Assembly: GCA_963769025.1 (NCBI GenBank)
Contig: CAVYKI010000003.1
Span: 736,001 to 800,000, forward strand
DNA length: 64,000 bases
Source: an uncultured Verrucomicrobiae bacterium
GTDB taxonomy: Bacteria > Verrucomicrobiota > Verrucomicrobiia > Chthoniobacterales > Chthoniobacteraceae
Reading direction: 5' to 3'
Position 1 is the stretch's first letter; each line of letters opens with the position of its first letter. Both the position numbers and the translations under genes were made by a program. Under the pieces are notes generated by a model. It worked only from the letters and a program-made list of their open reading frames with translations. It ran no database searches and was not told where the DNA came from. Shown here one piece after another: positions 1 to 64,000 of this stretch.

Positions 1-332
1 CCCAATTGCAACGTGCCGATGGTGATCGCGGCAGTCATGTTGATGACCTGGTTCGCCGTCAAATCCGCCAGCGAAAGGATGGCGATGTCGTCCTGCGCAT
101 TCGGGAAGCCCGTGTTCGGCTGCCAGTTTGCGGTATCATCCCACGCAAACGGACCGGCCCCCGTCGGGAGCCACGAATAGGTCGCGGCTTCGGAAGGAAG
201 TGCGCTCAGCGTGAGCAGCGACGCGGCGACGGCGGCAATGGAACCGGCGAGTGCAGAAGGCTTCCGAGTTTTTTTGCCGGCGCGCTGTTTTTTCTTATGG
301 AACGCGCGGAAATTGAGGTGGGTGGTTTTCAT
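1..332 (-). CDS. N-terminus of a large secreted/surface protein (autotransporter-associated beta-strand repeat / PEP-CTERM-type), runs off the window
   Basis: Manual translation from ATG 332: MKTTHLNFRAFHKKKQ...AVAASLLTLSALPSEA-ATYSWLPTGAGPFAWDDTANWQPNTGFPNAQDDIAIL. Basic N-region, hydrophobic stretch and SEA cleavage site, then the W-x4-NW-x5-P pattern typical of such proteins. Not in the ORF track because there is no stop in the window. Confidence 0.7.
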   Translation of the reverse strand, partial: MKTTHLNFRAFHKKKQRAGKKTRKPSALAGSIAAVAASLLTLSALPSEAATYSWLPTGAGPFAWDDTANWQPNTGFPNAQDDIAILSLADLTANQVINMTAAITIGTLQL

Positions 333-534
333 CTTGATCGGCTCGGTAACGGTTATTCTGCCTCTGGGTGGATAATTTCTTGACCCGACTGCGAGATGCA
401 GCGGGTGGAATGCGAATCCTGGCCTGCCGTACACGGGGGAGCGGACGAAGCCGGATACAGGCGGGCACAGGGGGACGGGAGACGCACACCAGCATTAAGC
501 GGATCGTTCTGCCGTCTGGCAAAAAGCTCCAAGT

Positions 535-551
535 GTAGTGAAAAACACTAC
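535..551. promoter_or_regulatory. Palindromic candidate operator GTAGTG-AAAAA-CACTAC
   Basis: Perfect 6-bp inverted repeat with a 5-nt spacer, about 200 nt upstream of the secreted-protein gene and just downstream of the response regulator. Confidence 0.4.
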
Positions 552-670
552 CCGAGTGCGATCGGAGACCGGCATTTTGCCTGCCCGCCCGCGGGCAGAA
601 TGATAAAAAACGCTGTTTCGCGCTTCAGCCCGCCTCGATCAGGCCGAAATCTACCGTCTCGACCTCGGAC

Positions 671-1342
671 TCAAAGGTTTCGCTCCACCATCCATCTCAC
701 CGCACACTGGTAGAGCGCTCCCGCATTTTTGAGTCCCAACTTTTCCTTAATCCTTTGTCGGTAATTGTCCACCGTACTGACTCCGAGATTTAGCTGCTCG
801 GAGATCTCGCGCGAATTCATTCCCTTGCCCACGAGTTGGAAGACTTCGACCTCCCGGTCGGAAAGCAGATTCATCCCGGTCGTCTCCACGGATTTCTCAG
901 TCTGCCCGAGCCTTTCCAGAATCGCCACGGTCATCCGCTCGCCGAGGTAGATCCCGCCGTCCATGACCTTCCGGATCGCCGCGACCACCTCGTCCGGGGG
1001 CGCCTGTTTTGAAATGTATCCCCGCGCACCGGCGCGCAGCACACGTTCCGCGTACAGCTTCTCCTCGTGCATCGAAAGCACCAGCACGGGAAGCGCGATG
1101 CCCCGCGCCTTCACGTCCTTGATCAACTCCAGCCCGCTCGATCCCTCCAACGTGATATCCACGACCGCCGCATCCGGCTGCGTGCTCTCGATGATCTCCA
1201 TCGCGTCCTTGATGCTGGCGGCCTCGCCGCACACCGTCATCCCCATATCCTGCCCGATGAGCTGCACCAGCATCGCTCGGAAAAGCGGGTGATCCTCGAC
1301 GATGAGGATTTTCTTTTTTTCAACGGCGACGGAGTCGGTCAT
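671..1342 (-). CDS. NarL/FixJ-family response regulator (REC + LuxR HTH)
   Basis: ILIVEDHP acidic pocket, VVDI phosphoacceptor, LSMH, GARGYISK; C-terminal LSDREVEVFQLVGKG...EISEQL...STV HTH. Confidence 0.95.
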   Translation of the reverse strand: MTDSVAVEKKKILIVEDHPLFRAMLVQLIGQDMGMTVCGEAASIKDAMEIIESTQPDAAVVDITLEGSSGLELIKDVKARGIALPVLVLSMHEEKLYAERVLRAGARGYISKQAPPDEVVAAIRKVMDGGIYLGERMTVAILERLGQTEKSVETTGMNLLSDREVEVFQLVGKGMNSREISEQLNLGVSTVDNYRQRIKEKLGLKNAGALYQCAVRWMVERNL

Positions 1343-2372
1343 GGTCAGGGATCTCGGTTGGTGGCCGCGCGTCGGGCACCTCGCAGGAGACGATCGTCCC
1401 CTCGTTCGGCTTCGATTCGACCTTCAGTTCGGCCCCGAGAGCACGCGCACGGTATTGCATCGAACGCAAGCCCATACTTCTCGCGCCGCTTTTCAGGGAA
1501 TCCATGCCTTTCCCCTCGTCCGCGACGACGAGCCGCAACGAGTTGGCACCCTTGGTCAGCGCGATGGTGATCAGCTTCGGCCTGCCATGCTTCAAGGCAT
1601 TGGTCATCGATTCCTGCGCGATCCGGAAAAGGTGCATGGCGACTTCCGGATCTTCGACACGGGTCTGACCGGTTTCAAAAAATGAAATCGAGATTCCTGT
1701 CAGCGCCGCCGTGGTCTGGGCCAGATCCGCGAGCGCCATCGAGAGACCCGTGCCGTCCATTTGCACGGGAAATATTCCCCGCGCGAGCCCGCGGGCGAGT
1801 GAGATGGCATGGACCGCCATCTCGTGGATCTGCTCGGCTTTGTCCGCCTCCGGCTGCCCGCGTTTGCGCAATTCATTGGCCATGAACGACGCCGCGTAGC
1901 TGATCGCGGCGAGGTGCGGGCCGAGGCCGTCGTGCAGATCCTCGCCGATGCGCCGCTTTTCGTGCTCGCTCGTCCGGAGAATCTCCCGCTCCAGCTCCCG
2001 CTCGTGCTCGAGCCCGCGGATGCGCATCCTGTACAGGTCGCGCCGCTCCTTCGCCGCGGCCACGGCGACGACCAGGACCGCGAAGTAAAACAGCCGGCTC
2101 GTGCCCGCGAGCGCAAAGCCCCATCCGGTCTGGTACGGATGATTGGGAGTATTCGCGACGAACCAGACTCCCGTGCAAAGCAGCGCAAACAGGAATCCCA
2201 TTTCGCGGCCGATCCTCCGGACCACGAGCACCATGGGAAGCGCATAGAGCACGAACAGACTCCACTCCCATCCGGTGAGGTTGTCGAGCCACCCGACCAC
2301 CACCACCAGCACCGCGCTCACGGTGACGACGAGCCATCGCGGCTGACGGTCGATAAATTCGCCAAAGGACAT
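1320..2372 (-). CDS. Membrane sensor histidine kinase (HisKA_3 + HATPase)
   Basis: N-terminal TM helices; EKRRIGEDLHDGLG H-box, QESMTNALKH N-box, ADEGKG, GLRSMQYRA. Start chosen at ATG 2372; overlaps the regulator gene. Confidence 0.92.
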   Translation of the reverse strand: MSFGEFIDRQPRWLVVTVSAVLVVVVGWLDNLTGWEWSLFVLYALPMVLVVRRIGREMGFLFALLCTGVWFVANTPNHPYQTGWGFALAGTSRLFYFAVLVVAVAAAKERRDLYRMRIRGLEHERELEREILRTSEHEKRRIGEDLHDGLGPHLAAISYAASFMANELRKRGQPEADKAEQIHEMAVHAISLARGLARGIFPVQMDGTGLSMALADLAQTTAALTGISISFFETGQTRVEDPEVAMHLFRIAQESMTNALKHGRPKLITIALTKGANSLRLVVADEGKGMDSLKSGARSMGLRSMQYRARALGAELKVESKPNEGTIVSCEVPDARPPTEIPDHDRLRRR

Positions 2373-2602
2373 GGAGCACCCATAGGTGCTCACACGAAAG
2401 ACAACAAGGACGGGCTGCCTCGATGGTGCGTCGGCTCGCGCAAGGACTGCATCCTGCCGGTGCACGGAAAGTTATCCCTAATCGCACGCCGCGCGGCGGC
2501 TACTCATTGGTGAACCGCCCCACACGACCCTCCCCCGTGACGATTCGCCTCCCTTTGAACAACCGATCAGCAGCATCCCGCGCGGGCGGGATTGTCATTT
2601 TC

Positions 2603-5452
2603 ATGGCGCGGACCGCCGCGTGGTGCGTGGCCGTCTCGATGCTGGCACTCGCGGTGAAAGTGCGCGCCGCGGAGCCGCTCCATGCGAAAATCGACGCGCT
2701 GATCGCCGCAGCGCATCCCGGCGGACAGGCGCCCATCGCGGATGATGCGGACTTTCTGCGCAGGACCTATCTCGCGCTGCACGGGGTCATCCCGACGGCG
2801 GCGCAGGCGCGCGCATTTTTCGCGGACACCGCGCCGGACAAGCGCGCGAAGCTCGCGGAGACGCTGCTCGCCGACCCGCAGTTTGCGCGATGGATGGCGG
2901 TGCGCTTCGACGTGATGCTCATGGAGCGCCGCGCCGAGGTGCAGACCAAGGAGGCGCCGTGGCGCGAATGGCTCGAGCAGTCGTTTGCGGCGAACAAACC
3001 GTGGGACGAGCTGGTGCGCGAGATGATCGCCGCGGACGGCTCGGACGAAAAAACGCGCCACGTCGCGCGATGGCTCCTCGAGCGCGAAGCGGACCCGAAC
3101 GCCCTCGCGAAGGATGCCGGGCGGCTGTTCCTCGGCCGCGACATCGCGTGCTCGCAATGCCACGATCACCCGCGCATCGACGACTATCTGCAGCGCGACT
3201 ACGCGGGCCTGCAGGCGTTCTTCAGCCGCACGTATCTCTTCCGGCCCGACACGAAAAAGCCGGGCCTCGTCGGCGAGCAGGCGGCGGGCGACACGACCTA
3301 TCTCTCGGTCTTCACGAAGGTCGGCGGCGGCACGAAGCCGCGTCTGCCCGGCGAGGCTGAACTCACGGAGCCCGCGGCGGGCGAATGGACGGTGGCGCCT
3401 GATGCCAAGAACAAGGCGTTGCGCCCGGTCCCGAAATTCAGCCGCCGCGCGCTGCTCGCGACGGCCCTTGGCGACGGGCATCACCCGGCGTTCCGGCGCA
3501 ACATCGCGAACCGGCTGTGGGCGGTCGTGTTTGGCCGCGGACTCGTGGAGCCGCTCGATCTGCATCACTCGGCGAATCCGCCCGCGATTCCGCCGCTGCT
3601 CGATCTGCTCGGCGACCAGATCGCAGCGATGAAATTCGACATGCGCGCCTTCATCCGCGAACTCGTGCTGACGCAGGCATTCCAGCGCGCGCTCGATCTG
3701 CCGGATCCGTCGGCGGAGGTCGCCGCCGCAGCGGCAAAGCTGGCGGAGTTGGAGAAGCAATCCGAGAAACTCGCGCTGGCCGCGCATTCCGCGGAGGAGC
3801 GGTTCATCGCGGAGCAAAAAGCGACCGCCGACGCCCAGCGTGCAGCGGCTCCTGCGCTGGCGGAACAATCGAAGCTCGATGCCGCGGCCGCAGCCGCGAA
3901 GAAGCCGCTGGACGACGCGCTCGCGGAACAGAAAAAATCCGAGGACGCGCTCGCAGCGCGGCGCGCGCAGGACAAGGCGCTCGCCGATGCGGCGGTGACG
4001 TCGGGCGAGTCGCCCGAGATCGTCGCGGCGGGAACGCCGGCTCCGGCAAAAGCCGTTCCCGTCGCCGCTGCCGAGAAGGACGCGGCCGCGAAAAAAGCCA
4101 CCGCGGACGCAAAGGCGAAAGTTTTTGAAACAGCCCGCCAGGCGGCTGTCGCAGCGAAGGCCAAAGCGGACGCAGCCATGGCGCAGCTCGCAGCCCGGCA
4201 GCCGGCACCGGACGAGGCGGCCGCGCGCAAGGAGTCCGAGCGAATCCAGGCCCCGCAGCTCGCGTCGGAGGCAAAGGCGGCAACCGCATGGCGCGAGGCC
4301 GTGACTGCCAGCCGCGCCGCGCTGACGGCTGCCGAGACGCTGGCGACCGCGAAGAAGGCGGACGCAGACGCAAAGGCGAAGAATTTCGAAACAGCCCGGC
4401 AGGCTGCCCTCGCGGCCAAAGGGAAGTCGGAGACGGCCACGGCGCAGATCGCAGTCCGTCAGGCAGCGCTCGACAAGGCGGGCGCGCAGAAGGAATCGGA
4501 TCGAATCCGCGCGAAGCACGCCGCGCAGCTCGTCACGGAAGCGAAGGCGGCGATCGCGTGGCACGAGGCCGCGGGCGCCGGGCGCGCGGCACGGCAGGCG
4601 GCGGCGAAAGCGGACGACGCTCTCCGCAAGGCGAAACGCAAGGCCGACCAGCTGGCAGCCGAAATCGCGAACGCACCCGCGAAGATCGCAGCGTTCGAGA
4701 GCACGTCCGCAGCGGATGCGCAGACCGCGTCAAAGGAGATCACCGACGCGAAGGCGGCGCTCGCCGCAGCGACGGCCGGGTTTCCCACGCTCAAGGCGCA
4801 GATTCCCGCGCTCGAAACGGCTGCGAATGCAGCGCGCGCAAAGGCGAACGAAACCGAACACGCCGAGGCCCAGGCCCGCGAGGCGGTCTCGGCCGCGTGG
4901 GGTCATGCATTCGCCTCGATGGAACTTCTCCCGCTCGCGCCGGAGCAGCTTTGCTGGTCGCTGATGCAGGCGACGGGGCAGCTCGATCCGCTCCGCACTT
5001 CCGCCGAGGCCGAGTGGGACAAGAAGAACAAGCTGAGCGACGCCGACAAGGCGAACCCGGCAAAACAGGCGGAGCGCACGGCGGGGATCAACAGGCTGTT
5101 CCGCGAAAAGCTGCGCGGTCAGGAAACTCAGTTCGTGAAATTTTTCGGCGGAGCCGCCGGGCAGCCGCAGTCGGACTTTTTCGCGACTCCCGAGCAGGCG
5201 CTCTATTTTGAAAATGGCGGCGTGATCCGCCAGTGGGCCGCCAGCCTCGCCACGCGCGCCGCCGCGCTGCCGGACGCGAAAGCGATGGCCGAGGAGATCT
5301 ATCTCGCGACGCTCACCCGCCTGCCCGACGCGACCGAGGTCGCCGAGCTCGGGGCCACGCTCGCCTCGCGCCCGCCGGAGCAGAAGGCCGCTGCGCTCGG
5401 CGATTTCGCATGGGCCCTCCTCGCCTCGCTTGAATTCCGCTTCATCCACTAA
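2603..5452 (+). CDS. DUF1549/DUF1553 (PSCyt2/PSD1) secreted protein with a long Ala/Lys-rich coiled-coil insert
   Basis: Signal peptide; DDADFLRRTYL.L.G..PT, NKPWDELVREMI, CSQCHDHP, NIANRLW..VFGRGLVEPLD, PEQAL, WALL.S.EF motifs. Confidence 0.9.
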   Translation: MARTAAWCVAVSMLALAVKVRAAEPLHAKIDALIAAAHPGGQAPIADDADFLRRTYLALHGVIPTAAQARAFFADTAPDKRAKLAETLLADPQFARWMAVRFDVMLMERRAEVQTKEAPWREWLEQSFAANKPWDELVREMIAADGSDEKTRHVARWLLEREADPNALAKDAGRLFLGRDIACSQCHDHPRIDDYLQRDYAGLQAFFSRTYLFRPDTKKPGLVGEQAAGDTTYLSVFTKVGGGTKPRLPGEAELTEPAAGEWTVAPDAKNKALRPVPKFSRRALLATALGDGHHPAFRRNIANRLWAVVFGRGLVEPLDLHHSANPPAIPPLLDLLGDQIAAMKFDMRAFIRELVLTQAFQRALDLPDPSAEVAAAAAKLAELEKQSEKLALAAHSAEERFIAEQKATADAQRAAAPALAEQSKLDAAAAAAKKPLDDALAEQKKSEDALAARRAQDKALADAAVTSGESPEIVAAGTPAPAKAVPVAAAEKDAAAKKATADAKAKVFETARQAAVAAKAKADAAMAQLAARQPAPDEAAARKESERIQAPQLASEAKAATAWREAVTASRAALTAAETLATAKKADADAKAKNFETARQAALAAKGKSETATAQIAVRQAALDKAGAQKESDRIRAKHAAQLVTEAKAAIAWHEAAGAGRAARQAAAKADDALRKAKRKADQLAAEIANAPAKIAAFESTSAADAQTASKEITDAKAALAAATAGFPTLKAQIPALETAANAARAKANETEHAEAQAREAVSAAWGHAFASMELLPLAPEQLCWSLMQATGQLDPLRTSAEAEWDKKNKLSDADKANPAKQAERTAGINRLFREKLRGQETQFVKFFGGAAGQPQSDFFATPEQALYFENGGVIRQWAASLATRAAALPDAKAMAEEIYLATLTRLPDATEVAELGATLASRPPEQKAAALGDFAWALLASLEFRFIH
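4110..4570 (+). repeat. Internal tandem duplication, period 261 nt (87 aa), in the coiled coil
   Basis: CAAAGGCGAA...TT.GAAACAGCCCG.CAGGC at 4110 and 4371; ADAKAKVFETARQAAVAAK vs ADAKAKNFETARQAALAAK; KESERI..EAKAATAW vs KESDRI..EAKAAIAW. Confidence 0.85.
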
Positions 5453-5465
5453 CCCACTCCACTCC

Positions 5466-6765
5466 ATGAAACCCTGCAACTACTCCTGCCAGACGCTCGA
5501 CCACGTCCTCAGCCGGCGGCGCTTTTTCCAGACCCTCGCGGCGGGCGGCGCGGCCGCTGTGCTGCCGAATTTCGGCCTCTTCACGTCGCCGACCGTCGTG
5601 GCCGAAATGGCGCGGAAACAAAAGCGGATGATCGTCATCAACATGGCCGGCGGCCTTTCGCAGCTCGAAAGCTGGGACCCGAAGCCGGGCACCGCGACCG
5701 GCGGGCCGTTCCGCGCGATCCCGACTTCCGTGCCGGGCATCCACATTTCCGAGCTGCTGCCGAAGACGGCGAAAGTGATGCATCACCTCGCCCTGGTGCG
5801 CAGCATCAACACGAAGGAGAACGACCACGGCAAGGGCGCCTACGTCATGTCCACCGGGCGGCACAAGACGCCGGCGCAGGATTATCCCGTGCTCGGTGCG
5901 GTGATGGCGCGGGCGCTCGACGCCGGCGGCGGCAGCGCGCTGCCCGGGCACATCGTCATCTCGCCAAATGGCAGCGGCGGACGCAGCGCCGACTCCGCCT
6001 ACCTCGGGCCGAAGTACGGAAGCGTGACACTCGGCGGCGCGAAGCCGCCGCAGTTTTCCGAGCGCCCGGCGAGCCTCGCCGCGGAGGCCTCCAACTGCGC
6101 GAACGATCTGCGCAGGAAAGTGAACGATCGCTTTGCGCTCCGCAGGCGCACGGCGGAGACGGACGCGTACACGCAGAGCTTCGAGCAGGGCCTGGAGCTG
6201 ATGAAGCAGCGCGACGTCTTCGACATCACGAAGGAATCGCAGAAGGATCAGGAACGCTACGGCTCGCACGATTTCGGCCGCCACTGCCTGCTCGCGCGAC
6301 GGCTCTGCGAGAGCGGCGTGACCTACGTGCGCGTGACGCACTCGAACTACGACACGCACTGCGAGAACTTCAATTTCCACTTCGAGCAGGTCGGCGAATT
6401 CGACGGGCCGTTCGCGACGCTCGTGGGCGATCTCGCCGATCGCGGGCTGCTCGAGCAGCACGCTCATCGTCGTGCTTTCCGAATTCGGACGGACGCCCCG
6501 CATCAACGCGAACTACGGCCGCGACCACTGGGGCACGGCGTGGAGCATCTGCCTCGGCGGCGCGGGCATTCATCGCGGCGCGGTCATCGGCGAAACCGCT
6601 GCCGATGGCACCTCGGTGAAGTCACGGCAGGTGGATGGCGGCCATCTTTTCCACACGTATCTCGCGGCGCTCGGCATCAAGAGCACGGGGCATTTCAATG
6701 TCGCCGGACAGAAGATGCCGATGGCGGATCCCGCGTTTGAGCCCATCGAAGAACTCCTCGCCTGA
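5466..6765 (+). CDS. DUF1501 family protein (Tat signal); one +1 frameshift near 6456
   Basis: SRRRFF twin-Arg; GGLSQLESWDPKP, FGRHCLLARRL.E.GV, YDTH; continues in the other frame as STLIVVLSEFGRTPRIN..GRDHW. Confidence 0.9.
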
Positions 6766-7756
6766 TGCCCGCGGATCCCAAGCTGGCGCACGTCGCGAAG
6801 GAACTCCCCGCGGAAGCGCCGCTCATCGCGTGCCGCTTCGATCCGACGGGGAAGTTCGTCTTTGGCACGGCTGAAAACCGCTCGATTTACCGATGGGACC
6901 TCACGGACGGGAAACGCACCGCGCTCACCGGCCACGACTCGTGGGTTTTCGATGTCGCGGTCACGAGCGACGGTCGCACGCTGATCAGCGCGGGCGGCGA
7001 CGACACACTGATGTGGTGGCCCATCACCGACGAAGCACCGCAGCCCGCGAAAAAGGTGAAGGCGCACGACGGCTGGATCCGGACTCTCGCGCTGAGCCCC
7101 GATGGCAAATTGCTCGCGAGCGGCGGAAACGACCGCATGGTCCGGACATGGAATCCGCTCGACGGGGCGAAGGCGGGCGAATTCGCCGGAGCCGGGCGCG
7201 ACATCTACAGCGTGCTTTTTCATCCCGGCGGCGAGTGGATCCTCGCCGGTGATCTCGACGGAAAAATCCACCAGTGGGAGATCGCGCACGGGCAAGCTCG
7301 TCCGCACACTCGATGCCTCGCCGCTGCACAGCTACAATGAGGGCCAGCAGGTCCACTACGGCGGCGTGCGCGGGCTCGCGTTCAGCCCGGACGGAAAGTC
7401 ACTCGTTGCCGGCGGGCTTCACAAGGGCACGAACCCGCTCGGCAATGTGCAGCAGCCGCTCGTCGCTCCGCTTTGACTGGGAGACCGGCAAGGTCCTCCG
7501 CAATCACCTGACTGACGGGACAAACAACGAGCGCATCTGGAGCCTGCAATCCCATCCGCAGGGATTCCTCATCGGCTGCATCGGCGGGCAGAAAGGGCAG
7601 CTCATTTTCTGGAACGAAGCTGAGGAAAAACCGTTCCACACATTCGCGCTGCCGAACACGGCCCGCGGCATGTCGCTCGCGAGCGACGGCCTGCTCGTCG
7701 CCACGGCCCACCACGACAGCAAGCTGCGGATCACGAAGCTCGCGGCCAAGGCGTAG
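6765..7756 (+). CDS. WD40-repeat protein; two frameshifts (about 7285 and 7468)
   Basis: GHDSWVFDVAV, AHDGWIRTLALSPDGKLLASGGND, VRGLAFSPDG repeats spread over three ORF pieces; TGATG overlap with the DUF1501 stop. Confidence 0.88.
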
Positions 7757-7782
7757 GGGCGCTTTCGGACAGCCCGACAAGG

Positions 7783-9174
7783 TCAACCGCAGACTGCCGC
7801 GGCTGTCGCCTCGTCGATCATCTCCCGGCGCTGCGAAGGCTGCGTCCAGCGCCATTGCGCCTCGGCGTCGAGCGAGGAGATGGGATCGAAGAAGAGGAAA
7901 TTTTTTCCCGGCTTCACGCCCGGTGCGCTGAACGACGAGACGCCGGTCTGGCGGTTGTAGTAGTCGGCGGTATGCACGTCGCGCTTGCCGCCGCCGCCGG
8001 GGGCGTCGAGGACGAAGGCCGGCGTGTTGAAGCCCGCGGTCGTGCCGCGCACGTGGCGTTCGATGTTTTGTGCGACATGGAGCGGCGTGCGGAGGTCCTC
8101 CACGCCGGGCACCATGTCGTGCACATAGACGTAGTACGGGTGAACATTGATGTAGCTGAGCCGGCGCACGAGGAGCGTCATCGCCGCGGCGGTGTCGTTC
8201 ACGCCGCGCTGGAGGACGGTCTGGCAGCGCACGGTGATGCCGCGTTCGGTCATGAGGCCGAGGGCGTCCTCGGTGAAGCCGGTGATTTCGTTCGGATGGT
8301 TGAAATGCGAATGCACGACGACGTCCTTGTGCAGTTTGCGGCCGAGTTCCACGACGCGGGTGAGCGCATCGAGCCACGCGGTGTCGGTGACGATTTTTTG
8401 CGGGAGCACGCAGAGGCCCTTCGTCGCATAGCGGATGCGGCGGATGTTCGGCATGCCGAGCAGGCGGCGGCCGATCTGCTCGATGTGCTCGGCCTTGAGA
8501 TTGTACGTGTCGCCGCCGCTGATCACGATGTCCTCGAGCTGCGGCTGCGATTCGATGTAGGCGAACGCCGCATCCCAGCGCCCGGCCCCCGCGCCGAGCT
8601 TCATTTTCTCCACGACCTCCGTGTCGTTTCCCACCGCGTAGCTGCGCGTGCAGAAGCGGCAGTACACCGGGCAGCTCGGCTGCGGGAGGAAGAGCGCCTT
8701 GTCCGGGTAGCGATGCGTGAGGCCGGGCACGGGCGAATCCTCGCGCTCGTTCAGCGAATCGAAGCGCAGCATCGGATGATCCGGCTCCTGCTGCGAGCGC
8801 AGCGGGAGGAATTGCGTGCGGATGGGATCGGTGAGCGGCGCGGACCAGTCCGCGAGCGCGAGGAGGTAGGGCGAAATGCGAAGCGCCATCGGCGCATGGG
8901 CGATCCCGGCTTCGAGGTCGCTGTAAAAAATTTCCGGCACGAGCGTGCCGAGGGTCTCCCGCAACTGGCGGGCGTTGGTGACTGTGTGGCGCTGCTGCCA
9001 CTGATGGTTCCCAAACTCGGCCGCGCTCACCTGCGCCCAGGCCGGAATGTCACGCCAGAATTCATCGCGGCGGAGGTCGCGATGGCCCAGTCCGGCGTGG
9101 AGCTGGGTTCTCGGAGCGGAGTCCGCGGGGGGGTCAACGTGGTGCGTTTCGTGGATGATGTGGGAGTCGAGCAT
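7783..9174 (-). CDS. kamA: KamA-family radical SAM/PLP amino-acid 2,3-aminomutase (lysine 2,3-aminomutase-like)
   Basis: GLTHRYPDKALF, CPVYCRFCTR (CxxxCxxC), SGGD, HFNHPNEIT, QTVLQRGVND, PYY...D, DAPGGGGK (PLP lysine). Confidence 0.9.
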   Translation of the reverse strand: MLDSHIIHETHHVDPPADSAPRTQLHAGLGHRDLRRDEFWRDIPAWAQVSAAEFGNHQWQQRHTVTNARQLRETLGTLVPEIFYSDLEAGIAHAPMALRISPYLLALADWSAPLTDPIRTQFLPLRSQQEPDHPMLRFDSLNEREDSPVPGLTHRYPDKALFLPQPSCPVYCRFCTRSYAVGNDTEVVEKMKLGAGAGRWDAAFAYIESQPQLEDIVISGGDTYNLKAEHIEQIGRRLLGMPNIRRIRYATKGLCVLPQKIVTDTAWLDALTRVVELGRKLHKDVVVHSHFNHPNEITGFTEDALGLMTERGITVRCQTVLQRGVNDTAAAMTLLVRRLSYINVHPYYVYVHDMVPGVEDLRTPLHVAQNIERHVRGTTAGFNTPAFVLDAPGGGGKRDVHTADYYNRQTGVSSFSAPGVKPGKNFLFFDPISSLDAEAQWRWTQPSQRREMIDEATAAAVCG

Positions 9175-9401
9175 GGTGGTTTTGGAAAAAGGTAAGTGGC
9201 AGCGCGGAGAAGTGCCCGCACGGGGCTCCGCACGCCGGGAAAAATCAATCCATCCGGAAAGAGGCCTGCGGTAGCGATGAAGCCAAAGGTTTCACAGTCA
9301 CTGAATCGCGCGGATGCTCGGCTTGGTTGCCTGAGACTGCAAGCCCATCTTGCGCCCGGAACCGGGCCCGCGCGCGGGCAGCAGGCCGCACCGGCGCCGG
9401 T

Positions 9402-10754
9402 TCACCCGAGGATGCCGGGGACCACGTTGCCCTTGAGATTCGTGAGCCGGTAGTCGCGGCCTCCGTGGCGGTAGGTGAGCTTTTCGTGATCCAGGCCGAG
9501 CAGATGGAGGATCGTCGCGTGCCAGTCGTGGATGTCCATTTTCCCGTCGGTGACGTCGTAGCCGTGCTCGTCGGTGGTGCCGTAAATGTGGCCCGGCTTC
9601 ACTCCGCCGCCCGCCATCCACATGCTGAACGAACTGACGTGATGATCGCGCCCGTCGCTGCCTTCCGCGTGCGGCGTGCGGCCGAATTCGCCGGACCAGA
9701 TCACCAGCGTGTCCTTGAGCAGCCCGCGCGCGTCGAGGTCCGTGAGAAGGCCGGCGATGGGCTTGTCCACCGACTTGCAGAGCGCCGGCATCCGCTGCGT
9801 GTGATTGAAATGCGTGTCCCAGTCGCCATGCGTCACCTCGACGAAACGCACGCCCGCCTCCACCATGCGGCGCGCGAGCAGGCACTTCCGCCCGCAATCG
9901 TCGGTCTCCGTCTCGCCGATGCCGTAGAGCTTCAGCGTCTCGGCAGTGTCCTTGGTCAGGTCCATCACCGCGGGCATCTCGCTTTGCATTTTGTACGCGA
10001 GCTCGAAGGACTCGATCGCGCCCTGCACCTGCGGGTCCGCGCCTTCGCGCGCGAGACGTGCGCGGTTGAACGACTGCAGGAGGTCCAGCTCCGCGCGTTG
10101 CGCGGCGGGCGGCAGAACGGGAGTGAGGTTCGGAATCACCGTGCCCGCGATCGGCTGGCCGTCCGTGCCGATGGGCGAGCCCTGATGGATGGCGGGCAGA
10201 AATGCGTTGCCGTAATTCAGCGGTCCGCCAAAGCACGACGGCGGCGTGATGGTGATGAAGCCGGGCAGGTTTTCGTTGAGCGAGCCGAGCCCGTAGTGCG
10301 TCCACGAGCCGAGCGAAGGCCGCGCGCCCTGCGTCACCCCGGTGTGCATTTTCAAATACGCCGGCGCGTGCGCCTGCAGATCCGTGACCAGCGAATGGAT
10401 CACGCACAGCTTGTCCGCGTGCGACGCCATGCCGGGCACCAGCTCGGACATCCAGTGCCCGCTCTGCCCGTGCTGCGCGAATTTCCAATCCGTGCCGCGC
10501 AGCGTCGTGCCGGGGCGCCGCCCGGGCTTGCCGGCGTCGGCGTTGAGCCGCGGCTTGTAGGAGATGGTGTCGAGGTGCGACGGCGCGCCTTTCATGCAGA
10601 GGAAAATGACGCGCCGCGCGCGGGCCGCGATCCGCGCGAGATTCCTCACCTCCGCCCCGCCTGCCAGCGCGGAAAATGCCAGCCAGCCGAAGCCGAGCGC
10701 GCCGGTGCGCAGCGATGCGCGTCGTGTGAGTGGACGGTCGAAAATCGTGCTCAT
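9402..10754 (-). CDS. DUF1501 family protein (Tat signal)
   Basis: LTRRASL; RVIFLCMKGAPSHLDT, RPSLGSW..YGLG, CLLARRMVEAGVRFV, WDTH, GEFGRTP, GRDH. Confidence 0.92.
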   Translation of the reverse strand: MSTIFDRPLTRRASLRTGALGFGWLAFSALAGGAEVRNLARIAARARRVIFLCMKGAPSHLDTISYKPRLNADAGKPGRRPGTTLRGTDWKFAQHGQSGHWMSELVPGMASHADKLCVIHSLVTDLQAHAPAYLKMHTGVTQGARPSLGSWTHYGLGSLNENLPGFITITPPSCFGGPLNYGNAFLPAIHQGSPIGTDGQPIAGTVIPNLTPVLPPAAQRAELDLLQSFNRARLAREGADPQVQGAIESFELAYKMQSEMPAVMDLTKDTAETLKLYGIGETETDDCGRKCLLARRMVEAGVRFVEVTHGDWDTHFNHTQRMPALCKSVDKPIAGLLTDLDARGLLKDTLVIWSGEFGRTPHAEGSDGRDHHVSSFSMWMAGGGVKPGHIYGTTDEHGYDVTDGKMDIHDWHATILHLLGLDHEKLTYRHGGRDYRLTNLKGNVVPGILG

Positions 10755-10758
10755 GGGT

Positions 10759-13353
10759 TTACAGAAAGCGAAACTCCGCGCTGCCGAAGAGCGCGCGGCA
10801 AAGTCCCGTCCACGCCGCAGTTTCATCAGTGGATTCGCGCGACTGGATGAACTGGCGTGCGGCCTCGGCCTCCTCCGCACGCGGCGGCCTGCCGAGGACG
10901 AGCATGCACGCGAGGCGGAAGCGCGCATCGAAGCCGGTGCCCGCCGCGCACACGCGCCGTGCGAGCAGCGACGACTGGCGCGCGACGAACCCGCTGTTCA
11001 TGAGGAAGAGCGCCTGCGCCGGGACGATCGTCGTTTCGCGCGCGCCGACCACCGCGCTGGCGTCCGCGCTGTTGAAAATCGCGAGGGTGGAATGCGGAAG
11101 GTCGCGCGCGACCGGCAGGTAAATGGAACGGAAGTCGCCCTCCGCCGTCGTCACCGCCTCCGCTTTCAAGACGGGGAAGCGCAGCCCGTCGATGGGGCCC
11201 TGGCCCGTCATCGCCAGCAGCGATCCGCGCCGCGGCGTGAGATCCAGCGTGCCGCTCGCGGCCAGCATCGCGTCGCGCAGGGACTCGGCGTCGAGGCTGC
11301 GGACGTTGGCGCGACGCAGCATCACGTTGTCGGGATCGATCAGCGAAGCCGCCGCTTCGGCGGGCGCGCCGCCGGGACCGTCCGCGCGCGCGAGCTGCCA
11401 GGCGCGGCTCAGCACGATTTCGCGCACGAGCTTTTTCACCGACCAGCCCTCCGCCACGAACCGCGTCGCGAGATGATCGAGCAACGCCGCGTGACTGGGA
11501 GCCGATCCCGTCCTTCCAAAATCATCCACGCTCGCGACCAGACCGCGGCCGAAGAGCCAGTGCCACGCGCGGTTCACAAAAACGCGCGCCGTGAGCGGGT
11601 TCGCCGGGGAGGCGATCCAGCGCGCCAGTTCCAGACGGCCGCTGCTGTTTGCCGGAATGGCGATATTCCTGCCGCCATTGAGAAACAGCGGCACGCCGCG
11701 CGCGACCGGATCCTGCTCCCGCGCGATCTGGCCGCGCGCGAAAAGCGGACTGTCGCCGACGGTGCGGAACGCCAGTTGCGGCGCGAAGGCGAACGAATGC
11801 GGCGGTGCCGGCGGCGCACCGGCCGGCGGCTTCTCGATCACGCCCATGAGGCGCGGCTTCAAGGCGCCGTTCGGGCGGAAGGCGCGGATATCCACCTCGA
11901 TCGCGCGGGCGCGGAAAAGCAGTTCCTCGAGCACGGTCCCGTCCTTCGTCATCATGCCCTGGCGCGGCGCACCGTCGCCGCTCGTGGCCATCGTCTCGAA
12001 AAAGGTCTTCATGATCGCCGTGTGCTCCGCGGTGAGCTGCGCGAGCTTTTCCGGCTCGATGCGGCGTTCGATCATCGGCAGGCCCAGCGAATCCGGCGCC
12101 TCGATGAACGCGGTGCCCATGCGCCCCTGCGCGCCGCCGGGCGTGCCAAAGCGCGTCTCGCTCGACAGGAAAATCCCCGCGAGGGCCGTGTAATCCTCCT
12201 GCGTCACGGGATCGGCGCGATGCTCGTGGCAGCGCGCGCACGCGATGGTGAGCCCGAGGAAGCCGCGCGACACCGCGTCGATCTGCTCGTCGGCCAGATC
12301 GACGGCAAACTGGGTGCTGTTCGTTTCGAGGAGTGATTTCGGGCCGATTGCCAGGAAGCCCGTGGCGACGAGATTCCGCGCTCGCTCGGCGACGCCGGTG
12401 TCCGGCAGCAGGTTGCCCGCGATCTGCTCGAGGATGAAGCGGTCAAACGGCTTGTCCTCCTGGAATGACTCGATCACGTAGTCGCGATACCGCCACGCCT
12501 CGGACTGGATGCCGTTCACATCGCGGCCGTTCGTCTCCGCGTAGCGCGCCACGTCCAGCCAATGCCGGCCCCACCGCTCGCCGTATTGGCGCGTGGCGAG
12601 CAATTCGTCCACCACCCGTTCCAGCGCGCGGGGATCGTCGGTCGTGGCAAAGGCGTCGATCTGCGCCGGGGTCGGCGGGAGCCCCGTGAGCGCGAAATGC
12701 ACACGCCGCAGCAAAAGATACCTGTCCGCATCGGCGGCGGGCTTGAGCTGCTTTTCCTCCAGCGACGCGAGGATGAAGCGGTCGATGTCCGTGCGCGGCC
12801 ACGCTGAGTCCTTCACCTGCGGCACCGGCGGCGCCTGCACGGGCTGAAAGGACCACCATGTGCGCGCCTCCTGCGACAGTTCCCTGGCGACGCGTTGCGA
12901 CGGACCGCCCGTGCGCGGATCGGGCGCACCCATCCGCACCCAGCGCTCGAAATCCGCGATCACCGCATCCGGCAGTTTCCCGCCCTTGTCCTTGGGCGGC
13001 ATCGACAGGTCGGGGTCTTCGTAACGGATGGCCTTGATCAGCGGGCTTTTCTCCGGATCGCCCGGAATGACCGCAGGCCCGTGCTCGCCGCCCCTGAGAA
13101 TTCCGTCCTTCGTGTCCAGCCGGAGGTCGCCCTTGATCTTGTTGCTCGGCGAATGGCAGCCGTAACATTTCTCGGCCAGCACGGGACGGATCTTTGCTTC
13201 AAAGAAGCGCACCTTTTCCGCCGCCGTCTCCTCGGCCCCTGCCGGGACGGCCGCAAGCACTCCCGCCAATGCGACCACGCAACAAATCCCTCGGCCCGAG
13301 CAGGGCTCAAATGGCCGGATCAATTTCCGCGAAAGCCAGCGGATCACGTTCAT
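10759..13353 (-). CDS. Planctomycete cytochrome c (PSCyt1) + DUF1549 + DUF1553 protein
   Basis: FFEAKIRPVLAEKCYGCH heme motif, WVRMGAPDP, WSFQP, YGERWGRHWLDVARYAE, CARCH, NPLTARVFVNRAW..LFGRGLV. Start uncertain (13353-13371). Confidence 0.9.
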   Translation of the reverse strand: MNVIRWLSRKLIRPFEPCSGRGICCVVALAGVLAAVPAGAEETAAEKVRFFEAKIRPVLAEKCYGCHSPSNKIKGDLRLDTKDGILRGGEHGPAVIPGDPEKSPLIKAIRYEDPDLSMPPKDKGGKLPDAVIADFERWVRMGAPDPRTGGPSQRVARELSQEARTWWSFQPVQAPPVPQVKDSAWPRTDIDRFILASLEEKQLKPAADADRYLLLRRVHFALTGLPPTPAQIDAFATTDDPRALERVVDELLATRQYGERWGRHWLDVARYAETNGRDVNGIQSEAWRYRDYVIESFQEDKPFDRFILEQIAGNLLPDTGVAERARNLVATGFLAIGPKSLLETNSTQFAVDLADEQIDAVSRGFLGLTIACARCHEHRADPVTQEDYTALAGIFLSSETRFGTPGGAQGRMGTAFIEAPDSLGLPMIERRIEPEKLAQLTAEHTAIMKTFFETMATSGDGAPRQGMMTKDGTVLEELLFRARAIEVDIRAFRPNGALKPRLMGVIEKPPAGAPPAPPHSFAFAPQLAFRTVGDSPLFARGQIAREQDPVARGVPLFLNGGRNIAIPANSSGRLELARWIASPANPLTARVFVNRAWHWLFGRGLVASVDDFGRTGSAPSHAALLDHLATRFVAEGWSVKKLVREIVLSRAWQLARADGPGGAPAEAAASLIDPDNVMLRRANVRSLDAESLRDAMLAASGTLDLTPRRGSLLAMTGQGPIDGLRFPVLKAEAVTTAEGDFRSIYLPVARDLPHSTLAIFNSADASAVVGARETTIVPAQALFLMNSGFVARQSSLLARRVCAAGTGFDARFRLACMLVLGRPPRAEEAEAARQFIQSRESTDETAAWTGLCRALFGSAEFRFL

Positions 13354-13386
13354 GAATGCCATCCAACGCATGTGCGCATGAAGTAT

Positions 13387-13419
13387 CTGCAACGAACTTG
13401 CTGCTGCAAGGAGTTTGCT
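13387..13419. promoter_or_regulatory. Tandem pair of GCAA-N5-TTGC palindromes in a divergent promoter region
   Basis: CTGCAACGAACTTGCT (13387-13402) and CTGCAAGGAGTTTGCT (13404-13419), 13/16 identical, period 17. Confidence 0.4.
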
Positions 13420-13484
13420 TTTTCCAATCGAACCAATCTCCCACTTGTCAGTGGGGGCAGGAAGCGCCAGCGTGGCGGAACACC

Positions 13485-16265
13485 ATGATGCCCGCGACCC
13501 GGTTCCGACCCATCCGTCATTCCCTGTGGATTCTTGCTGCCGTGGCCTTCGCCATCGTGCCCTCCGGCTGCGACAGGGCACCTGCCCCCGGCGGCGCGAG
13601 CCAGTCATCGGCCGGCTACACGCTGGTCCACCAGTTGATGGCGCGAAATACCGACTTGGTCGACATGCAGGGCAGGGTCGTCCATCGCTGGAAAAGCGAG
13701 AATGGGCTGGCGGGTGGCGCCCGGATGCTGCCGAACGGCGACCTCATCCGTTCCGTGCGGTTGGACAACAACCCCTTCACCATGTCCGCGCCCGGGATCA
13801 CCGGGATGGTCGAGCGGATCGACTGGAATGGGAAACGGGTGTGGGCGTTCGTCCATGCCGAAAAAAGGAAGATCATCCATCACGACGTGGAAGTCCTCCC
13901 GAACGGGAACTTCCTGCTGATCGGTGCGGAGCTGAAAACGGAGGAGGAACTTCTCGCCGCCGGCCGGGACCCAGCCCGGATGCGCGGCGACATCTTGGCG
14001 ATCGACTATCTCATCGAGGTCGCCCCCACGGGAGGCTACGGGGGCAAGATCGTGTGGCAATGGAACGCATGGGATCACCTCGTCCAGGATCACGATCCCG
14101 CGAAGAAGAATCACGGCGTGGTTGCCGACCATCCGGAACGGATCGACCTGAACTACATCGAAACCCCGACGCCCCTGACCGGCTCGCGCCTGCAGGCCCT
14201 CCAGTCGGTCGGCTATGTCGCCGGCGGAAAGAAGAACGCGGCGGAAGAGCCGCAGTCACCCGATTGGACGCACGCGAACTCGGTCTCCTATAACGCCGAG
14301 CGTGATCAGATCATGCTCACCATGCGGAATCTCGGCGAGATCTGGGTCATCGATCACAGCACGTCTACCGCGGAAGCGGCGGGGAAATCCGGGGGTCGCT
14401 ACGGCCGCGGAGGAGACCTGCTTTACCGCTGGGGGAACCCGCAGGCCTACCAGCGCGGAAAACCCGCCGACCAGAAGCTCTTCGGGCCGCACGATGCGCA
14501 TTGGATTCCCGCCGGCCTTCCCGGGGCGGGCAATGTGCTCATTTTCAACAACGGCGAAGGCCGCAGGGATGGCGAACATTCGGCCATCGAGGAAATCCAG
14601 ATTCCGGCCGCAGGCGACGGGAAGTTCAAGATCGATGCCGGCAAGCCCTACGGTCCGGATGCACCCGTGTGGCGCTACGTTTCCAAACCGAAGACCGCGT
14701 TCTATTCCTCGTTCCTTTCAGGGGCGCACCGGCTTCCCAATGGCAACACGCTCATCTGCTCCGGCATGCAGCGCAATGTCTTCGAAGTGGATCCGGCGGG
14801 CAATACCGTCTGGAGCTACCGCGTCGAAACGGATGGAGACCCCGCGGCTCAAGATCCGTCCCACATGCCTCCACCGCCGGCAGGACCCGGGATGCCTGGA
14901 GCGCCGGGTGGGGGTGGAGGCCCGCCGCCACCGCCGCTCATCACGATACTGGACATCAATGGCGATCGCTCCATTGACGCCGCCGAGACTGCGCAGGCTT
15001 CCACGCGCTTGAAGATGCTCGATCGAAATGGCGACGGTGTCCTGTCGCTTGAGGAATGTCTTCCGGCACCGGGCGGGCCGGGAGGACTGCTGGGCGGTCT
15101 CTTCGGAGGGCCACCGGGAGGACCGGAAGGCCCGTCAGGAGGCGATTCCGGACGGCCTCCGTTGCCGCCGATTTTTACGGCGTTCGACAAAAATGGCGAC
15201 GGCAAGATCGACGCTGCCGAGATCACCCAGGCACCGGCGAGTATGGCGAAACTCGACCGCAACGCGGACGCGAAAATCAGTTTCGAGGAATGTCTGCCCA
15301 TGGGAGGCCCCGGCGGCCCGGGAGGGCCGGGAGGGCCGATGGCAGCGCCCGGCGGTCTGGCCGATCCGCTGGGAGCCGGCGCCCTTGGCGATCCTCTTGG
15401 AGCCGGTGGTCCGGCAGGGCCCGACAGCGGGCCACCGCCGCCGCCGCTCATCACGATTTTGGATATCAACCGCGACGGGTTCATCGACGCCGCCGAAATC
15501 ACCCAGGCCGCCACGCGCGTGAAGATGCTCGATCGGAATGGCGACGGAGTGCTGGAAATCGGGGAATGCCTCCCGGCACCGGGTGGGCCGGGTGGGCCCG
15601 GAGGACTTGGAGGTCCGCAAGGGGATGATTCCGGACGCCCGCCGTTGCCGCCGATTTTTACCACGCTGGACAAAAATGGCGACGGTAAGATCGACGCGAC
15701 GGAAATGCCCCAGTCACCTGCGGGCTTGGCGAAGCTCGACCGCAACGGTGACGGAAAGATCAGTCTCGATGAGTGCCTGCCCATGGGAGGTCCGGGTGGC
15801 CCGGGCAGTCCCGGCGGTCCGTCCGGGCCAGGCAGTTCGCCACCGCTTCCTCCGATCATCACCATTTTCGACCCGGATCGGGCTGGCACGATACCCACGA
15901 CATCCATCGCGCGCGCCGCGGAGCTCTTGCCGAAACTCGACCGCAATGGCGACGGCAAGCTCACCACGGACGAATACCTGCCCGGCACCGGAAACCGTGA
16001 CAACGGCTCCCGACCCATGCCTCCAATTGTCACCGCACTGGACGCGGATGGCGACGGCTCCATCGATGCGAAAGAGGTGGCCGGCGCTCCGGCTGCGCTG
16101 GCAAAGCTCGATGCGAATGCCGACGGAAAGCTCAGTCGCGACGAATACCTGCCGGGTGCCCCGGACGGCGCGGTAGGCGCGCTTCATGGCGGCCTGTTCC
16201 GTGCCCAGCGTTTTCCGACGGACCACCCCGCCTTCAAAGGACGCACCCTCACCCCGCTTCCCTAG
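13485..16265 (+). CDS. Arylsulfotransferase (ASST)-family lipoprotein carrying six EF-hand pairs and Gly/Pro linkers
   Basis: Lipobox VPSGC; HHDVEVLPNGN, DWTHANSV, LTMRN, GDLLYRWGNP, PHDAHW, RLPNGNTLI; twelve DxNxDG-type loop positions (one degenerate). Confidence 0.88.
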   Translation: MMPATRFRPIRHSLWILAAVAFAIVPSGCDRAPAPGGASQSSAGYTLVHQLMARNTDLVDMQGRVVHRWKSENGLAGGARMLPNGDLIRSVRLDNNPFTMSAPGITGMVERIDWNGKRVWAFVHAEKRKIIHHDVEVLPNGNFLLIGAELKTEEELLAAGRDPARMRGDILAIDYLIEVAPTGGYGGKIVWQWNAWDHLVQDHDPAKKNHGVVADHPERIDLNYIETPTPLTGSRLQALQSVGYVAGGKKNAAEEPQSPDWTHANSVSYNAERDQIMLTMRNLGEIWVIDHSTSTAEAAGKSGGRYGRGGDLLYRWGNPQAYQRGKPADQKLFGPHDAHWIPAGLPGAGNVLIFNNGEGRRDGEHSAIEEIQIPAAGDGKFKIDAGKPYGPDAPVWRYVSKPKTAFYSSFLSGAHRLPNGNTLICSGMQRNVFEVDPAGNTVWSYRVETDGDPAAQDPSHMPPPPAGPGMPGAPGGGGGPPPPPLITILDINGDRSIDAAETAQASTRLKMLDRNGDGVLSLEECLPAPGGPGGLLGGLFGGPPGGPEGPSGGDSGRPPLPPIFTAFDKNGDGKIDAAEITQAPASMAKLDRNADAKISFEECLPMGGPGGPGGPGGPMAAPGGLADPLGAGALGDPLGAGGPAGPDSGPPPPPLITILDINRDGFIDAAEITQAATRVKMLDRNGDGVLEIGECLPAPGGPGGPGGLGGPQGDDSGRPPLPPIFTTLDKNGDGKIDATEMPQSPAGLAKLDRNGDGKISLDECLPMGGPGGPGSPGGPSGPGSSPPLPPIITIFDPDRAGTIPTTSIARAAELLPKLDRNGDGKLTTDEYLPGTGNRDNGSRPMPPIVTALDADGDGSIDAKEVAGAPAALAKLDANADGKLSRDEYLPGAPDGAVGALHGGLFRAQRFPTDHPAFKGRTLTPLP
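14922..16155 (+). repeat. Array of six EF-hand-pair units; units 1-2 duplicated as 3-4 (offset 510 nt at the start of the unit)
   Basis: CCGCCGCTCATCACGAT at 14931 and 15441; repeated PP.i...D.NGDG.ID..E......KLDRNGDG.....E.LP. Confidence 0.9.
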
Positions 16266-16390
16266 CGCCGGTGGCGACGCTCGCTCTGCCGCGCTTGGCG
16301 AAAGTGTTCCAGAGGCGCCCCGCTTGGTGACACCGTTCGCTGCTCCCCACGTCCAGATTCTCCGTTGTCCCTCTGAAAATTCCCGCGGAG

Positions 16391-16466
16391 TGGTGGATCG
16401 TGTCGGACTCGAACCGACAACCTAGTGATTAAGAGTCACTTGCTCTACCGATTGAGCTAACGATCC
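16391..16466 (-). tRNA. tRNA-Lys (anticodon CTT)
   Basis: GGATCGTTAGCTCAATCGGTAGAGCA-AGTGA-CTCTTAA-TCACT-AGGTTGTCGGTTCGAGTCCGACACGATCCACCA; 76 nt cloverleaf, TTCGA T-loop, encoded CCA. Confidence 0.97.
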
Positions 16467-16485
16467 TTGGTGAACGAGGGCCGGG

Positions 16486-16513
16486 AAGTTATGCGTCCAC
16501 GGCGGCGGCTCAA
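16486..16513 (-). promoter_or_regulatory. Candidate housekeeping-sigma promoter of tRNA-Lys
   Basis: TTGAGC-N16-TAACTT followed by a GC-rich discriminator CCCGGCCC. Confidence 0.45.
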
Positions 16514-16554
16514 GTTCTTTTTTCCGCGGATGAAAATGAGGAGCGATTTTTTCC

Positions 16555-18792
16555 TCAGAGCAGATGCTGCGCGTCCACGTCCACGGTGACGAAGACGTCC
16601 TCGGGGAACGTGAGCTTGTCGAGGACGTCGCGGAGGGCGCGGCTGAGTTTCAGGATGGCGCGCGTGCGCAGCATGAGGTGGAAGCGGTAGTTGCCGTGCG
16701 ATTTTTCCAGCGGCGCCGGCGCGGGCTCGCCGAGCGTCGTGCCGGGCGGGAGCGTCGTCCTTGAGCCGGCGGTGCAGCGTCTCGGTGGAAAATCGCGCGC
16801 GCTCCTGATGCGGCGAGCGCACGGTGATGAGGACGAAATGCGTGAACGGCGGGTAGTTCCACTGTCGCCGGAACTCGATCTCCTGCTCCCAGAAGCCCTC
16901 GAAGTCGTGATGCCGCGCGAACTGGATCGCGGGGTGAAACGGCGTGAAGCTCTGCACGAAGACCTCGCCCTCGACATCGCCGCGGCCCGCGCGCCCGGCG
17001 ACCTGCGTGAGGAGCTGGAAGGTGCGCTCGCCCGCGCGGAAATCCGGCAGGTGCAGCCCGAGGTCGGCGTTGACGATGCCGACGAGCGTGACGTTGGGAA
17101 AGTGCAGCCCTTTCGCGATCATCTGCGTGCCGACGAGGATGTCGATCTTGCCGGTGCGAAAGGCGCCGAGCGTGTCGCGGTAGGCGTTCGCGCCGCTGCA
17201 TCACGTCGGCGTCCATGCGCTTCACGACGGCCTTCGGGAAAAATTTCGCCACGGCGTCCTCGACCTTCTCGTGCCGGTGCCGGTGTATTTGATGCCGGGA
17301 TCCTTGCACTCGGGGCACTTCGTCGGCGCGACGGCGTGGTGGCCGCAGATGTGGCAGACGACGCGGCTCGCCGCGCGGTGAAAGGTGAGCGCGACGGAGC
17401 AGTTCGGGCATTCGCAGACGTAGCCGCACTTTCGCGCAGATGCAGCGAGGTGCGAGAAGCCGCGGCGGTTGAGGAAAAGGATCGTCTGCTCCTTTTTCTC
17501 GAGCCGCGTCGTTGATCGCGGTGATGAGCCGCTCGCTGAGGATCGGCGCCGATTTTTTTGCGACTCCATCCGCATGTCCACGATGCGGATGAACGGCATC
17601 TTCTTGTCGTCCACGCGCAGCGTCAGGCGGAGCAGTTCGTACTTGCCGGCTGACGGCGTTGTGGTAGCTCTCCAGCGAAGGCGTGGCGCTGCCGAGCAGC
17701 ACCGCGCATTTCTCCATGTGGCCGCGGAGCACGGCGAGGTCGCGCCCGTGGTAGCGCGGCGTCTCCTCCTGCTTGTAGGTGTTCTCGTGCTCCTCATCGA
17801 CGACGATGAGGCCGAGCTTTGCGCACGGCGCAAAGATCGCCGAGCGCGCACCGATGACGATGCGCGCGCGGCCGCTGCGGATCTTGTGCCATTCGTCGTG
17901 GCGCTCGCCTTCGCTGAGGTGCAGTGCAGCACGGCGACCTCGTGCTGCGTCGCGGCGAAGCGCGACTTGAAACGCTCGACGGTCTGCGGCGTGAGCGAGA
18001 TTTCCGGCACGAGCATGATCGCGCGTCTGCGCCGCGCTCGAGCACGAGCTGGATCGCCTGGAGATAAATCTCCGTCTTGCCGCTGCCGGTCACGCCGTGG
18101 AGCAGCAGCGGCTTCGGCGCGGGGTCGGAGCCGTTCGCCGCGATTGCGGATTGCACACGCGCGAAGACGACGGCCTGCTCCGCGTTCAGTTCGAGCTTCG
18201 CGTTCGGGACGAAGGTTTCCGTGCCATGCGGATCGCGCTCCACCGTCTCCGGTTCGACGGTGAGGATGCCCTTTTTTGCGAGCGCCTTGATCGTCTGCGG
18301 CGCGACGGAACACTGCTCCGACAGAGCGGCGACGGCGATCGGACCTTGCGCCGCGCGCAGCGCGGCGACGACCTCCGCCTGATTCGGCGCGCGTTTGCGG
18401 ATCGTTTCGATTTCCTCATCGGAAACCTCGCGAGCGAGCCGAGCGACGAGCCGCTTCTTGTGCTGGATTTCCGCCTTGCGAATCACGCTGGGGAGCACGG
18501 TTCTCAGCGCGGCCTCCAGCGGGCAGCAGTAGTAGTTTGCCACCCATTCAGCGAGGCGGATGAGCTGCGGACTGAGCGCAGGCTCGTCGCTCACGAGCTC
18601 GGAAATCAGCCGCACTCCATCGGCCCCGGTCGTGTCCGAAATCCCGACGATCGTGCCGAGCATCACCCGCGTGCGCACCGGGACGCGCACGCGGCAGCCG
18701 ACGCCGGCCGTGTCCGCCATCGCCGCCGGGATTTCGTAGTCGAACGCACGCCCGCCGGAGTCATCGACGAGGACGAGGGCGTATTTGGGCAT
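16555..18792 (-). CDS. priA: Primosomal protein N' (PriA); at least eight frameshifts in the 3' two-thirds, probably consensus errors
   Basis: [52 protein letters not shown] Zn motifs, [22 protein letters not shown] spread across alternating frames. Confidence 0.93.
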
Positions 18793-18927
18793 GACGTGAG
18801 AATGCAGACCGAGGCGGCTTTGTCCAAGGCGGAGCAAGCAACGCTTGCGCGCAGTGCCCACTGCCCGGCTGCAAAACCCGGCGCATAATTCTGGCATTCC
18901 GCGCCGACGCGCCTCTAATCGCCGACC

Positions 18928-19515
18928 GTGAAACGAAACATCCGGCGCATCCTCGTCGCGGTCGTGTGCGCCGTGAACATCGCGCTCGCCGTGGTGCTCT
19001 GGCGTTCCGGCGATCCGGCGTACCGGCTGCAGGAGCTTCTGGCGCTCGGGCGATTTTCCGAGCACGACGACCTCATCGCCCGCGCAGCGAAAAGGCACGG
19101 CGTGGACCCTCTGCTCGTGAAGGCCGTCGTCTGGCGGGAGAGCCGGTTTCACCCTTCGCAAGTCGGTGGTGCCGGCGAGCGCGGGCTCATGCAGGTCGGC
19201 GAGGCTGCGGCGCGCGACTGGGCCGCGGCACGCAAGATCGAGGTCTTTGTCTATGCGGATCTTTTTGACGCCAAGACGAACCTCGAAGCCGGCACGTGGT
19301 ATCTCGGCCGCGCGCTGGAGCGGTGGAAGGATCGCGACGACCCGGTTCCGTATGCGCTCGCGGAATACAATGCCGGACGTTCCCGCGTGGAGAAATGGGC
19401 GGCGAATGCGGACTCCGCGGGCGAGATGTTGCGCGAGGCGTCGGGGACCACCACACGCCAGTACGTGGACGATGTGATCCGCCGCTATCAGCGCTATCTC
19501 GCGCAGGCCCGGTGA
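18928..19515 (+). CDS. Soluble lytic transglycosylase (SLT domain) with N-terminal anchor
   Basis: VDPLLVKAVVWRESRF, GLMQV, NLEAGTWYL, ALAEYNAG, TRQYV; GTG start. Confidence 0.92.
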   Translation: MKRNIRRILVAVVCAVNIALAVVLWRSGDPAYRLQELLALGRFSEHDDLIARAAKRHGVDPLLVKAVVWRESRFHPSQVGGAGERGLMQVGEAAARDWAAARKIEVFVYADLFDAKTNLEAGTWYLGRALERWKDRDDPVPYALAEYNAGRSRVEKWAANADSAGEMLREASGTTTRQYVDDVIRRYQRYLAQAR

Positions 19516-19524
19516 GCTAGATTC

Positions 19525-21138
19525 GTGGCGATGGCCGCTCCCCGCGAACCCACGGATCTAAAGGCGAAACTTGGCGATGTGCCGCACAAGCCGGGCGTGT
19601 ATTTGCACCGCGACCGATTTGGCCGCGTGATCTACGTCGGCAAGGCGCGGGATCTCCGCAAACGCCTGAGCCACTACTTTGCGCCCTCGCGGCTCATGCG
19701 CGCGGATCCGAAGGTGCGGGCGCTGATCGAGGCGATCCATGACTTCGACTGGCACGTCGCGGGCAGCGAACCGGAGGCGCTGCTGCTCGAGGGCAAGCTG
19801 ATCAAGGAATACCGGCCGCGCTACAACGTGAGCTTCCGCGACGACAAGCGCTTCCTGCTCGTGAAGGTGGACGTGAACGAGGAGTGGCCGCGCTTCCGGC
19901 TGACGCGCGTGAAGAATCCCGACGACGGCGCGCGGTATTTCGGGCCGTTCGCCCATTCGGGCGCGCTGCGGCAGACGCTCACCTTCATGCGGAAAAGATT
20001 TGGCGTGCTGACCTTCGGGCGCGGCTCGCCCACCGAGCGCGAGCGCAAGTCGAGCACCTACCAGGTGCCTATGAAGCTCGCGGAGACGACGCCGGAGCAG
20101 TACGCGGAGCGCGTCGCGCTGGCGTGCCAGTTCATGGAGGGCCAGTCAAAGGAACTGCTCACGGGACTCGAAGACGAAATGCGCGCGGCAGCGGCGAAGC
20201 TCGATTTCGAACGCGCCGCGGAGCTGCGCAACATGCTCGACGATCTGCGCAAGACCACGAAGCCCATGACGCGCTACACGACGACGATGCGCCACCGGCT
20301 GAAGCTGCCGGGCGCCATCGCCCCCGCCGCGGATCTCGCGGAACTCGGCGAGGCGCTCGGCCTCGCGGGGCCGCCGCGGCGCATGGAGTGCTTCGACATT
20401 TCCAACATCAGCACCACGCACATCGTCGCGAGCATGGTGTGTTTCATCGACGGTCGTCCCACGACCCACCTCTACCGGCGCTACCGAATCAAAACGGTCG
20501 AGGGCCGGCAGGATGATTTTGCGAGCATGGCTGAGGTCGTGCGGCGCCGTTACACGCGGGCGCTGCGGGAGATTTCGGAGACCGGCACGCAGGGAGCGGA
20601 GACGGAAAGCGGAGTCGTGCAGGAAGTCGTGGACTACTCGTATTCGCAGGAGGCGAATGTGGAGATCGCGCGGCGCTTCGCGAAGCCCGGCGAAGTCGGG
20701 ACGCTCCCGGATTTGATCATCGTGGACGGCGGCAAGGGGCAGCTCAGCTCAGCATGCGCGGAATTACAGCAGCTCAGGCTTTCCGACGTCCCGATCATCG
20801 GGCTCGCGAAGGAGTTTGAGGAAATTTACCGGCCGGGCGTTTCGCTGCCGCTGCATCTGCCGCCCGATAGCGGCGCGCTGAAGCTGCTCCAGCGCATCCG
20901 CGACGAGGCGCACCGCTGGGCGAACGGCTACCACCAGTTGTTGATGAAGCGGCGCATCGCCGAGAGCATCCTCGACGACTGCCCCGGCGTGAGTGATTCG
21001 CGCAAGCAGGCGCTGCTGCGGAAATTTGGGAGCGTCGCGCGGATCCGGCGCGCGGGCGCGGAGGAAATCGCGAAGGTCCCGGGGATCGGCGCGCGGCTGG
21101 CGGAGACGATCGTGCAGTTTTTGAAGGAGCGAGGCTAA
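19525..21138 (+). CDS. uvrC: Excinuclease ABC subunit C
   Basis: GIY-YIG (PGVY..IYVGKA), EALLLE..LIK.Y.PRYN, UVR coiled coil, ECFDISN, DDFASM, PDLIIVDGGKGQL, RDEAHR, tandem HhH. Confidence 0.95.
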   Translation: MAMAAPREPTDLKAKLGDVPHKPGVYLHRDRFGRVIYVGKARDLRKRLSHYFAPSRLMRADPKVRALIEAIHDFDWHVAGSEPEALLLEGKLIKEYRPRYNVSFRDDKRFLLVKVDVNEEWPRFRLTRVKNPDDGARYFGPFAHSGALRQTLTFMRKRFGVLTFGRGSPTERERKSSTYQVPMKLAETTPEQYAERVALACQFMEGQSKELLTGLEDEMRAAAAKLDFERAAELRNMLDDLRKTTKPMTRYTTTMRHRLKLPGAIAPAADLAELGEALGLAGPPRRMECFDISNISTTHIVASMVCFIDGRPTTHLYRRYRIKTVEGRQDDFASMAEVVRRRYTRALREISETGTQGAETESGVVQEVVDYSYSQEANVEIARRFAKPGEVGTLPDLIIVDGGKGQLSSACAELQQLRLSDVPIIGLAKEFEEIYRPGVSLPLHLPPDSGALKLLQRIRDEAHRWANGYHQLLMKRRIAESILDDCPGVSDSRKQALLRKFGSVARIRRAGAEEIAKVPGIGARLAETIVQFLKERG

Positions 21139-21150
21139 ATTTCGCGCGCA

Positions 21151-21603
21151 ATGAGAGCCGTGATCCAGCGTGTCCGTTCCGCCTCGGTAAAAATCGCCGG
21201 CGAGGAGGTCGGCGCAATCGGGCGCGGGTTGCTGGTGCTGCTCGGAATCGAGGAGACGGATGCCGCCGCGGACATCGGGTGGCTGGCGGGAAAAGTGGCG
21301 GGGCTGCGGCTGTTCTCGGATGCCGGGGATGCATGGAACCGCAGCGTCGCGGAGGATGGAGGCGAGGTGCTCGTGGTGAGCCAGTTCACGCTTTTCGCGA
21401 GCACGAAAAAGGGGACGAAACCGAGCTGGCACCGCGCCGCAAGGCCGGAGGTGGCGGAGCCGCTGTGCGAGGCGTTTGTCCGGCAGCTCGGCACGCTGCT
21501 GCCGGGGCGGGTGAAGGCCGGGAAATTCGGCGCGATGATGGCGGTGTCGCTGGAGAACGACGGCCCGGTGACGCTGTGGCTGGACACGCGCCAGCGCGAA
21601 TAG
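21151..21603 (+). CDS. dtd: D-aminoacyl-tRNA deacylase
   Basis: MRAVIQRV, SQFTL, GKFGAMM.VSLENDGPVT. Confidence 0.96.
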   Translation: MRAVIQRVRSASVKIAGEEVGAIGRGLLVLLGIEETDAAADIGWLAGKVAGLRLFSDAGDAWNRSVAEDGGEVLVVSQFTLFASTKKGTKPSWHRAARPEVAEPLCEAFVRQLGTLLPGRVKAGKFGAMMAVSLENDGPVTLWLDTRQRE

Positions 21604-21642
21604 CGCGACCTTCAGTCCGTCGCTCCGCCTCCGAACGCTGAT

Positions 21643-22526
<884 letters not shown>

Positions 22527-24021
22527 TTAGAGGACGTAGCCCTCTTCCCGTGGTCGGTGAGGTCGAGGCCGGCGGTCTCTTCCTCCGGCGTCGGACGCAG
22601 GCCGATGACCGCTTTCACGATGAAGGCGATGACCGCGGTGGCCACGACGCTGAGCACGATGGTGACGGCGATGGCCTTGAACTGCTCCATCATCAGGCCT
22701 GCCTTGAGGCCGCCGACCACGCTGTTCGCCTTTTCGTCGGCGAGGACGCCGGTGAGGATGGCACCGAGGGTGCCGCCGACGCCGTGGACGCCGAAGGTGT
22801 CGAGCGCGTCGTCGTAGCCGAGCATGTTCTTCAGGAAGACCACGGCGAAGTACGGGATGATGCCGGCGAGCGACGCCGATGATCATCGCGCCGTTGGCGT
22901 TGACGAAACCGCACGCCGGCGTGATCACGACGAGACCGGCGACGATGCCCGAGCAGAAGCCGAGGACGCTAGGGTGGCCGCGGTGCATCCATTCCAGCGA
23001 CGCGCCCAGACGAAGCCGGCGGTGCGCCGCGGCGAGCGTGGTGGTGGTGAAGGCGTTCGAGGCGATGGCGTCGGCGCCGAGCGCGGAGCCGGCATTGAAG
23101 CCGTACCAGCCGACCCAGAGCATGCCGGTGCCGACCATACAAAGCACCATGCTGTGCGGGGCCATCTTCTCTTTGCCGAAGCCGAGGCGCTTGCCGAGGA
23201 TGATGCAGAGCACCAGCGCGCTCCAGCCGGAGGTCATGTGCACGACGGTGCCGCCGGCGAAGTCGATCGCCTTGATGCGCGGCGTCCGGATTCAGCGGGC
23301 CGCACATGAAGCCGGTGGTGCCCCACACCATGTGGGCGAGCGGGAAGTAAACGACGAACATCCAGAGGGCGACGAAGAGCAGGACGGCGGAGAATTTCAT
23401 GCGCTCGGCGATGGCACCGACGATGAGCGCCGGGGTGATGATCGCGAAGGTGAGCTGGAACATGGCCCAGATGGAATCGCTGATCCAGTGGTAGCCCGCG
23501 CCGACATTGCCGGGCTCGACGCCCTTGAAGAATGCGTAGGCTGAAGTCACCGATGAAGGCGTTGCCCGCGCCGAAAGCTCAGGCTGTAGCCGCACGACCC
23601 ACCAGAGGATGGTGACCAGGCCGGCGATGCCCAGGCACTGCGCGAGCACGGAGAGGACGTTCTTCCTCCGCACCAGGCCGCCGTAGAACAGCGCGAGGCC
23701 GGGCAGCGTCATGAAGAGCACCAGCGCGGTGCTGGTCATCTGCCAGGCATTGTGACCGGGGCCGGGGCCGGCGACCTTGGAAGCCACGCCTTCCTCCTTC
23801 TTGGACCGCTCGCCATTGTTCATGTAGGCCTCGATGTCCGCCAGGCGCTGCTCGATGGTCGGGTCCTTTTTGGGTTCCTCGGGCTTCGCAGCCTCCTCCT
23901 TCTTTTCAACGACGGGTGCTGCAGGTGCAGGGTCCTGCGCTCGCAGGTTCGGTGCTCCGAGCGTCCCGAGCGCGACGGCGGCCGCGATGGCGAGACTGGA
24001 GATGATTTTGGTCAATTTCAT
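22527..24021 (-). CDS. amtB: Ammonium transporter with signal peptide and N-terminal extension; several frameshifts
   Basis: AWQMTSTALVLFMT.PGLALFYGG, FQLTFAIIT, DFAGGTVVH, LWVGWYGFNAGS, DDALDTFGVHGVGG, GLDLTDH. Confidence 0.93.
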
Positions 24022-24141
24022 TCGAGTGTTTGGGATGTTGTTGGTTTGTTGATGCCTCACTCCCCTCCCCCGCTGTCGAAAAGCGCCCATGGGGCTGGCG
24101 CTCGCGCGATTTCCGGGTAAGTCAGTTGGCAGCGCCCCGTT

Positions 24142-24158
24142 AGCAACGCCTGTGCCAA
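24142..24158 (-). promoter_or_regulatory. Sigma-54 (-24/-12) promoter of amtB-glnK
   Basis: Minus strand TTGGCAC-AGGCG-TTGCT matches the TGGCAC-N5-TTGCW consensus, 120 nt upstream of amtB. Confidence 0.85.
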
Positions 24159-24459
24159 CGCCTGCCACGGCCCCGCTCCATCAGAGGAAAAAAGTTCCAG
24201 AGCCCCACATTTCGCGCATTTTCTGCGTGGCTAGAAACGTCCATCCCTGTCCCGTTTGTGCAAAAAACGACAGGGGCGCCCAATCAGCTCAAGCCGGAGT
24301 CTCCGCCTTCACGCACCGCCTTTTAGAAGCCCTCACCTTCCACCGCAGTGGTCGCACTGCCGACCACGCGTGGACGCGCCTCCCCACAAACGGCACCGTG
24401 ATATTCACGAAACGTTCGCGCCCCCCCGGGCGCTTCGCTCCGCACGCCGCAATTCCCGC

Positions 24460-25971
24460 CTACCGGCGCGGCTGCCGGTAGAGGGCGTTGATTTCCACCG
24501 GCGTGAGCGCGCGTTTGTACACCCGCACTTCGTCGATGATGCCGTCGAAGTTCTGCCATGTCCCGTCGTCCACCGCGCCGACGGTCGTCCACATTTTCTC
24601 CACCGGATAGTTCACCGTCTCCTCGGTCAGCACTTCACCTCCGAGTTCGCCATTCACGAAAATACGGAGGGCAGATTGGCTGGCCGAGATCTTTCCGATC
24701 GTGCCCGCCACGAAATACCACGTGTCGCGGGCGAGGGCCTTGGAAGAAGCGACACCGACGTGCTGGCTGAGCATCGGCGTGCCCTTTGGTGAGAGATAAA
24801 TCTCATTTTCGACGACCACAAATTTCACCCCCTTCGTGGCCGACCGATCCGAGCGGATCTCCATCCTCCCGTCGTTCAGGAGATGCAGCACCCACGAGTC
24901 GCGCCCGAACTGCGAGTCCCCGTGAAAAACGATCTGGCTGCCCCACCTCCGCGCAATGCCCGAATATTTCACCCACGCGGAAATCGTGAGATTCTCCGTC
25001 AGATCGAGCTTGGGATTCGCAGGCACAGTCATCGAGTCCCAGCGCACCTTGCGCGCGGAGGATGGATTCTTCCGCAGCCGGATCGCTTTTCCGAAAAGCC
25101 CGTCCACCATCTGCACGCCGCCATTCATCACGCCGTTGAGCTGGTTACCGCTCGCGTCGGAGCCGTTCCCCTGGTCGAAAGTCCAGCGCGCCACGAGGTC
25201 GGCCGTCGCGGGTTCCGTGAACGCCTGCCCCGCCGCCGGAACTGCCGCCGCCGCATACACCGCAAGCGGCGCCGGCGTGGTGGAAGTCCCCGCCTTTGTA
25301 GTTGCCGTCACAGTCGCCGCCTTCGCCGGCTCGATGGACACCTTGCTCGCCACCGCGACCTGCTGGATGCTTTTCACCAGCGGATTTTCCGGGCTCAGCG
25401 GGTCGCCGAGCACGCGCGCAAGTTCCGCCAGTTCCTCCTTCACCGGCGTCCCCTCGATCACGACCGGGTAAAGCACGATTCCATGCACGCTCACGTCGCC
25501 CTTGATCCGCCGGATGACGATGCGCTCGGCCGTCGGGTACTTCTTCAGCGGGATGACAAAGGTGTCCGTCGAAACCTCGTTGCCCACGTCCACGATATTG
25601 CCAAAAAGATCCACGGCCACCACCTGCCCGGTCGCATCCGCGAGCTGGATGGCGATGTCCGCATTCTCGTTCCGGTCGAACAGGATCGTTGCCACGAGAT
25701 TGTGTTTCATCTTCTCGCGATCGATCACGAGCGTCAGCCGTCCGGCCCCCTCGCCCGCCCCGGCCCCGACCTCCCAGCGCCCCGGTTCATCCAGAAAGCG
25801 CCCGCCCTGCTGCTCGATGCGGCTCAGCCACGCCGGCGTTTCCTTGCCTGCGGAAACCTCGCCACTTCCAAATCGCGAATCAAAATTCAGCTCCACAGTC
25901 TCCGGTGCAGCCGCGGAAAGCGCAAACTGGAGGGCGGCCCCGAGGCTGAGGCAAATGGCGATGATGCGCAT
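24460..25971 (-). CDS. Secreted protein with C-terminal LamG/concanavalin-A-like domain
   Basis: Signal peptide MRIIAICLSLGAALQFALSAA; Ala/Thr linker; LVARWTFD.GNG.DASGN, TISAWVK, WYFVAGT, FDGIIDEVRVYKRALT..EI. Confidence 0.85.
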   Translation of the reverse strand: MRIIAICLSLGAALQFALSAAAPETVELNFDSRFGSGEVSAGKETPAWLSRIEQQGGRFLDEPGRWEVGAGAGEGAGRLTLVIDREKMKHNLVATILFDRNENADIAIQLADATGQVVAVDLFGNIVDVGNEVSTDTFVIPLKKYPTAERIVIRRIKGDVSVHGIVLYPVVIEGTPVKEELAELARVLGDPLSPENPLVKSIQQVAVASKVSIEPAKAATVTATTKAGTSTTPAPLAVYAAAAVPAAGQAFTEPATADLVARWTFDQGNGSDASGNQLNGVMNGGVQMVDGLFGKAIRLRKNPSSARKVRWDSMTVPANPKLDLTENLTISAWVKYSGIARRWGSQIVFHGDSQFGRDSWVLHLLNDGRMEIRSDRSATKGVKFVVVENEIYLSPKGTPMLSQHVGVASSKALARDTWYFVAGTIGKISASQSALRIFVNGELGGEVLTEETVNYPVEKMWTTVGAVDDGTWQNFDGIIDEVRVYKRALTPVEINALYRQPRR

Positions 25972-26036
25972 TCGGCGAAAGTCCCAGCGCCGACAACACC
26001 CTTCAAGCACCAATCCGTGCCGCTCCCGCGAGGCGT

Positions 26037-26678
26037 TCATGCATCGTCCGGATGCCGGAGACGCAGCAGCGGGCGCACGGCCAGCCAGAGCAGCGGCGGC
26101 ACGAGCACGCTCAGCGCAATCGCGAGCCGAGGCCGGTCCTGCCCGGCCGCGCCGATCGCGGCATAGACAAATCCCATCGGAACCGCGCCGCACCCCAGCG
26201 CCGCGGCGAAGATGCGCAGCGGCATCCGGGTCAACCCCGCGAGGCACGAGATCACCTCCGGCAAAAGCGGCAGCCATCGCGAAGCCGCAACCAGCCACGG
26301 ACCGCTGCGCTGGAAGAGCGTCTCATGCCGCGTAAGTTCCGCTTCCCCGGCGAGTCGCGCCGCGATGCCGCGCCCAAACGCCCGGCAAAGCCCGTAGCCC
26401 GCCATGCCCGCCGCGAACGAACCGACGACACTGATCATCCCTCCGATCAGTGGCCCGTACAGATAGCCGCTGGCGGCCATGACGGCTGTCGCGGGCAGCG
26501 GCAAAACCAGATCCGAAACGAGCAGCCCGATCACCGCGAGCCAGCCCCACCGGCCGCAGCCCCGAATCCACGCGATCGCCGCATCGCCGGTGAACCATTC
26601 CATGAACTGGCCTCCCCAAATGACAAAAGGGATGCAGAGCACGATCGCGAAAACGATGGCGGTGACGAGCAGGCGCAT
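26037..26678 (-). CDS. DedA/VTT (SNARE-associated) family membrane protein
   Basis: DLVLPLPATAVMAASGYLYG, GYGLCRAFGR, SRWLPLLPEVISCLAGLTRMP. Confidence 0.88.
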   Translation of the reverse strand: MRLLVTAIVFAIVLCIPFVIWGGQFMEWFTGDAAIAWIRGCGRWGWLAVIGLLVSDLVLPLPATAVMAASGYLYGPLIGGMISVVGSFAAGMAGYGLCRAFGRGIAARLAGEAELTRHETLFQRSGPWLVAASRWLPLLPEVISCLAGLTRMPLRIFAAALGCGAVPMGFVYAAIGAAGQDRPRLAIALSVLVPPLLWLAVRPLLRLRHPDDA

Positions 26679-26870
26679 GGCGTCCGCAACCTCGTAGGGA
26701 TCGCGCCGCGCAATGTCACGCCGCCGCGGATGGCGGTTCATTTTCAAAATCAAAGTCATCCTGAACTCGGGCAGGACGCGGCAACGGATGGCCGCGCGCC
26801 GTGACGGGTTCCGCTTGCCGGGAGACCGCTGCGTCTGGGAAAGAGCAGCGCGCGCAGACACCGCACCAGG

Positions 26871-28205
26871 ATGAACATCACCGCCAATCCCCCGCCAGCC
26901 GCCGGCCACGTGCGCTGGGTCGTTTGCGGCCTGCTCTTTCTGGCCACGGTGATCAACTACATCGACCGCCAGGTCATCGCGCTGCTGAAGGGGCCGTTGC
27001 AGGGGGAATTCAAACTCAGCGAGGTGGACTACGCCGCGATCGTCTTCAGCTTCCAGTTCGCGTACGCGATCGGCTTCCCGCTGGCCGGGCGCATCATGGA
27101 CACGCTCGGCACGCGGCGCGGATTCGCGCTGGCCGTCGGCGTCTGGAGCGTCGCGGCAATGGCGCACGCCGCCGCGCATTGGTTCCCCGGATTGCAGATG
27201 CCGACACTGCTCCTCAACCCGCCGTCCATCGTGATGCTCGTCGGCGCGGCGGCGGGCTTTGCGGTCGCACGCTTTGCGCTCGGGCTCGGCGAGGCGGGAA
27301 ATTTCCCCGCGTGCGTGAAGACCGTCGCCGAGTGGTTCCCGCGCCGGGAGCGGGCATTTGCCACCGGCATCGTCATCTCCGGCGGCAACGTCGGCGCCAT
27401 CCTCGCTCCGCTCACCGTTCCCTGGATCACCGTGCAATGGGGCTGGCAATGGGCCTTCGTCATCACCGGTGCCATCGGCTTTCTGTGGCTCGCACTGTGG
27501 CTCGCCGTCTATCGTGCGCCGGGCGAACACCGCAGCGTCTCCGCCGCCGAGCTCGCGCACATCCGCAGCGACCCGCCCGATGCGCCGGGCAAAGTGCCAT
27601 GGCTCCGGCTCCTCCCGCACCGGCAGACATGGGCGTTCTCCCTCGGCAAATTCCTCACCGACCCCATCTGGTGGCTGTATCTGTTTTGGATCCCCGATTT
27701 CCTCTCGCGCAACCACGGCCTCGACATCACCAAAATGGGCCCGCCCATCGTGATCATCTACCTCGTCTCCGACGCCGGGAGCATCGCCGGCGGCTGGTTT
27801 TCCTCCGCGCTGATCAAGCGCGGCTGGACCGTGAACGCAGCGCGCAAGACCGCCCTCCTCGTCTGCGCGCTCGCCGTCATCCCCATCGTCTTCGCCGCGA
27901 AGACCACCAATCTCTGGGTCGCCGTCGGCCTCCTCTCGCTCGCCGCCGCCGCGCATCAGGCCTGGGCCGCGAATCTCTTCACCGCCGCCTCCGACATGTT
28001 CCCGCGCCAGGCCGTCGGCTCCGTCGTCGGCATCGGCGGAATGGCGGGCGGCATCGGCGGGATGCTGATCGCACTCGTCGTCGGCCAGATTCTCGAGCGC
28101 ACCCGCAGCTACGACTCCATTTTCATCATCGCCGGCTCCGCCTACCTCGTGGCGCTGCTGGTCATCCACCTCCTCGCCCCGAAGATGAAACCGGCGGATG
28201 TGTAA
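26871..28205 (+). CDS. MFS transporter, hexuronate (ExuT)-like
   Basis: RWVVCGLLFLATVINYIDRQ, GEAGNFP...KTVAEWFP..ERAFATGI, KFLTDPIWWLYLFWIP, HQAWAANL. Confidence 0.9.
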   Translation: MNITANPPPAAGHVRWVVCGLLFLATVINYIDRQVIALLKGPLQGEFKLSEVDYAAIVFSFQFAYAIGFPLAGRIMDTLGTRRGFALAVGVWSVAAMAHAAAHWFPGLQMPTLLLNPPSIVMLVGAAAGFAVARFALGLGEAGNFPACVKTVAEWFPRRERAFATGIVISGGNVGAILAPLTVPWITVQWGWQWAFVITGAIGFLWLALWLAVYRAPGEHRSVSAAELAHIRSDPPDAPGKVPWLRLLPHRQTWAFSLGKFLTDPIWWLYLFWIPDFLSRNHGLDITKMGPPIVIIYLVSDAGSIAGGWFSSALIKRGWTVNAARKTALLVCALAVIPIVFAAKTTNLWVAVGLLSLAAAAHQAWAANLFTAASDMFPRQAVGSVVGIGGMAGGIGGMLIALVVGQILERTRSYDSIFIIAGSAYLVALLVIHLLAPKMKPADV

Positions 28206-28239
28206 GGCCTCCCGCCACCGGCGCGGCTGCTGCGAGAAC

Positions 28240-28292
28240 GGGATGCAGAGCACGAGGGCGAAAATCACGGCAGCCGCGAGCAGGCGCGTGGC
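28240..28292 (-). pseudogene. Remnant second copy of the DedA gene 5' end (start codon decayed to ACG)
   Basis: 43/53 nt identical to 26629-26681; encodes (T)RLLAAAVIFALVLCIPF versus MRLLVTAIVFAIVLCIPF. Confidence 0.8.
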
Positions 28293-28326
28293 TTCGGGAA
28301 GCTCCTGCCGCCGCCTCCCCGCGATG

Positions 28327-29304
28327 TCACGCCAGCGGCAGCGCAGCGCCGGCCCGGCTCAGCGCATCGTGAAGACGCTGCACAGCGGCGGCTCCGGGAT
28401 GCACCGTTCCATTTCCCATCTCCTCGACGAAATGGCATGAAGCGTAGCCGGTCGCCTTCCTCTCATATTCCTCCACCCACTGCCGCCGCGTGGGCAACTG
28501 CTCCGGCGCAACCGGCCACACGCCGGGCCTCGGTCGCAGGTGGTCGGTGATGCCGATGCGCCACGGCTTCGGGCTCACGCGGGCGCGGAAGCAGTGCTGA
28601 TTCCCGCACATCCGCACATACACCGGGTCGGTCCCCAGCGCCGCGAAGAACTCCGCCACCGCCGGCTCCGCCGGGTCGAAGGTCCGGTGCATCGCCAGCA
28701 CACGAAATCCCGCCGGCGTCCGGTAAAGCCGCAGCCGCCAGTCGGGGTGTGCCGCCGCAAAAGCCGCGATCCGTTTCCGCGCGCGTTTCTCCGCGCCGCC
28801 GCTCGCGCGGTCCCGCGCACGGTGGAGCACCTTCGCAACCTTTGGCGCGAGCAGCAGCGCCACGGCTGCCCCGATGAGGCCCGCCTTTACGGAATGCCGG
28901 CTCCACCCCAGCCCGATCGCCACCACGAGGAAGAGCAGCAGCACCGCGCAAGTCATGCGCACCCCCGAAGACCCGGTGAAATCCACATCCGCAAAAAGCA
29001 CATCCGGCGTATTCAGGCACTGCGCGCCGTAGCTGTTGCGCGTGATGATCACCCCGCCCTCCCGCCGCAGGATCTCCTCGCGGATGGGCACTCCGGCCGC
29101 GCCATTGTAGGGCACCTTCGGCTCGCGGCGATCGATCGCCTCGCCGGTCGCCACCCGCTGGAAAGCGTCCTTGGCCCGCGCCACCGCGAGCGCCTGCGCC
29201 TCCTCCTGGCTCACATCGGACCAGCCAAAGCGCCGCACCGTGATCTGCTTTTTCCCCGAGCGATACTGGATGCGTTCTTCAGCCCAAAATTGCGGGACTA
29301 TCAT
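28327..29304 (-). CDS. Hypothetical protein with a central TM hairpin; possible primase-polymerase-like fold
   Basis: 325-aa ORF with normal codon bias; LFADVD, YRTPAGFRVL, TDPVY, CFRARVSPKPWR. Confidence 0.8.
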   Translation of the reverse strand: MIVPQFWAEERIQYRSGKKQITVRRFGWSDVSQEEAQALAVARAKDAFQRVATGEAIDRREPKVPYNGAAGVPIREEILRREGGVIITRNSYGAQCLNTPDVLFADVDFTGSSGVRMTCAVLLLFLVVAIGLGWSRHSVKAGLIGAAVALLLAPKVAKVLHRARDRASGGAEKRARKRIAAFAAAHPDWRLRLYRTPAGFRVLAMHRTFDPAEPAVAEFFAALGTDPVYVRMCGNQHCFRARVSPKPWRIGITDHLRPRPGVWPVAPEQLPTRRQWVEEYERKATGYASCHFVEEMGNGTVHPGAAAVQRLHDALSRAGAALPLA

Positions 29305-29391
29305 GCCATCCCACTACCAGACCCGTGCGCCTCACGGCGAGCGCGTGCTTGAAACCTCAGCGAAATTCCGAGGATGAAGCCGCGGGAGGAA

Positions 29392-29438
29392 CCACGGATG
29401 GAAGAATTCTCCTCTGCAAACCATCCGTGGCATCCGTG
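29392..29438. repeat. Short intergenic palindromic element (CCACGGATGG...CCATCCGTGG plus a direct CATCCGTG copy)
   Basis: Perfect 10-bp inverted repeat at 29392-29401 and 29421-29430; extra half-site at 29431-29438. Confidence 0.55.
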
Positions 29439-29448
29439 CAATTCGCGG

Positions 29449-30078
29449 TCAAATATCCGCCCCATCCTTGTGCGGGTGACCGTCGTGGATGTCTCTGTTT
29501 TCCCGCCCCGCCTTGTAGCCCTTGCAATACCCATCCGACTCGTCCACCGGCTGCCTGTTTTTCAGGTCCACATCATTCGCGCTCTCCCCCGTGCCCCAGC
29601 CGAAAAGCCGCTGAAAGAGGGGCATCAGCCTGCTCGCCTTGATCTGCTCCAGGAAGTACACCTCGTGCTCCTTCTCCTTCATCCCCATCTCATAGAGCAT
29701 CGCATCGTGCTCCGTGATGCCCAGCGAGTGAAAGTGCCGCATCATCACAAAGTATTCGCACACATTCCCGCTCTCCAATTTCCCCGCGAAAAAGAACGGC
29801 ATGAACCGCCCGATGACATGGCAGCTCGCCGAGATGATCCGCCCGATGACGTGCAGCTTCACCTCCAGCCAGCGCGACACCGGCACCTCGTAGCGCCGCA
29901 TCAGCCCCAGCACATTCTCGCGGTGCTTCCACTCATCCGCCTCGATCTGCCGCACCGCCCCCTTCGCCGCCGGATCCCGCAGCGAACGCGCATGCCCGAT
30001 GTACGCAAACGCCGCCGCCTTCTCCCCCGAGTAGGCCCTCTGCAAAAGTTTCACCAGCGCGGGATGGTCGAGCTTCAT
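29449..30078 (-). CDS. Ferritin-like di-iron carboxylate protein (COQ7-like)
   Basis: YSGE..A..AY, DEWKH, KLESGNV.EY, EKEHE: E/ExxH/E/ExxH ligand pattern. Confidence 0.8.
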   Translation of the reverse strand: MKLDHPALVKLLQRAYSGEKAAAFAYIGHARSLRDPAAKGAVRQIEADEWKHRENVLGLMRRYEVPVSRWLEVKLHVIGRIISASCHVIGRFMPFFFAGKLESGNVCEYFVMMRHFHSLGITEHDAMLYEMGMKEKEHEVYFLEQIKASRLMPLFQRLFGWGTGESANDVDLKNRQPVDESDGYCKGYKAGRENRDIHDGHPHKDGADI

Positions 30079-30138
30079 GACGCCTGAAGCCTGATGCAAC
30101 GAACGTGGCGCGACAACCCCCGTTCCCCGTGCGCTCGA

Positions 30139-30446
30139 TCATACCCGCCGTTTCCAATGTCTGTCGTGACGCGCAGCGCGGAGAACCGCGGCCACGATCA
30201 CTGTCCGCTCAGCCTCCAGCACTTCGTAAATAATGCGGTAGGGGAAACGGTCGGGGTATCGCCAGCGGATGTCTTCGCCGGGTGTCGATGGCTGTTCAGC
30301 AGCGGGTTGTCGCCCAGCGCGTCATAAATCCGGAAGACTTCTTCGATGAATTCCGCGCCGAGCCCCGCGCGCCGGTCTTCATACCACGTGGCAGCCTCGG
30401 CCATGTCCCGCTCCACTTCGGGGCGGAACTCCACACGCCAGTTCAT
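30139..30446 (-). pseudogene. ParE/RelE-family toxin, frameshifted near 30272
   Basis: MNWRVEFRPEVERDMAEAATWYEDRRAGLGAEF...NP continues in another frame as IRWRYPDRFPYRIIYEV...VIVAAVL.AARHDRHWKRRV*. Confidence 0.82.
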
Positions 30447-30611
30447 CACGGAAACCGGGAACGCAGGCGGGCCTTCATCTCGTCCAGAGGAACGGCCGAG
30501 TCCGGATTCCGATGATGCTCGGCGAGGCGTTCCTCCACCAGCTCCACATCCTCCGCCAGCAGCCCCGGCTCATCCAGTTCGAGCGCGCGACGGATCTTCT
30601 GCGAAGCTCAT
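30446..30611 (-). pseudogene. Addiction-module antitoxin remnant (internal deletion)
   Basis: MSFAE is out of frame with IRRALELDEPGL..EDVELVEERLAEHHRNPDSAVPLDEMKARLRSRFP*; TGATG overlap with the toxin. Confidence 0.7.
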
Positions 30612-30703
30612 GGCTGGAAGCTAGCCCGCGTCCGCGTCGGTGCCAGCGGGAAATGCGGGGTGAGTGCGAAGTGAACGTGTATTCCCAAAGGAATAATCAG
30701 TCT

Positions 30704-30729
30704 GTCCCCGCTTCTGGTCCCCGCTTCTG
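30704..30729. repeat. 13-nt tandem direct repeat GTCCCCGCTTCTG x2
   Basis: Exact duplication at 30704-30716 and 30717-30729, preceded by AATAATCAGTCT and a small hairpin at 30680-30695. Confidence 0.85.
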
Positions 30730-30838
30730 ATTCTCGGCAGCAGGCCCGCTACAATGCAGAGGATCGGGATGAGAAGGCGCATCGGTGAGTTGTGACCAAA
30801 ACAAGCATCCGTGTTCTGGCAAACGCCAAACGCACCCC

Positions 30839-30866
30839 TTGCGCAAACGGTCGGCTTCCATAATGT
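30839..30866 (+). promoter_or_regulatory. Candidate promoter of htpG
   Basis: TTGCGC-N16-TAATGT, 10 nt before the ATG. Confidence 0.4.
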
Positions 30867-30876
30867 CCGCGGCCCT

Positions 30877-32741
30877 ATGAGTACGACCACTGCACCGGAG
30901 AAACATGAATTTCAGGCGGAGATCGCGCAGCTCCTCGATCTCGTTGTCCATTCGCTTTACACCGACAAGGAGATCTTTGTCCGCGAGCTGATTTCCAATG
31001 CGGCGGATGCTTCGGAGAAGCTGCGCTTCCTGAAGACGAGCGGGCAGGAAATCACCGAGCCCGATGCGCCGCTGAAGGTGACCATCACGACGGATGACAC
31101 GGCGAAGACGATCACCTTCACGGATGCGGGCATCGGGATGTCGCACGGGGAGTTGATCGAGAATCTCGGGACCATCGCGCATTCCGGATCGAAGGCTTTC
31201 CTCGAGCAGCTCAAGGCGAAGGCCCAGGCTTCGGGAAGCGGGGCGGTGGATGCGACGCTCATCGGGCAGTTTGGCGTGGGCTTTTACTCGGCATTCATGG
31301 TGGCGGACAAAGTCACGGTTTACTCGAAGAGCTGCCGTCCGGGTGAGACGGGATGGAAGTGGAAGAGCGACGGAAAGTCGGGCTACGAGATCGAGGCTGC
31401 GGATGACCTTTGCCGCGCGGAACGAAAATCGTCCTGCATCTCAAGGACGATGAATTTGCGAAGGCTTACCGCATCGAGAGCATCATCAAGCGATACTCGA
31501 ACTTCGTGCCGCTGCCGATCGAGGTGAACGGGAAGGAAATCAACACGGTGCAGGCGCTGTGGACGCGCAACAAATCGGAGATCAAGGACACGGAATACGA
31601 CGAGTTTTACAAATACATCGGGCACGACGCGGAGGCGCCGCTCTACCGGCTGCACTTCAATGCGGACGCGCCGCTGGCGATCCGCGCGCTGCTGTTCATC
31701 CCGTCGAAGAACCTCGAACTGGCGACCTTCACGCGCGAGGAGCACCACGTGGATCTCTATTGCAAAAAGATCCTCATCCAGTCGCGCGCGAAGACGCTGC
31801 TGCCGGAGTGGACGCGCTTCCTGCGCGGCGTCGTGGACAGCGAGGATCTGCCGCTGAATATTTCGCGGGAGACGATGCAGGACAGCGCGCTGGTGGCAAA
31901 GCTGCGCGAGGTGCTGGTGAAGCGGCTGCTGAAATTCCTCGACGAGGAATCGAAGGCGGACGCGGACAAGTATGCGCGCTTTTTCAAGGAGCACGGCCAC
32001 TGCCTGAAGGAAGGCGTGGCGAACGACTGGTCGCACCGCGATGCGCTGGCGAAGCTGCTGCGCTTCGAGTCGAGCGCGACCGAGGGCGGGAAGTTCACGA
32101 GCCTCGCGGACTACGTTTCGCGGATGCCGGAGGAGCAGAAGGAGATTTACTTCCTGAGCGCCGCGAACCGCGAGGCGTGCGAAGCCGCGCCGAGCTACGA
32201 GGTGTTCCGGGAGAAGAAGTGGGAGATGTTTTTCCTCACCGATGCGCGCGACGAGTTTGTCCTGGAACAGCTTCGCGAATTCGACGGCAAGAAGCTCGTG
32301 GCCGCGGAAAAAGCGGACGTGAAGCTGGAACGCGAAGCGAAGGGCCTCGATGAGGACACGGCGAAGAAGCTGGCGGAATTCATCAAGGAAGCGGTCGGCG
32401 AACGCGTGGGCGAAGTGCGCGTGTCGAAGCGGCTCGTGGGCAGCCCGGCCATCGCGCTTTCCTCGGACAGCGAGATGACGGTGAACATGCGCCGCATGAT
32501 GAAGGCGCTCAACCGCGACGGCGAGGCCGGTCCGGAGCCGAAGCCGGACATTGAAATCAACCCCGACCACGCGCTCATCGTGAGCCTTGAGAAGATGCGC
32601 AATTCCGACGCGGAACTCGGCAAGGCCGTGGCGATGCAGGTCGCAGACCAGGCGCTCGCCGCCGCGGGATTGCTGGACGATCCGCGCACGATGCTCGGGC
32701 GGATGACCGGCCTGCTCGAAAAACTCTGCGCGAAGCCGTAG
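30877..32741 (+). CDS. htpG: Molecular chaperone HtpG (Hsp90); one frameshift near 31410
   Basis: HEFQAE, SLYTDKEIFVRELISNAADA, NLGTIAHSGS, IGQFGVGFYS.F, GTKIVLHLK, RGVVDSEDLPLNISRE, EINPDH. Confidence 0.96.
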
Positions 32742-32847
32742 GCCGTTCACCAAAGGCGACCCGGCGCTCAGTAGTTGACCCCGGTGCGTCCGGGCTGTCA
32801 GATTGGGAACGACCGCCCTGCGGTTCCAACAACAACTACACACCCTT

Positions 32848-33231
32848 ATGAAACAATACATCATCATCGCCGCCATTGCCGCGCTGGGCTTCACCGCCTG
32901 CGAGAAGAAGGACGTCGAAACAAAAGCAAAAGAAGACGTCCAGAAGGCCATGGACAAAGCCACTACAGAGGTGGACAAGGCCACCAAGGAAGCCAAGGAA
33001 ACGGTGGACAAGGCGACTCAGGAAGCCAAGGAGACCGTGGACAAAGCCAAGGCTGAGGCGAAAGAAGCAGTCCAAGCCGCTGCGCCTTCGGCCCCGGTTC
33101 CTTCCGCGCCCGTTCCTTCGGCACCGAAGCCTCCGAAGCCTGCGCCGACCACCGACGAGGTGATCAACGCTCCGCCGGACGCCGCTCCCGCACCCGCGCC
33201 GAAGCCCCCGACTCCCCCGGCTGGCAACTAA
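32848..33231 (+). CDS. Lipoprotein with 11-aa repeats and a Pro-rich tail
   Basis: MKQYIIIAAIAALGFTAC lipobox; GTGGACAA-initiated 33-nt repeats at 32971, 33004 and 33037 (VDKATKEAKET). Confidence 0.85.
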   Translation: MKQYIIIAAIAALGFTACEKKDVETKAKEDVQKAMDKATTEVDKATKEAKETVDKATQEAKETVDKAKAEAKEAVQAAAPSAPVPSAPVPSAPKPPKPAPTTDEVINAPPDAAPAPAPKPPTPPAGN

Positions 33232-33254
33232 GCGACGCATCCCAGATTCCCAAC

Positions 33255-33292
33255 AAGACCCCGGCTTCGAGAGAGGCCGGGGTTTTCTTTTT
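33255..33292 (+). terminator. Rho-independent terminator
   Basis: Stem ACCCCGGC/GCCGGGGT followed by TTTCTTTTT. Confidence 0.8.
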
Positions 33293-33413
33293 CGACGACG
33301 AACGTTCTCCGCCGGCCGGAGAGCGGGACGCGCCACCGCCGCCGGGACGCCCCGCTCCGGTTCACTGACAACCGATGCCGCAGGCGCGTCACGAAAGGTT
33401 TGGGACTTTTTGT

Positions 33414-33441
33414 TTGCACAAAGCGGATGCGCCGCTAGTTT
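33414..33441 (+). promoter_or_regulatory. Candidate promoter of rpmE-prfA
   Basis: TTGCAC-N16-TAGTTT. Confidence 0.45.
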
Positions 33442-33467
33442 GCGCGCCCCATTTTCCGCAAAAAGCC

Positions 33468-33698
33468 ATGAAAGCCGAAATCCATCCCGAATACACCGAT
33501 ACCACCATCTCCTGCGCATGCGGAGCCGTCATCCACACCCGCTCGACGCGCAAGACGCTGCAGGTCGGCATCTGCGCTTCGTGCCATCCATTCTTCACGG
33601 GTGAGCAGAAGTTCGTCGATACCGCAGGCCGCATCGAGAAGTTCACGAAGCGCTTCGGCGGCACCGAGCTTCGCCGGAAAAAGGTCGCCAAGGCCTAG
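33468..33698 (+). CDS. rpmE: 50S ribosomal protein L31 (Zn-binding type)
   Basis: [35 protein letters not shown]. Confidence 0.97.
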
Positions 33699-33779
33699 CT
33701 CCGCAGATCCTGATTTTCGCGACGGTGGAGGCGCCATGTGCGGCTCCACCGTTTCGTTTTTTGCCACGACAAAAGCGCC

Positions 33780-34856
33780 ATGGACTTCACGCCATTGATG
33801 GATCGCAAGCGGGATCGCTTCGCCGAGGTCGAGGCTGCCGTGGCCGCGCCCGGTCTCTACGACAACCCGAAGAAGGCGCAGGAAATCCTCCGTGAGCACA
33901 GCCGCCTGAAGGAGTCGCTCGCGCTGTGGGACGAATTCCAAAAGCTGGAGCGCGAAATCGCCGACAGCCGTGAACTCGCCAAGGGCGACGACGAACTCGC
34001 GGAGATGGCGCGCGCGGAGCTGCCTGACTTGGAAGCCCGCGTGGCGAAGCTGGAGCGTGAGGTGCAGTTTTCGCTGCTGCCGCCCGACCCGAATGATGAC
34101 CGCGATGCCATCATGGAAATCCGCGCCGGCACGGGTGGCGATGAGGCGGCGCTTTTTGCCGCGGACCTGCACCGCATGTATTCGTATTACGCGGAGACCA
34201 TCGGGCTGAAAATCGAGCCTCTCGAGTCCTCGCCCAGCGACTTGGGCGGCTACAAGGAAATCATTTTCAAGGTCACCGGTGAAAACGTGTTCCGGAAGCT
34301 GCGCTTCGAGAGCGGCGTGCATCGCGTGCAGCGCGTGCCGGCGACCGAGGCGCAGGGGCGCATCCACACGAGCGTCGCGACTGTCGCCGTGCTGCCGGAG
34401 GCTGAGGAAGTGGATTTTGAACTCAAGCCCGACGACCTCCGCATCGAAGTCTGCCGTTCCGGCGGCCCCGGGGGGCAGGGCGTGAACACGACGGATTCCG
34501 CGGTGCAGGTGATGCACATTCCCACCGGCACGATCGTCCGCTGTCAGGACGGACGCAGCCAGCAGAAGAACAAGGAAAAGGCGCTGACCATCCTGCGTTC
34601 GCGCCTGCTGGAGAAGAAACAGCGCGAGGAGGCGGAAAAATACGCGGCGCACCGCAAGAGCCAGATCGGCAGCGGCGACCGGTCGGAAAAAATCCGCACG
34701 TATAATTTCCCGCAGAACCGAGTGACCGACCACCGCATCGAGCTCACGCTCTACAATCTCGATCGGTTCATGGAAGGCGACCTCGGCGAAATGCTCACCG
34801 CGCTCCAGGAAGCGGACCTCGCCGACCGGCTCGCCGCTGCGAACGCCGGGAACTGA
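33780..34856 (+). CDS. prfA: Peptide chain release factor 1
   Basis: [25 protein letters not shown] (PxT), [26 protein letters not shown]. Confidence 0.97.
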
Positions 34857-34979
34857 GGCAGCGCCCGCGCGCCGGGATTGTCGCCCACCGAAAGAGCCGG
34901 CTCGAAGCACTTTTTGCCGCCTTCGGTCGCGTCGCCCGGCAACAGACGAGCCGGCGAAAATATTGGACCAATTTCCGGA

Positions 34980-35007
34980 TTGCGCCCGAAGCGATTGAGC
35001 ATAAGTT
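34980..35007 (+). promoter_or_regulatory. Candidate promoter of tal
   Basis: TTGCGC-N16-TAAGTT. Confidence 0.45.
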
Positions 35008-35032
35008 CGCGCCCCTTTTCTTCCAACACGCC

Positions 35033-35992
35033 ATGATCACCCAACTCGACCAACTCAAGAAACTCACCAAAGTCGTCGCCGATACGGGCGATTTCGAATC
35101 CATGAAGGCCTACAAGCCGCAGGATGCGACGACGAATCCCTCGCTCATCCTCGCCGCCGCCTCCAAGCCGGAGTACGCGCCGCTCGTGGACAAGGCCGTG
35201 GCCGACCGCAAGAACAGCGGCCTCACCGGCGCCGCGCAGGTGGAGGACGTGATCGACAACATCCTCGTGAATTTCGGTCTCGAAATTCTGAAGATCGTCC
35301 CCGGCCGCGTGAGCACGGAGACGGATGCGCGCCTGTCATTCGACAAGGACGGAAGCATCAAAAAGGCCCACCAACTCATCGCAATTTACGAGAAGAACGG
35401 CATCAGCCGCGACCGCGTGCTGATCAAGATCGCGAGCACGTGGGAGGGCATCAAGGCCGCCGAGGTGCTCGAAAAGGAAGGCATCCACTGCAACCTGACG
35501 CTCCTCTTCTCGCTCGCGCAGGCGATTGCGTGCGCCGAGGGCGGCATCACGCTCATCTCGCCTTTCGTCGGCCGCATCCTCGACTGGTACAAGGCCTCGA
35601 CGAAGAAGGATTACGCTCCGACCGAGGACCCCGGCGTGGTGTCGGTCACGCAGATTTTCAACTACTACAAGAAATTCGGCTACAAGACCGAGGTGATGGG
35701 CGCGTCGTTCCGCAACAAGGGCGAGATCACGGAGCTCGCGGGCTGCGACCTGCTCACCATCAGCCCGGCGCTGCTCGGGGAACTCCAGGCCAGCACGGAG
35801 CCGATCGTGCGGAAACTCGACGCGAGCGCCGCGAAGGGCATGGACATCGCCAAGCGGCACATCGACGAAAAGACGTTCCGCTACGAGGTGAACGATGACG
35901 CGATGGCGACGGAGAAGACGGCGGACGGCATCCGCAAGTTCGCCGCGGACATCGTGAAGCTCGAGCAGCTCGTCGCGAAGAAGCTCGGCTAA
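35033..35992 (+). CDS. tal: Transaldolase (large TalA/TalB type)
   Basis: [60 protein letters not shown]. Confidence 0.97.
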
Positions 35993-37338
35993 CGAGCCTC
36001 CACGCGTAACCGCTCCAGCAAAGGGCGGTGGTCGAAAAAACCTGCCGCGCCCGGTGGTGCCGGGATCGTATGCCCGTCGCCGAGCCAGATGCGGCCGGCG
36101 TGCAGAGCCGCGAGCGCGTCGGCGTTGAAGGCAAAGTATTTTTGCGGCCGGGTGCCGCCTTGCAGTGCGACGAGTGCGGTCATGCCCCAGTGATCCATCG
36201 CTGTGCGCGCGACCCACGGGACGGCCTCGTGCGGGACGACGGCGCGCGGGTCATTTGCGATGTCGTTTTCAAGCCGCACGACGAGCCGGTGCCAACCGAG
36301 TGACTGGAGTGCGATGACGACGAAGAACACGGCTGCCGAAGCGGGCGCGAATGCGAACGAAACCGGCTTTCCCGGCACGCGACGCGCGGCGAGGAATGCA
36401 GCGATGAGGAACGGGAATGCGAACGGCACGACCCACCGGCGGTAGTTGATCGCGCCCGCCCAGCGCTCCGGCACCGCAGCCCACCACGCCCACAGCACGC
36501 CCGTGGCGGCAAGTGCCAGCAACCCCGCGCGCTGCGCGCCGCGGCCACGCGCGAGTGGCGCAAGGGCGGCGAGCCACATGGCGAGCATCCCGTAGAGCGG
36601 CGGGCCGACCACGCCGTCACACCATGTCGTGGCGATCTCCGACCACGACATGCGCTGCGCCGCGTAGCTGTCGTGCAGCGCACCCGACCAGTTCGGGTTC
36701 GAGATCCACAGCACCTTCGCGATTGCAAGTGCGAGCAACACCGCGAGTGCCGCCACTTTTGCGGACTGTGCGCGTCGGAATTCCGGCTGCGATCGGCCGA
36801 CCAGCCACGCCGCGATCAGCGCCGCTCCGAGGAGCAGGATGCCCGCCTGATGAGAGAGTTGGAAAAGGGCGAGCACGCCGAGCGCACACGCACAACGCCG
36901 CGACACCGGCACGAGCGCGCCGAGGAATACCGGCCAGAACATCGTCTGCTGCCAGATGCTGTCGTTGATCACGAACGCCTGCCCCGGCAGTCCCGCGAGC
37001 GCGACGCCGAACGCAGCCCATACGATCAGCTCCGGCCGGTTCCGCCGCACGACGAGCCACGAGATCCCCAGGCTCGCCGCCGGAGCGGCGATGAATGGCA
37101 GGCCGAATGCAAACGTGAGCGCGGTGAGATTATCCGTCGCGCTGCTCAGCGCGACGCAGGGCCACCACAGCAGCCACGAGTGGAATCGCGTCTGGTAAAA
37201 ATACGGCTTCTGCTCCACGAGGCTGACGGCGAGCTGGTATGCGCCGTCCCACACGAGCGGCAGGCCGCAGACGCAGGCGATGATTGATGCCGCGACGAGC
37301 AGGCCGCACGTCAGCCACACCGCGCGGGCCGCGCTCAA
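35989..37338 (-). CDS. Multi-pass membrane protein, possibly GT-C fold
   Basis: About ten hydrophobic segments; first loop PLVWDGAY; soluble C-terminal tail; ATGA overlap with the epsI stop. Confidence 0.7.
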
Positions 37339-38030
37339 TGGTACTGGACGGTGTCGAGGTGGATCTTCGGCGCGAGCATCGCGATGAAGTTGCGGATGGC
37401 CTGCTGCGATCCTTTGCGTGCGGCTTCGTTGTCCTTCGGATCCTTCTGGGGCGGCACGATCCCGCTCACGAGGATGAATGCCCAGCGCTGGTTGACGCCA
37501 CGGAAGAGCCGGTCCCGATTATCGATGGCCCAACGTTCCCAGTGGCCGTTGCAGACCTCATCTTCTCCGACGAACCAGTAGAACGCCTGCAGATCGAGTG
37601 TGACGGGGCTTTTTTCCGCCTGGATGAGACGGCTGCAGCGCAACTGCGTGACGGGGAAAGTCCCGCGCGTCGGCAGCGACACGGCAAAGGTGTCGCTCTC
37701 CCGCCGGGCCCATCCCTGCGCATCGAGGCAGCGCTCGGGGCGGTGGATGCTCGTGCTCATATCGCGGCCGGAAAGGACGATGGTGACGGTAATTTCGTGG
37801 TCGCCGAGATTCCGGTAGACCTTGCGGATGATGCGGGTGCCGGTGGCGACACCGAGGCCGAAGCGTTCCTTGTCGGTGATTTCCCCGTCGGTGCCGATCC
37901 AGTTGGCAACGTAATCCGGCAGTTCCATGCGGATGCCGGTGGGTTGGTTGGGGCTTTTCGGGAGAAGGAAGACGGTCGCAAACCCGAGCGCCATGAACGC
38001 GAGCAATGTGGCAAGCCGGCTAGTAGTCAT
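37335..38030 (-). CDS. epsI: Exosortase-associated EpsI family protein
   Basis: N-terminal TM; LPDYVANWIG, RKVY, SIHRPERCL.AQGW, YWF; directly downstream of the exosortase. Confidence 0.88.
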   Translation of the reverse strand: MTTSRLATLLAFMALGFATVFLLPKSPNQPTGIRMELPDYVANWIGTDGEITDKERFGLGVATGTRIIRKVYRNLGDHEITVTIVLSGRDMSTSIHRPERCLDAQGWARRESDTFAVSLPTRGTFPVTQLRCSRLIQAEKSPVTLDLQAFYWFVGEDEVCNGHWERWAIDNRDRLFRGVNQRWAFILVSGIVPPQKDPKDNEAARKGSQQAIRNFIAMLAPKIHLDTVQYH

Positions 38031-39099
38031 AGTGCAGCGGCTTCTTGGGCTTCGGTGCCTTCCCGGGTGCCGGGGAAGATTTGGGAGCGGCCGACTTGGC
38101 CGGCTGCGCGGCAAACCATTGCTCGAAAAGCGCACGCCAGTCGCGATTGATCAGCGATCCAAAGCCGGCCATCGCGGCGACAGCCACGGGGAAGAACACG
38201 AGGCCCGAGTAGTCGTGGTAGCTCTTTGTCGCGATCTCGGGACTCACAAACCGGGCGAAGAGGACGACGGAAAACACGCGGGCGAAATTTCCCAGCACGG
38301 CGAAAATCAGCGAACTGCCGAAGAGGATCACGCCCCGCACAGTCCCGCGCATCACAAAGTAGGCGTAAAGTGCGGCGATCGTGCTCATCGCCATGAGCGA
38401 CCGGATTCCCGAGCAGCCGCCCGCGACCTCCATCGGCGGAAACCTCCCGTCGGCTGACGTGATGCTGCTGCCATCCACAAGGATCGGGATGCCGCAGATC
38501 GAGGAAAGAATCTGGATGGCCTTCGCCGTGAGCACCTGCAGGGACGCGGTGCCCTGCACGACTCCGCCGAGCGGCGTCATGAAAAGGAGAAAGATGCACG
38601 GAAAGAGAACAAGCCGGCTGATCGGCACGCCAAAAAGAAAACGCGTGATCCCGTAAAACAGGAACGGCAGCGCAAAAATCGTGTACCGCGCCTCCGTGCA
38701 GCGCACACCCGCGACATAAAGCAGCACGCCAGCTCCGACAAACCACAATCCGGAATTGCTGCCCCGCTTCGGCAGCACGGCGATCTCCTTCCATCGGAAA
38801 AGGACGAGCAAGACGGATACCGGAAGGATGAACCAGCAGTGCTCCTGATCGTTTTCCGCATTCCACCCGGCCGAGATCCAGTGCGCGGCACTGATTTTCA
38901 TCCCCACGAATGCCTTGATCCCAAAGTAGGCGTACCCAAGCACACCGATGAGAAGGCCAAGCAGCACCGTCTGCACGGGATTTTTCCGGCACCATCGGAA
39001 CAGCGCGGCAAGCAGCCTAGGGACGTCGGGAAACAACGTCCGGTCCGCTTCGCGAACCGGTTCATCGAGATCAACGATGGGTTGTGAGGTCTCTGCCAT
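38020..39099 (-). CDS. Exosortase (EpsH/archaeosortase family)
   Basis: EHCWFILP, MEVAGGCSGIRS (Cys), GNFARV (Arg), YHDYSG (His); multi-TM. Confidence 0.93.
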   Translation of the reverse strand: MAETSQPIVDLDEPVREADRTLFPDVPRLLAALFRWCRKNPVQTVLLGLLIGVLGYAYFGIKAFVGMKISAAHWISAGWNAENDQEHCWFILPVSVLLVLFRWKEIAVLPKRGSNSGLWFVGAGVLLYVAGVRCTEARYTIFALPFLFYGITRFLFGVPISRLVLFPCIFLLFMTPLGGVVQGTASLQVLTAKAIQILSSICGIPILVDGSSITSADGRFPPMEVAGGCSGIRSLMAMSTIAALYAYFVMRGTVRGVILFGSSLIFAVLGNFARVFSVVLFARFVSPEIATKSYHDYSGLVFFPVAVAAMAGFGSLINRDWRALFEQWFAAQPAKSAAPKSSPAPGKAPKPKKPLHYDY

Positions 39100-39106
39100 C
39101 GCGGCG

Positions 39107-39134
39107 AACCTACCGCATACCAGGCGTCCTTCAA
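39107..39134 (-). promoter_or_regulatory. Candidate leaderless promoter of the exosortase operon
   Basis: TTGAAG-N16-TAGGTT then 7 nt to ATG 39099; no Shine-Dalgarno. Confidence 0.45.
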
Positions 39135-39192
39135 CGCACTTCTCGGGTGCCTTCGCAAGGCGTCAACCCCTCCCGGCGCGACGGCGCCGCGG

Positions 39193-39912
39193 TCAAAGGG
39201 CGAAGCCGGCGGACTTCGCGTCGCGATCGAACATCCGCACCGTGTCCAGCGAGAGATCCGTGAGATCCATTCCGGCCATCTTGATCGCCTTGGCCAGGAT
39301 GTCGTGCTGGACGGTCACGATGTGCGCGCCGCACGCGTCGGCCTGGAAGATATTGAGCACTTCGCGCACGCTCGCCCAGAGCAGTTCCGCCTTCGGGAGC
39401 GGATTCAGGATCTCCAGCGACTTGCGCATGACATTCACCGGATCGCGCCCCGTGTCGGCGATGCGACCGGCGAAGACCGACACGACGGATGGCACCTCCG
39501 GGTTCAGGACTGCGGCGACTGCGCGCACCTGCTCGACGGAGAGGATGGCCGTGACGTTGAGCTGCACGCCCTCCGTCGCGAGGTCGCGGATGAGATCATA
39601 CGACGGCGCACCCGCGGGATTCATCACGGGGATCTTCACATACACATTGCCCTGCCACGCCGCGATCTTCAGCGCCTGCCGCCGCATCTCGGCGAAGTCG
39701 TCCGAGAACACCTCGAAGGAGATCGGCTTGTCCTTTACGGTCTGCAGGATGTCCTTCGCGAAGCCCTCGTAGTCCCGGATGCCGCTCTTGTTCATCAGCG
39801 TCGGGTTGGTGGTCATTCCCTTGATGAGCGGATTCGCGTAAAGCTGGACCATGCCGGCCTTGTCGGCGCCGTCGGCGAAGATTTGCACGCGGAGATGTTT
39901 AAGCGAGGTCAT
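39193..39912 (-). CDS. Small (TalC-type) transaldolase in the glycan locus
   Basis: IFADGA, TTNPTL, ISFEV (Glu), VYVKIP (Schiff-base Lys), NVTA, SVFAGRI (Phe, transaldolase rather than FSA), LWASVR. Confidence 0.9.
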   Translation of the reverse strand: MTSLKHLRVQIFADGADKAGMVQLYANPLIKGMTTNPTLMNKSGIRDYEGFAKDILQTVKDKPISFEVFSDDFAEMRRQALKIAAWQGNVYVKIPVMNPAGAPSYDLIRDLATEGVQLNVTAILSVEQVRAVAAVLNPEVPSVVSVFAGRIADTGRDPVNVMRKSLEILNPLPKAELLWASVREVLNIFQADACGAHIVTVQHDILAKAIKMAGMDLTDLSLDTVRMFDRDAKSAGFAL

Positions 39913-40046
39913 TGGGGCTGGGCTGTGGCACGCGCGGACGGCTCAAATTCCGCACATGCCGCTCCCTTAAAGCAGGCGCGGTGCCCGCGGCCCTGAACAT
40001 CTCGCCGCAGGCCCGAACGTCAGGCGGGAAGCGGTGGCCGCCCGCC

Positions 40047-41033
40047 TCAGATCACCTGCTTCGTTCCCTCGAAATCGAAGCGGAAACGCACCTCGCGTCA
40101 GGCCGGCCTGCCGCATCGCATGCCGCAGACGCGTTCTTGTCCTCGGCGTAAGAACATCAGGAATCCGCCGCCGCCCGCGCCGATGAGCTTTCCGCCGAGC
40201 GCGCCATTCGCCATCGCAAGGTCGTACCATTCGTTGATCTGCGGGTTGCTCATCCCGCCGGAGCGCTCCTTTTTCCGCTGCCAGTGCACGTCCATCAGCC
40301 GCGCGAATTCGCGCAGATCGCCGGACTCGAGCGCCTCCTTGCTCTGGAGCCCGAGCTCCTTGACGAAGTGCAGATTGTCCACCATCGCCCTGTCCAGGCT
40401 CTTGGTCCGGTCGTTCTGCTCCTTCAGGATCGCAGACGCCGAACGCGTGTAGCCGGTGAAGAACAGCAGCAGGTTGTCCTCCAGATTGAAGAGCGTCTCC
40501 TCGTCGATTTTCACGCGGCAGGACCTCGACCTTGCCGCCCGGGAGAAAATGAAACGAGGTGAGGCCGCCGACCGCCGCGATGTACTGGTCCTGCTTGCCG
40601 ATCGGCTCGTCGCAGCTTCTCGATCTCGATCTCGCAGGCCTGCGCCGCGATCTCCGCCGGGACGCACGATGTTCTTTCTGTAAGCGTGCAGCGCCTTCAG
40701 CAGCGCGGTCGTGAAGCTGCCCGACGAGCCAAGCCCCGTGCCCGCCGGGATGTCCGCCATCGAGGTCGAGTTCCAGATATGCGCGCATCCACACCGACGC
40801 AGCTTCAGCGCTTCGCGGATGATCGGGTGCTCGAGCTCGTCCACGCTCTTCACGCGCTCGAGCTTCGAGTACTTGACGATCAGCTCGTGCACGAAGGTCC
40901 GGTGCAGCGTGATGTAGACGTATTTGTCGATCGCCGCCGCGATGAGGAAGCCGCCGTGCTCTTCGTAGTAGGACGGCAGGTCGGTGCCGCCGCCGCCGAG
41001 GGAGATGCGAAGGGGTGAGCGTGTGATGATCAT
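40047..41033 (-). CDS. GHMP kinase, HddA (heptose-7-phosphate kinase)-like; several frameshifts
   Basis: MIITRSPLRISLGGGGTDLPSYY, ADIPAGTGLGSSG, PIGKQDQY, GGKLIGAGGGGFLMF, FRFDFEG. Confidence 0.88.
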
Positions 41034-42025
41034 GCGTAGCCGCTCTTTTTGTAAATCGTCTCGACGATACGCAGCGCCGCCGCGCGCTTCGCGCAAGCCC
41101 GGGGTTCGGCGCGCGCCCGAGGCGGATGTCTTCGATGAAAGCCTCCGCACTCCAGCCGCCACGACTCGTCGCCGCGCGGATACTCGAAGATCGTCGTCTC
41201 CGGCGGCCCCATCTCCGGCAGCATCTTGTAAAAGTGCAGCCGCTCGACGCCGTAGCTGCCGCCGAGTCCTTCGATGTGCAGCTTCCCGTCGCGACCGTAG
41301 ATTTCGAGGGAGAACAGATTCTTCCACTCCGTGCAGCTCACGTGCAGCCACGCGGTCTGGTCCTGCGCGGTGCGGAGATTGAGGAACGCGTTGTCGTCCA
41401 CCGGCATGTCCCAGAAGTAGGTCGTCGCGTGACCCGTCGATGCTCGTGAAATCGCCGAGGAACCAGCGGGCGAGATCGATCAGATGCACGCCCTGGTCGA
41501 TGAGTTCGCCGCCGCCGGAGAGCTTCGGATCGGCGCGCCATTCGCGGTCGTAGCCCGACCCGTCCGCCGTGCCCGTAGCGCCCGCGGAGAAACATCAGCG
41601 GCCCGAGCGACGCCGGAGTCCGCAAGCTCGCGCGCCTTTTGCAGCGCCGGGTGGAAGCGGTGATTGTATCCCACGCGGACAATCACGCGCTTCTCCTCCG
41701 CCAGCACGCGAAGCGCTTCCGCCTCGTCCGCCAGGAATGCACCGGGCTTCTCGACGAGCACGTGCTTGCTGGCGCGGATCGCGTCCCCGGTCAGCGGGGA
41801 AAGGGCGGAGTTCACCGTGGAAACGATCACCGCATCCACGTCCGCCGACTTGAAGACCTCCGCCGGATCCGTCACCGCGCGGCATCCCGGCACCGTCGCG
41901 GCAAGCGACTCAGCCCGCCCGCGATCGAGATCGCACACGACGGCGAGCGAGCCCGCCGGCAGGCACGCCGCGCGCTTTTTTCCAATCAGCCCGCAACCGA
42001 TGATCGCAAATCTCACCGCGCTCAT
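41030..42025 (-). CDS. Gfo/Idh/MocA oxidoreductase; several frameshifts
   Basis: AIIGCGLIG, HVLVEKP, VGYNHRFHP, GGGEL.DQG.HLIDL; ATGA overlaps on both sides. Confidence 0.88.
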
Positions 42026-42886
42026 TGTTCCCACTTTTTGCCCCGGTCCTCGGGCACGATTCGCCGCAGTGTGTAGATGTCGCCGAATTCGTCGCTTGTG
42101 CGTGTGCAGCGTCGCTCCACGGGTCCCACTGCGCGGAGATGAGCCGCCCCGTCACGCCGTCACTGTCTCTGCTGCGCGAGGTATGCGCAGAGATTTGCCG
42201 CGAGTCCTGGCGGCGTGGCGCCATCCTCGGCCCACTTCTCATTCTTCGCGTAAAATGCCGCGCCGACTTTCTCCGGCCCGGCGTCGAGGACCTCCTGCGA
42301 TCATGCGCGTCTTGAGCGCGCCGGGCGCGACGGCGTTCACGTCGATGCCGTGCGGCTTCAGCTCCTCGGCCAGCGTCTCCATCAGCCGCACGACCGCCGC
42401 CTTCGACGCCGCGTAGGCACTGATGTTCGGCAGCGGATTCGTCGCGCCGCCACCGGAGATGATGATGATCTTCCCTCGGGCCGCGGCCTTGAAGTGCGGG
42501 ATCAGCGCGCGGCACGGCAGCAGCACGCCGTAGAGGTTGATCTCAATCGCGCGCGCCCACTCGGCAAATGGCACCGTCCTCGGTCGGCCCCATCGGGCCG
42601 TAGACGCCGGCGTTGTTCACGAGGATGTGGATGGCACCCATCTCCGCCAACGCGCCGGCGACCAGCTCATTCACCTGCGGCTCGTAGGAAACATCGCACG
42701 TGCGCGCGAGCACCTTCTGCCCGGCTGCGCGACCGCCGCGAGTTCCGCGCGCGTCTTCTCGAGCAGCGCCGCGTCCCGCGCGCAGATCATCACGCTCGCG
42801 CCTTCGCGGACGAAGTTCTCCGCAATGGCCCGACCCAGGCCCTGGCTGCCGCCGGTGATGAGCGCGTTGAGTCCCTGGAGTTTCAT
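42022..42886 (-). CDS. Short-chain dehydrogenase/reductase; several frameshifts
   Basis: ALITGGSQGLG, LVNNAG, SGGGA, YAASK, VNAVAPG; ends DIYTLRRIVPEDRGKKWEQ*. Confidence 0.88.
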
Positions 42887-44156
42887 GTGGCTTTTCCCAC
42901 GGAGAAGTAACGGAGCCCCGCCGTCGCCGGCAGCACGGAATTCACAAAACGATTCGCATCAAAAATCAGCGGGCGGCGCATCGTGGGAATTAATTCCGCC
43001 CACGGCAGCGCCTTGAATTCCGGCCACTCGGTGCAGACGACCGCAGCGTCCGCACCAGCGAGTGCGCTGCTGGGATCGGGCGCCATCGTCGCACGCCGCG
43101 AGGTTGGCGGGCAGTTGCCTTGCCGCCGGATCAAACGCGCGGACCTCGCACCCTTCCGCGAGCAGCCGTTCGCAAAGCTCGACCGCATGCGCTGCGGCGC
43201 AGCGTGTCCGTCCCCGGCGTGTAGGTCAGCCCGAGCACGGCGACCGCGACGCCGCGCAGCGCGCCGACCTCGTCCTTCAGCCGGCGCAGCGCCCAGCCCT
43301 TGTGCCGGTCGTTGCTCTGCTTGATGGCCGGGATGAGTGCGAGCGGCTCTCCGCGGCTCGCGGCGAGTTGCGTGAGCGCCACCACGTCGCGAGCGAGCGT
43401 CCCGCCTGCGAACGCCGCGCCGGGTCCGAGATACGCCCGCTGCCCGATGCGGATGTCGCTCTTCAGCCCGGCCTCGACCTCCTTCGCATCTGCACCGGTC
43501 AGCTCGCAGAGCCGGGCGATTTCGTTGGCGAATGTCATCGACAGCGCGAGGAACGAATTGAGCGCGTGCTTGGTCATCTCCGCCGACTCCGTGCTCATCC
43601 AGATCACATTCGCGCAAAACGGGCGGAACAACTCGGAAAGCAACGCGCGATCCGCTTCGTTGCGGCAGCCCGCGACGATGCGCTCCGGCTCGTTAAAAAC
43701 CTTCAGCGCTCCGCCGAGCCGCAAATTCTCCGGCGAGCATGCGAAACGCAACGCCGGAAATTCCGTCTCGAGCCGGCGACACGTCCCGCCGGCAGCTGCG
43801 ACGAAATGAGAAACAGCGCGTCCGCCATTTGACGCAGGAACGATTCGCCGGATGCGCTCCATGACAAACTCCGCGTCCGACTCATCGTCGTCGTTCACCG
43901 GCGTATCGTAGGTGACCCACACCACGTCGGCATCCGCGCACGCCGTGTTTGCATCCGTGGCAAAGTCCAGCCTCCCGCTGCGCAGCCCGTCGCGGGTGAG
44001 GTCCTCGAGGCCCGGCTCGAAGAGCGGCGGCCTTCCCTCGCGCAGCGCCGCGATGTTGCCCGCGTCGAAATCGAGCCCGATCACCGCGAAGTGCCGCGCG
44101 CAGCAGGCCGCCGTCACGCACCCGAGATGCCAGAGCCCGAGGACGGCGATCTTCAT
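42883..44156 (-). CDS. UDP-glucose/GDP-mannose dehydrogenase homologue lacking the catalytic Cys; frameshift(s)
   Basis: MKIAVLGLWHLG, LFEPGL, YDTP, SPENLRLG, SAEMTKHALN, FANEI, D.RIG..AYL.PG, FAGGTLARD, CTEWPEF. Confidence 0.88.
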
Positions 44157-45125
44157 CGCCGCGTGAGCACCCACTGGTTTTGCTGCAGCCACTGCAGCGT
44201 GCGCACGATGCCCTGCTCGATGCGTGAGCTTCGGCTGCCAGCCGGTGGCGCGGATTTTTGCGGTGTCGAGGAAGATGAACGGGTTGTCGCCGATCCAGCC
44301 GCGCTCGCCGCCGGTGAATTTCAGCTCCGGCTTGAGCCCGAGGTGCGCGCAGATCCAGCCGATCGAATCGGTCACCTGGCAGTACTCCGCCGTGCCGAGA
44401 TTGTAGATCTGCACGCGGTGCTTCGCCTTCTCCGCCGTGCGCGCGTTGACGACATGGAGGATCGCATCCACGCAGTCCTGCACGTAGAGATACGACTTCC
44501 GCTGCGTGCCGTCGCCGAGCACGGTGAGGTGATCCGGGTGTTCGAGCAGCTGCTTGTAGAAATCGAACACGTGCCCGTGCGTGTAGCGCTCGCCGAGGAT
44601 CGACACGAAACGGAAGATGTAACCCTCGAAGCCGAAGCCCTCGCAGTACGCCTCGATCAGATTTTCACCCGCGACCTTCGACGCGCCGTAGAGCGAAGTC
44701 TGGATCGGGAACGGCGCATCCTCCGGCGTCGGGATCACCGGCGCCTCGCCGTACACCGAGCCGGTCGAGGAGAACGCGATGCGCCTGATGCCGTTCGCGC
44801 GCATCGCCTCGAGCACATTGAAGGTCGCGATGGTGTTCTGCTGCAGGTCGCGGCCAGGATGCTCGGTGCCGAAACGCACGTCCGCATTTGCCGCGAAATG
44901 AAACACCATGTCGCAGCCTGCCATCGCCTTCGTCAGCGCCGCCGCATCGAGGTTGTCCCCTCGGTGGAGGACGAACCCCGGCTGCTTCCTTGCCGGCTCC
45001 AAGAACTCCTCCTGCCCCGCGGAAAAATTATCCCAGCCAACGACCTGAATGCCGAGTGCGAGCAACCGGTCCGCCATGGTGCTGCCGATGAATCCGGCGA
45101 CGCCTGTGATGAAAATTTTCTCCAT
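44153..45125 (-). CDS. NAD-dependent sugar-nucleotide epimerase/dehydratase; +1 indel near 44224
   Basis: ITGVAGFIGS, HFAANADVR, FSSTGSVYG, YGASK, GDGTQRKSY; the true end IEQGIVRTLQWLQQNQWVLTRR* overlaps the next ATG. Confidence 0.9.
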
Positions 45126-45197
45126 GAACCGCGCGAGTGTCGGCGGGGACTTTCGCGGTTGTCCAGCGAACAAACGCAGCGTTCGCCCGTCGCGTGC

Positions 45198-46220
45198 CTA
45201 CGGTTTGCGTTCGCCGCGCACCTTCGCCTTCTCCTCGCCGTATTTGTAAAAGGGCTCTCGGAAAAGGTAGAGCAGCCAGTGCGCAAATCCGGCGAGCGGC
45301 GAATGGTAGCCGAGCCAAGCGAGGAACGCGCTGTTAAAGCAGGCCAGCCCCGGGTAATCGGTCCACTTGCGGGTGAGGAAAAACGGCTTCCGTTGGAACT
45401 TCGCGATGTCGTCGTTGATGCGAATTTCCTCGAAGGGACACCACCAGCCGCGCGATCTGAAGTGCCGCAGGTAGCTCACCCGCTCCTCATCGATCTGCAT
45501 CAGCCGGCAGCATGCACGGTCCGCGGCGACGAGATCGTTCGACCCGAGCACGACATTGAAATCCACGACATCCCCGAGCATCGGCCCGGTGCGATTCAGC
45601 CCGTAGCGGCCGTCGATGATCGAGTAGGCATTCGGCAGGCGGCTGTTCAACTGGTACATGACCTCTGCAAAGTAAGGATGCAGCTTCAGCCGCACGTTCG
45701 GTTCCTGGATGCAGCCCCACTGGTTCTTGATCGACATCGAGACCAGCGTGTTCATGTGGATCTTCGGGACTGGCAGCGTGATGAACGCATCAATCTCGTG
45801 CAGGAGCAGCCGCGGCACCGGCACGCGCAGCCGCCGCCAGCCGGCGCGCACATCGATCCACTCCGGCTCCGTGAAGCTGAGATTGATCACCTCCGCACCG
45901 GCCTCCTTCGCCATTTCGTAGATGCCCATTCCCTTGAAAACCTCGTCCATCGAGAAGCGGTTGTAGCCGCCGCTGTCCGCCTCGCCGATGACGACGCGGT
46001 AGCCGTGGCGGATGAGGCACAACGTCACCGCACGGAGGCAATCCAGCGAGGTCATCACGCCGGGGCGGAACTCGGGAAATGTGAGATTCGGCTTCAGGAA
46101 AACCCGCGCCCCGGGCGCGACGTTCTCGAAGAAACCGATCTGCGCGAGCGTCTCCTCGATCACCGGTGCGTAGCCGCCGGCTTCGAGGCTCTTGATGAAT
46201 ACGACGGGCTGTTTGCTCAT
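45198..46220 (-). CDS. DUF362 domain protein
   Basis: VFLKPNL, IGEAD, LPVPKIH..T.VS.SIKN.WG, IIDG..GL...GP, D.VAAD. Confidence 0.85.
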   Translation of the reverse strand: MSKQPVVFIKSLEAGGYAPVIEETLAQIGFFENVAPGARVFLKPNLTFPEFRPGVMTSLDCLRAVTLCLIRHGYRVVIGEADSGGYNRFSMDEVFKGMGIYEMAKEAGAEVINLSFTEPEWIDVRAGWRRLRVPVPRLLLHEIDAFITLPVPKIHMNTLVSMSIKNQWGCIQEPNVRLKLHPYFAEVMYQLNSRLPNAYSIIDGRYGLNRTGPMLGDVVDFNVVLGSNDLVAADRACCRLMQIDEERVSYLRHFRSRGWWCPFEEIRINDDIAKFQRKPFFLTRKWTDYPGLACFNSAFLAWLGYHSPLAGFAHWLLYLFREPFYKYGEEKAKVRGERKP

Positions 46221-47377
46221 TTGCGCTCCAGGCATTCCTGATAGACGCGCTCGATCCTGCCCGCCATGTCTTTCAGCGCGAAACGGTCGGCGATCCTCCG
46301 GCGTCCCGCCGCTCCGAAACGCCGCCGCAGTTCGCCATCGCGCAGGAGCGATTCCAGTTTCTCCGCGAGCGCCACGGCATCATCCGGTGGCACGAGGAAA
46401 CCGGTTTCGCCGTCTGCCACCTGCTCGGTGGAGCCGCCGATGTTCGTGGCAATCACAGGCAGGCCCATGCACATCGCCTCCATGACCACGCCGCCAAATG
46501 GCTCCGGTTGCGCGGACGGCAGCACGAAGATGTCCATCGCCGAATAGGCGGGACGCGGATCGGGGAGTTCGCCCGTGAAAATCACGTCCGCTTCGAGGCC
46601 GAACTCGCGCACGATTCCGTGCAACGCGGCGAGATGCGATTCGTTGCCGGGGAACGGCGCGCCGACGACGAGGAATTTCGCCCGAACCCCGCGCTGGCGG
46701 AGCAACCCTGCGGCGCGCAGCAAGACCTCCTGCCCTTTTCGCCGGAGTTTGATCCGCCCGACGCAACCGACCACCGGCCCGTCCCCGAGCGCGTGCTGCG
46801 CGCGAAATTCCGCGCCACCCTGACGGTCGCCGCGTTCGAATTCCGCGATGTCGAAGCCGTTGTTGATCACCGTGACTTTCGCGCGATCGTTGAACTGCCC
46901 GGCGATCGCCTCCGAAACGGCGATGATGCGCACGGCAAAAACGCGCATCCATTTTTCATGGAAGCGCCAGAAGCCGCGGAACTCCTGGAACCAGTCGCGG
47001 ATGTGCCAGACATGCGGCAGGCCCGCGAGCCAAGCCGCCGGGCCTGGGGAGAGGATCACGCCGGTGTTCGAGTGGACGAGCACGATGCGTTCGCGCTTCA
47101 GGATCGCGAGCACGCCCAGCACCGAGCGCGGGATGTTCAGCAAAAAAAACGGCAGCCGCCAGGACTTGAGGACTGCGCGGTCGATGACGCTGAGCGGCGG
47201 ATAGACGAGCACTCGCACGCCGGTAGCGCGCAATTGCTCCGCGAGCGGGCCCTCGGCGGGCAGCATCACGAACGGCTCGTAGCGCTGCCGGTCCAGCGTG
47301 CGCAGCAGCCGCAGGAGCGAGCGGCTCGCGCCGTAGATGTCGGCGCTGTTGTGAACGTAGAGAATGCGGTCCGGCAT
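46217..47377 (-). CDS. Glycosyltransferase family 4
   Basis: YGASRSL, VGRI...KG, DIFVLPS..PEPFGGVVMEAM, DGETGFLV. Confidence 0.92.
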   Translation of the reverse strand: MPDRILYVHNSADIYGASRSLLRLLRTLDRQRYEPFVMLPAEGPLAEQLRATGVRVLVYPPLSVIDRAVLKSWRLPFFLLNIPRSVLGVLAILKRERIVLVHSNTGVILSPGPAAWLAGLPHVWHIRDWFQEFRGFWRFHEKWMRVFAVRIIAVSEAIAGQFNDRAKVTVINNGFDIAEFERGDRQGGAEFRAQHALGDGPVVGCVGRIKLRRKGQEVLLRAAGLLRQRGVRAKFLVVGAPFPGNESHLAALHGIVREFGLEADVIFTGELPDPRPAYSAMDIFVLPSAQPEPFGGVVMEAMCMGLPVIATNIGGSTEQVADGETGFLVPPDDAVALAEKLESLLRDGELRRRFGAAGRRRIADRFALKDMAGRIERVYQECLERK

Positions 47378-47383
47378 GGTTGC

Positions 47384-48745
47384 TTACTTCGAGCGGTGCA
47401 GATTGCGCACGTAGAGGAATTTCCCGCTGCCGGAAGCCGGGATGTCCGGCACGCGGTCGATGGCGAGTTGCGCGCCAGGGCCCAGCACTTTCCCGAGATC
47501 GTCGCGGATGCGCGCCGCTGTCTCACGAAATGCATCGTCGGACAACGAACCGTCCATCTGCATCGCGAGCGAATAGTCCGCGGCGCCGTGCTGGACGAAC
47601 TGGAATTTTCCAAGCGCGCCCGCGTTGTGGACGACGCCGACCAAATGGCGGATGAAAATGGGGCTCACGTACGCGCCGTCTGCGGCTGTGATGAATTCGG
47701 AGATGCGGCCCTCGACGCGTTCGAGCAGCGGCAGCGGCGAGCCGCAGGGGCAAAGGCCGTCCTTCAGCGCGCCCATGTCGCCGATCTCGTAGCGGATGAT
47801 CGGGAAGCGGCGGTTGTTCAAGAGCGTCACGAGAATTCGGCCCATCGTGCCGGCGGGCACTGACTGGCCGTGGTCATCCACGATCTCGAGATGCACGCCG
47901 GTTTGGTAAATGTGGAAGCCACCCGCAGCGCATTCGCAGGCCATGTCCGCGCATTCGCGGCTGCCGTACTTGTTATGAACGCGCGCACCGAAGACCCGGC
48001 GGATGATGTTGCGATTCTCCTCCGTCACGGTGCCGGCGCAGGCCATCACGGACTTCAGCGGACGCATTTGCATCCCCCGCTTCTCGATGAAGCGCGCGAG
48101 CTGCTCGGCGGCATCCACGTAGGCCATGAGGTGCATGAGCGATGAGCCATTGATCTCCTGCGCGTAGGCCATCATGCGCGCTTCGTCCATGAGGAAGGCA
48201 TTGAGCGGACGCGCCTGGAGCAGCTCGGTGAGGATGCGCTTCTGTGCGGAGTCCTTCGCCTCGCTGATGTCGCGCATCGAGCCCCACAGCATGAAGAACG
48301 GCGTGCCGAGGGCGAACCCGCACAGATGCTGCGAATACAACCGGCCAGCGCGGCCCCAGTCGCGGAAGTCGCGATCGTGGATGACTCGCGTCGGCGTGCC
48401 GGTGGAGCCGCCGGTCTTCACGTCGACCCACGAGTAGCGCCGCTTTCGTTTCTCGCCGCGGTATTCCGCGAGCAGCGAGGGCTCCATCATTTCCCCGAAA
48501 TGCGCATGCACGTCGTTTTTCCGCAGCACCGGAAACGCCGCGAGCTCCGCGCTCTGCACGCGGTCGCGATAGTACGGCACATTTTCCACCGCATGCCGCA
48601 GCAGCGCGGTGAGGCGCTCGTGGTGGACGTCCGCGAGGCGCGCGGGAGTCCATTTTTCCACGTCGAGAAACTCGCGGTAATGCGTGCGCAAATCCGAGCC
48701 GAGCAGGTCGTGGCCGATGAGGAACGCGTGCTTTCGCCAGTTCAT
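47384..48745 (-). CDS. Phenylacetate-CoA ligase-like (CapK/PaaK) adenylate-forming protein
   Basis: HAVENVPYYR, FPVLRK, TGGSTGTP P-loop, YGSRE, PIIRYEIGD, CPCG, SGKF. Confidence 0.88.
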   Translation of the reverse strand: MNWRKHAFLIGHDLLGSDLRTHYREFLDVEKWTPARLADVHHERLTALLRHAVENVPYYRDRVQSAELAAFPVLRKNDVHAHFGEMMEPSLLAEYRGEKRKRRYSWVDVKTGGSTGTPTRVIHDRDFRDWGRAGRLYSQHLCGFALGTPFFMLWGSMRDISEAKDSAQKRILTELLQARPLNAFLMDEARMMAYAQEINGSSLMHLMAYVDAAEQLARFIEKRGMQMRPLKSVMACAGTVTEENRNIIRRVFGARVHNKYGSRECADMACECAAGGFHIYQTGVHLEIVDDHGQSVPAGTMGRILVTLLNNRRFPIIRYEIGDMGALKDGLCPCGSPLPLLERVEGRISEFITAADGAYVSPIFIRHLVGVVHNAGALGKFQFVQHGAADYSLAMQMDGSLSDDAFRETAARIRDDLGKVLGPGAQLAIDRVPDIPASGSGKFLYVRNLHRSK

Positions 48746-50103
48746 TCCAGTTCGATGTGATCCCGCCAGCCGGGCGGAGGGAGAAAGCGCCGGAGCACCG
48801 GAATGGCGTCGATGCCGCGGTCGCTGCGCTGCCCGTTCAGATCCACGGCGAACGCAGCCGGGTCGAAGCCGCCGAATGCCGCGTCCGGGAACCGGCGCCA
48901 GTTCGCGAGCAGGCGGATTTTCCGGAAATCGAAACCCATCATCCTGGCCATCGCAAAATCGACGAGGAACGGATTGCGCGCCGCGAGCATCACGCCGGCC
49001 TGCACGGGCAGCGGCTGCAGCGGGCCGTTGCCCTCGCCCGCGACGATGCCGTCCATGATGGAAACAAACTGCCGCTGCGGATCGGCGCGGAGCGGACCGC
49101 CATGGGCGTGGGCGAAAAGAATGATGCGGTTCAGATCGTACACCATGCGCCAGATCGAGTCGTTCCCGTACCACGAGCCGGAGCCGACATAGAAGGTGCC
49201 GCCGAGATTTTCCTTCGTGCCGACGGTCTTGATTCCCCGGAGCTTCTTCACCACCTCCCATCCGCCCTTGAGCACCTTGAAAAGCAGGCGCGATTTTTTT
49301 TGGAAGCGCTCACGCAGCCGGGCCTGCAGAAGCATCCAGCGCGACACGTTTTCCGGAAATTCGTCGCCGCCGGCCGACGGGAGTCCCAGCTGGTGGTGCA
49401 CGAGGTAGGCCTTGGAGCCGTTGATGCCGACGAGATTCTTGAGCGCGCCGGTGACGCCGGTCTTCTGGTGCGTCTTCATCTTCGGCAGATTGATGACGAG
49501 GTCGGCCTCGAGCACGGTGCGTGCGATGAGGTAGCGGTGCTGGCCCTTGCGATGCACGCTCACGGTCTCGGCGGGATCGTAGTCGGAGACGCGGAAGGAC
49601 GCGGCGTTGTGGCTGACTTCCTCGAGGAGGCTCGAGTCGTCGATGACGATCTCGCTGTAGCCGAGCGGGTCGCCGGGATGCGCCGTGTCGAGTTCGAGAA
49701 AACCGCCTTCGGGCCGCCAGCGTTCGCGGCGCAGGTCGAGGAACTGGATCGCCGGCTGCGTGTGGCCGCGATATTTCCCGATGAGCCGATCCACGCCCGC
49801 CTGCGCGAGCAGCGCGGACCAGTCGCACGTCTGGAGCGGCACGTCGCCGATGGTGAGCTTTTCCAGCCGCGGATATTTTTGCAGGCACGCCTGGATGCAC
49901 TGGTCGATCAGCTCCGTGCTGGTGACCAATGCGGCGATGGGAAATTCCGCGTGCTCCTGGTGCTTCACCCAGTTCGGCTTGATCATCACCTTGCGGAAGT
50001 CGCCCTCGGGAAGATTGCGCAGGATGAACGCAGAAGCCTCGTCCGGACGGGCGATCAGCACGTCGAGGAAAGGCGGTGTCGCGGCGCGGTTCACCGGCTC
50101 CAT
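48742..50103 (-). CDS. DUF362 domain protein (second, larger)
   Basis: VMIKPNWV.H, IGDVP, VINLPKMKTHQKTGVTGALKNLVG, DGIVAGEGNGP, MGFD...I. Confidence 0.85.
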   Translation of the reverse strand: MEPVNRAATPPFLDVLIARPDEASAFILRNLPEGDFRKVMIKPNWVKHQEHAEFPIAALVTSTELIDQCIQACLQKYPRLEKLTIGDVPLQTCDWSALLAQAGVDRLIGKYRGHTQPAIQFLDLRRERWRPEGGFLELDTAHPGDPLGYSEIVIDDSSLLEEVSHNAASFRVSDYDPAETVSVHRKGQHRYLIARTVLEADLVINLPKMKTHQKTGVTGALKNLVGINGSKAYLVHHQLGLPSAGGDEFPENVSRWMLLQARLRERFQKKSRLLFKVLKGGWEVVKKLRGIKTVGTKENLGGTFYVGSGSWYGNDSIWRMVYDLNRIILFAHAHGGPLRADPQRQFVSIMDGIVAGEGNGPLQPLPVQAGVMLAARNPFLVDFAMARMMGFDFRKIRLLANWRRFPDAAFGGFDPAAFAVDLNGQRSDRGIDAIPVLRRFLPPPGWRDHIELE

Positions 50104-50945
50104 CGGAAGGAGGGTTTCGCGACGTGAAAGGAGGTACGCGCGGACGGATCGAGATAGACGGAATAGTCGAACGGCGCGTGGCGGTAGGCGCCGTGGAGCA
50201 GCTTGCGCAGCCGGTAGTGCGCGAGCACGGCGAGACGCAGGGCCCGCGCCCAACCGGGTGCGGAGGCGATGAGTTGCGCCTGCTCCCGCACGCCGCGCTC
50301 GGAGAGCATCATGTTGGAACCGTGGTCGAGGAACGTGGAGGTGATGCGCGGGAGGATGCCCATCGGCACGCCGGTGTCGATCAGGCGCATGACCCATTCG
50401 CCATCGCCGATCGCACAGCGGTCGGGATTGAAGAGCAACCCGCGGTCGAGGATCGCCTGTCTCCGAAAAAAGGTCGCGCAGGTCAGGATCGCCAGGTTGC
50501 CGCTCACCCACGTGTGGATTTTGCCGGGCAGGATCGCCTTCCGCAGGCAGAGGCACCGTCCCTGCGCGTCGATCACCAGAGCATGGGCAAAGGCCACATC
50601 GACGGCCGGATTTTCGTCGAAGTATTTCCCGACGGCCTCCAGCGCCCCCGGGAGATACTGCTCATCGCAATTCAGGTACGCGGCGATTTCGCCGCTCGCG
50701 CGCTGGAGGCCGCGGTTGATCGCGTCGTACATCCCGGTGTCCTTTTCCACGAAGAGCCGGAAGGCGCGCGCAGGGTCGCCGCGCTGCAGCCCAGCCGCCC
50801 ACGCCTCCAGCTCGGGGCCGGTTCCGGCATCCTGCACGATGTGCTCGCTGGTCACGCCTTCCTGATCGGCGACGGAAGCCGCCGCCAGTTTGAGCCAGGC
50901 CAATTGTCGAAAGCTGGGGGTGATGATCGAGAACTTCGGCCGCAT
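50091..50945 (-). CDS. Glycosyltransferase family 2
   Basis: FSIITPSF, EHIVQD, EKDTGMYDAINRG, YLNCDE. Confidence 0.9.
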   Translation of the reverse strand: MRPKFSIITPSFRQLAWLKLAAASVADQEGVTSEHIVQDAGTGPELEAWAAGLQRGDPARAFRLFVEKDTGMYDAINRGLQRASGEIAAYLNCDEQYLPGALEAVGKYFDENPAVDVAFAHALVIDAQGRCLCLRKAILPGKIHTWVSGNLAILTCATFFRRQAILDRGLLFNPDRCAIGDGEWVMRLIDTGVPMGILPRITSTFLDHGSNMMLSERGVREQAQLIASAPGWARALRLAVLAHYRLRKLLHGAYRHAPFDYSVYLDPSARTSFHVAKPSFRWSR

Positions 50946-51137
50946 GCGCGCGGCTACAGTGAGCGCGCACGCGGAATCCCGCAAGGCGGCGCTCGCCGCC
51001 AGCCGGATGGATGGCGATAGGCGCGCCTCTTTGCACTTTACTGGCCGCACGGGCTGTCCCTACCGTCCGCGCGCCTTTCACAGCCGATTCCGGGTGGCCT
51101 TTCGTGCGCTCCGGTCGCACAACGGCCCAACCCATCC

Positions 51138-51266
51138 ATGAGCGTCGCATTTGCCACCGGTTCCGCGGGTCTGATCGGCTTGAAATCGGGCTCCCCGGTC
51201 CTTGCTGCGGATCCGGATGTGGCGCAAGCCGGGACCGGCGATGGATGCCCTCCAAGTGGCCGATGA
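51138..51266 (+). pseudogene. Vestige of an NAD-dependent epimerase gene (42-aa ORF)
   Basis: MSVAFATGSAGLIG is a Rossmann TGxxGxIG start; the TGA overlaps the ATG of the next gene. Confidence 0.55.
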
Positions 51267-52039
51267 TGCCTGTCCCGGATAGCCCCACCGCTCCGGCGCG
51301 GCTCCAGCTTCTTTCGATCGTTATCCCGGCCCGCGACGAGGAAGCCTGCATCGCATCCACGGTCGAGCACCTTCACGTCGAGCTCGATCTCCGCGCGGTG
51401 CCGCACGAGATCGTGGTCGTCGACGATGGGAGCAGCGACAAGACGTGGGATGTCCTCCAATCCATCAAGGCCCGCATTCCGCAGTTGCAAGCGATCCGGA
51501 ACGAAGGACCGCACGGCTTCGGGAGGGCCATCATCGCCGGCCTCGGTCACTCGAGGGGCGATGCGATCGTCATCATGATGGCGGACGAATCCGACGACTG
51601 CCGGGACGTGGTGCGCTACTGGGAAAAGCTCAACGAGGGCTACGACTGCGTGTTTGGCAGCCGGTTCGTCAAAGGCGGCGGCGTGATCGACTATCCGCGC
51701 TTCAAGCTGCTCGTGAACCGGCTCGCGAACTTCTTCCTGCGCGTGCTTTTCAACATCCGGCTCAACGACACCACCAACGCGTTCAAGGCGTATCGCCGCA
51801 CCGTCATCGAAGGGTGCCGCCCGCTCATCGCGCCGCACTTCAATCTCACCGTCGAGCTCCCGCTGAAGGCCATCGTGCGCGGCTTCTCGTGGACCGTGAT
51901 CCCGATCACGTGGCGCAACCGCCGCCACGGCGAGGCCAAGCTCAAGATCAAGGAAATGGGCAGCCGCTACCTCTTCATCTGCCTCTACGTGTGGTTGGAA
52001 AAATACTTCAGCCGGGGCGACTATCGGAAGCAGCCATGA
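51263..52039 (+). CDS. GT2, polyprenyl-phosphate (Dpm1-like) glycosyltransferase
   Basis: SIVIPARDEE, VVDDGSSDKT, GFGRA, MMADESD, GSRF, DTTNAFKAY. Confidence 0.9.
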   Translation: MMPVPDSPTAPARLQLLSIVIPARDEEACIASTVEHLHVELDLRAVPHEIVVVDDGSSDKTWDVLQSIKARIPQLQAIRNEGPHGFGRAIIAGLGHSRGDAIVIMMADESDDCRDVVRYWEKLNEGYDCVFGSRFVKGGGVIDYPRFKLLVNRLANFFLRVLFNIRLNDTTNAFKAYRRTVIEGCRPLIAPHFNLTVELPLKAIVRGFSWTVIPITWRNRRHGEAKLKIKEMGSRYLFICLYVWLEKYFSRGDYRKQP

Positions 52040-52728
52040 CCGGGAACGAACCGACAGAATTGCGCGGCATCTACCAGCGTCGCTTTGAAAAAATGCGCGA
52101 CTACCGCAAGCGCGTCTGGGAGGTGCTGGTCCGTGAGAAATTCCAGGCCTGCGTGAAACCGGATGCCACGGTGCTCGACCTCGGGTGCGGCTACGGCGAA
52201 TTCATCAACCAGATCCGCTGCGGGAAAAAATACGGCATGGATCTGAACCCGGACTCCCGCAAAAATCTCGCTCCCGACGTGGAGCTGCTGGAGCAGGATT
52301 GCTCCACGCGCTGGCCGTTTCCGGACGACACGCTCGACACCGTTTTCACGAGCAACTTCTTCGAGCACCTGCCCGGCAAAGCGGCGCTCAAGGCCACGCT
52401 CGACGAGGCTCATCGCTGCCTGAAACCGGGAGGCCGGCTCATCGCCATCGGTCCCAACATCAAATACCTGCCCGGCAGTTACTGGGATTTTTGGGACCAT
52501 CACCTTCCACTCACGGAGCTCTCCCTGTCGGAGGGGCTCGCCAGCTGCGGCTTTTCCATCCGCGAATGCGTGGACCGTTTTCTCCCCTACACGATGGTGA
52601 ACGCCCGCGAGCACCCGCCGATTTTCGTCTCCCTCTACCTTCGCCTGCCGATCCTCTGGAGATTCTTCGGCCGTCAGTTTCTCATCATCGCGTCGAAGGA
52701 ACCCCCGGGCCAGCGCCCCACATTCTAA
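52036..52728 (+). CDS. Class I SAM-dependent methyltransferase
   Basis: VLDLGCGYG, GMDLN, SNFFEHL, LKPGGRL; ATGA overlap. Confidence 0.9.
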   Translation: MTGNEPTELRGIYQRRFEKMRDYRKRVWEVLVREKFQACVKPDATVLDLGCGYGEFINQIRCGKKYGMDLNPDSRKNLAPDVELLEQDCSTRWPFPDDTLDTVFTSNFFEHLPGKAALKATLDEAHRCLKPGGRLIAIGPNIKYLPGSYWDFWDHHLPLTELSLSEGLASCGFSIRECVDRFLPYTMVNAREHPPIFVSLYLRLPILWRFFGRQFLIIASKEPPGQRPTF

Positions 52729-52735
52729 AGTGCAA

Positions 52736-53722
52736 ATGCAACCGCAACCAAAGGCGGGCTCGCCCGCCGTCGAAGTCTCGATCGTCATTCCGTTCTTCAA
52801 TGAAGAGGACGGCGTGGAGCGGCTCATGGAAAGGCTGCGCGCCCTGCTGGCAAACCAGAATCCGCAGTGGCAGCTCGTGCTCGTCAACGACGGGAGCCTG
52901 GACGACACGCGGGACCGTTTGCTCACGCGGCTCCGTGGCTTCGCAAATTGGAAATACATCCAGTTGAGCCGCAACTTCGGCCAGCAGGCGGCCTACCGCG
53001 CCGGCATCGACGCGAGCGACGGGAACGCCGTCGTCCTCCTGGATGCCGACCTGCAGGACCCGCCGGAACTCATCCCCGAAATGGTGGAACGCTGGAAACG
53101 AGGCGCGAAGCTCATCACCGCCTGCCGCAAGAGCAGGGCCGAGAAGGGCCTCCGGCGGCTGTTCTTCGAGGCGTTCCATTTCCTCTTCCATCGCATCACC
53201 GGCGGCGTGATGCCAAAGGACAGCGGCACCTTTGGACTGATGGACCGCGTCGTCGCAGACCAGTTGCGCAGGATGCCCGAGCTGAACGTCTTCTTTCCCG
53301 CCCTGCGCTCCTGGGTCGGCTTCAGGCAGGAGATCGTCTGGTACGATCGCGAAGCGCGGGAGGGAGCGCCGAAGCAGTCCATCCGGCGACTTTTCAGCTA
53401 TGCTTGGAATGGCATCACCAGCTTCAGCACCGTTCCGCTCCGGCTGATTTCGGTGCTCGGGCTGCTCGTCTCGATTGTCGGGTTCGGCTACGCTGGCGTC
53501 CTGATCGTGATCCGCTTCATGCAGACCTTCGGTTACTTTCCGGGACTGGTCGTGCAGGGCTTCACCACGCTCGCATCGGCGACGCTCTGCCTCGGAGGCA
53601 TCCAGCTCCTGTGCCTGGGCATCATGGGGGAATACCTGACCAAGATTTACACCGAGGTAAAACGGCGCCCGCCCTACGTGGTCGAGGAAGTCCTGGAGTC
53701 GCCGCGCACCGATGAATCCTGA
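52736..53722 (+). CDS. GT2, GtrB/ArnC-like undecaprenyl-phosphate glycosyltransferase
   Basis: VIPFFNEE, VNDGS.D.T, LSRNFGQQ.A, DADLQDPPE, two C-terminal TMs, GIMGEY...IY.EVK.RP.Y. Confidence 0.92.
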   Translation: MQPQPKAGSPAVEVSIVIPFFNEEDGVERLMERLRALLANQNPQWQLVLVNDGSLDDTRDRLLTRLRGFANWKYIQLSRNFGQQAAYRAGIDASDGNAVVLLDADLQDPPELIPEMVERWKRGAKLITACRKSRAEKGLRRLFFEAFHFLFHRITGGVMPKDSGTFGLMDRVVADQLRRMPELNVFFPALRSWVGFRQEIVWYDREAREGAPKQSIRRLFSYAWNGITSFSTVPLRLISVLGLLVSIVGFGYAGVLIVIRFMQTFGYFPGLVVQGFTTLASATLCLGGIQLLCLGIMGEYLTKIYTEVKRRPPYVVEEVLESPRTDES

Positions 53723-54464
53723 GGAATACGAGCGGCTCGAGCGCGTCGAGGGGGAGCATTGGTTTTATGCGGGCAAACGGAGGATTGTGCTCGAGAGCCT
53801 GCGCCGGCTCGGTGCGCTGGGCGCGGGAAAGGTGCTCGTCGATTGCGGCGCGGGCACCGGCTTTTTCGCGCGGGAAGCGGGCCGGGAATGTTCCGTGATC
53901 GCCGTCGATGATCACGAGGAGTCCCTCGCGATCGCGCGCAAGTACCTCGGCGACGATCATGTCCGGAAAGGCTCGTGCACCGCCCTGCCGCTCGCCGATG
54001 CCAGTGCGGACATCGCCACGGCGCTCGACGTGATCGAGCACATCCCCGACGATGCCGCCGCAGTCGGCGAAATGTTCCGCATCCTGCGGCCCGGCGGAAC
54101 GCTCATCGTCACCGTGCCGGCATTCCAATCCCTCTGGAGCGACTGGGACGTCGCACTGCACCACCAGCGGCGCTACCGCCGGAAGCCGCTCCGCGACCTT
54201 CTCTCCGCGCGCGGCTTCGAGGTGCTGCGCTGCGAATACGTCAATGTCCTCGCATTCCCGGCCGTCTGGATTTTGCGCAAGTGGCGCACCTGGTTTCCGG
54301 GCAGGGAACCGGGCGCGACGTTGCGGGCCGAGGAACGGATCCCGCCCGCGTGGCTCAACGGGCTGCTAATGGCGGCATTCGTCCGTCCGGCATTGCAGAC
54401 TGCGGTGTCCTTTCCATTCGGCGTCGGACTGCTCGCAGTCGCCCGTAAGCCGTCAAACCCGTAA
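53712..54464 (+). CDS. Class I SAM-dependent methyltransferase
   Basis: EHWFY..KR, VDCGAGTG, LDVIEHI.DD, LRPGG...VTVPA...LWS..D...HH.RRY. Confidence 0.9.
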   Translation: MNPEEYERLERVEGEHWFYAGKRRIVLESLRRLGALGAGKVLVDCGAGTGFFAREAGRECSVIAVDDHEESLAIARKYLGDDHVRKGSCTALPLADASADIATALDVIEHIPDDAAAVGEMFRILRPGGTLIVTVPAFQSLWSDWDVALHHQRRYRRKPLRDLLSARGFEVLRCEYVNVLAFPAVWILRKWRTWFPGREPGATLRAEERIPPAWLNGLLMAAFVRPALQTAVSFPFGVGLLAVARKPSNP

Positions 54465-54467
54465 CGC

Positions 54468-55952
54468 GTGAGCACCACCGCAAAGCTTTTTCTTCTCGTG
54501 GCGCTCGCGCTTTGCACGCTGATGCCGAGCACACAAAGCCTGTGGATGGACGAGGCGCAGACGTGGCGCCTTGCGTCGATGCCCTCGCTCAGCGCAGTCG
54601 TCGCGGACTTGCGGCAGACGCAGGCGTCCGAGGCGATGATGCCGCTCGGGATGTTTTCCGCGTGGATCTCCGCGCGCGTCTTCGGACTGGGCGAATGGCA
54701 GATGCGGGCGCCAAACATTTTTTGGGCCGCGGCGTCCGTCGTCGCATTCGCCATGATCGGACGGCGGTGGAAAGCGCCGTGGAGTCCCCTGCTCTTCGCC
54801 ATCCAGCCCTTCCTCTGGTTTTACGCCAACGAAGCGCGGCCCTACGCCCTCCAAATCGCGGCAGGCGCGTGGCTGCTCGCCGGGTTGGTCGCGGCATTCG
54901 ACGAACGTGCGATCTCCGCGAAGACATTGCTCATTGTCTCGGTCGCGTCGTGCGCGCTCGTCGGGACGACCCTTTTCGGCATCCTCACGGCCGGTCCCGC
55001 GATTGCGATCCTGGCGTGGTTCGCGCGGCGCGAGCGGTGGGCGCTGCCGGAGAAATGGAAGCTGTGCGCCACCGTCGTCCTGATCTGGTTTGCAACGCTC
55101 GGGGTCTATTACCTCTTCGCGATCCTGCGCGGCGCAGCGGGCGCGCGCCTGTGGGCGGTGGGAATCCAAAACATCCTCTTTGCCCTCTACGAGATTGGCG
55201 GCTTCGGCGGCCTTGGATTCGGCCGCACGGAGATCCGTGAACTCGCGCAACTTGGGAAGCTCGCGACGATTCTGAAATGTCCCTGGTGGGGCATCCTCGC
55301 GTCGGGATTGCTGGCGGGCTCCTACCTTGTTGCGGGCCGCTGGCTGCTCATGCGTTTGAAGCAGCCGAAGGTGCGAGACGTCGCCATTTCCGTGGCGCTG
55401 ATCGCTGCCCTCAGCCTCGGTGCGCTCGCAGTGCTCGCGCTCGTGGTGCATTTCCCATTTTGGGGCCGCCACGCGGCGCCGGTTTTTCCATTCGTTTGCG
55501 GGCTGCTCATTTTCTCCATCGCCCACGCTCCGAGGCGGCGCGGGCTTGCCGCGATCGCGATCGCATGCCTCTGCCTCGCGCTCGCCGTGTCCACGGTGCA
55601 ACTGCGGCTGGCCCCGCAACACCGCAAGGACGATTACCGCTCTGCGGCCGTGCTCGCGAGGAAGGGCCTGGAGGACAATAAGGAAGTCTGGTGGAGCGCG
55701 GACCGCGAGACGGCCCGCTACTACGGCGTTGCATTCCGCGATCCCGAGCGGCCCGGCCCGGGCGCATTCTACGCGAGCGGGAGCAGCCGCGGCATGCTCA
55801 ACACCCAGCCGTTGCCCGATCTCATTCTCATGTCCAAGCCGGACGTCTTCGATCCGAGCGGAACGCTGGCCGGCTACGTCGCCGACAATCAGTACCGGCG
55901 CGAGCAACGGTTCAACGCATTCGAGGCGCTCGTGAAACCGCCGCCTCGCTAG
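54468..55952 (+). CDS. GT-C-fold (PMT/ArnT-like) membrane glycosyltransferase
   Basis: SLWMDEA first-loop acidic motif, R.P, P.LW.YANEARPYAL, more than ten TMs, KDDYR; GTG start. Confidence 0.82.
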   Translation: MSTTAKLFLLVALALCTLMPSTQSLWMDEAQTWRLASMPSLSAVVADLRQTQASEAMMPLGMFSAWISARVFGLGEWQMRAPNIFWAAASVVAFAMIGRRWKAPWSPLLFAIQPFLWFYANEARPYALQIAAGAWLLAGLVAAFDERAISAKTLLIVSVASCALVGTTLFGILTAGPAIAILAWFARRERWALPEKWKLCATVVLIWFATLGVYYLFAILRGAAGARLWAVGIQNILFALYEIGGFGGLGFGRTEIRELAQLGKLATILKCPWWGILASGLLAGSYLVAGRWLLMRLKQPKVRDVAISVALIAALSLGALAVLALVVHFPFWGRHAAPVFPFVCGLLIFSIAHAPRRRGLAAIAIACLCLALAVSTVQLRLAPQHRKDDYRSAAVLARKGLEDNKEVWWSADRETARYYGVAFRDPERPGPGAFYASGSSRGMLNTQPLPDLILMSKPDVFDPSGTLAGYVADNQYRREQRFNAFEALVKPPPR

Positions 55953-56073
55953 GGCGGTTTCTGGAAAACTGCAGCCGCCGACGGCAGGAGGCGGGCACTT
56001 TTGAGATGCCTATTACAGAGGGAAAGCGTGCCCGCCTCGTTCCCTCGTCGGCTACGAAATAAAGTGAACCGCG

Positions 56074-57582
56074 CTAGCGGGATTCCTTTCGCCGATAGGC
56101 CGTGAAGCGCCCGTCGCTTTCGACCACCTCGAACCCGGCGCCCGTGAGCCAGTCGTCGCTCTCAGCCTTTGGAACCGCGGCACCTCGGAACCTGGCGAAT
56201 GCGCCCGCCAGCCCCGATGGCGCAGGCTGCGGAGACGTCACCACGGCCACCTTCGCCCGCTCCATCGCCAGCCCACGGATTTTCTCCGGCGTGCCGCCTG
56301 TCCAAACGAAAGCCGGCCGGCCGGAGTAGTAGGCCGGCACGGGATTGTACGGGTAATCCACCATGTCGAAGCGATGGTTCGGCCGGAAGAGGATCACCTC
56401 TCCCGGCCCGGAGTGATCGCGCACCCACTGCGCAGCCTCGAAGATTTGCCGGTCCTGCTTGAACAGGTAAAACCAGACTGGAATCGGCGGCACGACCACG
56501 AGGAGCGCGATGATCGGGATCGCGACCGCCCGCATTTTCGCAACCCAACCCAACGCAAGGAGCGCCTCAATCCCGATCCCGAAAAGCGCGCAGAGTGGCG
56601 CCACTGCCGGAAGGTTGTAGTAGCTCTGGCTCGAGCCCGCGTTGCCAAACCAGATCAGGTAAAACAGTGCGATCGACACGAGCCACACGCCGAGAAGCCC
56701 GCGACTCCTCGTGCGGATGAACGTCCAAAGTCCCATCGCCGCAGCCAGCGCCGCCGGTCCGGAAAAGACGAAGGCGCCGAGATACCCGGCGAGCATCATC
56801 CACGGCCTCGCTTGAAAGCGGCTGCCCAGCGGACCGATGAAACCGCGCAGGGCTTCGCCCGAATTCCACTCGGGCAGGTACGCGGAATTGATCGAGTCCA
56901 CGTAGCCACTCCAGGCCTTGAGCGCCGCGACGGTGAGCAGGCCTGCGATGATGGTGCGCGGCATGACCAGCGTGCGCCATCCGTGACGGAACGCGACCGC
57001 CGCTAGCAGGAGATAGAGGTGCGCAAACTCGGGCAGCTTCACCAGCAATCCGACCGCTCCGACGGACGTGAGCGCGATCCATCGTCCAAGACCGGGCTTT
57101 TCGTCATGGCGCAGCACCAGGACGACGAACGCAAACGCCAGCGCCTGCACGAGCATCTCGGGCATGAATGCCTGACCGTAGAAAACTTCCAGCGGCGCGA
57201 TGACGAAGAGCAGATTCGCCCAGAACGTCTTTGCCCCGCCGAGCATCCGGCGCCAGATCGCTTGCAGAAGGACGAAGGAGAAAGCCCACAGGACGATCGA
57301 TGTCACCTTTCCGCTCAGATCGAGATTTCCCGTGAACCAATGCACGGCCATCACGAGATAGTTGTAGAGCGGCAGCTCGAGGATGAAGTGCGCATCCAGA
57401 TCGCCCAGCCACGGGATTTTCGCCGCCAAGGGGAAGCCCGGCTGCCCGATGAGGCTCTCCGTCGCCGCCGCTGTCTGGCACTGGCGGAGCAGGTGGGCAT
57501 CCACCAATGGCTGGTTGAGGGCCACGCTGCGCAGGAGGATTCCCAGGATGAGGAATACCCAGAATGAGCGCGCCGATTTCAT
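56074..57582 (-). CDS. GT-C-fold (ArnT-like) membrane glycosyltransferase
   Basis: PLVDAHLLRQCQTA, LELPLYNYL, FYGQAFMPE, LVKLP, YYNLP; multi-TM. Confidence 0.8.
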   Translation of the reverse strand: MKSARSFWVFLILGILLRSVALNQPLVDAHLLRQCQTAAATESLIGQPGFPLAAKIPWLGDLDAHFILELPLYNYLVMAVHWFTGNLDLSGKVTSIVLWAFSFVLLQAIWRRMLGGAKTFWANLLFVIAPLEVFYGQAFMPEMLVQALAFAFVVLVLRHDEKPGLGRWIALTSVGAVGLLVKLPEFAHLYLLLAAVAFRHGWRTLVMPRTIIAGLLTVAALKAWSGYVDSINSAYLPEWNSGEALRGFIGPLGSRFQARPWMMLAGYLGAFVFSGPAALAAAMGLWTFIRTRSRGLLGVWLVSIALFYLIWFGNAGSSQSYYNLPAVAPLCALFGIGIEALLALGWVAKMRAVAIPIIALLVVVPPIPVWFYLFKQDRQIFEAAQWVRDHSGPGEVILFRPNHRFDMVDYPYNPVPAYYSGRPAFVWTGGTPEKIRGLAMERAKVAVVTSPQPAPSGLAGAFARFRGAAVPKAESDDWLTGAGFEVVESDGRFTAYRRKESR

Positions 57583-57610
57583 CGAGGCCAGGACCGAGGA
57601 GCCGCGCGGA

Positions 57611-58675
57611 CTAACTGGAAATCTCCAGCCATTGCGGATTTTCAGCCGCGTGGATGGCGATCTCCTCCAGCGTGTCCTCGATGGAAATTTCCGGACGCCA
57701 CTGCCACTGGCGCTCGGCGAGACCCGCATCCATTACCATCCACGGAATGTCGAAAGGCCGCTCCGCTGCATCCACGCCGACTCTGTGTTTTCCGAACCGG
57801 CGCTCGCACCATCCGCTGAGTTGCCGCAGCGACATGGCGCGAGCGGCGCCGCCCGCCACGTTTTGCATCCGGCTCACGGCACGGTGCGGGTCGCGGAGTT
57901 GCGCGAGGACGAGGCGCCCCAGATCGCGCGGGTGCAGGCAATCGCGGACCTGATGTCCCTCGCCGCCGAAACCGATGTATCGCAGCGGACGGCGCTGCGC
58001 CCACGAGTGAATCCAGAAACTGAAGATGCCCTGATCCGCGCGACCGAACTGCCCCGCGCCGGCCAGCACGCCGCAGCGGTTGATCCACACCGGCAGGCCG
58101 AAGGCGGCCCCGTATTCCAGCGCGAGCTGCTCGGAGCAGAGCTTCGTGCTGCCGTAGAGCGAGACCGGCGCATCGGTCGGGAAGCTCTCCCCCACGCCGG
58201 CAGCGGTGACACCGGGTGGGAGCGCGCGCCCTGCTTCGGGGTGAAATGCGTCGCCTTCCACCCGCACCGGCAGGCTGGCGAGCGGCGGAATGGAATACAC
58301 GCGGCTCGTGCTCAGCAGCAGAAAACCCGCGCAGTGCGCCTTGCAGTATTCGAGCATCTGCACGGTGCCGCCGAGATTGTGCTCGATGATCTGCCGACTG
58401 CTCGTGCGCCCGTCCACGCCTGCGAGCACGCTCGCGTTCGCCGCTGCATCGATGACCCAGTCGGCCGGCGGGAGCGCATCGATGTCGCTCTGCACGCGGA
58501 GATCGGCATGGGAAACCTTCACGCCAAGCGCTTGCAGCTTCCGCCGGTTCGTCTCGCTGCCTGGACGGATGAAATTGTCGAACCCGCAGACGGTGATGGA
58601 GGAATCCTGTTCGCGAAAATGGCGCGCCAGCGAACTGCCCACGAACCCGCAGATGCCCGAGATGAGAACCTTCAT
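57611..58675 (-). CDS. NAD-dependent epimerase, CDP-paratose 2-epimerase (RfbE)-like
   Basis: ISGICGFVGS, DAAANASVLAG, STSRVY, YGSTK, NRCGVLAG.GQFG..DQG, GFGG.G.QVRD.LH. Confidence 0.88.
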   Translation of the reverse strand: MKVLISGICGFVGSSLARHFREQDSSITVCGFDNFIRPGSETNRRKLQALGVKVSHADLRVQSDIDALPPADWVIDAAANASVLAGVDGRTSSRQIIEHNLGGTVQMLEYCKAHCAGFLLLSTSRVYSIPPLASLPVRVEGDAFHPEAGRALPPGVTAAGVGESFPTDAPVSLYGSTKLCSEQLALEYGAAFGLPVWINRCGVLAGAGQFGRADQGIFSFWIHSWAQRRPLRYIGFGGEGHQVRDCLHPRDLGRLVLAQLRDPHRAVSRMQNVAGGAARAMSLRQLSGWCERRFGKHRVGVDAAERPFDIPWMVMDAGLAERQWQWRPEISIEDTLEEIAIHAAENPQWLEISS

Positions 58676-58803
58676 CGGCTCGGCCTTATGAGTTCCAAGT
58701 CCAGCGGTCGGCGCATTTGCGACGCTGTCTAGGCGAGGGTCAATGTGCGGTCAAGTGCCCGGCGCTTGTCGCCCGGCGCACGCTCCGGTAGCTTCGCACA
58801 CCA

Positions 58804-59658
58804 ATGTCCCCCGGTTCGCTTTGTCGCCGCCCGCTCAATGTAGTGACCGCTTGCCGTGCGGCGGATGTGCGCATCCTGCGCCTGGCTCTCGACGGCTTGC
58901 AGCGCTTTGTCCCCTTCCGGAAACTGCACGTCATCACGGCGCGGTCGAATTTCTCGCGCTGCCGCCGCGCCCTCGGAAATGATGTGGAGTTGCTCGATGA
59001 AGACGCGCTGATCCCCGGCATGACCTTGCAGAGTCTTCGCGGGCTCGCACTGCCGGGTTTTCCGAAAGGCGCAGGCTGGTACTTTCAGCAGCTCCTGAAG
59101 TTTGCGTTCGCTCTCCGCGAGCCGGCCGACGATTACTGCCTCATCTGGGACGCGGATACGGTTCCGCTGCGCGCGCTCGAGTTTTTCGACACGGAAGGCC
59201 GGATGCTCCTGACCACTGCGGAGGAAGAGCACATTCCGTATTTCGAGACGTACCGAAGGCTGCTGGGCGAGGAGCCGCGGCGGGAGTGTTCCTTCATCGC
59301 GCAGCACATGATCGTGCAGACAGCCGTGCTGCGTGAAATGCTGGCTACGATCGAGGGCAGGCTGCCGGGCCACGAAAATTGGGCGTGGGCGATCATGAAA
59401 AATCTCGCGGGGAGCAGCACGAATCTTTTCAGCGAATACGAGATGCTCGGCCATTACACTAGGAACCACTTTCCCGAGCGCGTGGCTTTGCGGCAGCTGC
59501 CCTGGCTGCGCGATGGTTCGCGGGAGATCGGGGGAATGCCATCGGCGGCGGATCTGGCGCGGCTTGGCGGGCGGTACGCATTTGCCGCCTTCGAATCCGG
59601 GCAGATGCCGCTGCGCCGCTTCGTCCGCACGCTGCGCGGATGGCTGGGTGGACGCTGA
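58804..59658 (+). CDS. DUF6492-like putative GT-A glycosyltransferase
   Basis: GWYFQQLLK, YCLIWDADT, SFIAQHM, FSEYE..G. Confidence 0.75.
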   Translation: MSPGSLCRRPLNVVTACRAADVRILRLALDGLQRFVPFRKLHVITARSNFSRCRRALGNDVELLDEDALIPGMTLQSLRGLALPGFPKGAGWYFQQLLKFAFALREPADDYCLIWDADTVPLRALEFFDTEGRMLLTTAEEEHIPYFETYRRLLGEEPRRECSFIAQHMIVQTAVLREMLATIEGRLPGHENWAWAIMKNLAGSSTNLFSEYEMLGHYTRNHFPERVALRQLPWLRDGSREIGGMPSAADLARLGGRYAFAAFESGQMPLRRFVRTLRGWLGGR

Positions 59659-59680
59659 CAGGCGGAAGCGCTGCGTCCCG

Positions 59681-60397
59681 TCAGCGGCCTTGCGACACGC
59701 GCTTGCGAAGCGCCTCGGGCATGACTTGCAAAAGGAGCGCGCACAATTTCCGGGGCAGAAACCGGCCGAGCAATTCCACGGGCTGCATCCGCATCGCCCG
59801 CAGTCTGCGCGCGGCGGCAGTGCGGCTCGCGGCGGTCGGCAAGTCGCGGAGTTTCACCGCGGTGAGCAGCCCCTCGACGCTGATGTCGTGGAGTTCGACT
59901 TTCCAGTTGTCCAGCAGCTCGAGGTAGGGCCGCAGCCATTTTCCCTTCCGGAGTTTGGCGTCGTGCGCGAGCAGTTGTCCGCCGACCGGGATGCGGTCGG
60001 CGAGCAGTTGGAACTCCGTGATTTGCTCCATCGGGTTGTCGCCGCCATCGAGAAACGCGATATCGACGCACGCTTCCGCGCCGAGTTCCTTCAGCCACTT
60101 CGGGATCACATCCTGCGAAAAACCGAAGAGCGGCGTGAACCGGTGCGCCGCCTCGGGAATGGCCTTGCGGATGTTCTCGATCATCCGGTCGTAGATGGAG
60201 CGATCCGCTTCGACGCCCCACAGGCGGCCCTCGCCATTCTGTTGCAGCGCCTTGAGAAAATGCAGCGTGCTTCCGCCCCCGAGCCACGTGCCGATCTCGA
60301 TGACGATCCGCGGTTTCCGCGGCGCGTCGAGGATCGCGGCGGTGAGGATGCACCGCTCCTCGGGATTGAGCTGGCCGGAGATTTCGACGGCGGACAT
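59681..60397 (-). CDS. Class I SAM-dependent methyltransferase (Methyltransf_24-like)
   Basis: IEIGTWLGGGST, GVE, DIAFLDG, HD. Confidence 0.85.
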   Translation of the reverse strand: MSAVEISGQLNPEERCILTAAILDAPRKPRIVIEIGTWLGGGSTLHFLKALQQNGEGRLWGVEADRSIYDRMIENIRKAIPEAAHRFTPLFGFSQDVIPKWLKELGAEACVDIAFLDGGDNPMEQITEFQLLADRIPVGGQLLAHDAKLRKGKWLRPYLELLDNWKVELHDISVEGLLTAVKLRDLPTAASRTAAARRLRAMRMQPVELLGRFLPRKLCALLLQVMPEALRKRVSQGR

Positions 60398-60410
60398 GGG
60401 GCGCGCTGGG

Positions 60411-61571
60411 TTACGGATTCCGCGCGGCACCGGCAAGCACTTCGTGGTAAATCTCCACGTGCCGCCGCGCGATGACCTCCGGATGGTAGCGTCGCCGCAT
60501 CTCCGCGGCAGCGGCAGTCGGGCGGGGCGAACCGGCGCGCAGCCACGCAGCGATCCTTCCCTCCAACGCATCGCGATCTTCCAGTGGGAAAAGTTCCGCG
60601 CCTTCCACGTCGGTTGCGATGTCGCGGAGTCCGCCGACATCGGTCCCGAAGAATTTGAGATTCCTCGCCAATGCTTCCGCCGCCACGAGCCCGAACGCCT
60701 CCTCGCTTGGGACATGGACCAGCACCGACGCGGCATCCATTGCCGCAATCAATTCGGCGAGCGTTTTCATCCCAAAGTGCCGCGCAAAACCTGCGGCTCC
60801 GGCTTCGCGGATGCGGTTCAAAAACCGCGCGGCGTAAGGATCAGCCGGATCCGCAGCTCCGAAGAAATGGATTTCAAAATCCAATCCCTCGCCATGCAGC
60901 CGCTCCGCTACTTCGAACAATTCCGATTGCCGCTTGTAGCCACAGATGGTGCCGATGTTCAGAAGGACGGGTCTCGGCGGACGCACCGCCGTCGCCGGAG
61001 TGTCGAAGAACCCGGCGCGCAGCGCGTTCGGGACACGCCACGTCCGCCGGGCACGGGGACGGACCACGGATTCCGTGTACGCGGAATTGCAAAAAACGCC
61101 GCCCGCCCTCGGCAGCGCAAAATTTTCGAGCCGTGCCGCCAGCCAGTAATAACCGCCGAAGCGCGCGCGGACGTGCTTCGCCACCTGCGCCATGTTGCCA
61201 TGGATGGTAACCACATTCGGGAAGCCCGAGAAGACTGCGGCCAGCGCGCATTCCCGCTCGGTCCCCTGGCCGTGAACGATGTCCGGTTTTAGTTCGCGGA
61301 GTTTGCGGCGGATGGCACGGATGCAGCCCTGATAGCCGGTGCGCAGCCAGCCGAACTTGGGGACGTGGAGCAGGTGAAACCACGTGTTGTCCGCGATTTT
61401 CTCCGGCGATCGCATCGGCCGCTGGGTGCAGGAGACGACATGCACTTCCAGCCCCGGCTGGCCGGCCAGCCCCTGGATGACCGCTTCGATCGCCGGGCCA
61501 AACTGCGGCTCGGGCAGTTCGTAATTGCGAAGATGCTCGCGGTTGTCCGTGGTGAGTATGGCCAGGCGCAT
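60411..61571 (-). CDS. Glycosyltransferase family 4
   Basis: PDIVHGQGTE, VTIHG, VPN, K.Q, PSEEAFGLVAAEAL. Confidence 0.9.
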   Translation of the reverse strand: MRLAILTTDNREHLRNYELPEPQFGPAIEAVIQGLAGQPGLEVHVVSCTQRPMRSPEKIADNTWFHLLHVPKFGWLRTGYQGCIRAIRRKLRELKPDIVHGQGTERECALAAVFSGFPNVVTIHGNMAQVAKHVRARFGGYYWLAARLENFALPRAGGVFCNSAYTESVVRPRARRTWRVPNALRAGFFDTPATAVRPPRPVLLNIGTICGYKRQSELFEVAERLHGEGLDFEIHFFGAADPADPYAARFLNRIREAGAAGFARHFGMKTLAELIAAMDAASVLVHVPSEEAFGLVAAEALARNLKFFGTDVGGLRDIATDVEGAELFPLEDRDALEGRIAAWLRAGSPRPTAAAAEMRRRYHPEVIARRHVEIYHEVLAGAARNP

Positions 61572-61759
61572 TCGCCTGCGAGAGTGGCAGCGGGTTGGGA
61601 AGTCGTCAAAGGGCGCGTCGTCCGCGCTGCGACCACGGGCGTTCTCCGCCTGCGGAGGCCGTGCGGAATGACCTGCTGGGGAGCCGCTCCACGCAGAACG
61701 ATCCACCCGCGCACAACGGAGCCGGTGCCGGCAGGGAGCCAGCGCAAGCCCGGAGCGGC

Positions 61760-62737
61760 TTAACTCGCAGCGGTTGGAGGGCGTTGCGGCTTTCGCTTCA
61801 TACTGCGGTAAAGTAGCGCGATCAGGAGATGGTGCAGCGGACCAGCCAGGGCCATGAGCGGCTTAAAAGTCCGCTCGGTGCGCCATTGGTCCCGGATCGT
61901 CACGGCGGTCCCGCGGAGGAATGAGTATAGACCGTAGCGAACCGGGCGGGCGCGCAGGCGGCTCCAAAATTCCGGCCACTCCGCACTCTGCCAACGCCAG
62001 CGCGGGAGGTCGAGCGGGCTGCCCAGCAATGACTGGGCGATGACGCGCCGCCAAACGGAACCTTGCCGGCGGACGAGAATGTTTTTCAGCCCATAGGATT
62101 TTCTCACCGGCTCGTGCCGCAGGACCAACGCCAGCGGCTCGTAGCGACCATCGGGAACCGGCACTTGCTCGGCCATGCCGAAGAAACGCACGCGCCGCCG
62201 ATGGATGAAAAAAATCCGCCCTGCCGGCCAGCGCCGGGTGACGGCGCGCACTCCGTCCCAAAGCGGCCAGATGCAGGTGTAGCCCGACACGTCCGCCGGC
62301 GGCTCCGGCGCTGCCCGACAACCCTCCAGCCACATCTTCATCTCCACGCTGGGATATTCGTCCGCATCGAGCCGGAGAATCCAATCATGCCGCGCTTGCG
62401 ACCACGCAAATGGCCAATGCGGTTCCTGCTGGAAACAGCGCGGGCCTTCGAAGAAACGCCCGCCGTGTTTCACGACCAGCTCATGAATGCTGCCGGGCCT
62501 GGGCGGCACGTTCGGCTCCCTGTAGACAGGGATCGGCGGTGTGCCGGGATCGATTCGCGAAAAATCGAGGGCATTTGCGCCGGGCGCAGCGATGACGGCA
62601 GGTTTTTCCGGTTCGGGCTGTTCCGGCCCGTCGTGAACCACGACGAGATCGTCGTAAAGGCCGGCACTTTCCTGAAGCAAGCGGGCGAGAAGCTCCCGCT
62701 CCCGGCAAATGCACACGACGAGGGAAATGGGACGCAT
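61760..62737 (-). CDS. Glycosyltransferase family 2-like
   Basis: ISLVVC, DLVVVHDG, ARHDWILRLDADE. Confidence 0.82.
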   Translation of the reverse strand: MRPISLVVCICRERELLARLLQESAGLYDDLVVVHDGPEQPEPEKPAVIAAPGANALDFSRIDPGTPPIPVYREPNVPPRPGSIHELVVKHGGRFFEGPRCFQQEPHWPFAWSQARHDWILRLDADEYPSVEMKMWLEGCRAAPEPPADVSGYTCIWPLWDGVRAVTRRWPAGRIFFIHRRRVRFFGMAEQVPVPDGRYEPLALVLRHEPVRKSYGLKNILVRRQGSVWRRVIAQSLLGSPLDLPRWRWQSAEWPEFWSRLRARPVRYGLYSFLRGTAVTIRDQWRTERTFKPLMALAGPLHHLLIALLYRSMKRKPQRPPTAAS

Positions 62738-62754
62738 GATCAGATGGGATGGAG

Positions 62755-63969
62755 TCAGGGACGCGCGGACAGTTCGCCGGTGGTGCGCGCGCATCGCTCA
62801 AAGCACTCGAACAAAATCCGCCGCATCCGGGCCGCGTCGAACTCGGTCCGGGCGCAGCGGACAATCTCGCCGCGGAATCGCGCCCACGGATCGGGTTCTG
62901 AAAGCGCGTCCGACAATCGCTGCTCCAGCCCGTCCTCCGACGTCGCATCGCAGCACACGCCGATGTCGTAGGCGCGGGCCATTTTCATGACGCTGCATCC
63001 CGGATGCCCCAACGTGATGAGCGGCAGACCCGCGGCGAGACACGTGATGAATTTGGTCGGAAAGCTGAACCGGTTGTAGCGGGGGTTCCCATCGGTCAGC
63101 GCCATCGGCGAAAAGCCCCAATCGCAATCGCGCAGCCGCTGCGACAACTCCGGCTCCGCGAGATTTCCGTGTTCGATGATCCACTCCGCATCGAACCATG
63201 GCCGCGCGGCATACGAATGCGCGCCAAAGAGGTGCATCTCGATCCGCCGTGGCTGCGCGGCCTTCACCCGCCTGAGGGCCGCGACGAAACGCGCGAACAC
63301 CTCTTCGACGACGATGGTCCCGGCGTGAGCGATCCGAATCGCGGAGCGTGGCGCGGACTGTTTCGTTTCCAGAAATGCGAAGTCCTCCGGCTCGAGTCCG
63401 GCGTGCAGCATCTGCGAGGCTTCGCAGCTGGTCCGCTCCTGCAAATCGGCGATCATCGGGTGCGAAGTTGCATCCCTCGTCGTCGCGGTCGCGTAAAGCT
63501 TTTCCGCCGCACGGGCGAGACGCTGGCAGCGTTCGGTTCCGAAGCGCGGAATGTTGCCGCCGACATCCACGAAGTCCTGGACGGTGACGTGGAATCCAAC
63601 GCGCGCAGCCGGCAGGACCGAGGCAAGCGGCAGGACCGCCCAGTTGTGGGGAATGACCCAAATCACATCCGGTCGCACTTCCCGGATCGCCGCGCGGAGA
63701 TGGCGCGCAGCCCACCGTGCCCACACGTTCTCAAGGAGCCATGATTTTGGGAGGATCATCCGATTTTGCGGATACAGTTTTGCCGGAATGCGCGCCACGC
63801 GGTGAGCCGCAGTTTCCATTCGGAAGCGTTGATCCCTTTCCGGCAGGCAACTCCACCATGCGAGACGATCCACGGGCCAATCCTTCAACATCTGGCGGAC
63901 CACCGCCGGGCCGCCGCCGGATGCGTTCGGCGGAAATTCAGTGGCGACCAGCAGTTTGGGCGCTGGCAT
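62755..63969 (-). CDS. Putative GT-B (GT4-like) glycosyltransferase
   Basis: FPP...GGG, IREVRPDVIW, IAHAG, RFSFPTK..T.LAAGLP.I. Confidence 0.75.
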   Translation of the reverse strand: MPAPKLLVATEFPPNASGGGPAVVRQMLKDWPVDRLAWWSCLPERDQRFRMETAAHRVARIPAKLYPQNRMILPKSWLLENVWARWAARHLRAAIREVRPDVIWVIPHNWAVLPLASVLPAARVGFHVTVQDFVDVGGNIPRFGTERCQRLARAAEKLYATATTRDATSHPMIADLQERTSCEASQMLHAGLEPEDFAFLETKQSAPRSAIRIAHAGTIVVEEVFARFVAALRRVKAAQPRRIEMHLFGAHSYAARPWFDAEWIIEHGNLAEPELSQRLRDCDWGFSPMALTDGNPRYNRFSFPTKFITCLAAGLPLITLGHPGCSVMKMARAYDIGVCCDATSEDGLEQRLSDALSEPDPWARFRGEIVRCARTEFDAARMRRILFECFERCARTTGELSARP

Positions 63970-63972
63970 GGC

Positions 63973-64000
63973 TCAGCCTTTCACCGCGATGATGTTGCAG
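63973..64000 (-). CDS. C-terminal end of an upstream gene (partial)
   Basis: ...CNIIAVKG* with TGA 3 nt before the next ATG at 63969. Confidence 0.4.

Follow-up and report, generated by a model that had tools for sequence, protein, structure and literature searches.

A twelve-EF-hand array inserted before the predicted closing strand of an arylsulfotransferase-type propeller protein from an uncultured Verrucomicrobiae bacterium

How can a β-propeller enzyme carry twelve EF-hand loops within its own fold, and does such an array control the enzyme or simply travel with it? The question is raised by a sulfotransferase-like gene in the window, the whole stretch of 64,000 nucleotides from a soil bacterium that we analyzed, which an earlier note had described as an arylsulfotransferase lipoprotein with an EF-hand array inserted in its last propeller blade. 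The gene lies at 13485-16265 on the + strand, as that note had placed it, and translates without stops from end to end into a 926-aa product. A longer open reading frame begins at 13356, and the start at 13485 yields a hydrophobic N-terminus, modeled as a helix at residues 10-27, followed by Cys29. Based on the translation and this helix, residues 1-29 (13485..13571, +; ending in AIVPSGC) form a signal peptide with a candidate lipobox. The box reads V-P-S-G-C in the window protein and IPSGC, LPSGC, LSAGC or LPCGC in its orthologues, with a Cys at the matching position in four orthologues (including the canonical LSAGC of G005) and in 32 of 85 aligned homologues. A Pro at −3 lies outside the usual lipobox rule. 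With its Cys after a hydrophobic helix, a Cys shared with four orthologues, the protein is a plausible lipoprotein, though not one with a strict lipobox, and we read its sequence as that of a protein that is probably exported and lipid-anchored.

The main part of the product, residues 38-445 (13596..14819, +), is assigned to an ASST-type six-bladed β-propeller by Pfam, the predicted model and conservation. Arylsulfotrans (PF05935) matches residues 92-431 with an E-value of 9.9e-20 (71.3 bits against a cut-off of 24.2), and the propeller is modeled by AlphaFold with pLDDT mostly above 90. This part ends in the VWSY strand and carries His132/His133/Asp134, His263/Asn265, Arg281, His336, Arg360 and Arg416; all four ASST catalytic-type motifs named in the earlier note were found in the translation (HHD at 132-134, HANS at 263-266, MRN at 280-282 and PHDA at 335-338). 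In the excerpted text of PMC13426309, the active-site residues of AssT are listed as His252, His356, Asn358, Arg374, His436 and Thr501, of which the first five align to His133, His263, Asn265, Arg281 and His336. Across 85 aligned homologues His336 is kept in 85, His133, His263 and Asn265 in 84 each, and Arg281 is Arg in 37. Thr501 sits opposite Leu411 in the phmmer alignment, and the adjoining Ser412 is kept in 84/85. Sequence and model together point to a PAPS-independent aryl-sulfotransferase-type enzyme of the ASST family, for which sulfotransfer activity would be expected, with catalysis following the AssT scheme of ping-pong transfer through sulfo-His336. Given the Arg281 and Thr501 columns, the substrate chemistry of the PVC clade could differ from that of AssT.

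A PDB sequence search with the whole protein returned only calmodulin-type EF-hand matches, and the sequence search for the propeller was run on the propeller segment alone. By structure, the best match is Cpz4, an ASST-type sulfotransferase of Streptomyces (PDB 9KF4, 9KF6), with Z 31.6 and an rmsd of 3.0 over 327 aligned residues, compared to Z of ∼18-22 for unrelated propellers. Its alignment places model residues 38-926 on chain residues 73-480 at 18-19% identity. Like the window protein, Cpz4 is a single propeller without the N-terminal domain of AssT; unlike it, Cpz4 has no insert and belongs to caprazamycin biosynthesis, a pathway of secondary metabolism, according to the PDB titles. E. 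coli AssT, or EcAST (PDB 3ELQ, 3ETS, 3ETT), has the six-bladed propeller in common (Z 25.5, rmsd 3.6, 333 aligned), with model residues 38-918 on chain residues 125-571 and ∼21% identity over the aligned residues. Export, probable for the window protein, is a further likeness, and the equivalent of the AssT sulfo-histidine His436 is present. In contrast to AssT, the window protein lacks the N-terminal β-sandwich domain, its propeller starting at ∼38 directly after the signal peptide, and has in addition a 458-aa EF-hand array before the closing strand and a probable lipid anchor. The excerpt of PMC13426309 describes the β-sandwich as a feature of the E. coli subtype that is not family-wide.

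Whether the array is a loop insertion or a tail turns on the last 23 residues. The PF05935 model has only 38 positions beyond the point matched by residue 431. The C-terminal piece, residues 904-926 (LFRAQRFPTDHPAFKGRTLTPLP; 16194..16262, +), was delimited by conservation and by a strand at 904-910 in the AlphaFold model, where its pLDDT is 90-98, and the alignments to Cpz4 and AssT extend to model residues 918-926 and to the last residues of both chains. Irrespective of what the insert is, F905 is kept in 79, R906 in 84 and R909 in 82 of the 85 homologues. When residues 38-452 and 893-926 were predicted as two chains, they docked with a score of 0.93 compared to 0.02 for the best control, a mark that 116 out of 157 solved complexes attained, as did 2 out of 215 mismatched pairs, though with parts of one chain from a family with solved structures, a pass may reflect likeness to those structures. 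The runs had at least 83% of contacts in common, with partner pLDDT of at least 77. Residues 45-47 are predicted to pair with 907-910, and 49-51 with 904-905 (strand 45-50), while the whole piece is predicted to contact 44-51, 75-85, 411-418 (within it 411-413, including Ser412), 423-434, His133, His336 and residue 337. From DSSP strings, sequence periodicity and the two-chain contact list, strand 904-910 is predicted to be the innermost strand of the closing blade and to lie against the catalytic histidines. This would be a 'velcro'-style closure, in which the last 23 residues give the innermost strand and the N-terminus (45-70) the other three. Since the closing strand is predicted to dock in the propeller, the array interrupts the fold as a genuine loop insertion, ahead of the innermost strand that closes it, and is not a tail, as the earlier note had argued, and the packing of the C-terminal peptide into the propeller, which it had named beforehand as a test, is borne out in the predicted model.

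The insert itself spans residues 446-903 (14820..16193, +), between NTVWSY, ending at 445, and LFRAQRF, starting at 904. Its 458 aa, close to the ∼455 estimated before, comprise six 47-aa EF-hand-pair units on Gly/Pro-rich linkers that total 176 aa and are modeled with pLDDT below 50; its net charge is −29 and its pI 4.3. The 12 loops are arranged as six pairs whose members are separated by exactly 11 residues in every case, and 11 of the 12 have D1, D/N3, D5 and E12 (Gly6 in 9/12), with loop 796-807 (DPDRAGTIPTTS) failing this pattern. The EF-hand families tested were Pfam PF00036, PF13202 and PF13499; EF-hand_1 matches with an E-value of 1.5e-33 (112.3 bits, cut-off 25.4) and EF-hand_7 with 7.1e-25 (87.6 bits, cut-off 30). 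Dockerin type I (PF00404) was rejected, at 22.6 bits against a cut-off of 22.9 and with no stretch passing alone.

All six pairs lie on the + strand. Pair 1 (unit A, 14925..15065; loops 490-501 and 513-524, Cys525) and pair 2 (unit B, 15159..15299; loops 568-579 and 591-602, Cys603) are modeled with pLDDT of ∼89-96 and ∼95-97, respectively. Pair 3 (unit A′, 15435..15575; loops 660-671 and 683-694, Cys695; pLDDT 65-71) is a copy of pair 1 with 79% aa identity, and pair 4 (unit B′, 15642..15782; loops 729-740 and 752-763, Cys764; pLDDT 63-76) a copy of pair 2 with 74%. Pair 5 (unit C, 15843..15983) joins the degenerate loop 796-807, without ligands at positions 5 and 12, to the canonical loop 819-830, and the equivalent first loop is also degenerate in the orthologues G003 and G005. 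Pair 6 (unit D, 16014..16154; loops 853-864 and 876-887) has pLDDT 93-98. The proposed AB-AB duplication holds at the DNA level, where 14919-15085 and 15429-15595 (A/A′) are 80% and 15114-15338 and 15597-15821 (B/B′) 79% identical. Across 62 units from 16 protein rows, some of which are one protein from two sources, the second loop keeps D1 in 62, D/N3 in 60, G6 in 59 and E12 in 61, and a lead segment, PxPP-I-x-T-x-L, and a Cys/Tyr-Leu-Pro tail are kept as well. From the ligand residues, we infer Ca2+ binding at up to 11 sites.

Such an architecture could also arise from a chimeric or mis-joined assembly that brought the array and the C-terminal piece together, or the C-terminal match could be due to chance, and split genes do occur in this assembly: priA, an essential gene, is spread over several frames nearby, and a Phosphodiest gene lies in three frames. 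However, the same domain order of propeller, EF array and FRAxR piece is found in G003, G004, G005 and the frameshifted G014, orthologues found by searching 24 same-genus genomes, as well as in 11 proteins from metagenomes. Among the short metagenome contigs, five are exact; three of these, from soil metagenomes, fall within the gene, one inside the array at 15560-15710, and none spans the array. Furthermore, the repeat copies are ∼20% diverged and so are not an assembly duplicate, and we consider an artefact extremely improbable. Single-base errors inside the gene are conceivable, although its frame is open from end to end. Within priA, contigs from related organisms differ from the window by 1-nt indels at 17650 and 17922, which weigh neither for nor against assembly errors. 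Among sequencing runs, one soil-metagenome DNA run contained 0.14 of the sampled words, and no RNA run was listed.

The earlier note took a short loop between the VW.Y and FRA.R strands to be normal in this family. This is the case for members shorter than 509 aa, whose loop has a median of 18 aa and a range of 6-60 (89 of 120 resolved by motif or BLAST), but only in part for the family overall, in which long inserts are common: of the 105 resolved among 150 representatives of 50%-identity clusters, 36 have more than 40 aa and 23 more than 100 aa at the loop, with some multi-domain values (e.g. P0007, P0009, P0011, P0337) probably not reflecting single loops. Motif or regex matching left 15/120, 31/120 and 45/150 proteins unresolved in three sets. 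The fillers in relatives are Gly/Pro-rich, LTXXQ-like hairpin repeats, or EF pairs, and Pfam LTXXQ reaches its cut-off in P0102. Uncharacterized ASST homologues of the PVC clade resemble the window protein in their propeller (40-57% identity), FRAxR closing strand and insertion point, but their filler is not EF-hand; it consists of LTXXQ-like hairpins in P0102 and P0116 and of Gly/Pro in P0022 and P0032. The loop ahead of the closing strand is an insertion hotspot throughout the family.

Relatives with EF pairs at this loop carry two or four, compared to six in the window protein. In a propeller-only tree, the 12 EF proteins fall into a single group (support 85) that lies within the proteins with Gly/Pro inserts, and a second EF group (P0246, P0248) branches elsewhere, such that two changes are needed; by this tree, EF pairs appear to have been gained at the loop at least twice. 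In the lineage of the window protein, a Gly/Pro-rich filler would have gained a portable secreted-type EF-pair module, short-spaced and led by PxPP-I-x-T-x-L, and four ancestral pairs, A-B-C-D, would have become six, A-B-A′-B′-C-D, through one tandem duplication.

A literature search found no publication describing an ASST with an EF-hand array, in accordance with the earlier note, which knew of no description; the architecture is nonetheless not unique to this protein, being present in 11 of the 120 best database matches and in 4/24 same-genus genomes. This patchy occurrence and the frameshift in G014 fit a dispensable function. At E ≤ 1e-30, the whole protein matches 1,723 50%-identity clusters. 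In a search of genome contigs for related loci, the matches listed included distant ASSTs (∼40% identity) from MAGs of archaea and Bacteroidota, together with numerous EF-hand proteins; the orthologues were not among them. The EF-pair module is portable: the same genome encodes it within a small secreted protein and also at the C-terminal end of a further exported protein, in G004 and G014 it stands alone, and in other ASST-family members EF pairs either precede the propeller on its N-terminal side or follow it. Next to the gene, Pfam identifies a divergent neighbor, a PSCyt1/PSCyt2/PSD1 (DUF1549/DUF1553) protein (10759..13608, −), whose real start is probably well inside its open reading frame, and after it a DUF1501 gene (9402-10928, −). 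The divergent neighbor is also present in G004 and G014. Two Phosphodiest (PF01663) genes follow the ASST gene in three relatives, whereas in the source genome they lie ∼670 kb away. Verrucomicrobial fusions of calmodulin-like EF-hands to sulfatase, thioredoxin, cytochrome and cNMP-binding domains have been described (Schaeffer et al. 2020, PMC7016017), which are similar in that EF-hand dyads sit on extracytoplasmic or redox/sulfur-ester enzymes of the same phylum; in the excerpted text of that paper, ASST is not among the listed fusions and no insertion inside a fold appears.

What, then, would the array do? We lean, by a modest margin over doubt, towards an exported ASST enzyme with velcro closure whose hotspot-acquired EF array is an accessory and not a gate. 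The array would form an acidic chain of as many as 11 Ca2+-loaded sites joined by disordered linkers. It would emerge next to the active-site funnel, to judge from the topology of the model, which suggests that the insert lies on the active-site face, and it could help to capture substrate or matrix, or hold the enzyme at a distance from the membrane, rather than act as an on/off switch of closure. The earlier note had raised such a switch; in a fuller form of the idea, Ca2+ would fold and compact the EF pairs, set the effective tether length to the closing strand and thereby turn the enzyme on or off. Because the closing strand touches catalytic residues, an effect of the array on activity through tether length or folding is conceivable: the insert enters the propeller directly before this strand, which is innermost, has predicted contacts to His133, His336 and Ser412 and bears the near-invariant Arg906 and Arg909, while the EF ligand positions are strongly conserved across the 62 units and, in the absence of metal, short-spaced EF pairs of bacterial proteins such as lanmodulin are disordered. 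Yet unrelated fillers, from 6 aa to more than 300 aa long, occupy this loop across the family while the closing strand is always kept, pair number is 2, 4 or 6 among close relatives, and the units are uncoupled from the propeller by Gly/Pro linkers that total 176 aa and have pLDDT below 50. In other family members EF pairs are found at one end or the other, they also occur on exported proteins of unrelated kinds, and Ca2+ outside the cytoplasm is usually not a signaling variable. The varied fillers, the EF pairs elsewhere, the portability of the module and the linkers make gating less likely, and we judge it unlikely. It is slightly harder still to credit the loop as a regulatory port, at which inserted modules (EF pairs, or LTXXQ hairpins in planctomycetes) would control strand docking via ligand-dependent folding and the 12-EF protein would be a Ca2+-tuned 'velcro switch'.

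The array might instead be a neutral passenger of a permissive loop, its repeats expanding and contracting by slippage and recombination without a function for the enzyme. Such a history would leave a loop hypervariable in length and content, as is observed, and it agrees with the varying copy number, the recent tandem duplication, the patchy distribution with one frameshifted orthologue, and the sister proteins that have only low-complexity filler. What makes it improbable to us is that nearly all 62 units, those of both diverged duplicate copies among them, retain the metal-ligand positions, that the unit lead segment and the Cys/Tyr-Leu-Pro tail are conserved too, and that EF pairs seem to have been gained at the loop at least twice. 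The other proposal of the earlier note was a metal sponge; a version in which the array mainly stores or scavenges Ca2+, or lanthanides as in lanmodulin, with the propeller as a mere carrier, is very doubtful. Up to 11 canonical sites, the net charge of −29 and the pI of 4.3 would suit a sponge, and lanmodulin (NCBIfam NF053806) and short-spaced bacterial EF-hand proteins likewise have paired 12-residue loops ∼11-13 residues apart, although the module in the window protein is embedded in an enzyme loop. Lanmodulin is marked by short EF-loop spacing, Asp at loop position 9 and Pro at loop position 2; the 11-residue spacing and an Asp at position 9 of the odd loops resemble these features, and residues 850-889 give a partial LanM match of 72 bits. 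That match falls far short of its cut-off of 135, however, a genome scan reached 23.5 bits, Pro at position 2 occurs in 0/11 canonical loops and only in the degenerate one (DPDRAG...), and position 3 is mostly Asn. Moreover, a single lipoprotein per locus would make a poor metal store, the propeller retains its catalytic residues in full, and no PQQ methanol/ethanol dehydrogenase (TIGR03075) scored over the cut-off in the 83%-complete genome. A lanthanide reading was accordingly dropped as the leading idea, given the sub-cut-off LanM scores and the lack of a lanthanide-enzyme context in the genome.

Planctomycetota and Verrucomicrobiota are rich in ASST-type propellers, and none of the PVC clade is known to have been studied. 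Should the array control closure, the protein would represent a novel type of metal-regulated enzyme, and a velcro switch, if real, would regulate a propeller in a way not yet described. The array is also a compact unit with 11 predicted Ca2+-binding sites, and the protein offers a natural system for propeller closure across a very long tether. The structural rule exposed here is that the loop takes whole arrays of small modules while the closing strand stays invariant, which suggests the loop as a place where insertions might be made when ASST biocatalysts are engineered.

The ASST-EF gene, at window positions 13485–16265 (+), is open end to end over 926 codons, and its translation contains all four arylsulfotransferase (ASST) motifs named in the earlier note (HHD, HANS, MRN and PHDA). 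A longer open reading frame starts upstream at 13356; the chosen start at 13485 yields a basic and hydrophobic N-terminus, modelled as a helix at residues 10–27 and ending in ...VPSGC (Cys29), and a cysteine occupies the matching position in four orthologues (IPSGC, LPSGC, LSAGC and LPCGC). The Pfam Arylsulfotrans profile (PF05935) matches with 71.3 bits against a cut-off of 24.2, residues 92–431 corresponding to profile positions 68–336 of 374, and EF-hand families are strong in the Pfam search (EF-hand_1, E 1.5e-33). When the PDB sequences were searched with the propeller alone, E. coli arylsulfate sulfotransferase (AssT) was retrieved at E 5e-4, and a profile built from 85 homologues also retrieved it, at E 2.8e-9.

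All structural statements on the window protein are predictions. Its AlphaFold model has a mean pLDDT of 78.6, mostly above 90 in the propeller, and its closest structural match is Cpz4, an ASST-type sulfotransferase of Streptomyces (Z 31.6, rmsd 3.0, 327 aligned); AssT aligns with Z 25.5 (rmsd 3.6, 333 aligned), six-bladed propellers unrelated to ASST reach Z of ∼18–22, and the Foldseek ranking is identical. The AssT active site, as described in a 2026 review (PMC13426309), comprises His252, His356, Asn358, Arg374 and Thr501 together with the sulfo-histidine His436, which align to His133, His263, Asn265, Arg281, Leu411–Ser412 and His336, respectively. His336 is kept in all 85 homologues and His133, His263 and Asn265 in 84 each, while the Arg281 position holds arginine in 37 and histidine in 27. 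Since the window protein lacks the N-terminal β-sandwich of AssT, we file it as an ASST family member outside the E. coli subtype.

The EF-hand array had been proposed to be a loop insertion within the propeller rather than a tail, and this holds on three counts that agree with one another: the conservation of the C-terminal piece (residues 904–926) and, in predicted structures, a high-pLDDT strand and two-chain docking. The piece is conserved whatever precedes it, with F905 in 79, R906 in 84 and R909 in 82 of the 85 homologues. In the full-length model residues 901–926 have pLDDT 90–98 and form a strand at 904–910, the preceding linker lying below 50, and structural alignments extend to model residues 918–926, matching the last residues of AssT (571) and Cpz4 (480). 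A two-chain prediction of residues 38–452 with 893–926 gave a score of 0.93, and the highest of three controls reached 0.02, although this pass may partly reflect recall of solved structures, because both parts come from one chain of a structurally solved family. Among solved complexes 116 of 157 reached this mark, and among mismatched pairs 2 of 215; the runs had at least 83% of contacts in common, with a partner pLDDT of at least 77.

The predicted contacts of residues 45–47 with 907–910 and of 49–51 with 904–905 amount to antiparallel pairing with the first N-terminal strand, and those of the C-terminal piece with 75–85 and 411–418 reach the innermost strands of both adjoining blades; the piece is also predicted to touch His133, His336/Asp337 and Leu411–Gly413. 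Outer strands of the form 'G..VW.[YW]' recur with six-fold periodicity (65–70, 118–123, 187–194, 312–316, 396–398 and 441–446). Taken together, this periodicity and the predicted contacts place the C-terminal strand innermost in the closing blade, whose remaining three strands are N-terminal; the insert would therefore occupy the connection by which the chain passes out of blade 6, at its outer strand, and into the inner strand of that closing blade. Topologically, this connection should lie on the active-site face, because the catalytic residues are at the starts of inner strands and because of the usual propeller convention.

The insert itself spans 458 aa between ...NTVWSY (ending at 445) and LFRAQRF (from 904), close to the ∼455 aa first estimated, and does contain six pairs of EF loops (12 in all), the two loops of every pair being exactly 11 residues apart. 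Asp1, Asp/Asn3, Asp5 and Glu12 are present in 11 of the 12 loops, and the loop at 796–807 (DPDRAGTIPTTS) is degenerate. The AB-AB duplication noticed earlier is real: units 1 and 3 share 79% and units 2 and 4 share 74% amino acid identity, and as the DNA copies of both repeat pairs are only 79–80% identical, it is not a collapsed or doubled assembly. Each unit covers 47 aa (P-x-P-P-[IL]-x-T-x-[LF], loop 1, an 11-residue helix, loop 2 and [C/Y]-L-P). Counted with an HMM made from the six units, most relatives have four pairs, the homologues P0008 and P0013 have two, and only the window protein has six. In a set of 62 units taken from 16 protein rows (in some cases two rows are one protein, from different sources), Asp1 of loop 2 is kept in 62, Asp/Asn3 in 60, Gly6 in 59 and Glu12 in 61, and in loop 1 Asp1 and Glu12 are kept in 51 each; the loop 1 exceptions seem to fall mainly in unit C. 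The linkers sum to 176 aa with a Gly+Pro content of 30–75%, and the insert carries a net charge of −29 (pI 4.3) next to a neutral propeller. Modelled pLDDT is ∼90–97 for pairs 1, 2, 5 and 6, 63–76 for pairs 3 and 4, and below 50 for the linkers. Directly after loop 2 of pairs 1–4 stands a cysteine (Cys525, Cys603, Cys695 and Cys764, within 15057–15776; E-C-L-P), replaced by tyrosine in pairs 5–6; of the 62 units, 34 have Cys and 15 have Tyr at this position, and inter-unit disulfides through it are possible in an exported protein.

Loop lengths before the closing strand were obtained by motif and BLAST anchoring in the best 120 or 150 among 8000 candidates scored. For family proteins shorter than 509 aa the loop was resolved in 89 of 120 (median 18 aa, range 6–60), for those of 509–1621 aa in 105 of 120 (∼20 to >300 aa), and for 150 representatives of 50%-identity clusters in 105, with a median of 28 aa, 36 loops longer than 40 aa and 23 longer than 100 aa. 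Judging from sequence, then, this site is an insertion hotspot throughout the family. Three fillers recur: low-complexity sequence rich in Gly and Pro, for the most part in proteins of Verrucomicrobia; a helical hairpin ('...LKLTAEQKKQL...LLTxEQKKQLKE') repeated in tandem two to four times, in planctomycete proteins; and EF-hand pairs. Hairpin arrays resembling LTXXQ/CpxP-Spy occupy the same loop in P0048, P0054, P0060, P0065, P0089, P0102, P0116 and others (31 of 92 tree rows), Pfam LTXXQ scoring 24.3 bits in P0102, exactly its cut-off, and 21.0 in P0116; they are a second, undescribed array type at this loop. In a FastTree tree of the propeller part only (92 rows; P0055, in which the motif was not found, left out), the 12 EF-array proteins cluster together (support 85) inside a starred clade of Gly/Pro-insert proteins, with P0020 and P0030 as sisters, and a separate second EF group, made up of P0246 and P0248 with one pair each, falls among LTXXQ and short-loop proteins, so that the EF label must have changed at least twice on this tree. 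Gly/Pro expansion probably came first, followed by EF-pair capture and then by tandem duplication.

The module of short-spaced EF pairs with a Gly/Pro linker also occurs elsewhere. In the source genome it makes up a small secreted protein (G000:C9:515717-515965) and the C-terminal end of a further exported protein (G000:C9:429919-430230), and two same-genus genomes (G004 and G014) encode it as stand-alone two-pair secreted proteins. EF pairs lie N-terminal to the propeller in the ASSTs P0076, P0256, P0262 and P0356 and C-terminal to the closing strand in P0285, P0313 and P0379. NCBIfam matches, all under cut-off, were to XopAW, lanmodulin (LanM), an EF-hand-bearing transaldolase and a deiodinase-related family. 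By its placements, the module is portable; EF-hand fusions in Verrucomicrobia have been published, their partners including sulfatase, thioredoxin, cytochrome and cNMP-binding domains (PMC7016017).

Of 24 other same-genus genomes searched, 4 have the ASST-EF gene; a search of 16 genomes from other families of the order found it in none. The G014 orthologue is frameshifted at the insert start (G014:C4:205843-208117, ORFs of 544 and 362 aa), and P0122 (463 aa) is its N-terminal fragment, without the closing strand. A divergent PSCyt1/PSCyt2/PSD1 neighbour is common to the window, G004 and G014. In the same-genus genomes G003, G004 and G014 the ASST gene is followed by two Phosphodiest (PF01663) genes in the same direction, in place of which the window has priA; in the source genome both lie ∼670 kb off on the same contig (G000:C3:75609-79667 (-)), the first over three frames, which is a rearrangement with frame breaks. 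In the window, a PSCyt2/PSD1 (DUF1549/DUF1553) gene is paired with a DUF1501 gene at two separate places, 2423–6740 (+) and 9402–13608 (-). Among the matches listed, ASST-type propellers with 37–44% identity to residues ∼40–445 occur on contigs of MAGs labelled Euryarchaeota/Thermoplasmatota (L018, L019 and L024) and Bacteroidota (L020–L023), so the clade extends beyond PVC bacteria.

The window's priA (16457–19161 (-)) runs over at least three reading frames, in pieces at 17794–19161 (PriA_3primeBD), 17222–18313 (Zn_ribbon_PriA), 16650–17732 and 16457–17122, all (-), and contigs of related organisms show 1-nt indels against the window at 17650 and 17922; the split suggests that the assembly is prone to indels or that this essential gene is broken. 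An ORF at 22969–24168 (-) matches only profile positions 1–141 of 399 of the ammonium transporter family and may be another split gene. Single-base errors in the ASST-EF gene are possible, yet its frame reads through and orthologues match end to end.

We propose that the protein would be an exported ASST-type enzyme with His336 as its putative catalytic residue, in which the closing strand would complete the propeller's central funnel and an acidic, flexible EF-hand string, putatively Ca2+-loaded, would hang next to this funnel, with an accessory role in capture, anchoring or spacing. The earlier note proposed instead that metal binding by the array could gate propeller closure, and the closing strand is indeed predicted to lie close to the catalytic histidines; however, fillers at this loop are freely exchanged among relatives, the copy number of EF pairs varies, the linkers are long and disordered, and the same module sits at termini and on other proteins. 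For these reasons we favor a portable accessory and consider a gate unlikely. A role as a metal store or in lanthanide binding, also raised at the outset, we rate lower still, having found no specific support for it: the LanM model scores 72 bits against a cut-off of 135, Pro2 occurs in none of the canonical EF loops, and the source genome (83% complete) has no XoxF-type dehydrogenase over cut-off, which counts against the lanthanide reading. Also below gating stands a purely neutral passenger, which is contradicted by the conserved EF ligand positions.

Database entries combining the propeller with an EF array exist under automatic names only, for example 'aryl-sulfate sulfotransferase [Chthoniobacteraceae bacterium]' and 'Ca2+-binding EF-hand superfamily protein', and full-text searches of freely accessible literature returned no relevant paper linking arylsulfotransferase with EF-hands, Planctomycetes or Verrucomicrobia. 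The main interest of the finding is a structural rule for the family, by which the loop before the conserved closing strand accepts arrays of modules.
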